This document shows, one piece after another, positions 1 through 64,000 of a stretch of 64,000 nucleotides of DNA. Under the pieces are notes generated by a model. The model was not told the origin of the DNA and made no database searches. It was given only the letters and a program-made list of their open reading frames with translations. Source of the stretch: Gordius albopunctatus (taxonomy: Eukaryota); contig OZ193909.1 of NCBI GenBank assembly GCA_964276515.1, forward strand, positions 14,322,001-14,386,000, written 5' to 3'. A program made the position numbers and the translations under genes. Every line of letters starts with the position of its first letter. Within the stretch, counting starts at the first letter, position 1.

Positions 1-1726
1 TGCTTTCTGAAACCGATAGACTCCTCATACCGTTCCCGATTCTATCACCATCTGGTAAATTTAAATAAGGCAAAAGTGCTAAAATTTAAAGTCATTTTAA
101 TAATTAGTTAAATATATCAATTTTACGGCATTGAAAAATATGCAATCATATACTAAGTTGACAACGTGGCTTAGCCAGGATTGGAATTAGAGGGGGGCAC
201 TTATATTAGGGAGGCGCAAAATGACAATTTTTTTAAATTTTAGCCATAATCATATGAAATTGTAAAGAATTTATGGAATTAGAGGGGAGCGGCCGCCCTA
301 CTCTGCCACCCTCTGGACACGCTCACTCATGTATATAGGGTAGAGCTGAAATGCTTCTTACTACTGTATTTATGATCTGCATATGAGTTTTCTTTTGCTG
401 GTTCCCTTAAAACATCCAGGTAGGATTTAGGGATAAGACCGATCGATCCTTTCTCACCAATGTGCCCTTCGTGCCAATTACGATCCAACTCGGCTACTAG
501 GTTAAGAACTTCATCCTAAAAGGCGGAATTTAAATGATGAATTTTCTATTAAGATTTATATATGACTCGTTTCAATCAATGGGCGTCATATGGTGTTAGA
601 TAGGCCTTATTTAAGTCAAGTCCGTTAGATAAGGGGGTTTATTAATGAATAAAGACCGCAGGTTCGAATTAAATGTCTAAATGGGGAATAAGAGATCAAA
701 GTAATTGGTTTCCATCACTTTACGAAAGGTGAGTTCGGATGGGTATTGGCTGTTACAATTGTATTTCGCTATTGCTACTCCATTACCATGTTGGGCATTT
801 AGCAACGCAGCTTCTTCTATGCTAATCATTACCTTTAGAATAAAAAATAATCCCATCAATTTGCAAACTTAATTTTATTTATTAATTAATAATTGAATTA
901 ATTTTTATGGTCGAAAATAAATTAACATAACAACAAATCTAATTTAAAAATTAACTTTGACGTAATTGGCTGGAAAAATCCCGATCATGCCCACGTGTTC
1001 TCCCTCGAACCAATTTGGATCTATCCTCCGGAGCATGTATAAAACGTCGTCCTTATCAAATGAAATCTCCCTGACAATTTTAGTTGTATATAATATATAA
1101 TTTAAATGTTTAAAAAAACTTTGAATTTTTGGCCACGAATCGATAAAGTGCTCGGGCTTTGGCCCTTATCACGGGCCCGGGTCTGGTCGGACCCGATAAG
1201 CTATAACGACGTCCATTCTCCATTCGCTCCGATCGGTCAGGCCCGTGGGATTCGGTTAAGATTCGGTGTTTTTCGGAAACTTTGGAAACATCTTCGGGAG
1301 GACCAGTTGTGTAAACTAGATTCATGTAACGGTTCACGGGTATGGGGGAGTTTGAAGAAGGCCTAGTTACCAAACAAGAGCTCTTACAAGAATTACACTT
1401 TATGGAGACCGTTAAAGGTGAATGATAAACATATAGTTTCACGAGCCTAGTCAAGCCTGGGGGGGGGGCAGCTGCCCCCTCTAAATCTAAAAATTTGTTT
1501 AAATTTATTAAAATTATGGCTATTATTTCAAAAAATGATCATTTTGCCCCTTTTTTAATCATTATTGCCCCCCCCTCTAATTCAAATGCTGGCTACGCCC
1601 ATGTATAGCTAATTTAAATATTTTGATGTAAATGAAATAACTTACACATATCCATGCCGACGATCTTCCAATTTTTTAAGTTCATCTCGCGATTTTCGCA
1701 TCTTTTCATGCTCGATCCAATCATCC
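1..1726 (-). CDS. Multi-SH3 adaptor, CAP/vinexin/SORBS-like (partial, spliced; continues off the left edge)
   Basis: Exons ~1120-1364 (ARALYRFVAKNSK) and ~958-1070 (EISFDKDDVLYMLRRIDPNWFEGEHVGMIGIFPANYVK) form one SH3. Exons ~718-830 (AIAKYNCNSQYPSELTFRK) and ~365-516 (DEVLNLVAELDRNWHEGHIGEKGSIGLIPKSYLDVL) form a second. GT-AG boundaries are in frame. Further probable exons at ~1646-1726 and 1-51. Confidence 0.85.
1440..1603. mobile_element. Short hAT-type MITE (CATGGGCGTAGCC-family termini)
   Basis: Ends in GCTGGCTACGCCCATG, has G/C runs next to the termini and a degenerate 8-bp TSD (tatagttt/tatagcta). Related copies at ~165-330, ~2450-2600, 20414-20549 and 27185-27346. Confidence 0.6.
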
Positions 1727-2999
1727 TGAAACAGATGAATATTTAGTCAAAACATCGGTTAATTTTTATAAATCTGAATTTTTGAAAGCATAAAATTCGA
1801 CAATTTTTGAATATTTAAATATATTATCGTTAAGAATATGCTAAAATTTTAGAATTTCAATCGCTCTTTCACTAAATATTTTTTATCAAACAAGTTTAAA
1901 GAGCAATAAATAAAAATAACTATTATTATTTTAAAAAACACCAAAAAATAATTTCCAGAAAAAAAATCTCATCGAAATTTTATAAATTTACTACGACACG
2001 TAAAACTTACCAAAATTTTCCGTTGCTGAGTTATCCGCAGCAAATTTGAAAATAAAATGAAGATTAATCATTAAGATACTTATAATTTTAATTTTTATTC
2101 ATTTTTTAAATTTGATAAATGTCCTGGAAATAAAAAAGTTTTAGGAAACATTTAGAGCATTGTCGTGTGTTTAAGAAGGAAAAAAGGAAAAAAAAATTTT
2201 CTTGCTTAGATGATAAACGTGCTTTTCGCAGAGTTGCTAGGTAGAGCTGGGATTGGACACTTTTGAAAATAAAAAATCGTGCGAAAGACAATTTAGTTTG
2301 GTTTACCTGCTGGGTCTTGTAGGCAAAATAGCGCAATAGGGGACATCTACCCTCTCTTCCCGCCCTCAAAACATTCACAAATGTTTTCAAGAAAATCTTT
2401 TAAATGTTATCACAAAAAAACGAATAGAAAATTAAATTTTTTCTAGCGAATCATAGGCGTAGGCAGGGTCATAAGGCTTTTGGGAAGGGCAAAATGATAA
2501 TCTTTATGAAGTAAAGCCATACATTTATTTAATTTTTTGAAAAATTGAGAATTAGAGGGGGGCAGTCGCCCATCCCTGCCACCCCCTGGCTAGGTTCATG
2601 AAGGAATCTGACCCTAACCCAATTAATGAATGGCGTAAATGCGCCTCTGATTTTTGATGAAAAAAAAATATTTTACATCTAAAGTTTATATTTTATAGTT
2701 TTGCAACGTAACCTAATTGCTATGCAATTTATTGGAATTAGCTCCTATTCCAGATGAAGTTCTTGAGATATTATGGCCGGGAAAAAGATATATAATTATT
2801 TAATAATGACTTTCTTTTTTTAATTTTAATGTTAAAATTAAAATGCTATAAAAAGGACCAATCCATTTAATCTATTTTTTGACATAGTTTTTCTTATATA
2901 AAAGCTAATAGGTAAAGAAGAGTTGTGATGTTGGGCAAAGAAGATTACAATATTTTATAATCTGATAGGGCGTCCAAGGGATTCTTTGGACGAAATCCT

Positions 3000-3300
3000 T
3001 CTATAATTTATTTTCATTCGCGTTTCTGGCAAGACAAGGAAATATTATTTGGAAATTTGCCAAAAATTGATTTTTGTCCAAAAACCGTTCATTTTCTTTG
3101 CATATCATCGAGGTTTCTTAAGTTCAAAATCATACAACTTAACCTGAGGTTCGACTACTATTATAAAAGTTTCTGCTAACTGTCTAACTAGCTGAAGATC
3201 TAGGTCCTTTTTTGCAATTACTTGCATAATATATTCAGATTGTCGTAGAGAAGTGAGCAAGGTTGCAGCTTCTGTTGCAACATCGTGATCATAACAGCTT
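3000..3300 (-). pseudogene. Degenerate hAT transposase fragment
   Basis: Minus-strand pieces DVATEAATLLTSLRQSEY, DFELKKPR and ERFLDKNQFL parallel [23 protein letters not shown] and [10 protein letters not shown] of the hAT ORF at 18060. Confidence 0.5.
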
Positions 3301-6300
3301 GCTTCAATTTCTCCTTATTTGGTTTCTCTTCCATTTCTGACAACATTTAAATTAAAACTCCATGACGTTTGAATAGATTAAATGGATTGACACTTTTATT
3401 AGCGAGTTATGGGTAAAATTAGCTCCTACTCCAGATGACGCAGGGAAAAATAAAATATGAAATTATTTTATAACGACTTTCTTTATGTTTTATACCAGAT
3501 TTTATGACTTCGATGTTGAAATAAAATTTTTTGGTTAAAACAACCAATATACATTTCACAAGCATTTAATAGTTAAACGCGATTCTAAACAGACATTAAC
3601 TTTAGCTACTTATTGAAATAACGTGAACTATAATAAATTTTATAGATATGTTTTATTCCATTAAATCTTTATATATTAGATAAAGACGAACGAATAGAGA
3701 GGCGTCATTTTTGACACATAAGAGTCAATTATCTTTTCTTTAAGCCTACATATCTTTCTTTATTTGACTAAACGTATTCAAAAAGATCCAAATCTCTATA
3801 TTGTTAATCAACCAAAAATAACATAAAAATATATTGAAATTTTATTTTGTTTTACTATTTCATTATACTGTTCATGTAAAAAAATGTATTTAAAAATATA
3901 AAAAACATAAATTTTAAGATTATAAAAAAGTTTGCAACAAAATATATTGTAACTTTCTTGTTCAAATTTTTTTACCATTTTATTTCTTCTGCCCTAGCTA
4001 TCATAGCCATCTAAATCGTATCCTCCCGTTAAAGAGTTTGGCGGGGATCGACCATCCACGTGATTAATAGGTTTAAAGCCGTATTTGGAATTGTAGAGTT
4101 CCGATGTGGAACGCATGTGTTGGGGGTTGGGCGTTACCGTTTGAGAAGATTTGCGACAGTCAGCTGTTTAAAGCGGTGAGGGGTCAGGGTTGTAAAGGTG
4201 ACACTAAATGAGACCAAATAAAAGATCCGATCCGGCAGCCATCTCTGAAGACAACAACTCACGTACAAAAGAGTATCCGTACCGCCTGTCAGATACACCG
4301 AGGGTTCCGCTTAAAGAATGGAGAAGTGTAGTGACAGTTATTTAGGTATTTGAATATAGGCTTCGTTATTTATAACACTTGAAAATACACCTTATGCAAA
4401 TTACCTATTTTGAATATATGAATTTATCGGCTGCATATAATTAATCGTGGCTATTGAAATATAAAGTCGTTTGTTTTAGTTTGGAACCTAAGTTTTTATG
4501 TTCTACCCTTGCCACTTCATTACAACATCCATTAAAAATCTCCACGGCAATTATGCAAAAATTACAAGTTGGACAACGGACAACGAAAAGCGAGCCCATA
4601 GATTGCATAGCAATTAATAATGAACAATCGTTAAATTGCATTAGTCAATTTTACAAAAAAAAAGCGAAAATATGTTCAAAAACATTAATCTTTGCTTTAT
4701 ATATTTAAAAAATTATTTTTAAAAGCTCTACAATTATAATAATAGCTTGGACGCAAAGGATTTCATAAATTAAATAAAAATTAAATTTAATTGTATAAGT
4801 GTTAAAAATCGCTTAAATGTATTTTATTAATTTAAGTCCCAGCGATTTTCACTTGAGCTATTTCGACTATATTGGGAAAAGATCACGAGGTAGACCTTCT
4901 ATGAGTAAATGAGCTCCGGTAGTCCGATAAAATTAAAATTCTATGTTAAGAGTTTGCCAAGAAAACAGATATTTAATCGATGACAATCGTTTTTAATTTT
5001 ATGTAGGTATTTTATTGGGATTATGGGTTATGTTATAATTGGTGAATAACAATATATATTAAAGTGAATTTTACTTATCTAAAAAATTAGTACTTTTATT
5101 AAAAAATTAACATGAAAACTTAGATATTTTAGTAAAAATTAGCATAAAATATTTAGCATTTTGTACTTTTCTACTTAACATCTATATAACACCCTTTTTA
5201 ATTAGGTTTGTGTTAAATAGACTAAATTTTTGTTTTTAGATTTTAAAATAAAAAATTATAATTCATTTACATTTTTAAAGATTTTTTTTGTTTATGCAAC
5301 AACAAGACATGAAAATAAAGCGCAATTTTTTTATAATTTATTTATATTAACATACATTAACTTGAAACACGTAATTCATATTTGTTATATGTGGAAATGT
5401 ATTTAGGTATTGCTTGGTTGCCACAATCAATCGAAAAAATGGATTCTAACGCCTGGCTTATGATCAGAATTGTCTGATACAAACTTTTCCCATATAGCTA
5501 GAAAAAAGTCGCCAAACTTTGCTGGATATTCAATACTATCTTTCACCAAATCAAACTTTTTTAGGTCATTATACCATATACCTTCAATTTAGTATAAATT
5601 AAAAAAGTTTTAAAGCCTACCAATGTGAGGGATGCAAATCTTCTTATATTTAACTTGTTTCTTCATCAACTTTTTTTCCGAATATGTAAGTGTCTTCATC
5701 ATTAGCTTTTTAAATTTATCAGGAAGTTGCTAGGGAAAATGGGGATATAATATTTTCACTAAAATATACCATATATAATTCATACAACATCTCGAACTCG
5801 AGATTTTGTATCCCCAACATCAATGCATATGCGCAGTTGTAGGATCTGCGGGTTTTTATCAAAATCTAAACCACATTGATATTTTGTTCATGTATTTACC
5901 TCAATGACTGCCAAAAGAAACATTAATTCCATGAGATTGTTTTCTACTGCTAAATTATACATATGCTTGCAGGCCCAATTCATTAGCTAATAATTTATTT
6001 AATTCATCCTTATTTTTAATTTTACTTTATCAAATTGCTTTAGGTATCTATACAGTGCCGTTTTTTCCATTATAATATCGCCTTCTAAATATTGAATCCA
6101 TTCCCTTCTTGATATAGCCTTAAACATCCTTTTATCATTGGCATGCATCATATTCTAAAGATTATTTTTTAAATTTAATAAAGCATTAGATCGTACAGCA
6201 ATTTTTTTCGGTCCAAATCTATGGAAAGGTGTGAATCCTGGAAATGGGTTAACGTGATTTCTATTCAATCCAGGGTTTTCAAAATCTGGAGGAAGCTCAA

Positions 6301-6734
6301 TATAAATATCATTTCTTTTTTTAAATAAATTGCCAAATAATTTCCACATTTCTGAATTCTCACAAATATTGAATTAATTTTGAATTTTAAAAGATGTTTT
6401 TTATACGCAAGTAATTGTTTGTCTAAATGAAAAGTAAGTCTAAAAGAACGTTCTATTCTATAACCAATATATTAACTACTCGATTAATAACTTTAAATGA
6501 ATTTATATAAAAAAAATTAAAGTCTTAATCTGTTTTGATTAGATAAATTCTTGTCCCCAAAAGATCGATAAGATTTTGGGTGGGACTAGGGCGATTCTTT
6601 ATGTTAGTTTAGGTTTCACACCAGCCTTTCCTCCTAATCTTTAATGATTTTTCGAAGTTTAATAATTATCTCAAATTTCTAAAATTATATAGCGAGTAAT
6701 TGGAAGTTCATGTGACTTAAAAATGATAACATAC

Positions 6735-6932
6735 ATTCGCTCTTATTGGAGCTCATCAGTATGACATTTCAAATATAATATAACAAAATAATTACATACC
6801 AAAATTATGAGGGTTATTGTGTAACCACCATAAGAATGGGTTGAAATTTGGTCTTATATATATACCTATCTAGCTGAGAATGTGACTAGAAAATTTAATA
6901 TGGCATACTGATGAGCTCTAATGTGAGCGAAA
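6735..6932. repeat. Imperfect inverted repeat, probable MITE remnant
   Basis: ttcgctcttattggagctcatcagtatgacat is mirrored by atggcatactgatgagctctaatgtgagcgaa. Confidence 0.55.
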
Positions 6933-8115
6933 ACGTTTTATGTCTGTTATCATTTTCGACTCTCATGCTAAAAAAGATAGTGATATACATAGCCAAATTA
7001 GTCTCTAATTTAAATTGCCTCTATAGATGGCGCACATTGGAATAAACTATTAAGTAAATAGCGGCACTCCTATATGGCTTAAAAATAATAGCAAACAGCA
7101 ATTTATCAATTAATTTACAATATTATTAAGATATTAATAAAAATAAAAAAATAAACTTGTAACAATATTTGATATAAATTTTGTGAAAATGAATATTATA
7201 AATATAAAAATAAAGTTGGTATTATTTAGCATGATAAAAAATACCCTTCTATTGATAGCAATTGTTTTGAAATCTTTCAAATAATTCCTAAACCAAATCC
7301 AATGCACAACTTCCCAAGAATTGATGAAATTTAATTTTTCAGTTTAATTTCTTCTTCAAAGAGTCTGTTCAATTATTTTGTGTATCCCCTATTTTACTGT
7401 CGTAATGAAACAATTTTGTTTACTTGACGAGCTTCTTTTTTGGAGCTTATTATGCTGTCACATTGACGCGTATAATATTTGTTTAGATAAAATTCGTTAT
7501 AAAGTTGTTTTAAATTTACATATTATATTCTATTCATTTTCATTATGCTCTATTATAATTTTGTGAAAAATTTATTGGCTATATTTGCTTAGAAGACTGG
7601 TAACTGGTTTAATATTATAAGTAAAAAAGGTTAAATTACAGAAAATTTTTTATATTAAAATTTATTTGGAATAAAATGTATGGATTGTAATTAAATCTAG
7701 TGGATTAATTTATAAAGGGCTTGCTAAAAATAATTTCAAATCTAATTATGAAAACAACTTTTCTGCTAAAATATTGAATTTGTATGCCAAGAAGTCTATA
7801 ACTTGAAAACGCATGGACATGCATCTAAATTGTAGCAAGATTTTTGAAGCTAATAGTCCTTACGCTTATTTTGATTTTTTTGATAATAATATTGTTATAA
7901 CTACAAAAAACTTTATTGCTGAATATCAGGTATGTCGTTATTACTCATATGCCTATAAATACTTAGATTATTCAAAATAAAGTCACCCAAAGATGGGCGT
8001 TAGATAATCCTAATTTTTTTTCTTCTCATGGAAGATTCAATAAAGAAAAGAACGAATATGTTGTTATTCAAAATAAACATGTAGGTGTTTTTAAATTTAA
8101 TAATTTTTCCTTAAG

Positions 8116-8988
8116 ATTATTAAGTGTTGGACTAACATGGACAAAGATATTAACTTGTATGGGAAATCTTTATCCCTAAGAGACTTATGCTTACACGAAA
8201 TTTATTATTTCTTTACATTGGGAATATACATTATTACACAGAGAGGAAATATATTGCCATATGCAATGGTTGAAAATAAATTAAATTATGGAGAGAACTT
8301 ATTTAAAGAAGATGACAGTATAAGTGTTATTGCCTCATTCAAATGTGTTATTAAAAATATGGATAATCCTCGCAAACATTACATTGTCTTGTTATGCCGA
8401 GTAATTAACCTATTCACATATTTAATTTTAACTTAGGATGCCAAAGATGAGATCTATATAACAATCAATGCCCTTTCTAAAAATAATTCCAAATGTGTAA
8501 AAACACTATGGCTTGACACAAAATTCAAATTGCAAAATGATAATTTTGATATACTTGGATATTATGATCACAGCCATAATAGGGAAGAGATTATTTTAAC
8601 TATTGGTATATTATATATACTAAAATTTTATAGACACTTTTGTAGGCTTTGGTTCAACATTGGCTTCATTTGATTTGTTATCACCTGAAGATGGTTCGAA
8701 AATAACAATGGAAGATCTTAAAACAAATATCCTTCATCCCTTTTTTAAGGAAAATGGAATAATTACCCATAATCAAATAGTTATGATTAAAAGGCTAGAC
8801 TATTCTAATATAGTACTAGCTTATAGACATCAAGACAATCCACAAAATGGCTCAATCAATTTAAAAAGTATATTTTATTACGTTGATAAAGATATGTGGG
8901 ATAAGAATCTAATTTGTTACTTTACACTTTTAATTTCAATTATTATATCAAATAGATTATCACCTTGCCCTATACAATATGAAGCTTG
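8116..8988 (+). CDS. Uncharacterised spliced protein-coding gene (internal exons)
   Basis: Exons 8116-8400, 8437-8605 and 8646-~8988 join in frame across 36-nt and 40-nt GT-AG introns. No recognisable domain. Further exons are likely on both sides (e.g. ~9232-9456). Confidence 0.6.
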
Positions 8989-11900
8989 GTATATTTTTAT
9001 ATGACATTGAAACTAATATCAAAGAAACAATGATAAGAGTAAATTAATTATGTACAATTCATGTTCAATCTATTAATTGGAAATTAAATTTATGCTACTA
9101 GCAAATAATTAATACATCTGTTATTATAAGTGTTTGGCTAAATAATTCTTATGATATCTTAATTAAATTTACAGACTTTTCTAAATTAAATATATATTTC
9201 CTTTGATGTAACTTTATTCAATATTTTGTAGTTGTTTGCAGTTAAGAATTTGGTATCTGTGGCCACAACAAATGCTGTTTACATGCTTAAAACTGACAAA
9301 TTGCATAGGAGTCAGTCCCTGAACAAATTGATTGGTGTTAGCAAATATCACGGAGAACAGCACAGGGACAAACCTAGTGGGAGTGGTAAAATAGCAAGAA
9401 AACAACTGGGGAACAAAATTAAATTAAATGGATTCATACCTTCGTTGAATAAAAATGTAATAAGTCTTTTTTTGCAAACCTAGAAAGTTTTGTCAATTCT
9501 TTTAATTTATATAATATTTAGCACAACTCTGTTATATTTCCAACCTAAGCACTCTTTTCACATCTTATTTTTCATAAATCCTGTCTTTTAAATTAACTAT
9601 TAAAATTTCATAATTGGAATATTTTTTTAAAATATTTATTTCCCTCTCTTTTTGTCCATCTATTTAAGGCAAATTTTAGTTTAATAATTAAATGAATTCA
9701 CATTTTTATACCATGTCATTACTTATTTTTACATACAAAAAATAAATAACAGGCTAGCAAGTATATGATGATGGAGGCTTCAGATGAGCTGTTCAGGAAC
9801 ACAATAAATTTTCTGGATCCTAGTTACAAAATTAAGCATTTTGCCAAAAATCTTGGAGATATACTTTGTGCCATAGAAGTATATACTTTTACATAATTTT
9901 TAAGATGTCCATATTTGCCTTGCTACTATATATTTTAACCCTAATTTTGAATTAATGCAATAACACAGGTTGTATTATACAACCTAACTTTTTCTTTAAA
10001 AGTAACCCATTACCTACAACTAACATTTCATACATGTGGTAAACCATGTTTAGTTTTTAAATTTTCACATAAAAGGCTTTATCATTGTATAAAAATATGT
10101 TGAAAGTTTACAACATGAACATTTCTTGCAAATAAGTGATACTAATTATATTTAGATAAACAAGATCTTTTAAAGTGTTATTAGTATCATACGTATATAA
10201 CATAATACAAAAGCATGTTTACATATTTGTATGAACCAATTTTTTCATTCTAGATTTTTTATATTTATATTAGCCATATTCTCTTAATGCCTAAAAAATT
10301 TATGTTAGGTAGAAGGATTTTTTGAACATCAAAGAAACTCATACAACCTAAATAGAATCAAGAGTTATTGAGTGATGTTCATTATATTTGTCTTCTTATT
10401 TAACTAATAAATATAGAAAATAATATTTTACCACTTTTAATCAAACTTTTTGCCCCCTTTCCCTATGTTAGAATCTTGGGTATGCCCATGGCATATTTTG
10501 CTGATTTTTAAGATAACGAAACTGAATCTTATCAATGATCTTTATGTGTTGAATTAAGCTTTCCTATTACCAAATATGTGCATAAATGTGCTCTTTAGCA
10601 AATTAATTTTTTATGTAATAACATGTTATTGTTTACTAATGAACTTACTCTCCAAAACTGCAAACAACATGGCCCATGTCCACTGTATGTTAAAAGCAAG
10701 ATTTTATAATATACTTGGAAATCAACATTTTCCATCAATAATTACAGCATCAAGATCAAAACCTTAAAAAGGTTCAGTTTTTGAGTAATCTGCTGCAAAA
10801 GATTTGAATCCACTTGAACCATAGCTTAGCTTAAATTGAACAAAGTTTTGAGTTCCATTATGCGATTCATGCAAAATGCATATGAATGAATGTTTTGATT
10901 TTGAAACTAGTCAAATAGCTATCAACGTGATTGCAGTGTTTCCATACTAATTTTTGCAGTCAAAAATTTGTCGTGAAATTTGTCCCCTAAAAATTGTCAA
11001 ATATTTTTATGGATCACTTTTACAGGCATAATACAGTGTTTTAGAATTCAAAAGCTTCACATACAAATATTTTATATAAGCACTTACGGGTGAGTAGTAC
11101 CACTTAGCATCATTATGAAGATTACTTATATTATTTTAGATGGAACTGACATGCATTGCCACCATAATTAGCAAGCGCACAAGGTACAGTTTGTGGAAGA
11201 AAGGCGTGCTTATTATGTTAAGTGAATGCAGGATACTCTTTTGAGCCTATAAGGTATTTAGTTATCAACATTAAAAGCCAATTCACCTTTTAGAAGCAAT
11301 GCATTTTTCTACAATGCTAGAGCCATGTGGATTTGGAAACTAAGAAAGTAGCGTATTGCCACCACAAGGCCATTGCCTGAATTAGAACAAAATAATGAGG
11401 GGGTTAGGAACAAAATGCTTGTTGGTGATTTAGAGTTTGAGTATCACCATAAAATGGCCAAATCCACCTTGTGTATTCATGACTGTGACACACACATACG
11501 TGTCTAATATGCAACTTGGGCGCGCATTTGCAATTTATTATGACACATATTATTAGGCATACACCAATATTTCTCTTATTTTCTAATCAACATCTTGAAC
11601 TTTTTAATATTTGATAAATTGGATTTGATTGTACAAATGTGGATGACTATTCATAATCTACCACCCCTATGAATTTGGCTTTAAATTGCAACTAGACTTA
11701 AAATAAACTCGTATCAGAGTTATTCCTCTTATAGGTGTAAGTAAGAGCTATTTAGAAAAGGCAGCTAGAATAGTCATATTTACAAGAAAAGCTAAATTAT
11801 TAAAAACCACATTTTGTCCCTTCTTCGAGTATTTGATAGCAAGGGGCAGATTGGGTGGCAATGACATTTTATATTTTTGTGTACTTTAAAAAAACGTGCA

Positions 11901-14900
11901 TATGATGATAAATGTGTAGACAAGTGCAAAACTGTTAAGTCGGCCTAGAATTAGTATTATAGTAAAGGCCTCATCATCTTTAGGGCAATTTTTTATACAG
12001 AGTTGTGCATAATAAATAATGAAATCAACATAAAATTATTATCATTTAAAAGTGCCTCTGAAACATTTGATTCTCTTCAAGAACATATAAAAGAAATCGA
12101 ATTACACTAATCTTAGTCAGCTTCAAGATAGCATATTGGTAATCCCATTTTGGATTTCGGGTAGGTGGATGATACCTTGTTTGAAGAAAAGTTGTTAAAG
12201 ATGGCTACCAGATTTTGCTTATTAAAGCCTATCCCTTCTCGTTACCCCCAAGATTAGGGCACTTTTCGGACCCCTTATTGTGGCAGCTTTTTCCATTTTT
12301 GCCAAATGCAAAATTATATTGCATAAAAATAGATATTTGAGGAGTCTGACAACTACAAGCTTGCCACTACATATCCCCGTTTCAATATTACGATGATTTG
12401 TTTTTATTTGCATGGCGATATAATTTAATTTTTGATTTATATTGGTAAGAGGGGCAGTGCGACAATATTTTTTATCATTGGGGGGGGGGGCGGGCGATTA
12501 TTGAAAATGGTTTTGAACTACTGTCCTGCAGTTATAAAAAATGAAGAGTGAAAGTCATCAAGCACAATTTAATTCTTCCTTTAATTTTTCTTTCCCTTTG
12601 GCCTATCTTTGACGGGACCAAAAATTTAGACCCATTTTACTATATAACACATTTTTCATCGAATACTCAGAAGGATGACGTTAAAGGATTTGAAGAATCT
12701 TTTGAAAATTTCAAAAGAAGCATTACCCAGGAATCGGATAGGTTAGTGCCGGAGTACGCGGCTAATTTTTGTACCCTGTACAAATGCGTCGTTCAAAAGA
12801 TACTCACTTGGCCCTCCACTTGGCCCAGCGAGCAAATTGCCTTCCTCATACAGCGTTCTCTCATACCAGCTTGGTACAAAAATTACTATATTAGTTTTAG
12901 TTGGTTATACCCTGTGTTTTAGAGTTACTAATTAGTATTAAAATGTCTTATATGCAAAAGTTAATTTTAATGTAAACGCTATGCGAATTCGGTCCTTTTA
13001 AATTTGAGCTGACCCCACTCGTGTTGCAAGGATCTTAGTTTATTTATTTAATTTTAGGGTAATGTTTAACAAATTTCACTCAATGGATTTATATTTAGCC
13101 TTTTTTGCGAAAAAATAAATAACACTAGTTATTTAGCCTCAAGTTAAGTCTCGATTAATATTTAATCCAACTATTAAATCAATAATTCCTCACTCAGTTT
13201 TTACGAGTTGTTGATCGAGAAAATTCTACACCAAAACGATTTTTCAACGGTCGACATCGCGTTCTCCACCCTGAGGGATGCCCTAAACGAAAAATGCATA
13301 ATAAAATGCCTCCTTCACATACTAGAGTAATGCTTGATTCGGTATTTATTATTTTTGTAGCTCAGAGTGTAAAAATGTTTGAACACAAAAATTGGTCATT
13401 TTTGATATTTTTAACTTCATAGAAGTGCATGAAATTCTTGAAATATTGGCGATCTTTGTACGATTTTTACGGGATTTTTTGCGAAATAATGATCTCTTAA
13501 GGGGCAAATAATCTCGCACACCCTAAAGGCATATATTCTTCAGATAATGATATTTTTTCAACTTAAAGCCTAAGTGGTCAGCACGTCTTTTAATTCTGTG
13601 TCTATTTTTACTTGCGTTTTAGCCACCCACAAGAAGTACCAGAAAGGATAGCGTTGTCATTGATGTGAGTTCTTTTTAATTTCGACTAGTTATATGGAAT
13701 GAAACATTTTTAACATAACATAAACTTTAATCGCTTTTTTACACTTACTTTTAACTATTGCTTTGTTCGAGTTTATTTAGTCTTTACACCGACCATTATT
13801 AATTTAGTTATAACGCTCTAGAAATTCTTGTTATAATAACAGAGGATGTCAATTTTGATGAGATAAATTGATTAAGGTTTTGATTCATTTTATAGGATGT
13901 TTAAATTTAATGAATAATTTGACTAAATTTAAGGCTGATACGCCATTTAGAGGTTTTTAATATTAGCGGTAAAAAATTTTAGAGCTATCTTGACTTTGCT
14001 TAATGCAGACTATTTTCATTTTTATAAATTGTTCAATAAAGTTTCTAAATCATGTGCGACATTTTTAGGCGCAATATCATAGGCTATCGGGGAAATTGTA
14101 CGCACATGGCCAAGATACTAAAGTACCTCACGCTTGAACATTCATACGTAAGCGCCATTATTTTTTGTATCGTCACTTTATATAAATTTTTTATGAGATG
14201 TCTTTACAATTTTATGTGTTGTATCAGAGGTTAATGGAATACCTGCTTTCTTTGTTCACTACCGCAATCTTATTCAAACCATCAGACCTAGCCACAACGA
14301 ATTCCCTAGTAAATATTACTTTTTTTAATATTTCTCTGTTCAAATATATTGATTACTTTACATTTATATACGGAGGCCAATCCACAGGCACAAAAAAATG
14401 TTGTAGGAACTGTATACCATACGATTGTTGAATTGTTTAAAAACCTGAATTTTCAGCAAATTAATGTTTATGAGATTTGTCTGGGAGGGATTAATTGGAG
14501 CTTGTTATTCCTTTAAAAAATTCGTGGTTTTTATTCATTAATTTTAGACCTTTGGCAATAAATGATTATTTAATGAGATAATATCATTCTTTTAAGATTT
14601 TTTTAGGTTTCTATTAGAATAATAAGATGATTTTATTAGTGACTAGGGCCGGGGTGGGGAAACTAATGAACAAAGGATAATTAGAATGATAATCACAAAA
14701 ATATATAATTATACCAATAATATAATCTGTAGAAAATGATATACAAATAAAAGTTATACTAAATTAAACTATTCTTCTTTCACGTATTCACATATACGAC
14801 AGTTTGTAATGCCTTTTCTAATTGTGTTGGTTTAGACCATTATAAAATATTTATTAACGACAACTTTGTTTCTATATTTAAAGGTCCAAACTACGCTATC

Positions 14901-16656
14901 CGATACCTCCGCCATTGCACCTAAACAAGCGGCTTATCAATCGACAGATTCCATCGGCAATGTATATTATCATTGTTTGAACCACCTTAATTATTGAATT
15001 TTTCGTTTAGATCATCTATTGGCTGACGTGTATTCTGGAAGCTTTTTACAATCAGATTATCGGTTACCATGATAAAAGTCTTCCTTTTCTCAAGAACATT
15101 TTAACCCGAGTTCACAACGTTGTAATACATTTTTAAAGATTGGCGATTTCTTCAAAATTTTCCACATAATATATTATCTTTGAATCGTTGTAATCATTTT
15201 GTTTCATGTCTAAATGCATTTTCGCTGTTTATAGATCTTTAAACAATTCAGGCTTTTCTAAAATATGATCGGGTTTTTAAAAATGACTTAGCCTTATAGT
15301 GTTGTTGAATGTAATTTTTTACCTTATCGTAAATTCTGCATTCATTAACACTAATATAATTACATAAAAGTTATTTAGACACTTACACTTTGCGTTGTTT
15401 AGATAATAGTGTAAAATTTTACCAATTGCATAGCTTCCATCACTGTTCTTTTACTTGGGCCGTTGGTTATTATATAAGGATGACTTGCCTTTTATAGGTG
15501 GACATTAAAACAAACATTAACCAAAAAAATCTATGTAGGGCTTATCTTTTGATATTAATTTAATATATATTACGATAAACTAGCATAAAATTTTACATCT
15601 CGTTTATTGCTTTATGTTTCTATAATATAATTTTGTTGGCTCTTCTATTATGATGACGCTTTTTGCAGGAGAGGCGGCTCTCTCCCTCTAATTCAAAATT
15701 TTATGAAAATTTCAAAAAAGAATCAAAACGCCCCTTTTAATTTCATTGCTGGCTACGCCCATGGCTATATGCCACCCTAATTTCATCATCACTCTAGGGC
15801 CTTTAAAAGCTATAATTTCGGTTTTTATTAAACCATTACCTATCATCTTGCCTCTTTTACTACAGCTCGACATAATCGAAATGTCTCACCTATTGAAATC
15901 GCGCCTCTCCGACGTCGCCGAAAAAATCCATCAAACTCAACTACAATCTTCCAAACGCAAATTTGAAGATTCTAGCGGCGCCTACCTAGACACTAGCTCT
16001 CCCCTTCCCACCTCTAATTACAGCATCGAAATATTATATTTTTAAACTTGCCTGTCTTCAACCTCTCTCTCCTTCGCCATTATTAATCGAGTGCTCAAGT
16101 TATTTGTTATCAAACCTGGGTACATCGCCATACAACTTCTATATACATATGTACAATTGTGAGTTTTATTTGTTACGACGGCCATACATCCCGAGATCGT
16201 TGATTTAAGTCATTTTCGAGTCCGTGTTAACTCCTACCCCCCGTCGCGCATATTATAGAGTGTTTTAATTTTACCGCGTTCGCCGAATTATATCCTATAA
16301 TATGCAGGCATCAGTCGGTTAATAACGCAAACCGACTTTGATGCTTCCGTTAATCATTACTCATGAGTCATGTGTGTATAGAATAAACAACTCAAGTTTG
16401 TTGTGTTTATTACAATATTTTAACGTTGAGGCAAATTATAAACGATTATAACACGTTGACGTATAATATTTCTAAAATAAAATCAATAACTTTTGGTTTT
16501 TAAATAATTTTATAAAATGTGTTTTCCGCAAATTTTATAGGCAACTGCGCAAAAATATTTCGAATAAATCTATTAGTTGTTGAAAACAGCTATAATATCA
16601 TAGGTGATTTAAATTTATGGGTGTGTAATTGACATTAGAGTACACAGAACTATTCG

Positions 16657-19600
16657 CTAATTTTCTATGACGTCTACGAGCCAAAACGTCCTAATAGTTC
16701 CTTTGCCCTTTTTGTATGCAAAAAATAAAAATTTACAAAAAAGTAAATAACTACACGGTTTATAGGTGAACTAAAATTTAAGTACACAACGTATGAAATT
16801 AAAAACCTTTATTTCCATATCACCTCTCTCTTCGCACACAAAAATTTTGTGGGAGTCTAACAACGTTTTTGTCATTTGACTAATTTGAATTTTACCGCCT
16901 GCGAATAGAAATAGATTTAATTTACTATTTTGTCACTTTTGTTTAAATTTCCCAAAGTCTCGTCATATATAAGGGCCTGTTAATTATTTCTCATTCACAT
17001 CAAACTTGATCTATTAGTACAAAAGCTACTCTGAATTTGCACTATTTACCACATACCGAGTCGAATTTATCAATTACTATGGGATAAATGCAGATTTCTT
17101 AATAAAATAAACTCTAATCGTTCACAAATGGAGCACATCAAAAACATCCAAATTTACTTTATAAATTTAACATTTTATTATGAGTAAAAAATAAGATTAT
17201 TATTAAACGACAGGCTAAATGTTTGCAGCTTAATTTTAAGAGAATTAAAAAGACATTTTAGTTATTAATTTACCCACGCCACTCGATTCCATTCGTGAGG
17301 CTGTGTTTATGGTGTCGCCAAACAAGCAATATCGTGGAACAGCTACGCCCACTACTCCCGCTGCACAAGGGCCTAAAAGCATTATTAAAAAATTATTGTA
17401 CATAAATTACAGGCGTCTCATTTTCTATAATCGGGAATGTAAGGTTTATGAATGTAAAAATCGAAAAGTTATCGGTGCTCTAAATTAATGCATTCCGCCG
17501 CTACATTTTTTCAAAAAAAGCTGGAGCGCCCCTCCTTTTTAAAAAATAGGAGCGGGATTAGCTCCTTTTAGGGCTGGAAAATTATATTATTTTTTAAATA
17601 TTAATAAGTCCTGCCATTTTTAAACTCATTTCAAAATTAAATGAATTATCAGATTTATAGTTTTGCCAACCTCTTGTAAAGTCTCTCATCAGTGGTATTA
17701 ATAAAAGGTTTATAATAACCAAGCGCGTAGGGAAGGGAGGGTTTTCGGGTTTGAACCCCCCCTCCTCCTGGATATTATTTTTTTCCAAAACACAACACAA
17801 AATTATTGATAATCATGATTATAATTAATTTAGCTAGTGTCAAGTGCTGCGTTTATATTTATATATATGTGTTAAAAAATTAAGTCGACAAGTTAATAAA
17901 TTTTGAATTTCGGAATTTGTATTTTTGATTAAAATCTTCCAAACTGATCTTTTTTGTAAATTTAAGTTCCGCGCCTTATTATGAAGCGATATTCCATTTA
18001 TACATACTTCCCTAAAAAGAGTAACATTTGCATTTCTGAGGAGAAAGATACAAATAGTCTTGTCAAAAAAAATCACTGATTTTATATCAACCCCCAAAAG
18101 ATTTAATCTTTTCACTTCTAAAGTATTGTCATTGTCGGATAACCCTAAATTCACAAAATTAATATCACTGTGTGAAACTAGATGGACACAAAAGCACAAT
18201 TATGTTCAAAGATTCTGTGAAGCGAAGGAAGCAATATTTGCTACCTTGGAGGAGATGTGTGAATGGGACGATGAAGAATCATCGTCCAATGCGGCGATTT
18301 TGCTTTCATCATTAAGGACATCCAACTTTTGGCTGTCTTTGTACATGCTAAATCAAATTTTCTCTTACACTATTAATCTTAGCAATTATTTGCAAAGGAT
18401 TAATATAGACCTTTCTCAGGCCATAAATGCAGCCGAAAATGCGTTTATACAGATTCAACATTTGCGGGAAAATTCCCAAGAAGAATTTAGAACAATCTAC
18501 AATGATGTCTCGTCACTAGGAGATATATATGATTTCAAAATTACTATTCCTAGGAGAGCCTCACGACAAACTCTTCGTTCAAACATTGAAACATCTTGTC
18601 CAGAAACTTATTACAGAGTTTCGTTGTATAACTCCTTTTTAGATGCGGTTTTGGTGGAACTTGATGAAAGGTTTCTAAAAAACAAGCAAATACTGTTGGG
18701 ATCTGATTCCCTTCTAATTAAGTCCCCTGTCATGCTCTCAACAGAGATATTAAATAACTTTCTAAAATTGGCAAATTTTTATGAAGAAGATCTTGACGGC
18801 TCTCAAGAACAATTCAAATCGGATATTAAATTGTGGTATAAGTCGTTCAAGGACTGTGAATTAGAGAATTTGCCTACCAATGCTGCATTGGAAACATTAA
18901 CCAATCATGCGTCCAAATTAAAATTACATCCAAATATAAAAACAGTATACCATATTTTAGCCACACTCCCCGTTACCACATGCTCTAATGAGAGATGTTT
19001 TTCAACTTTAAAAAGACTAAAAACTTACCTCGGGAACACAATGGGACAAGAAAGGTAAATTAAATGGTTTTACTAATTTTTAATTTAGGCTTACCGGATT
19101 AACCTTGTTAAATGTACATAGACAATATACCCCCAAAACAGAAGATATTATTAATGCATTTTTATCTAAAAAACGTCGATATTAATTTTTTATAGTTTTT
19201 AAATATTTTGTTATATTATAATTTATTTTTGTTGTATTTTTACTTTAATTTCAATAATATATGTCGAAAATAAAATTACTTCCAAAAAAAATATGGCTTC
19301 AAAAGTTTTAAACCCCCCCCCCCTCTAGCAAGTCCTGGCTACGCCCTTGATAATAACACATAAATTATATCTATTTAAATAACTTTATTGCAGATTTCCA
19401 AATATTTATAATGATGATAATATTATTGCAGCGATTGTCTATCCTGCATTTAAACTGAATTGGGAATGGATAAAAGATCCAAAAAATATGGAACTAAAAG
19501 CCAGATTAATTAATCTTTTAAGGAAACAAATACCCGACGGAAAAATAGCTACAAATAGTTCACGGGAACCTTGTAATGATTTGGAAGATTTCCTTGGATT

Positions 19601-22600
19601 CCATGAAATCGATTACCATGAAAATAATATATTGGATAGATATTTTTTAATTAATGATAGCAAAATTAGTATTTTTGAACAATTCCATGAATTAAAAAAT
19701 ATTTATATTAAATACAATACCCCGCATCCCTCTAGTAGATTCTAATTTAGAAATTTTTTTTAATAAAAGATGGCATTAATTTTAAAATTATTGTAGTTTA
19801 TTTGCATTCTTTCAGAAAAACATGATATGGTTTTTCGGAAAAGGGGATTCGAAAGCATTTTAAAGTAAAAAGGGATTTGCCTCATAACATCCTTAAAAGT
19901 TAAAGATTTTACTTAGATGTAAATTTTAATCCGGGAGGGGAGACAGAGAGGAACTAGCCCTCTCTGTTTTGATTGAAAGCCGCTGGGTTCAAAATTTTGA
20001 ATTACTTATTAAATTAATTTCATATTTAATTTAGAGAATTTAAATGTTCTGTAATTTTACAAAGGAAAAACTAATCTAATTTTAACATTATCTTTTGTGA
20101 TTGCAGTTTAGCTCGATACCTAAACACTTTAAGGAAAATAGCATCCCAAAACTTTATAATTTGAAAAGGAAAGGGTCAGTTTATTAATATGACCCAAATT
20201 TTAATTTTGATATATGTGATTATAGATTAACTAGCATCGCAAAAAGCCTCAATTTTAGGCATCTTACTTAACATTGCAAACACCCATCGTTATTTTTCTA
20301 CTCCGTTCAAAGTTTAGATAAATAAGATATAGCTCATAAGTAAAGGACTTAAATAGATAAGCATTTTTAACACACAACGCCTAATGCGGCAAAAAAATAT
20401 ATTTATTCATATTCATGGGCATAACCAGAAATTTAACTAGAGGGGGAAATAATGATTTAGGGAGGGGCATAATGATAATTTTCTGAATTTTTTGAAGTGG
20501 CTTTAAGGGGGGCAGCCACCCCTTTTTGCTCTCCCTGGCTACGCCGATGTTCAAGGTTGTTTTATGCCATACATTAAGATTTAGGGGGTTACCTTAAACA
20601 AATAACCTGCTTCTAGAAACTTCTATACCTGAATGAATTCCAATCTTAATTTCTACAGCAATTTGCAAGTAATCGACCCTAATACCAGCTACCGATTTCA
20701 TAATATGTAAAGTCATCTTAGCTATTTCGCTTGAATGTTTATCTCCATTTCTAACGGGTAATCCCGAAGCAACCATGTATGAATCTCTAATTGTTTCTAC
20801 CTAAAAAATGTCAAAGTTCATATCTAAAAGTATATCTTGAACATGTTTAAAAAAATAAAATTTAAGTTACTCCTTAAATAATCAGGCAAACTAGAGTTGG
20901 CCTTTTAAATCGAAATATGATTTGTTTGAAGATATTGCAACTATAAAAATTACCTTTTAACTTATCCTTTTAAATTAAAACAGTTTATAAATATTAAGGA
21001 AAACTCCATTCGAAATTCGTTATCCCGCTTTTATTGTCCTCACATCTGTCCACTCAAAATTTGTTGTTCATAGGCCTATATTATACCAAACTTACTCGTT
21101 GTAGCCTATACCATATTATAAATATAAAAGTTTAAAATCTTAATTACGTCCAATAAATAAACCTAGAGAATGATCATTCAATAAAGTTTGATCACAAGAT
21201 TATAGATTGATTGAAATTTGTTTTTCCCCAAAATGATAAAATTTGCCTAATTTTATTAAGACCAAAGAAAATTAGCTCCTAAGGAATAAAAGGAAAAGCA
21301 AAAGGTTTAATGGTTGTGACTTAAAACTTTTATATTGCGGACGCGAATCTGCTCAAATAAGTAATTTAATTGTAAATATTTTTAAATATTTTGCAATTTT
21401 CAAAACTCAATTAAATTTTCATCAAATTATACCTTGTAGACATCGAACATTTCGGTTATGGCATCCATGATTGTGTAGAGTTGGTTAAGGAATTTAACGA
21501 TCTACATATGTTATGAAAATGGATGAAAAATTCTTTTACAAATTTCTGAATTTCTGGAACTTACCTTATTTGGTGAACTGCTTGTTGAGAATTCGAGAAA
21601 ATTGATCACTTCACTAAAGCAAACCGTTACACAATCAAACGATTCGGGAAACACTGTTTTACCCATTTTTAAGGCTTCCATTACAGGCCTATATGATATT
21701 ACAAATCCCAATAAATTCTAAACATACATGTGGCTTAATATTTTTATCATATTAATTTTTAGATTGTCTTAAGCTGAGCGTTGAAATCAATAATAAGATA
21801 GTTAAGTTTAAGTCTCTAGCCCGCTCTTAAAAAATTCGTAATGAGATTTTAGATTTGCTAAACGCTCTGCAAAATCAATTTTCTTCGGCCCAAACACTAC
21901 TTTTATTTTTAATTTGTCCGACTCGAGCCAATTTTTTATATAACTTTAAAGGCAAATTTTAAATTTCAAAAGTATTTCACCACCTATAATAGATTGAATA
22001 CTATGAACCTATCTTAAATCATTGCCTAACTCGTTAACTTGTTACTTCTTCACTCTAAATATATGGATAATAATAACAATCTTTATTTTTATCAGCCTCA
22101 TTCAAATTTCTAAGCTCTATTCTCAAAAAATAAATGTGAAGTGCTATGAGAATGCCTATGACCCACTTAGTTTTTCCAAGGTAATAATAGTGTCCTAAAC
22201 TATCCTTAACTTCGGTTACAAAATTAACAGCCTTAGCTTTACACAAAACTGGGTTTATGAATATGGGTTAAAATACTTTGGCAAAATTTGTAGCAAAATA
22301 GACTCTGTTTTATCCTTCTCCAAAACCAACGCATCCGATTTCTCCTTTATGACGTCTTCCAAATTTCTGTTGTAACTTTCCATACGGTTCAGTATATTAG
22401 TAACGTAATTTTCACTAACGTTTTCCCGCCGAAGTATCATTTTAAATTGTTGCTTGATGCAGTCAAAATCCGGTCGAGATTCGGGATTCTCGGACCAGCA
22501 CTTGTAAATTAATTGTCGTACATCTTTTGTACATGTCTCCTCCGGTATAATCGGTCTGTATGGTTGAATCATGGAATTGCTTGGGGCTGTAGTTATGCGG

Positions 22601-25600
22601 GCTATGATATCTTCTAGTTTAATACCATCAGCCCCGTCGTCCGTCATTTGTTGGTTAGCGGAATAAGGGGGACTCCTCAAAATAATTTCTTGGGCCACTA
22701 TGCCAAAACTGTAGATATCACCCTTTTTGGTACCTTTAAAAACATTGTTTCGAGTAAAATATGAATTTAGACTAGAATTTGTTCGTAAAAATTATGATGT
22801 ATATACAAAATATTAAAAAAGAGGGGATTTTCTATCTAAATTAATGGCATTTGACGGGATAGAGAGTTAAAAATTGATAATAGAATTCTATCTGAACGTG
22901 TGGATCAAACAGCGTTGTTGGTAGTGTATTTAATGAATATGCTTAAATTGATAGGTAATTCGAAGAAATATTTAATTAACATCACAGCCCAAACGATGAA
23001 TTCTGAGCCACATGGACTAACTTGCAATAACTTTTTCAATATTTTGTGGAAGTTTATAAAGATTTCAATAATTAATCTTTAATATTATCTGTAACATACC
23101 CAAGATTGGTGGAATTTCCATCCTCAAAAACTCCGGTGCCTCCCATAGCTTAAAGCTAAGATTTTTTAATTTCCTGTGCTTCTTTATGTAATTATGAGCC
23201 ATTAAGGAGCCTAGGCCAAAGTTGCAAATTTTGACGACGAAATTTGAATTAAGTAAACAATTGTCCGACCTTAAGTTCCCATGCAATTGTATGGGCGATT
23301 TGTGTAAATAATCCATTCCCTTATATAATAAAACAAATAAGGCCTATCTAAAATATCCACAATATGATTGAATTTTTTATGAACGCATCCCTCTGAAATT
23401 AATAAAGACCTCTTATGCTATTCAATGCTATGCCTCCATAGGTCCACCCCCCTTCTTGTGAAAATTTTAAAGCTATATAAATCGTTTAAATAGAAAATTA
23501 TGGCTTAATTTATTTTGCATAAATAAACTCACTAGACCTTGGTGTATTATTAACGGCAGTACAATGTCTAGGTAGATTCTACATCACAAGTAATAGACCT
23601 TGTAGAATGTACCTATACCTTAAATTTGCTCGTAATCAATTATTTATAGCATAATTGAATGTAGACCTTTCAAATGAATCTCCTTTTAATTTAAATAAGC
23701 AATTGGTTGATTGTAGAAAAAATATTTTAGCAATTAAAAAGCTGGTGATATTATCAATAAGAATAAACCAAATCTGTTGAAATGATTATTTATTATATTT
23801 AATATCCCGATGAATAAATAAGGTAACACAACCTAAGACGCCCAATTCCGTGTGCAAAAACTGGAGGGTTGGCGTTAGGTTAGAAACCGACTGTAAGAAC
23901 TAACTCCAAAATCATGCGAGTTTTAATTAAAACTTCACAACAGAAAGCTAGGACGTCCTCCACAAACGACGCGCACTGCATGTCCCACCCGTGCAATTTG
24001 AAAAATGCACTACAATTACCCTAACTTACAAGGAAGGAGATTAAGAAAATTAGTTGTGGAAAAAATTCTAATAGCGTGCTGGAATGTGGGATGGTTGACG
24101 GGAAGGAGCGCTGAGGTCGCACAAATGCTATGAAGAAGAAAGGTATACATCGCCTGCCTACAAGTGGTGAGGTAAGAATACATTCTATTCTATGGGTCAA
24201 AAAATTGTATAAACGAGGTCAATATCGTTGTGAGCAAATCATTCAAGGACAAGGTGGTGGAAGTCAACCGTTGTTACGACAGATTAATGTGGATGAATAT
24301 TACAGATCAAGGGGGCCTCCTAAGTGTTATGTGCGCGTGTGCTCCCCAAATTAGGTGTATGATAAGAGAAAGACATATTCTTAGATTCATTGGAAAAGGA
24401 AATACAAGGAATTGGACAGGAAGAAAGGCTAATTTTTGGGGCGGATTTTAACGCCCACGCAGGGAAAGATCACCTCGGGTATGAACGAAACTATAGAGGC
24501 TATGGGCATGGTCTGAAAAACAAAGAGGGGAAAAACTCTTGAAGTATTTTAAGCATACGACATGGAGATCGTTGACATTTATTTTCAAAAAAGCGAAGAT
24601 CATATTGTGACTTAAAAAAGTGGAAAGCATTTAGTCAAATTGACTATCTGCTCATACGGCCAAAGGACATATTAAGGACTGAAAAGTAAGACAGGGAGAA
24701 GAAATCGCCAGGCAATATAAAGGATATAAAAGAAACAGCGATTCGGTCTCTAGGATAGACCAAAAGAGGCAAAGCTGTGATATGGAGCCTTGAACACAGA
24801 TAAATCGTTTAAGGATTTCGACGAGAAAAATAAAAATCTATATAAATGGTGGAGGAAAAAGTTAGGATACAAATGGGAAAGGCTCAAAAGAGAAAAGCTA
24901 ATGGCGCAGATGAAATAACTAAAGAAGCATTGCTTGGATGCCGTGAAGAAGTCACGATCGTAAGGAGCCTCTTTAGCAAGATATTAGTAGAAGAGCGAAA
25001 TGCGGCAATTACAGAAGTATCAAGCTATGCCATTCATTGAAGCTTATGGAAAGGTTCTTAATAACAAGGCTGAAAAACGAGATGGAAATATCGGCTAACC
25101 AATTCGGATTTGTAACCGGTTTCTTGCGTTCGGACGACAGTTTGAGACTATAAACCTTTTCGGGTTGAAAATGGATTGAATCAAAGATCTGCACTGAGTC
25201 TCTTTTTATTTAATATAATAATATACAAGATAACGAGAGACATTGAAAAACCATCGCCATGGTGTATGCTATATGCCGATGATATAGTACTATACGAAGA
25301 GACAAAGGGAAAAATATTCGAAGAAACTAAAAAGTGGTCGAATGGCTTAGCTCGATATGGTGTAAAGGTCAACGATCGACAAACGTTATATATGGATATT
25401 AACGTTACCGGCACCGCAACTAGATGATCTTCCAAGGTACCCAAAAGTAGACACGACATCAAGAGGGAGGTTGCGCAATATAAGTCAATGCCCGCATTAT
25501 AAATGGCGAAGTATATCCGATGTAATGCGGGGCAAGAAAATGCCAATATGGTTAAAGAGCAAAGCTAATAAATCCATCGTAAGACCGCTGGTACCTATGG

Positions 25601-28600
25601 AAGTGAAACATGGGCTATTAAATAACACGGGAAAAAAGCTAATAGCAATGGACAATCGGAGCTTGGGGTATACTAAGCTCAACCATAAGCTTTCTCATGA
25701 CAAAAATGGGTATTCAACCTATGGCGGACATGATTAATGAAAATCGGCTTAGGTGGTATGGGCATATACTAAGAAGGGAGACAAATGATTCAAATTGCAA
25801 AGTACTGGACACGGAGGGGAAGAGAGGAAGAGAACGACTTCGTGTCACGTGAAAAGGGCAGTCGACAGATATTTGAAAAAAAGAAGATGGATTAAGACAT
25901 GGCACTTACCCAATGAGTATGGAAGAAACTCACCAAATCAAACCCCACGACTGTGTGACCAAATATTTGATAAAGAAGAAAATGTATAAATAAGGTCATG
26001 ATAAAGGATATTAAAATATTTCAAACATTATGATTGATTGTCATTATCTAGTTAAAATATTTATATCAAATTTATGCTATTTTTGCATTAAAATTTCAAA
26101 TAAAAATCTGTATTTGATTCTACTATTTATAATACAAACTTCATAATACTAAATTTTAGACACTAATTTTTGAACCACGCCAACTGCAAATAGAGTGCGT
26201 AAATATTAAAGATTTGAATATATAAGATTCTATTATCAAATCTACAAAAAGTTAATTAATTAATTCGGCGGTTTTTCAAATTTTTGGGCAACCTATAATT
26301 TTCATTGTGACAAAAAAATTGAAATTAAATTAAATATGCAACTATTTTTTTGACATTCGATTCCTAAAATTGTAAAAATAAATTATTAATATATAATCCT
26401 TACATTAATAATATCCATGATTATAGAGTATTTCATGTTAAGATCCATATCAATCTTACACCTAAAAAAGTTTTGTAAATTTCCTTTCGAACAATATTCA
26501 TTTATAATAGCGTTTTGTCCGGGTTTTAAAGAGAGACCGATAAATTGGATCAAATTGTCATGGTTGCTCGTTTTAAGGATACCATCAACTTCACTTAGTA
26601 ATTTACTGTCTAATTCAATATGGCCTTCGAAACCAATTCTTTTAATAAATATTTCATTTCCTCTATATATTCCCGTTTTCGATTTTGGATTTTTCCTTTC
26701 TGATGCTACTGTTGATATGCTTCCAATAATAGATGAGTTAGAAGGACAATAGAACATCTCCTAATATATTAAATAAAAATTTCATATTGATATACATGGT
26801 TTAGTTACGTAGGGTGTATTTGGCTTAACTTATAAAAGATTAGTTTTGTATAATGAATTGCGAATCGGTACACTTTATAGAAATCTTTGGAGACTTATCG
26901 TTGTCCCAAACGGAAGAACTGATGCAAAAAAGTAATGGAAAGAGATCTTCTATATAAAATTCACCAGCCTGCTACCTTAGATTTTAATTAGCAAATAAAA
27001 AACAAAACAGATTATTTACTAAATTGAAGAATTAGAATTCTTTGTAAAACTTTTGATTAGAATTCTTTCGCTAAAAACGTAATGGAGCTTACTTTTATAA
27101 TTATAAATTTTGCGCCGAAATAAAACATTCTGTACATAGGCGCTTAGTAGATTTAATTTATTTATTAATTATAAAGTGTTGTAGCATGGGCGTAGACACA
27201 CCCCCCCCCCCCACCCCCTAAATTACGAAAATAAAAATTTTTCAATGCAAAAACGTTAAAAATTAAAAAAATTATATTTTGCCCCCCTCTAATCGAACTT
27301 TTAAAAGTTTTGCCCCTCTCCTAATCCAAAACCTGGCTACCCCATGTGTTATAGTGCAAATTATTAATGCCGAAATTTTACTTTTATGTAGGTCTTGGAG
27401 TGACAGATGATTGACAAATCATAAATTTTATTTGTAATTTCAATATCATCAAAATTTATAAGCCATAAGCTCGGTGCTACCTTTTCAGTCTTCTTTTTCC
27501 TGATTATCGGTTATATTAAAAAAATTTATATAATTAAGAGGTACATTTTAATAAAATATATACCTTGATATGAATATTCCACCAATTATCAATGTGACAA
27601 ACAAAATCACCAAAAATGCTATTCCGAAAGAACTGTTAACATATTTGGGCTTTCCCAAGTTAGGTGTTCTTTCGCTAATAAAATTAGCTATATATTGGGT
27701 AAATTCTTGATTTTTTATAACCATCTCTTGATGGGGCATTGCATTTGTGGGATTAAATTTGTAGATTGGAATCAAATTTAAGTTTTGATCGTATATATTT
27801 GCAACGTAGTCGTACACTCTCTCTCCACGTTCATCAAATTTTATATTACCCGTTATGCCTTCGATATAAATCATATATTTTTAAATAAACTTCATAATAA
27901 TGAAACCATTTTGGTATAGTATATAATATATATTATAAATCAAACTCGTTTAAATATGCAGTGTAAAATTTTGAAAGTTAAAGAAAACGTCTCGTATAAA
28001 TACATAAAGGCCAAATATTAAAAAAAAAAATTTCAATCAAACTTTGGCCAGTGGTCATTTTTTTCAATGATCAGTAGTAAGCAGACGGCCAAATAGCCTG
28101 TATTTATAATATAGAAAAAAAGTTCGATCTACACTTTAGCCAGTGGTCATTTTTTCTAATGGTCAGCAGACAGCAGGCGGTCAAAAAGCTTATAAAAACA
28201 TAAGGGCCAAATATTAAAAAATGATAAAATTTTATAAAAACACTTTAGCCAGTGGTCATTTTTTACATTCATCGGTAGCCAGCAGACAGCCAAAAAGCCT
28301 ATATTGTTAATCTTATTAAGAAGAACAATATATTATCAATGCAAAATTTCGCTTAATAACAAAAAGAAAAAAATTCACAAGGCAGCAAATATACAATTAA
28401 AATAGCATTAACCAAATTAATAATTTTGGCGTTTGGCCGGGGTCAGATAAAGTAGAAGTAAGCAAGAGTTATGATAAATTTGCAGGGAATTATATAGCCA
28501 ATTTGGCAATCATCCGTTATAAAGCAACAACTTAGACAAATTGTCAAATAAAATTCACAAACAGCAAATATAAATAGCTATTAACCAGAATTTCGGCCTT

Positions 28601-30919
28601 TGGCCGGAGTCAGATAAAGTCTAAGTAAGCAGCGATCATCATTTCTTTGGAATTATTTAGCCAGTTTAGCAATCCGATATATAGTAACAACCTAGACAAG
28701 TTGCAAAAAGAAATTTATGTATAAAGCTAATCAGTCGGGCCCATAAACAATAATGGAATTTGGGCTCGGGCGAGGTCAAAAAAAGTAAACCCAACCAGCG
28801 GTCAGAAGCTGATTTATTTGCAAAGGCAAAATAAAAGTCTTTTACAGAAGCTTAAGTCCACGCCCATTAAAAACCCGTCTAAAGTTTCCAAGGCAATTAT
28901 TGAAAAATTACAAGTTGAACGGACAGATGGACAACCAAAAGCGAGCCCATAAATTGCATAGCAATTATAACACTGAGAAAAAGGGTATGTATATATATAT
29001 ATCAGGAGATTTATAGCTTACCATCATATTCATTTTGTAATAAAAGGGTGTGCACGTTACTGTAATTCTTCCCACTGGATTGATTTATCAATTTGGCTTG
29101 CATCATTAATGTATCATACATCGATGCCAAATCATCATAATTATTCTAGACGAATTATTATATTTTATTACATATAAAAATCATTACTTCGCATAAATTT
29201 GGCACATTTTTGGATGTATTTTGAGATAAATCCATAATAAGATCATTTTTTCTTTCGCTACTAGGTTCCAATGGTATATTTAATGTAATAACGTATCGCA
29301 ATAAATTTGTGATATCCGTGTTCCTAGTAATTACATTATGGCTTCCTACTATATTATAAACATTTTTAGCATTTAAGGAAAAACCTGTATCGCAAGAACG
29401 AAAATCTTTATTTGCTTTCATGTCCAAATGAAAAATTAAATGGTCCCCGTTCAAAATACCACTTAAATTGGCAGCTTTTACAATAGCAGCTAGATCATCG
29501 GTTCGGCATATTACAATCAAGGGTGCTAGAATAATTCATATAAATGAATCATTTTGTTTCAAAATTAGCTTTGAAAATATCCCTAAATATCCTTTAATTT
29601 CCAAGCATTTTGCTCAGTAATGAAATTTTCTTATACCCTAATCGGAACAATATGATTTAAAGTTTAAAATCTTTGTAACTTAAAATTTGATTAAATTATT
29701 AATACTTAGAAACGGAGAAGTTATAAAAGTCATTATATCCTCAATATTCATATTATAACTATTAAAAGGATATTAATCCAAATTGGGGCGACATAAATGC
29801 TATAAAGGACAATGGATCATTGCGTGATTTTTTACTGAATTTAAAAACGCCGTAATTTCTAAAAGTTTCTAAATTGAAGCTTTAAGTCTGATAAATATGT
29901 TATTATTATATATATAATGTTTGTTAACAGAAAATCCTAGGAATTATAACTTTATAATATATTTGTTAGGACATTTTTGGCCCTAGCTAGGGGAGGCAGT
30001 ATCTTTTTCAAATCCAATAATTAAATCTAATGTAACTATGGTTACAATTTCAAAAAAATCAGGTCCTCAATTAATAAAATTGATTACTAAACTTACCCCC
30101 AATTGTGGCAACGCTCGATATATATTTTATTAGATGATTAAATAAGAAATAATAAATGTTTGATTTTAAATTAACAGTTGCACAATTCTTACATTTTGGA
30201 AAATGTTTGAAGCTAGAGACTGAATTCTGTAAAATTGTGTTCTGAATTTCTGATTTAGCTAAAGGTACCCAGAAAATTTGATTAATTCTTGTTTGATTTC
30301 CTGCAGGTTCGAGAAGGGTTTTAATTAAATCATTTGCCTGTATCGTAAAGTTTTTAGTTGATAATACACCCAAAGCTTCCATTTTACGGTATGCCTTTTG
30401 ATATACATTTTCCATTATTACTGGCAAAACGATAGGTAACCATCTATAAGATGGTGTCAAAGTTATTACATGTGTCTTTTTAACTCGTAGAGGTTCAAAG
30501 AAAACCTTAACGCTATTTATACTATATATAAACAGGGGTACGTCATATTCTGTAGATATCGCTTCATAGAATTTAAGTGGAACCTTTCCATAATTTTTAC
30601 TGCCCATATATTCGTCATAAAATGCCAAAAATCCTATTAAACTATGATTTTCAAATTTTAAATAGCCTTTATCGAAGCAAATGCCCAGGCATTCCGTCGT
30701 CGAAGAGACATTTATTTGAATAGGCAAGATGTTCACCTTCCATTTGAACCTAGCATCGAGTTTGGCCTTTTCCATAACGCGAGTCCGTAAAATGCTTCTC
30801 GAAGTTTCGGGAAAATCCAGTAGAAAAACACCGAGAGTTGCTCTATAAGGTTGTGCAGAGGTCAAGGCGATTGAAAGAGGCCATAAAGTTAAGAAGATTC
30901 TACATATTATTGAAAGCAT
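16657..30919 (-). CDS. Receptor (membrane) guanylyl cyclase, natriuretic-peptide-receptor/GCY-like
   Basis: ATG at 30919 with signal peptide; extracellular exons ([14 protein letters not shown]); TM helix ~27570-27630; kinase-homology domain ([32 protein letters not shown]); dimerisation helix (ILLQILPK). Cyclase exons 21567-21690, 21433-21500, 20628-20800, ~17275-17372 ([30 protein letters not shown]), ~16807-16898 and 16657-16707 ([16 protein letters not shown]). Confidence 0.93.
17720..19349 (+). mobile_element. Internally deleted hAT DNA transposon (copy 1) in a guanylyl cyclase intron
   Basis: TIRs CAAGCGCGTAG / CTACGCCCTTG; exact 8-bp TSD ATAATAAC (17712-17719, 19350-19357). ORF 18060-19058 has LCETRW and [22 protein letters not shown] (hAT dimerisation domain). 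N-terminal catalytic part is missing. Confidence 0.95.
19395..19745 (+). pseudogene. Older hAT transposase C-terminal remnant
   Basis: [12 protein letters not shown] and [16 protein letters not shown] resemble the hAT C-terminal region. Confidence 0.55.
20414..20549. mobile_element. hAT-type MITE
   Basis: CATGGGCATAACCAG ... CTGGCTACGCCGATG termini. Confidence 0.6.
23825..25982 (+). mobile_element. Decayed RTE-clade non-LTR retrotransposon, antisense within a guanylyl cyclase intron
   Basis: AP-endonuclease start [14 protein letters not shown] motif [12 protein letters not shown] and [11 protein letters not shown] remnant, with many frameshifts and deletions. Near-perfect 14-bp TSD tg(a/t)ataaataaggt at 23811-23824 and 25983-25996. 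Confidence 0.88.
27185..27346. mobile_element. hAT-type MITE
   Basis: CATGGGCGTAG ... CTACCCCATG termini; TSD tgttgtag/tgttatag (7/8). Confidence 0.75.
28040..28720. repeat. Two adjacent degenerate tandem arrays (~110-bp unit x3, ~185-bp unit x2)
   Basis: ccagtggtcattttt..gcagac recurs at ~28048, 28140 and 28249. tttggccgg(g/a)gtcagataaagt..caac.tagacaa recurs at ~28432 and 28599. Confidence 0.75.
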
Positions 30920-31642
30920 GATATTGAGTTTCAATTAAACACGTTTATCATGTTAGTATCCCGCAATTACTGTCATTAATATATATGAATGCAAAACTTT
31001 TTACTAACGCATTCGTGTAACTCATATTAATAATTAATGCTTTTAATAGTTATGGCAGAAAATTAATCACATTTAACTTCCTCAATTGTCATAATGAGTG
31101 GATCCGGCATTTATGTGCGTTAAATTATTAATAATAATTAGACTGATTTTTAAAGTTATAATTTACTTTATTACTAATAAAAAAGGGAAACGAAAAGAGT
31201 TCGTAAATTCGTAAGAAGTGTTTTAAACTACTTTATATAATCGCGAATTAATTGAATACATTAAAACAATTAACATTTAGTGTTGAATCCGCGAGGTATA
31301 TTTGTTTGATCAATTAGCGTCGTGAAGTAGTAAGGTAATGTAAATGAGTCAATTAACATCGCGAAGCTAAGGTCACGTAAATGAGTCAATTAAGTTTCAA
31401 ATCAATTAAGGCAATGTATGCAACACTACAGATTAACACATATGTATATATTAGAGACCTGCACGGCAGGCCCGGCGGGCTTCTTCTTTAAAATTAAACA
31501 ACGGGCCGGGCCTTGACGGGCCGTAATATAACCAAGGGGACTCGGACAGGGCTTATATATACGAAACCTCTAAAAGCCCGTTAAAAAACCAATTAGATTT
31601 TATGTTTTAGAAAGTATATACAAAGATTTTTTATTTATAATT

Positions 31643-32107
31643 CACAGCTCTACAAATATTGACTTTGTTATCATATCCCGCAGTCCGACCAATAATTCTG
31701 ATAGAGAATTTTGCGCTGAAAAATTATCTGTTTTTAGTTTTTTTTCTACAATTACTAGTTTTTGAGATATACGAGGTTGAATCGTGAGACGAATTTTGAT
31801 AAGGAGAAGGGGTTTACGCAAACGCGTATAAATTTGAGTATAAGGGTGATTAAAAAATAAAAGAATGTACCTATAGATGAAACTTTAATCTACATGAATA
31901 TATCACTATTTTTCACTAAATATTCAAAATGCCGTGGCGATATAACCTCAAAAGACTTGAAAAGGGTATTTTTGACACTTTCAACCTAGTATATCTAAAA
32001 AAACTGGTAATTGTAGAAAAAAACTGAAAACATATTATTTTTCAGCGCGAGATTTTCTATCCGAATTATTGGTCGGATTGCGGGATATTTTTTTGTAGAC
32101 CTGTGAT
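31643..32107. mobile_element. Foldback/MITE with ~130-bp imperfect terminal inverted repeats
   Basis: atatcccgcagtccgaccaataattc...gaggttgaa is mirrored by ttcaacctag...gaattattggtcggattgcgggatat. Confidence 0.75.
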
Positions 32108-33509
32108 TTGATGTTTATTTTTAATTATATTTCCATCTTAATTCATTCCTCCATCAATACGCGCATAGATATTATATATACACGTAGTCCCATGGGTGTG
32201 GCAGGAATTTAAATAAAAGGGAGCATTAATAAAAATTTAAGGAGGGCAAACATTTTTTTAGAATAAGAAATTTTGGATAGGAGGAGGGGGAAATACAAAC
32301 ATAGTTTTTTCTTTATAATGTTCCAATTTATAATTATATTTGATATTTATCTAGTTAACAAGGATTTAATGGACTCCTCTCCCCTTAATTTTAAGATCAA
32401 ATTTATTAAACTAAAATTTTATCGATTAATTTGGCAATTACTGACGTTTAAAAAAAGGCCAAAATGGCTGTTTTTAGCAACTTTGACAGCAAATATTTCA
32501 AAAACATGACGTATAGGAAAAAAACTAATAATATATTTGTGTTTAAAAAACTCTACCAGAATATGCAGTTTGCCGGTTGATTTTATAAGTCTACTATTTG
32601 TTCAACAGTGTAATCTTCGCTTAGAATGGGGGAGGAGGAAGAAAAGGGAGATCACATAACTTCAAGTGAAATTTAAAATTTTCACAAATATATTTAATTT
32701 TTATGATAGTGCTAAGTTATTTGGCATTATATGAGATCTGTATTGGACTTCTGGATAATTTTTAGGTAAAACAATTGTAATTTAGTTATCAATTATTTCG
32801 CATTTCATGAGGTTATACCAAACTTTAGTTTAAAAATTAACTTCATTCTCTTTAAAAACTAAACGTTTTTTGTATGTAACTACCTAAATTAACTCATTTT
32901 GAATCCTAACTTTTTTACATTACATTAATTGATTGAATTGTAAGGGTTTAAAATAAATGTATATCAAAAAGTTTTATCCTAAATTTCAAATATCGATTCA
33001 TTATTTCTTTGTTTCTTCCCTTACTAAATAATAAATAATGACACCATAAATAACAAATTCCACGCTGCCAAAATTAATTATTTATATACTTAAAAAGTAA
33101 TTAAGCTTAAACATGACAAATTCCATTATAGATTGATTAGCATTCTAAGATAAAGGGTAACATAGGGTTTGCTCTTCTACATTTTTAGGACCTATGTTGT
33201 AGAAGGAAGAATGGCCAAAATAATGAAGGAAAAATCTCATTTTGCACCAGTTATGCAAAAACACATAAATTACAACGTATAGATAGATATCAAAAGTATT
33301 TTATGGCGTCAATACAAGTATGTCAGCTTCCAATAAAAATGTAAAAAATTACGTTGTAGTTTTAAATTTTTTAGGTTCCTTCTTTTATTATGTTATAGTA
33401 ACTCAATATAAATGTTTGATAACTAAAACAATTTTAAAAAATCAATAAAGTGCAGAACATTAATATATGCAACAAGGTGGCGGCCTACATCATTACTATT
33501 TTTATTTTT

Positions 33510-36231
33510 CTACTGTGCCCGGCCAAGGGTGGCTTAGTTCTATATCAGCTAAATTAGTACGTATTGATAGGACATATATGAAAGAATTTAGGTCATCTTT
33601 AAGAGAGTTTATGACGTGTAAAAATATAATGCTGTATTAATAGTAAATACCATTTAACTTAATATAATAAAAAAGGCTTATTAATTCATAATTAAATAGA
33701 TTTATAACAATTTTAGATATTATTTATCAGATAATTTTTAATTTCATAGGTTAAAGTGGGAACTTTTAGCGATAATATGCATAATTGGGTAACAAAAAGT
33801 TTATACGTTATAAACCACTGGTGTATAAAATCAATGATAAAATTCGACAATGTAGAGAAAAAAATTTAGGAAAGCATGTATAATAGTATATTATCATAGC
33901 CTAAAATCTATAGTATTAAACTGAAATTATATTAACGCACATACAAATTTGGTTTAATGAAGGCTTTTACAATATTTTGTTGAATTCAGAATTAATTGGT
34001 AATAATATAAATTTCCGCGAGTATAATGAAAGCGAAAAATTTATTTAATCTTATCGTAAATGGCTTTTTGTTGCAGCGTTAGCTTAGAACATTAGATCGC
34101 GCATAGGACTAAAAATCACTTTGTGATGTTTTGTTCACAATGAAAGTCTACATCGAATGGAGTAACAGCAGATCGATTTAGTGCAGGCATACCCAATTGA
34201 GTCAAAACTTTGTTCCCAATTTAAAAGATAAACATTCGAGAATAATTTATTTGCCATAGTGTTGTAGCATTTGATCCATATTAATATTAGGATATGCATG
34301 ATTATTCCGATGAATAATATCTTCTGCCATGTATGCTTTATATTTGTTCCATAAATCGGTAGGACATGACGGAGCGCAGGAGATCAATATAATTGCAAAC
34401 AATGCACGAATTTGTTTTGGATGTGAAGTATGACAGGCGTCACTAATGCATTCATCCCAATTATTATCATAATCAAATACATAGCTATATCACTGCCATT
34501 GTTAGAGTACTTACAAATGTATATGATTGATTCAACCCAGTTATAAAATTCATAGTTGATGTGTGCTTGGTATATTTTAATAGCAAAAAATAATATGAAA
34601 CAACCCAGCGGTCACCTCAACGATTCTGTTGATATTCTTTTGTACAAAGGATATCCGTCACTGCCCGTAATCGTGTTGCATACAGAACCTCGATCATATA
34701 GGTTTCAGAATTTACCGTCTATCATGCATGGCGACCTTGGATTGAGTTGTCCGCAAGGGCCGTGCATGATGTTTTTTGTAAGGGTTTCGTACAAATCCTT
34801 ATTTACATCGATTTTGTTTGTAATTGTATATTGAAGGGGGCCATAGCATCTATAAGTGTCCGCAACTTAGGTCAAAGAATCGTTTCTCCTATGCAGTAAA
34901 ATATCTTTTGATTGAAATTGATCCCCAACTATAACAATTGTGATGTATAGTTGAAGCATTAAATCTTCTCACATGTTGTCCCGCAGGAGTTTTGTCAGCA
35001 TAAATCACAATCTTGTGGGTATCTAATGACATCATGTCAAGTGATGTTTTTAACAAACGAACTAAATTTTTTTTAGTGTTAAGAAGGGCCTGAAGTTATA
35101 AAACGATGGATTTTTTACAAGAGTAGAAATTCCAAAGCGTACATCTAACTCAATCTCATTATCCTCGATAAAGTAGATTTGTAAGAAATAATGTTGCCTA
35201 TCTGGTAATGGAAGGAGAGAGCCGACTTTGTGGTAAATTTGGCCTTTAAATTAAAGATTAGCATGAATTGAGTTGTTATAATATCTGCGCCAAACGACGT
35301 CATTTGGAAGCATGAGTTGTATTTCTTGATGTTAGATAGGAAATTTTTAGAATCGGTAGTATAATCAGCAAGCAAATGGCTCAGGCGGTTCCTTAAGTTA
35401 GGCAGTTTAACTTTTCCCAAGGGGTAACACATTCCGTCCGTTTCTCCAGCAAATCTTAGAGCATTGTAATAAGGACACACAATGGTCATAGTGCCAATAA
35501 GGACTTGGTGACGTTTCAATATTAGATGAATTATTTTAAAATGCAAAACGGCTGAATGAGCATAATTGCTGAGCATATGTAGGTAGCTGATACAGACTCA
35601 TATTAAAGCTGAAAATGCGACGTGGGCGCAGTGGAAAATCTTCGAGTTTGAGAGTTTATGTACTTCACGCATTCGATTTGCGTCCTATCGTTGATCTGTT
35701 ACGACGCATGTAGGACGAAAATGCAAATATTACTTTCCGTGCTCCAAAGATCCGGAAAGATGAGAGTTTTAATATTTTGGTACTTTTAATATTATTAATC
35801 GAACTTCCCAAAAATACAAAAAAGAACAAAGGAGGATGTTTGAAAAAGCGCGCGTTATTTTTATTTAAGAAATGGTGATGATTTGAGGTATTGAGATTTT
35901 GTAATTGCCACAGGCTTATATATTGTAAAACAACGGGCGTAGTTGAGTAAAAAATGAGATACAAATGACAAAGCAATAGTGGAAAAGAGTTTAAGGCAAT
36001 AAGTAGCACCATCACGATAAATAAGTATAAAAGCGTTGTATCTCTCGCCCGTTAGATGGCGGTAAACACAACCAAAAAACAGGGTAACAGCTGTCGCAAG
36101 CCGGTAAAAAGTAAATATAAACCATCAAGGATGCTAATGCAATGATCTGACCAAATTTGGTGGCAATCGGTGAGAACTTTAGGAGTTATTAGAGAACAAA
36201 GAAAACGGAGTTACATTTTTATATATATAGA
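33510..36231 (-). mobile_element. Decayed, internally deleted Helitron with Rep/helicase remnants
   Basis: 5' end A|TCTATATATAT at 36231. Remnants CPYYNALRFAGE..GKVKLP, FLSNIKKYNSCFQMTSFGA, MHGPCGQLNPRSPCM, DGYPLYKR and QIRALFAIILISC. Degenerate 3' end (ttggccgggcac..tag) near 33510 matches the one at 43228. Confidence 0.88.
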
Positions 36232-36303
36232 TAAAAGTCCCATAAATTTACATTATAAGTTAACCATAAAAGTATAAGATAAAATGCATATATAGCATCA
36301 GAG

Positions 36304-38982
36304 CAGTGGTGTAGCTAGCCTTTTTGTTAGTGTTTCGATCTCGTCTCGGTCTCGAAAACAAAATCTCGTCTCGGGAGCGATTATGAAAATCTCGATCTCG
36401 TCTCGAATTTTTTATAAAAAAATCCTCCTGTTTTATTAAAAATATCAAAAAATAAAAAATCCAAATGGCAAATTTTTATAATTTTTAAGAAACTTTAATA
36501 CACAAACTTTTCAAAGATTTAGCGGGACACAACATCTCATTGACAATATAGAGATATAAATTAATTCATAAAGATAAAATTTTCTATGGAAAGTGGAGAC
36601 TAAAAGGCTATAAATAAATTTGAAGTATAGAAAATTTAATGTGAATGTTCTAGCAAATTATAACATTTGTATCAAATTCACTTTTTTGTAAACTATAAAT
36701 AGACTTAATAATACGTTCGCTTATAGTTGACTTAGTTGCATAATTGAGCAAATTGAGACCCTTTGTTGACCCTGGGTAAAGTTTCTTAATAGACTAAGTC
36801 TATTGTTGCCATCATCAATTATATGCCATAGTGTTTATTGCATGTTTACTATAGCGTTATAAACCATAGAGTGCGAGTGACTTTTAATGATAATATTATT
36901 ATTTACAGAATTGATAACTAGATGCACATATCAAAACGTTGTAAAAACAACAATAAAAGCAGCATTATTATAGGATTAAGAAGATAAGATTTTAAACTGT
37001 AAATTGCACGTATTTAAATTCATGACAGAAATCATTATAATCAAATTTATATTCCAAATAATTACCCTCCAATTCCAACTAACTTTGCCATTAAATAGTT
37101 ATTGATCGAATACAGTATAGGTTCGTGTATTTATTTTATATTTCACAATTATGGAAATATAATAAATGCACCTGCCAACCCAGCGTATAATGTGAAAAGT
37201 AATGCATATGACAAAACTATGTATTCACATAATGTTTTATTAAAATTCAAAAATTTGGGAGGTATACTATTAGTTGAAGCATAAAAACTTTAAAAAAATC
37301 AATGATTTAGATTTAATCTATTACGGTATCATTAAATACTCTATTGTACTTTTGAAATCGTTAGGCGGGTGCTCAAAAATCTAGACCCACTTATTCAAAC
37401 TGATTGACTACCAATTTATAATTACCGCATTATGCAGGATGAGTAACTGCAAAATATAAATATGCTTTAGTAATATTTACTATTCCATCAGAACTTATTC
37501 TAAGCCTAAAATTTCTTTAATATTTAATAGTGCTATGGACAGGGGTTTGAACCCGCCCAAAATAAAATCGGGTTCATGTTCGGTTTAAGGAATTGGGTTC
37601 GGGTTCGTGTTTGGTTTAAGGAATTGGGTTCGGGTTCAAGAAATTTTATTATACTAATAATACATTTTTACCTTCAAAAAATTATTGAATAGTTAACTTA
37701 ATTTCTAAATAGCACCTAATTAAATCCATATGCCAATTATTTCATCTCATTGTGCATATGTATTTATTGAATTTTTAATGTTCTAATTTATTTTTGAATT
37801 TAAAAGCAATAAAAATATAATTAATAAAAGCCATACCATATTCTAAATTACACAAAAATATGTATATAATTTTGATATATTATTTAATCTTACAATTAAA
37901 ACATCTCCTAATATTTGATCAGTCATTTGTGATCGATAATTTGATGGAATAAATTTTAATGATAAAAAAGCTCTTTCCACGCTAACTTGGGTAGCGTAAC
38001 CTGGTCTAACTGATAAATCTTGGGATGTCCATGTTTATTTTTCTCCCAAAATTCTAATACGTTCTCATCTCGTCCAATTCTATTTTGATCTAAGAACAAT
38101 GTCAAGAGAGAACCTATACTTTTTCCTGCACTTTTAACATTTTCCATATTAATATGTTTACTTTGATCTTTCATTCTTAAAAGCTTCTCAAGCTTATCCG
38201 TTTTATCAGGCAATAATAATTATATTTTATCACTAGAATCATTACAGCCATTCTTTAATACCTCCAACTTCCCCCAAATTTTTAGTAAATGTATTTTAGC
38301 TATGTTAATTTCTTCCTCGGATAGTAGGCATTGATAACGCAGATCAACGTATAAAGCTGCTAAAAGAAAATCATTCTTAAGAAGCTTTTCCTCGCGTGCC
38401 TTCATATTTTCAATTACTATTTTAGCAAATGGGTAAGTCTTCGTTTCGTTACATTGTCATGATAGAGAAAACTGAGATATTCAATTCGCAATATATTTTT
38501 GAATTAAAAACCCGAACACGAACCCTTTTTTGTATTCATCGGGTTCGGGTTCGAGTTTTAAGGGTATTTATAAAAATGGGTTCGGGTTTGGGTTAGGGTT
38601 CAGTAAAACATCGGGTTTTACCTGGTTCGGGACAAACCCCTGGCTATGGATACAAATAGTTGATAAAGATATCAACCTTACTTAGGTAAATGATTGCCAA
38701 ATTTTAAATTTTTTGCAAAAATATATGATATTTACTACACTTAGGAATTTTTTTAATATCAAATATATTCTATACATATTGATTTACACTTAATACCTTA
38801 AATGTAAATCATGCAAATTAAAATACACAATAATTTACTAAAATCTAACGATCAATAAAAAGTCGAGATCTAGCCGAAAAAATCTCGTCTCGATCTCGAT
38901 TCCATTTTTCAAATTCTCGTCTCGTCTCGGTTTTTCGAAGCAAGCGAGACCGAGATTTTTCTCGCTTTTTCCGCATCACTAC
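36304..38982. mobile_element. Non-autonomous TIR element with TCTCG(T/A) subterminal repeats, hosting a nested hAT
   Basis: CAGTGGTG / CATCACTA ends with tctcgtctcg clusters at both ends. The interior is homologous to 41630-42743. No clear TSD. Confidence 0.6.
37540..38642 (-). mobile_element. Nested, internally deleted hAT element
   Basis: TIR CAGGGGTTTG / CAAACCCCTG; exact TSD GCTATGGA; GGGTTCGG subterminal repeats; transposase remnants LLAALYVDLRYQ and NVLEFWEKNK. Confidence 0.92.
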
Positions 38983-39479
38983 TTTTTGCATTCAGCGGGG
39001 GGGGGGGGTTGCGAGCTTTGATTTCACACAAGTGGAAGGGGTCAAAAGCAATTGAAATTTTTTCCCCCATAAACGTTCGTCAAACTTACAATTCCGCTAC
39101 TACTTTGTGTATTTTTTCTTTTAACACCCCACTCGCTTACAGTTTTATCCAATTAAGTCCATGTCTCAGATCCCTAACATGTTTATAGCGCATAAAATAA
39201 AAAAAATGTATTCATAAATATAACAAAGTAATGAGTTGAAAAGATTATATCAACACACTATAAAAATTTCATAAAGTATAGTAAGTTTGTATACAAATGA
39301 CAACATTTAAAAGCCTTTTTTAGGGTTAGATCCTCATAAGGCAAGATTGTAACATAAAATAAAAAAAAATTAAAATTCACAAATGCGAGAAAAAGTATTT
39401 ATAAGTTATTGTCCCTGATGATATTATAGATTTATTTGCACAACCAAAAATTTAAAAGAAACTAATAAATTTAACGGCT

Positions 39480-39680
39480 AAAATAATCCTTAAAAATATT
39501 CTGTCAAAATTAAATGAATCAAAATTTTATTTCAATAATTTTAGATGAAATTAGAGATGTGAGATGCACAGAACAACTTAGTATGTGTGTACATTTTTTT
39601 TGAATCCAATGGCACACATAAAGATCTTTTAGGATTTTTATCCCTTGAAAGTTTTGATGCATTAACAATTGTCAATAGAA
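39480..39680 (+). pseudogene. hAT (ZMYM/DUF4371-like) transposase fragment
   Basis: LDEIRDVRCTEQLSMCVHFF...LLGFLSLESFDALTI matches the DE..D....EQLS.CV motif. Confidence 0.65.
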
Positions 39681-40060
39681 TTCATTAATTTTTTTATTAA
39701 TGTTAATTTAAAAGGAATATATGCTCCTGAAACTTTTCGCCCGGACAAAGTGTTGATTATTGATTGAACATTTGACGGATTTAATTTTTTTGAATCCCAT
39801 TAAAGTTCGAAGACATTCAATGTGGGTGTGTTGGAAACCGACCAGTAGTTATTATTTTTTCATAAAGACTCTGATGGACCATTAGATATATGCTTAAGGG
39901 AGGGGGGGCGCAGAGACCAGAAAACCCGGACCGGTTTGCTGCTCGACCCGGGCCACGTGACTGTCTTAAATTTTAATTTTCGGGCGGGAACGCTGATAAG
40001 ATTCGGGCATAATTAAATTAAAAACATAATATATTATTTTGTTACCTTTTTATTAGATTG

Positions 40061-41436
40061 CAAGCGCGTAGGGAAGGGGGGGGTTTTCGGGTTTGAACCC
40101 CCCCTCCTCCTGGATATTATTTTTTTTTCAAAACACAACACAAAATTATTGATAATCATAATTATAATTAATTTAGCTAGTGTCAAGTGCTGCGTTTATA
40201 TTTATAAATATGTGTTAAAAAATTAAGTCGACAAGTTAATAAATTTTGAATTTCGGAATTTGTATTTTTGATTAAAATCTTCCAAACTGATCTTTTCTGT
40301 AAATTTAAGTTCCGCGCCTTATTATGAAGCGATATTCCATTTATACATACTTCCCTAAAAAGAGTAACATTTGCATTTCTGAGGAGAAAGATACAAATAT
40401 TCAATTAAGGACATCCAACTTTTGGCTGTCTTTGTACATGCTAAATCAAATTTTCTCTTACACTATTAATCTTAGCAATTATTTTCAAAAGATTAATATA
40501 GACCTTTCTCAGGCCATAAATGCAGCCGAAAATGCGTTTATACAGATTCAACATTTGCGGGAAAATTCCCAAGAAGAATTTAGAACAATCTACAATGATG
40601 TCTTGTCACTAGGAGATATATATGATTTCAAAATTACTATTCCTAGGAGAGCCTCACGACAAACTCTTCGTTCAAACATTGAAACATCTTGTCCAGAAAC
40701 TTATTACAGAGTTTCGTTGTATAACTCCTTTTTAGATGCGGTTTTGGTGGAACTTGATGAAAGGTTTCTAAAAAACAAGCAAATACTGTTGGGATTTGAT
40801 TCCCTTCTAATTAAGTCCCCTGTCATGCTCTCAACAGAAATATTAAATAACTTTCAATTGGCAAATTTTTATGAAGAAGATCTTGACGGCTCTCAAGAAC
40901 AATTCAAATCGGAAATTAAATTGTGGTATCAGTCGTTCAAGTACTGTGAATTACAGAATTTGCCTATCAATGCTGCATTTGAAACATTAACCAATCATGC
41001 GTCCAAATTAAAATTATATCCAAATATAAAAACATTATAGCCTATTTTAGCCACACTCCCCGTTACAACATGCTCTAATGAGAGATGTTTTTCAGCTTTA
41101 AAAAGACTAAAAACTTACCTCAGGAACAAAATGGGACAAGAAAGGTAAATTAAATGGTCTTACTAATTTTTAATTTAGGCTTACCGGATTAACCTTGTTA
41201 AATGTACATAGACAATATACCCTCAAAACAGAAGATATTATTAATGCATTTTTATCTAAAAAACGTCGATATTAATTGTTTATAGTTTTTAAATATTTTG
41301 TTATATTATAATTTATTTTTGTTGTATTTTTACTTTACTTTCAATAATATATGTCGAAAATAAAATTACTTCCAAAAAAAATATGGCTTCAAAAATTTTA
41401 AACCCCCCCCCCTAGCAAATCTTGGCTACGCCCTTG
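40061..41436 (+). mobile_element. Internally deleted hAT DNA transposon (copy 2 of 17720-19349)
   Basis: Same TIRs; different exact TSD TTAGATTG (40053-40060, 41437-41444); near-identical to copy 1 with an extra ~250-bp deletion and a premature stop at 41040. Confidence 0.95.
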
Positions 41437-41629
41437 TTAGATTGTATATCGAGAATGCTTAGAATGTTAAAATAACATAATTTTGCCACCCATTCCCAAA
41501 TGATTTTTATAATCTTTGCCCGACTACATTTCTTTCAGATCCCTAACTACGTTTATGGAAAGGATTAAAATATTTATTTTTATTTAGCCCTTTCATTTTT
41601 CGTAAAACAAAGGCTTCATGCCATTTTCA

Positions 41630-42743
41630 CACAAAAGCAGCATTATTATAGAGTTAAGAACATAAGGTTTTAAACTTTAAATCAAAGTGCACCTATTTTA
41701 TTTTATGACAAAATCAATTTAATCAAATTTGTATTCTAAATAATTACCTTCATATTTTAATTTAAATAGTTATTTATCTAATACAGTATAAGTTCGTATA
41801 TTTATTTAATATTGCCTAATTGCAACAATTATAGAAATTATATTTAACTTTAATACCTGCCAATTCCAGTTTATAAATTTCATATTAAGGTTCAAAATTT
41901 TAAGAGGTATACTATTAGTTGAAGCATAAAAACTTCTAGAAAACTCATAATTTAATCTGATACGGTGTCATCAACTACTCAATTGTAATTTTGTAATCGT
42001 TATTTAGGCACCAATGACTCTTGGGCATTCTAATCTCGAGTTACCTTAGCTTAACTTCTATAATTATTCAAACTAATTGACCACCAATTTATAGTTATCG
42101 CATCATGCAGGATGAGAAACTGCAAAATTCAAATATGATTTAGCAATGTTTACTACAACATCAGAATTTATTTTAAGCCTAAATTTTTGTAATATTTAAG
42201 AATGCTATGGATACATATATTTTTTTGGCACAATTTTTTAAATTCATTCCGTTCAAACAAAGTCCTGCGATGAAAATTCTCGATCTCAGAAGTGAAATCC
42301 ATGACAGAGTTAAGATTTCTTCGAGTTAAAAAATTATATCGTTTACAGATGTTTCAAAAATTTAGCAAATACGCTTAAAAGGCGATACGAAACAAACTAA
42401 TCGCTACAATAAAACTCTCTTTCACCTACCCCAAGGGCCTTCCATACTTAAGTAAATGAACTAAAATTGCTAAATCTTAATTTTTTTCAAAAATACATAA
42501 TATTTCCTACAGTTATGTGAATTTCAAATATATTCCAATCTTATTAATTTGCCTTTATGCAAATTAAAATACACAATAATTTACTAAAAATTTAATGATA
42601 AATAAAAAACCGAGATCTCGCCGAAAAAATCTCGTATAGTCTCGTCTCGACATCAAAATTCTCTCGATCTCGGGTCAGGTTTACAAATTCTCGCCTCATC
42701 TCTCAGGCTTGAGTTTATGAAACCACGGGTTTTCCTACCACTA
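41630..42743. mobile_element. Truncated second copy of the TCTCG-repeat element
   Basis: Collinear with ~36955-38980 but lacks the nested hAT (single gctatgga at ~42204). Confidence 0.7.
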
Positions 42744-42905
42744 GTGGGAAGAGATTTTAATGCCCCCCCCCCTTAGTTTAAATTTTTTTTATAAATCCGT
42801 TAATGTTCAATAAATAAACTGAAAAGAATCAATTTATCACTAAAAATATTTAAAACAATGAAAATAAAAACTTTGGTATAAAATGTGGAAAAAGGTATTA
42901 AATTG

Positions 42906-45900
42906 TTATGTATCTTCACCGTCGTGTTCACGTTTTAATTCCCAAATTTTCTCTTGTCCTAAAAATGAAACTTTTTAAAAGATGTGAATAAATTTACCAG
43001 CTGAAGATATTATGTGGTCTCCGGTGCAGTTGAATTTGAATGTCTAAATTGTATAATTCATATAGGTTTAATTATAGTTTGTATATTGGATCTTATTTTA
43101 AAAATTAGAATACGATTATGTATGGTTCCATTCAACTGACTAATTTATAGTTACTAATTTGTTAATGAAATTAAACAAAAAGAGATAATAAATCAGGTAA
43201 TTGTACATATGGCTATGCTATAATATACTAGCCGTGCCCGGCCAAGCGTTGCTTTGGCTCAGTCCTTAAGTGGTTAAATAAGTATAACCTATTAGTAAGA
43301 CTTGTATAAAATGGGGTCATATATGAAATAATAATTCAAATAAATAAAAGATCCATAATATTTATTTAGAGCATGAATTTCATCACGCCATGGATTTTAT
43401 GAACCCACTATTTTTCGTATATCTATATATATAAAGTAAAGTGTATGTATGTAAGGGCTAAATTCTGAAACTACCGCCCCGATTCGCGCGAAACTTTACC
43501 CGTAGGTTCCCAGGGGTAAAATAGCTTTTTCAGAATCCTAAAATTTCCTTTAGTTTTAAAAATAGGGGCCTTTTAGTTTTAAAAAATGGCTTAATTCTAA
43601 AACTACCGGCCCGATTCGCGCGAAAATTTAGCTGTAGATGCACAGGGATGCCAGGAGTAAAATAGCTTTTTCAGATTCCTAAAATACCTTTTCGTTTTAA
43701 AAATATCGGACATTTCCCGGCCAGTATAATTTATAGCAGCATATACAATAATGACGTCATACATACAAGTCTGAAGTTTTCTCGAATTAGATATTTAAAA
43801 GTATAATAAAAATTTTACAGTATACGGTCAAAATTATTGGGGTTTAATCAGCTATTTAAATTAAATAAATAAAATTTTAATTAATAGCTTTTGCAGAATC
43901 CTAAAATTCCTTTTAGTTTTAAAAAATGGAAAAATTCTGAAACTATCGGCCCAATTGGCTCGAAACTTTACCCCTAGGTTCCCAGGGCGACCAGGGGTAA
44001 AATAGCTTTTTCAGAATCCTAAAATACCTTTTCGTTTTAAAAATATCGGACATTTCCCGGCCAGTTTCATTTATAGCATCACTAGATGAACCCGTCAAAC
44101 GTTGTTTTGCCATTTACCCGGGTTTATTAAATTATGTTGGAATTTTAGGGCATATATGATGATAAAGCGGTTATTTAAGTAAAAATAAAGTTTGATAATT
44201 TTTAAACAAATAGTTAAAGGGGGTCCAAGGCCCAGGCCCACCCAAGAGAGAAAACCTGGCCCCATGCCACCTCCCCCCAAGGGAAAAATCGTTGGCCCTC
44301 TGACCCTTCAAGCAATTTTTTTTGTTCATTTTTCCAATCCCCGGACCCCCCGGTTACGGTTCGTAAGAACTTTCGCCGGAGGCGTTTATTCACGCGTAAA
44401 TGACTATAAACTACTTCATAAAAAACGTAGAAATAATGCGCACGTGAGTTACATTTCGGGAAAAATTATATATATGTGTAAAACGAATTTTCGGGTAAAG
44501 TTTAGGGACAAACAACGGGCGATGTAAGTGCTGGAGGGTATCGCGCAGGAAATAACAAGTGATGCCCGGGGGGCAGGTGCGTGCTTTTATACACATAATG
44601 CGCATGGGTTTATGCTATGGTTCTAGGTCAACTACTTCGACCGGCAATTCGTTTTCCCAGAACGTCAAGTCAAATTCCTCTTCCGTGGGTATGTGGGCTT
44701 GAAAATCCCTCTGTTCTCGCGTATGCGTGGACCGTCTCTGCCGGACTCCCCACCTCCTACGCCGCCGCCACAAACGTCGTCGTCACCACTGCCGTCCGAA
44801 TCGGAGCAAAGGATCTCCGATTCCGAATCATCCCTCGGCCGGGACGCGGGGAAGGAAGGTAGCCGCAATGGGCTACAAAGCAGCACTCGATCTATACAGC
44901 ATCCACGCCAACGGGGGGCTATTCAAACCTCCTAAGGCTAAACGATACTCTAAGGGCTCGCCAGACTTCTTTACCGAGATGCTCGCTGCGGGAATCGTAT
45001 CAAAATCACCAAGGGTGCTAATCCGGTCAGATACTTTCTTCATCGACAAACCAAACAGAGACGCACGTGTCATTAAGATCCTTTCACACGCCTCCAAAAA
45101 CTTCGTACCCAAACCGATGAAGCTGGCGAACATCCCGCTGACCGCTAGACACCTCGCTGCCGCACGATTTGCAGCAAAAGTAGACTTTAAAGCAGCTTTC
45201 TTCTCGGTGACAATACACGAGCATACGAAGAAATACTTGGGATACGTGTGGAAAAGGAAACCGTACGAGTACAATGTGCTCCCCATGGGTGCCTCGTTTT
45301 CACCGTTCGTACTCCAAATGATAATAAGCGACCTAGCCAAAAAATCCGTCAAAAGGTCTAAATACAATGTGTATCTCGACAACCTACTCATATATAGTAC
45401 AAGCTTCCAGGCCGTACAAGAAGACTTGGAATGCCTAGTAGAACTCTCCAAAGCATGGGGGTTAACAATTAACGTATCAAAATCATCAATCCTTCCCAAA
45501 AGCCAAATCGAGTACCTAGGAATGGAGTTAAGGCTTTATGTCTCTGCAATAAAATGCAAAGCAAACACAGCCGACAGACTTAGGGTCGCAGCAGACGTAA
45601 TGTTCCTGGCATTGCGATATGACATACCAAACAACACACTGCTGGAAGCCCTGGGGGTACTCAATTATTTCTTTTACAATCTTACTGCAATGTCGAAGCT
45701 GTTTTCAAGCTTCTATAGCCTTACGAAAGAAAACCCACCCTGGTTCGATAGGTGCCTCGCAGGGGACAAGCTCATGGCGATCTTAAAAATAACGCACGAT
45801 ACAATCCCTCTATACGTCAAGCCATCAAGCAGGGTGTACGTTGATGCGTCAGGGTCCTATATCGGGCTAATGGACGAAAATGGGCCACACTCGAACACAT

Positions 45901-48900
45901 TCGCCAACGCCGCAGCCTCGTTTGGGTGGAAATGGAGAGAACCTCACCACATCACACTAGCCGAAACCGTGGCCGTCCTCTATGGGTATATCCGCTCCTA
46001 CCTATCAGGCAACAACCACCCCAAGCTAATCACGGACTCAGCAACTGACTACTACGTGCTCAAAAAGGGGGGCTCAAACTCCCCTACAATCGAGGAAGCC
46101 ATAGCCACTTTTGTCAAAACATACGGACTGAAACACCTCTTAAACATCCATTTCAATCTCTCCTGGGTACCAACAGATAGAAATCCGGCGGACGACCCGT
46201 CCCGAACCTGGGTACCCGACACACCCGAGTCCGAACAGCTCAACACTGACATAGACTACGTACTACAACACGGTCTCCCAGAAGACGAAGAAATCGACTT
46301 AAATTTTTGGGAAAACGAATTCCCAGTCGAGGTGATAGATCTAAAACCGTAGCAAACCCTTGCGCAAAATGCGTATAAATACGCACGCTTGCCCCCCGGG
46401 CATCACTTGTCTTTCTCGCTCAGTGATACCCTCCATCATACACCTCGCCCGTACGCTTATCCCTTACCTTACCTCCTAAAATTCATTTTCCACTCACATA
46501 TATCACGCGCGCACTCTTTTACGCATTATATACATACTCCGCATGTTATATTTAGATGCTTTATTGTTTTACGCGTGAATAAACGCCTCCGGCGGAAGTT
46601 CTTACGAACCAAAACCGGGGGGGGGGGTCCAAGGACAGGCATAACCCGCCCTTTTGCGAAAAATTATAGATATGTGGAAAACGAATTTTCGGGTAAGGTT
46701 TAGGGACAAACAACGGGCGATGTAAGTGCTGGAGGGTATCGCGCAGGAAATAACAAGTGATGCCGGGGGGCAGGTGCGTGCTTTTATACGCATACTGCGC
46801 ATGGGTTTATGCTATGGTTTTAGGTCAACTACTTTTACCGGCAATTCGTTTTCCCAGAACGTCAAGTCAAATTCCTCTTCCGTGGGTATGTGGGCTTGAA
46901 AGGCCCTCCGTTCTCGCGTATGCGTGGACCGTCTCTGCCTGACTCCCCACCTCCTACGCCGCCGCCACAAGCGTTGTCGCCACCACTGCCGTCCGAATCG
47001 GAGCAAAGGATCTCCGATTCCGAATCATCCCTCGGCCGGGACGCGGGGTCGGGACTTATCCGACCCCTGCTACAAGCACACAAAGTGGTATTCGGATGGA
47101 CAAAGGCATCAACTTCTTCTAACCTACAGGCAAACTAGACATCCGCACAACAAGGCTCACCCCGCACCCGCTAATGTCACCGTTTACAAGGAAGGTAGCC
47201 GCAATGGGCTACAAAGCAGCACTCGATCTATACAGCATCCACGCCATCGGGGGGCTATTCAAACCTCCTAAGGCTAAACGATACTCTATGCTTTTATACG
47301 CATACTGCGCATGGGTTTATGCTATGGTTCTAGGTCAACTACTTCGACCGGCAATTCGTTTTCCCATAACGTCAAGTCAAATTCCTCTTCTGTGGGTATT
47401 CCTTGTTGTAGAACGAAGTCGATTTCAGTTTCTGGCAGCTCGGATTCAGAGGTCTCCGGTCTCCAGAAGCGGGATGGGTCATCCGCAGGGTTTTTATCAT
47501 TGGGTATCCATGATAGGTTGAAATGGATGTTGAGTAAGTGTTTTAGACCGAAGGTTTTTACAAACGTAGCTATTGCTTCCTCTATTACCGGTGAATTGGA
47601 CCCCCCTTTTTTCAATACGTAATATGCAGTTGCTGAGTCGGTGACTAATTTAGGGTGATTGCTTCCCGCTATATAAGACCGCGACTGTTTCGGCTAACGT
47701 AATATGGTGCGGCTTTCTCCATCTCCAACCGAACGAGGCCGCTACATTGTGGAAGGAGTTGGAGTGGGGGCCGTTTTCGTCCAGCACGCCGATATGAGAC
47801 CCTGACGCGTCGACGTACACCGTTATCGAGGGTTTGACGTACAGTGGGACGGTATCATGGGTTAGCTTTAGGATTGCCATAAGCTTGTCTGCTGCTAGGC
47901 ATCTGTCGAACCATGGCGGGTCACTACGTGTTAGGCTGTAGAAGCTAGAGAACAACTTGGACATTCCAGTTAGATTATAGAAGAAATAATTTAGCACCCC
48001 CAGGGCTTCTAAGAGTGTGTTGTCAGGCACCTTATACCGGAGTGCAAGGAACAATACGTCCGCGGCGATTTTCAGCCTATCAGCCGTTGCGGGTTTGCAT
48101 TTGATGGCGGATACGTCAAGTCTCAGCTCCATACCTAGGTATTCGATGTACGTGGATGGGAGGATCGAAGATTTAGATACGTTGATCGTCATCCCCCAAG
48201 CCTTGGATAATTCCGCAAGTCGCGAGGTCCTCTTGTACGTCATCGAACTGGGGGCTATATATCAGGAGATCGTCGAGGTAAACATTATACTTTGACCGCT
48301 TTATTGCTCTTTTGGCCAGGTCGCTCACAACCATTTGTAGAACGAACGGGGAGAAGGATGCTCCCATTGGTAACACGTTGTATTCGTAGGGTTTGCGTTT
48401 CCACACGTAGCCCAGGTATTTTTTAGTTGAGTTGTGTAACGGCACGGAGAAGAACGCTGCCTTGAAGTCAACCTTTGCTGCGTATCGCGCGACCGCTGGG
48501 TGTTTTGCGGTTAGTGAGATGTTGTCCAGCTTCATCGGTTTCGGGATGAAGTTCCTTGACGCTACTGACAGGTCCGTAATGACTCGGGCGTCCCCATTGA
48601 GTTTGGCTATAAAAAAGGTGGCAGATCGAATAAGCAGTTTACTTGATCTGGAAACGATTCCGGCTGCGAGCATTTCAGTGAAGAAGGCCGGCGATTCTTT
48701 AGAGTATCGTTTGCTTTTGGCGAGCTAATGTCACCCTTCACGAGGAAGATAGCCCTCCAGGGCTACAAAGCTAGGTTGGATTCAACACGCATACGCAAGA
48801 ACGGAGGGCTTTTCAAGCCCACATACCCACGGAAGAGGAATTTGACTTGACATTCTGGGAAAACGAATTGCCGGTCGAAGTAGTTGACCTAGAACCATAG

Positions 48901-51900
48901 CATAAACCCATGCGCAGTATGCGTATAAAAGCACGCACCTGCCCCCCGGGCATCACTTGTTTGATTTCCTGCGCGATACCCTCCAGCACTTACATCGCCC
49001 GTTGTTTGTCCCTAAACCTTACCCGAAAATTCGTTTTACACATATAAATAATTTTTCGCAAAATGTGACTCACGCGCGCATTATTTCTACGTTTTTTATG
49101 AAGTAATTTATAGTCATTTACGCGTGAATAAACGCCTCCGGCGAAAGTTCTTACGAACCGTAACCGGGGGGTCCGGGGATCGGAAAAATGAACAAAAAAA
49201 AATTCTTGAAGGGCCAGAGGGCCAAAGATTTTTCCCTTGGGGGGAGGGGGCATGGGGCCAGGTTTTCTCTCTTGGGTGGGCCTGGGCCTTGGACCCTCTT
49301 TAACTATTTGTTTAAAAATTATCAAACTTTTTTTTTACTTAAATAACCGCTTTATCATCATATATGCCCTAAAATTCCAACATAATTTAATACACCCGGG
49401 TAAATGGCAAAACAACGTTTGCCGGGTTCATCTAGTGATGCTATAAATGAAACTGGCCGGGAAATGTCCGATATTTTTAAAACAAAAAGGTATTTTAGGA
49501 TTCTGAAAAAGCTATTTTACCCCTGGTCGCCCTGGGAACCTAGGGGTAAAGTTTCGAGCCAATTGGGCCGATAGTTTCAGAATTTATCCATTTTTTAAAA
49601 CTAAAAGGAATTTTAGGATTCTGCAAAAGCTATTAATTAAAATTTTATTTATTTAATTTAAATAGTTGATTAAACCCCAATAATTTTGACCGTATACTGT
49701 AAAATTTTTATTATACTTTTAAATATCTAATTCGAGAAAACTTCAACCTTGTATGTTTGACGTCATTATTGTATATGCTGCTATAAATTATACTGGCCGG
49801 GAAATGTCCGATATTTTTAAAACGAAAAGGTATTTTAGGATTCTGAAAAAGCTATTTTACCCCTGGCCGCCCTGGGCATCTACGGTTAAATTTTCGCGCG
49901 AATCGGGCCATAGTTTCAGAATTTAGCCCTTACATACATATACACATAGACTTTACTTTATATATATATATGTTACACAATAAGGGATGCGCCAGTCTAA
50001 TGATTGGAACATAATTTTTTGCCTTTAAAACTCCCAACTTCCTTTTGTCTGTTATTAATTCTAATATCTTAAAAAGCTTGTTTTAAAATTTACAAAAGAT
50101 TACAAGACTTTCCTTAGTTAGAGTTTGTACAGGGGCTACATTATTTGATATCCTTTTATGTCAAGTTATTTTCCCCCGATTTTTATAAATAACAATAAAT
50201 GAACATTTAATGCATCGGTATCAGAGGTCATATTTGTTAGGAATTTTATGTCCGAACTCGGCCCGGTTCAATTTTTTAACTTCATTGCTCGCCCGAACCT
50301 TCTAGGTACCCGCCCGGGCCCCCCCCCCAAAACATTAAAGCTGCCCGAACTGCCCGGCCCGAAATATTAAATTTACCTGTTAGGCCCGAAATTTTGCGAT
50401 CTCAAATTCTTTCAACCACAATTAAAAAATAAGCATTAAATTAATGGCATATTTAATAAAACAAGTCCATGAAAATATTTATGTAGCAATTTTTAATTAA
50501 GTTTAAAGTTTACATATTTAATAAATAATATTACAATAAACGAAATTATACTCCCCTTTTGATTTAACCCCTTTGCCCTACCCATAAATAAACTTCTTAA
50601 TGAATAAAATTAGTTCAATTAGTCAATCTGTGCTCTGTTAAAACTTACTTTTTTGATAAAAAGACAATAATTTATCAATAGAATTTAAATGCAATTTATG
50701 GATAATTCTTTTAACTTAAAGCAAAAAAGAAAGGTATAGAAATTTTTTATCATGAAAATAAGTAGTAACTTAGCGAAAGCGACGAATGATAAGGGAATAA
50801 TAAAGGTTAATTGGAGAAAATTTGTGATGGCGAAATCAAGTTTCTTAACTTTTTTAGCATTTTAATATGCAATAAAATAAAAAGTAACAAAATAATACAC
50901 TATTTAAAAAATCTTATTAAGCCCGAATCCTATCTTCGTGCCGCCCGCCCGGGCCCGCCCGAAAATAAAAATGTGGGCCGGGCCGGGAAATCTGATCTCT
51001 GATCAGTATTATTCTAAAGTTGATGAATCTTTAAACATAAACCCAAAATTATTGAGTGTTAACCTTGATTATTTTGAAAAAATTGAATTAAATAACAATT
51101 TTGAACAAAGAAATATCATAGCGATCAAAAAGTGATGTTTTATGGTTTATGGACATGGGATCAATTCGGGTTGGCCCATCCGGCCGGGCGGGCCAACCAA
51201 CCCGGGCCCAATTATCTAAACAGATTTTGTCCGAACCCGACCCTTAATCGTTTCGAGCTGAGTCCGGTCGGGCCCATGCAGAGCTCTACCAATAATATTA
51301 CTAAGGGGCTTTTAATAAGAAAGTGCAAATCTTCTAGATATTTAAGCAGCCAAAAAGAACTAAGACTAGGGTACAGCCTCTTACGTGAATAGATTGTTTA
51401 GAGTTGGTGGGCAAGGTATTAAGGAGGTAACCGTTGTGAGCATCGAAAATAGCACCGCTAATCCCACTCAATAAAAAACGATTTTGGTCAGGCAGTAAAT
51501 CCGGCACATAGGCGGGTACGTTATTTGTGGCTACAATAAACGCGTCGTAATGGGGATGCCATGAAGCCTAATATTTTATAAAATTAAATTTAAAGTAGAT
51601 TAACAATCAATGAAAAATATATTTTAGTGGAAAAAATAGGATGACCTCATCCAAATGGCGGTCTAAGTTACTTAATAAAATTTAAGGCAAGCCTTCTGTT
51701 TGCCAATCTAATGTATATTAGTCTACGGTTGCGACATAGATACAATAACTAGGTAATTTTTGCGCAAGATATATATTAGGATAACTACTGCACATCTAGA
51801 CTAAAACCGATTAGTAGATTGATAGATTTTATATAATGGTAACCTTAATAGGCAGTTTGTTGGTGTTTTGGTGTGGATGTTTAATTCTTGTCTTCAGGTC

Positions 51901-64000: not shown

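Follow-up and report, generated by a model that had tools for sequence, protein, structure and literature searches.

Two long-diverged reverse transcriptase lineages in one mosaic locus of a horsehair worm: a possible co-capture of non-integrating element DNA

A locus in Gordius albopunctatus combines pieces of two long-diverged lineages, A and B, of one reverse transcriptase–RNase H (RT–RNase H) element. The window, which is the whole stretch of DNA analysed, comprises 64,000 nucleotides, and the locus described here extends from 43421 to 49971. The best explanation, to which about an even chance is assigned, is that both lineages were captured together from free, non-integrating and probably pararetrovirus-like DNA during the repair of a single chromosome break. 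Co-capture was one of two options offered by the first-pass annotation of this sequence, and it fits best with the approximately single-copy depth of both lineages, the four alternating A/B junctions and their similar decay.

In this mosaic, lineage A is represented by a long and a short piece, and lineage B by one long piece and three with internal deletions. The whole is framed by inverted arms of ~1.15 kb each, about two-thirds of which is high-copy host repeat. The outer part of the left arm is host repeat Y (43421..44081, plus strand), whose 5′ end faces outward and which has an inverted match to 49436-49971. From its termini, this repeat is presumably Helitron-like. Host repeat X follows (44082..44335, minus strand), with a CTAG 3′ end at ~44082, and is joined to the end of a B 3′ module; the boundary was placed between 44292 and 44335 (read depth 176,809 at 44291 vs 633 at 44336). 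The first deleted B piece (44336..44729, minus) runs from part of the RT start directly to the last ~24 codons and on through the whole 3′ module. Next come the first copy of an A-lineage upstream piece (44730..44851, plus), open in all three plus-strand frames, and RT-A (44852..46352, plus), which comprises reverse transcriptase, RNase H and an acidic tail of ~50 residues. The A 3′ module (46353..46651, plus) includes a TATA at 46374, an initiator-like A at 46405, an AATAAA, a 55-base block and a G run. Beyond it lie the second deleted B piece (46652..46926, minus), with a shortened 3′ module, the second copy of the A upstream piece (46927..47288, plus), which also carries the first RT codons and is cut at A codon 33, and RT-B (47289..48723, minus), with its stop at 47322. 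In the third deleted B piece (48724..49181, plus), the RT start is joined at 48822/48823 to the last codons, which are followed by the whole 3′ module (TATA 48924, predicted transcription start near 48955). Mirror copies of X (49182..49436, plus) and Y (49436..49971, minus), the latter again with its 5′ end outward, complete the right arm. The orientation order is therefore B(-) A(+) B(-) A(+) B(-), with A and B pieces alternating at four junctions. The two RT genes are convergent, as the first-pass annotation describes them; that description leaves out ~970 bp of extra A and B fragments between the two stop codons and further B fragments on both sides.

RT-A and RT-B share 79% amino-acid identity over 461 codon pairs, with nucleotide identities of 84/90/46% at the three codon positions, which bears out the earlier observation that the two are similar as proteins and much changed at third positions. 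The four strings quoted for it were recovered at the expected places, at 45045 (plus), 48587 (minus), 45186 (plus) and 48455 (minus). At fourfold sites, 68% of 173 differ. The uncorrected values are pS 0.71 and pN 0.13, with a pN/pS of 0.18 (bootstrap 95% range 0.14-0.22), and the corrected dN/dS of 0.065 (upper 97.5% bound 0.10), which is rough as dS is near saturation, agrees with the purifying selection that had been proposed. A tblastn search of the window with RT-A recovers RT-B from the minus strand; the match is spread over three frames, which correspond to A codons 28-192, 195-377 and 381-499 (76-83% identity). Both genes are damaged: a 139-bp deletion truncates the start of RT-A, whose catalytic motif is changed at codon 177, while RT-B is without its first ~30 codons and has frame breaks near 48222 and 47675. 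Decay is similar in the two, with 10 (A) vs 9 (B) departures at 109 conserved sites. RT-A matches RVT_1 (E 7e-22), its alignment-based structure model has a pLDDT of 87, and both proteins end ~50 residues past RNase H. A 220-codon antisense frame over RT-A was rejected as a gene because B has stops at codons 130, 137 and 173 in the same register. An overlapping plus-strand frame over the RT start has a stop at codon 27 in A and at codon 10 in B and is therefore not conserved.

Nine pairs of duplicated pieces within the locus differ by 1.0-4.7%, the host repeat pair among them (3.5%); B piece 1 differs from its right-arm copy by 3.6%, and B piece 2 from pieces 1 and 3 by 3.3-4.7%. Since A and B are near saturation at synonymous sites and the duplicated pieces are only 1-5% apart, the divergence of the lineages predates the local rearrangement, as the first-pass annotation had supposed. 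The same narrow range makes the pieces compatible with one complex insertion event. Duplicates of A and of B origin show no difference in age (5/223 vs 14/394, Fisher p 0.47), and the element–host junction is duplicated in inverted form. It is most improbable that the mosaic is a chimera of assembly or of whole-genome amplification. Fold-back palindromes are a typical amplification artefact, the read evidence consists of assembled contigs of two runs (X1 and X2) that possibly both come from the assembly's own sample, and the 16 pieces listed span just one of the five internal junctions. However, duplicated pieces that are 1-5% apart and carry indels are unlike fresh chimeras, and the two runs yield matching contigs with 0-3 differences, one of which, 830 bases long, crosses 48723/48724 with 0 differences.

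The other option of the first-pass annotation was a native element in the form of a twin-RT, tail-to-tail, hairpin-shaped unit. As considered here, this would be a replicon (hairpin or heterodimer) with A and B as obligate partners, and the locus a damaged copy of it. The alternating orientation would suit such a replicon, as would a B|A head junction that is present twice with a 2198-base period and a single A-tail/B-tail junction at 46651/46652. Nevertheless, the junctions fall within coding sequence and within the B module, the centre of the locus is occupied by one of the deleted B pieces and by another A start, RT-B keeps only 33 bases past its stop, and the arms are mainly host repeat. 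A third lineage is also present, and the long antisense frame of A is not kept in B. Each lineage has its own promoter- and poly(A)-like module; as A and B are identical in domain content and have their own modules, no division of labour is visible. This option is consequently poorly supported and is considered very unlikely.

In run X2, A forms a single unbranched 1692-base contig at depth 85, B contigs have depths of 88-91 and unique flanks 108-144, and a third lineage, ~86% identical to B, has a depth of 61. RT-B is matched by read contigs with 0-1 differences. Both A and B are thus at about single-copy depth, and the reads hold no near-identical second copy of A. This depth, together with the existence of a third lineage, makes a chance nesting of abundant families unlikely. 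In places, the summed depth over the RT region is 2- to 17-fold above that of the main contigs, which leaves room for further, more diverged copies. Host repeat Y, for its part, reaches a depth of 0.6-1.5 million vs ~600 for unique DNA (run X1), and the reads show many different loose flanks at the mirror end of repeat X at 49436.

Instead of being captured together, A and B may have inserted at separate times or places and been joined later, either by rolling-circle read-through of the Helitron-like repeat or by a second relative guided by homology to a resident copy. Such a history is regarded as improbable. It would account for the homology of both arms ending, on either side, precisely where repeat Y has its 5′ terminus, and for a 13-base stretch, common to A and B, found where the short A piece is cut off and again close to the truncated start of B. 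In contrast, the outermost ~250 bases of the arms show greater divergence and two indels, a pattern that a repair switch between two resident Y copies would be expected to leave. In addition, the read matches listed include no A or B copy close enough in identity to have been the donor, and the two lineages have decayed alike.

In each lineage, the RT stop is followed by that lineage's own module of TATA, initiator and AATAAA. The distance from TATA to initiator is 31 in A and in B, and that from initiator to AATAAA is 173/172 in the two lineages despite many indels. Four of the five window matches to the TATA–initiator pattern fall inside modules, where 0.35 are expected, and the 55-base block of the A module is near-invariant. 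Judged by its sequence, the module resembles the terminal redundancy of a pregenomic RNA; a TATA-to-AATAAA arrangement could also belong to an LTR or to a split repeat. Between module and coding region, there is no direct repeat of more than 9 bases, none at matching places in A and B, and no complementary match of more than 10 bases, and no internal complementary region was found. No B1/B2 pair of split direct repeats surrounds the 3′ module in the 3′ region of either lineage. In a search for a counterpart of the epsilon stem-bulge-stem-loop of Blubervirales, the only invariant secondary structures are small hairpins (folding z -2.4 in A and -0.65 in B; covariation term -0.1). A search of Rfam gave one chance match (E 2.9), and viral contigs contain no exact copy of the invariant block. 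No protease, integrase or tRNA primer site was seen at the locus.

The three frames of the A upstream piece are one Pro/Ser-rich, one Arg-rich and one polymerase frame, the last continuing upstream alongside overlapping open frames. Neither the ~82 upstream codons present nor the short Arg-rich overlapping frame has a Pfam match; copy 2 of the piece is homologous to the N-terminus of the Gordionus protein P0151 (42% over 45 residues, E 2e-11). Among the open reading frames scanned at the locus, none encodes a methyltransferase, recombinase or integrase. The native 5′ part is missing, and a recombinase gene could have lain there. Because the native 5′ genes are absent, the element family cannot be fixed.

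Only three of the best 150 database matches fall under E 1e-29, and all are from Gordionus (Nematomorpha). These relatives are 35% identical to RT-A, lie on three contigs, belong to clusters of 1-2 members each and have acidic, not methyltransferase, tails. LOC135924019 and CAK9296137-9 both lie on a Gordionus contig of 64.4 Mb. No close relative was found in viral and metagenome collections. The loci that the scans did yield (L001-L014) are distant and mostly Gypsy-like, with one DIRS-like and one spurious. In the RT+RNase H tree, the window and Gordionus sequences group with 100/100 support as a separate long branch, and three Gypsy rows form a separate 100/100 branch. The window's clade lies within a set of 20 rows, otherwise unnamed metagenomic RTs lacking a methyltransferase, at a support of 92/92, which is below the threshold of 95, in a tree with unsettled bootstrap and meeting long branches. 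This set contains none of the 27 rows labelled methyltransferase-tailed DIRS. Against a profile built from 13 methyltransferase-less proteins, a group chosen from a tree with A in it, A scores 242 bits; five size-matched DIRS profiles give it 189-210. Of 19 members of that group, 7 match the hepadnaviral Pol C-terminal family at E up to 1, and the match of A itself reaches only E 0.07. The best TM-score among 50 listed viral folds is that of HBV protein P (0.59, rmsd 4.2), and the top viral fold matches by E-value are caulimoviral; since no DIRS-type proteins are among the listed fold matches, the fold cannot separate DIRS from HEART. The trees contain no named HEART or hepadnaviral sequences, and the link to HEART is drawn by eye to supplement rows and by fold.

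The main rival explanation, judged unlikely, derives A and B from the 3′ ends of two low-copy tyrosine-recombinase (YR) retrotransposon families of the VIPER/PAT/Ngaro type, with RT–RNase H as the last gene. Circular or linear cDNAs of these families would have been inserted together or one within the other, with rearrangement afterwards. Most of the best 150 matches are DIRS-class RTs, the upstream polymerase frame with overlapping open frames is as in YR elements, and the best-scoring Atlas look-alikes (0.97) come from Euglenozoa, are ~548 residues long and may be VIPER-like. In VIPER, the genes are arranged as gag, YR and RT/RH, and the RNase H is hepadna-like (PMC6681497). However, the 3′ module is without a B1/B2 pair or internal complementary region, no recombinase frame occurs downstream of the RTs or among the locus frames scanned, the reads show no near-identical second A copy, and the Gordionus relatives are single or paired. 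Were the locus a remnant of this type, the RT lineage would still be new and the interest modest.

Under the preferred reading, co-capture, each lineage would have been a monomer with the polymerase as its last gene. Transcription would start just past the RT stop, read through the poly(A) signal the first time and terminate at it the second time, as on a circular template, which would create a redundancy of ~190 bases. A single germ-line cell would have contained both lineages, and template-switching repair would have stitched A and B pieces into the host repeat and copied the element–host junction in inverted form; the pieces would then have decayed neutrally by a few percent. Integrated HBV is likewise described as subgenomic, fragmented and rearranged, and a title cited in the same source names inverted duplication (PMC3185520). 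More tentatively, the locus may be the genomic fossil of a co-infection by two strains from a horsehair-worm family of reverse-transcribing DNA viruses that lack an integrase and have yet to be described. Such a family would be a deep relative of HEART and Blubervirales, with the polymerase as last gene and a pregenomic redundancy of ~190 bases, repeatedly endogenised in Nematomorpha and with sister groups among short unnamed metagenome contigs. Sampling of the transition from retroelement to hepatitis-B-type virus is thin, with HEART and the rotifer-associated proto-nackednaviruses as its known intermediates (PMC12691608). If the viral reading is true, a separate lineage in another invertebrate phylum would be a testable intermediate, to whose value a promoter and poly(A) module kept in two saturated lineages adds, and the presence of both lineages in a single insertion would directly attest to mixed infection of the germ line. 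The finding also highlights unnamed RT–RNase H proteins on contigs of 1.4-3.3 kb.

Among known systems, DIRS1-like elements belong to the same broad RT/RNase H class and supply most database matches. They differ in their methyltransferase tail, downstream recombinase and ITR/ICR system, and the window element lies outside the DIRS-MT rows of the tree; its inverted arms contain host repeat and RT coding pieces, unlike the ITR/ICR arrangement. The endogenous plant pararetroviruses of Caulimoviridae share rearranged, multi-fragment insertions and a promoter directly after the last gene. In CaMV, the poly(A) signal lies ~180 bases past the start site, similar to the window module. They differ in having a protease and a tRNA primer site after the module, in RT class and in host, which here is an animal. 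VIPER/TATE, PAT and Ngaro (PMC6681497) resemble the window element in an RT–RNase H without methyltransferase, in its position as last gene (VIPER) and in overlapping upstream frames, whereas the window shows no recombinase or split direct repeats and a very low copy number. The Blubervirales (proto-nackednaviruses, nackednaviruses and hepadnaviruses) differ in redundancy, predicted at ~190 bases here vs ~33 in RTPV (PMC12691608). No terminal-protein domain, core gene or conserved DR1/DR2-like repeat is seen at the locus, the 5′ part of which is missing. They share the compact RT–RNase H fold (the TM-score to HBV P given above), the lack of an integrase, a TATA-to-poly(A) module and fragmented, rearranged integration. 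HEART elements, reportedly described by Gong and Han in 2018, are invertebrate retroelements, sister to Blubervirales (PMC12691608, PMC11551314). The window's clade differs as a separate long branch, and none of the 10 supplements contains nematomorph names. It resembles HEART in that the element is endogenous, has an invertebrate host and carries a hepadna-adjacent RT, and some of its sister-set proteins (e.g., P0135) resemble, by eye, the tick HEART rows of supplement 6.

The window, animal DNA rich in AT (about 30% GC), contains an island of 47-50% GC at 44-49 kb. RT-A is a single open frame at 44853-46352 (+), and RT-B, on the minus strand, is spread over three frames. The first-pass annotation held that these two reverse-transcriptase paralogues had diverged for a long time under purifying selection, and the four strings it quoted were all found where it placed them. 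Aligned over 461 codon pairs, the two proteins share 79% identity, and nucleotide identity by codon position is 84/90/46%. The pN/pS ratio is 0.18 (bootstrap 95% range 0.14-0.22); dS is close to saturation, and the corrected dN/dS comes to about 0.065. These ratios, together with the near-saturated dS, bear out the long divergence under selection. Both genes are now broken: a 139-bp deletion removed the start of RT-A, whose catalytic motif is altered, and RT-B lacks its start, carries two frame breaks and has its tail cut. At 109 sites conserved in two proteins of Gordionus (Nematomorpha), RT-A departs at 10 and RT-B at 9. The altered motif at RT-A codon 177 has the form seen in 7/7 tick HEART rows (PMC12691608, supplement 6); this likeness is probably a coincidence, since it is absent from RT-B and the Gordionus proteins. 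An antisense frame of 220 codons lies over RT-A (44873-45535, -) and is not preserved in RT-B.

Pfam recognizes only RVT_1 in the RT protein, and the predicted model (104-row alignment, pLDDT 87) places RNase H directly after the RT. With a cutoff of E 0.001, the protein search returned 7117 representatives; among the best 150 of these, three matches are far ahead (E 8e-72 to 2e-29, 35% identity), all of them Gordionus sp. proteins. Additional Gordionus halves are found on two contigs, one of 64.4 Mb and a third one. These matches make a horsehair worm the likely host. The Gordionus proteins P0002 and P0003/P0151/P0155 represent two paralogues that share 82% identity where they overlap, and both are located on this 64.4-Mb contig. 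Two trees were built, one of the RT (102 rows, quick search) and one of RT plus RNase H (54 rows chosen from the 150 matches, the others being omitted). Both join the window RT to Gordionus, with support of 100/100 in the second, where this clade is nested in a 20-row set (92/92) containing 0/27 of the rows labelled, by motif or Pfam, as methyltransferase-tailed; the equivalent 18-row set in the RT tree included one methyltransferase-tailed long-branch row. The unnamed sister proteins come from contigs of about 1.4-3.3 kb and end shortly after RNase H; their N-termini are often acidic or Pro-rich, and some of the proteins, compared by eye, look like tick HEART rows. The methyltransferase-less RT-RNase H proteins are P0135, P0092, P0145, P0036, P0124, P0010, P0105, P0005, P0040, P0081, P0083, P0122 and P0138, and these sisters may form a group of small replicons not yet described.

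RT-A scores 242 bits on the sister-protein profile versus 189-215 on DIRS profiles. In the fold search, the highest TM-score belongs to HBV protein P (0.59) and the best E-values to caulimoviral polymerases; PDB matches are generic RTs (TM about 0.5). Among the look-alikes in the Atlas, Euglenozoa clusters score 0.97, a mollusc-rich cluster 0.95 and protein P 0.93. The placement is tentative: relative to the DIRS/HEART divide, the lineage may belong with the hepadna-like RTs, with HEART's defining features taken second-hand from the accessible parts of PMC12691608 and PMC11551314 rather than from Gong and Han 2018. No nematomorph names occur in the 10 supplements of PMC12691608; those of Gong and Han 2018 may list more hosts. 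The accessible text of 10.1101/2024.06.11.598342, on nematomorph transposable elements, reports DIRS only in Mermis. The lineage appears undescribed, no description being found in a literature coverage largely outside subscription journals.

A 3' module, about 275 bases long, follows each RT stop; its A and B versions share 76% identity and differ by many indels. A TATA motif precedes an initiator-like motif by 31 bases, AATAAA follows 173/172 bases later, and the module closes with a 55-base block that is near-invariant and then a G run, predicted to be able to pair with a C run close to the start site. Four of the five TATA-initiator matches in the window lie inside these modules (0.35 expected). 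By consensus motifs, we take the module to be a putative core promoter plus poly(A) signal; its order would suit either an LTR-like repeat or a transcript that is read from a circle and has terminal redundancy. Homology between A and B ceases some 10 bases or less from the G run, a hint of a natural end. A search of the module and coding region of A and B for DR1/DR2, split direct repeats or an internal complementary region turned up none. Within the 55-base block (46568-46622 and 49117-49171) are AATAAA, a palindrome and a pair of small hairpins; the TTAC loop of one hairpin may resemble the priming bulge of avian hepadnaviruses. The polymerase frame extends about 82 codons upstream of the RT, homologous to a Gordionus N-terminus, and sequence further 5' is absent from the locus. 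At 46927-47271 (+), three overlapping frames (Pro/Ser-rich, Arg-rich and polymerase) are largely open upstream of the RT, and these have no Pfam matches.

Other features of the window include two near-identical hAT transposase pieces at 17985-19058 (Dimer_Tnp_hAT, E 1.7e-5) and 40309-41040 (+), host-gene exons with kinase-like domains at 22255-30934 (-), by their motifs probably a receptor guanylyl cyclase, an M13 peptidase exon at 59593-60006 (-) and a weak WD40-like exon at 52008-52415 (-). Broken non-LTR retrotransposon pieces at 52734-54291 (+) and 25366-25737 (+) are presumably RTE-like, again by their motifs.

Read support comes from two runs of one study, possibly the assembly's own sample, with 16 of about 48,000 assembled read pieces considered. 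In run X2, A assembles into a single contig of 1692 bases with zero differences at depth 85, compared with 88-91 for B contigs and 108-144 for unique flanks; in run X1, A and B contigs stand at 494-847 and flanks at 367-617. The RT family is rare rather than abundant, as first proposed, the depths of A and B being close to those of unique flanks. Among the pieces listed, one contig spans the junction 48723/48724. A third lineage is represented by an 899-base contig with 98 differences and 6 gaps relative to B (about 86% identical), at depths of 271 and 61 in the two runs, lower than RT-B's. It aligns at 47998-48720, and 178 bases extend beyond B's cut point. Further diverged copies are possible, because summed RT-region depth exceeds that of the main contigs and only a small share of the pieces was listed.

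Self-comparison of the window gave the order of the pieces. The left outer part runs from host repeat Y (Helitron-like) to host repeat X and a deleted B piece (-), the left centre from an A upstream piece to RT-A with its 3' module (+) and a deleted B piece (-), the right centre from an A upstream piece with RT start (+) to RT-B (-), and the right outer part from a deleted B piece (+) to X and Y. The inverted arms (43585-44729 and 48786-49931) are 96% identical, and about 750 bases of them are host repeat with depths in the hundreds of thousands. Duplicated pieces differ by 1.0-4.7% in nine pairwise comparisons, with no difference in divergence between A-derived and B-derived duplicates (p 0.47).

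The first-pass annotation offered either a native twin-RT, tail-to-tail unit or the co-capture of two relatives. The local anatomy makes the former unlikely. Co-capture is the best reading, based on two lineages under selection, alternating fragments, duplications of one age class, an element-host junction duplicated in inverted form, and low copy number. Independent insertion within 5 kb has a chance of about 1 in 25,000 per pair, a rough figure that assumes the nematomorph genome size of 200-300 Mb given in the accessible text of 10.1101/2024.06.11.598342. Free DNA of both lineages would have been present together in one germ-line cell, a chromosome break in host repeat would have captured it through template-switching repair, and the captured pieces would have decayed afterwards. 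The surviving parts of the element contain no integration enzyme; the main rival is a VIPER/PAT-type origin, as outlined in the accessible part of PMC6681497, in which the 5' sequence now missing would have encoded the recombinase. For co-capture, HBV integrants offer a comparison: according to the accessible part of PMC3185520, they are subgenomic and both fragmented and rearranged, and inverted duplication is reported in a title cited there. The A and B pieces of the window are likewise fragmented and rearranged.
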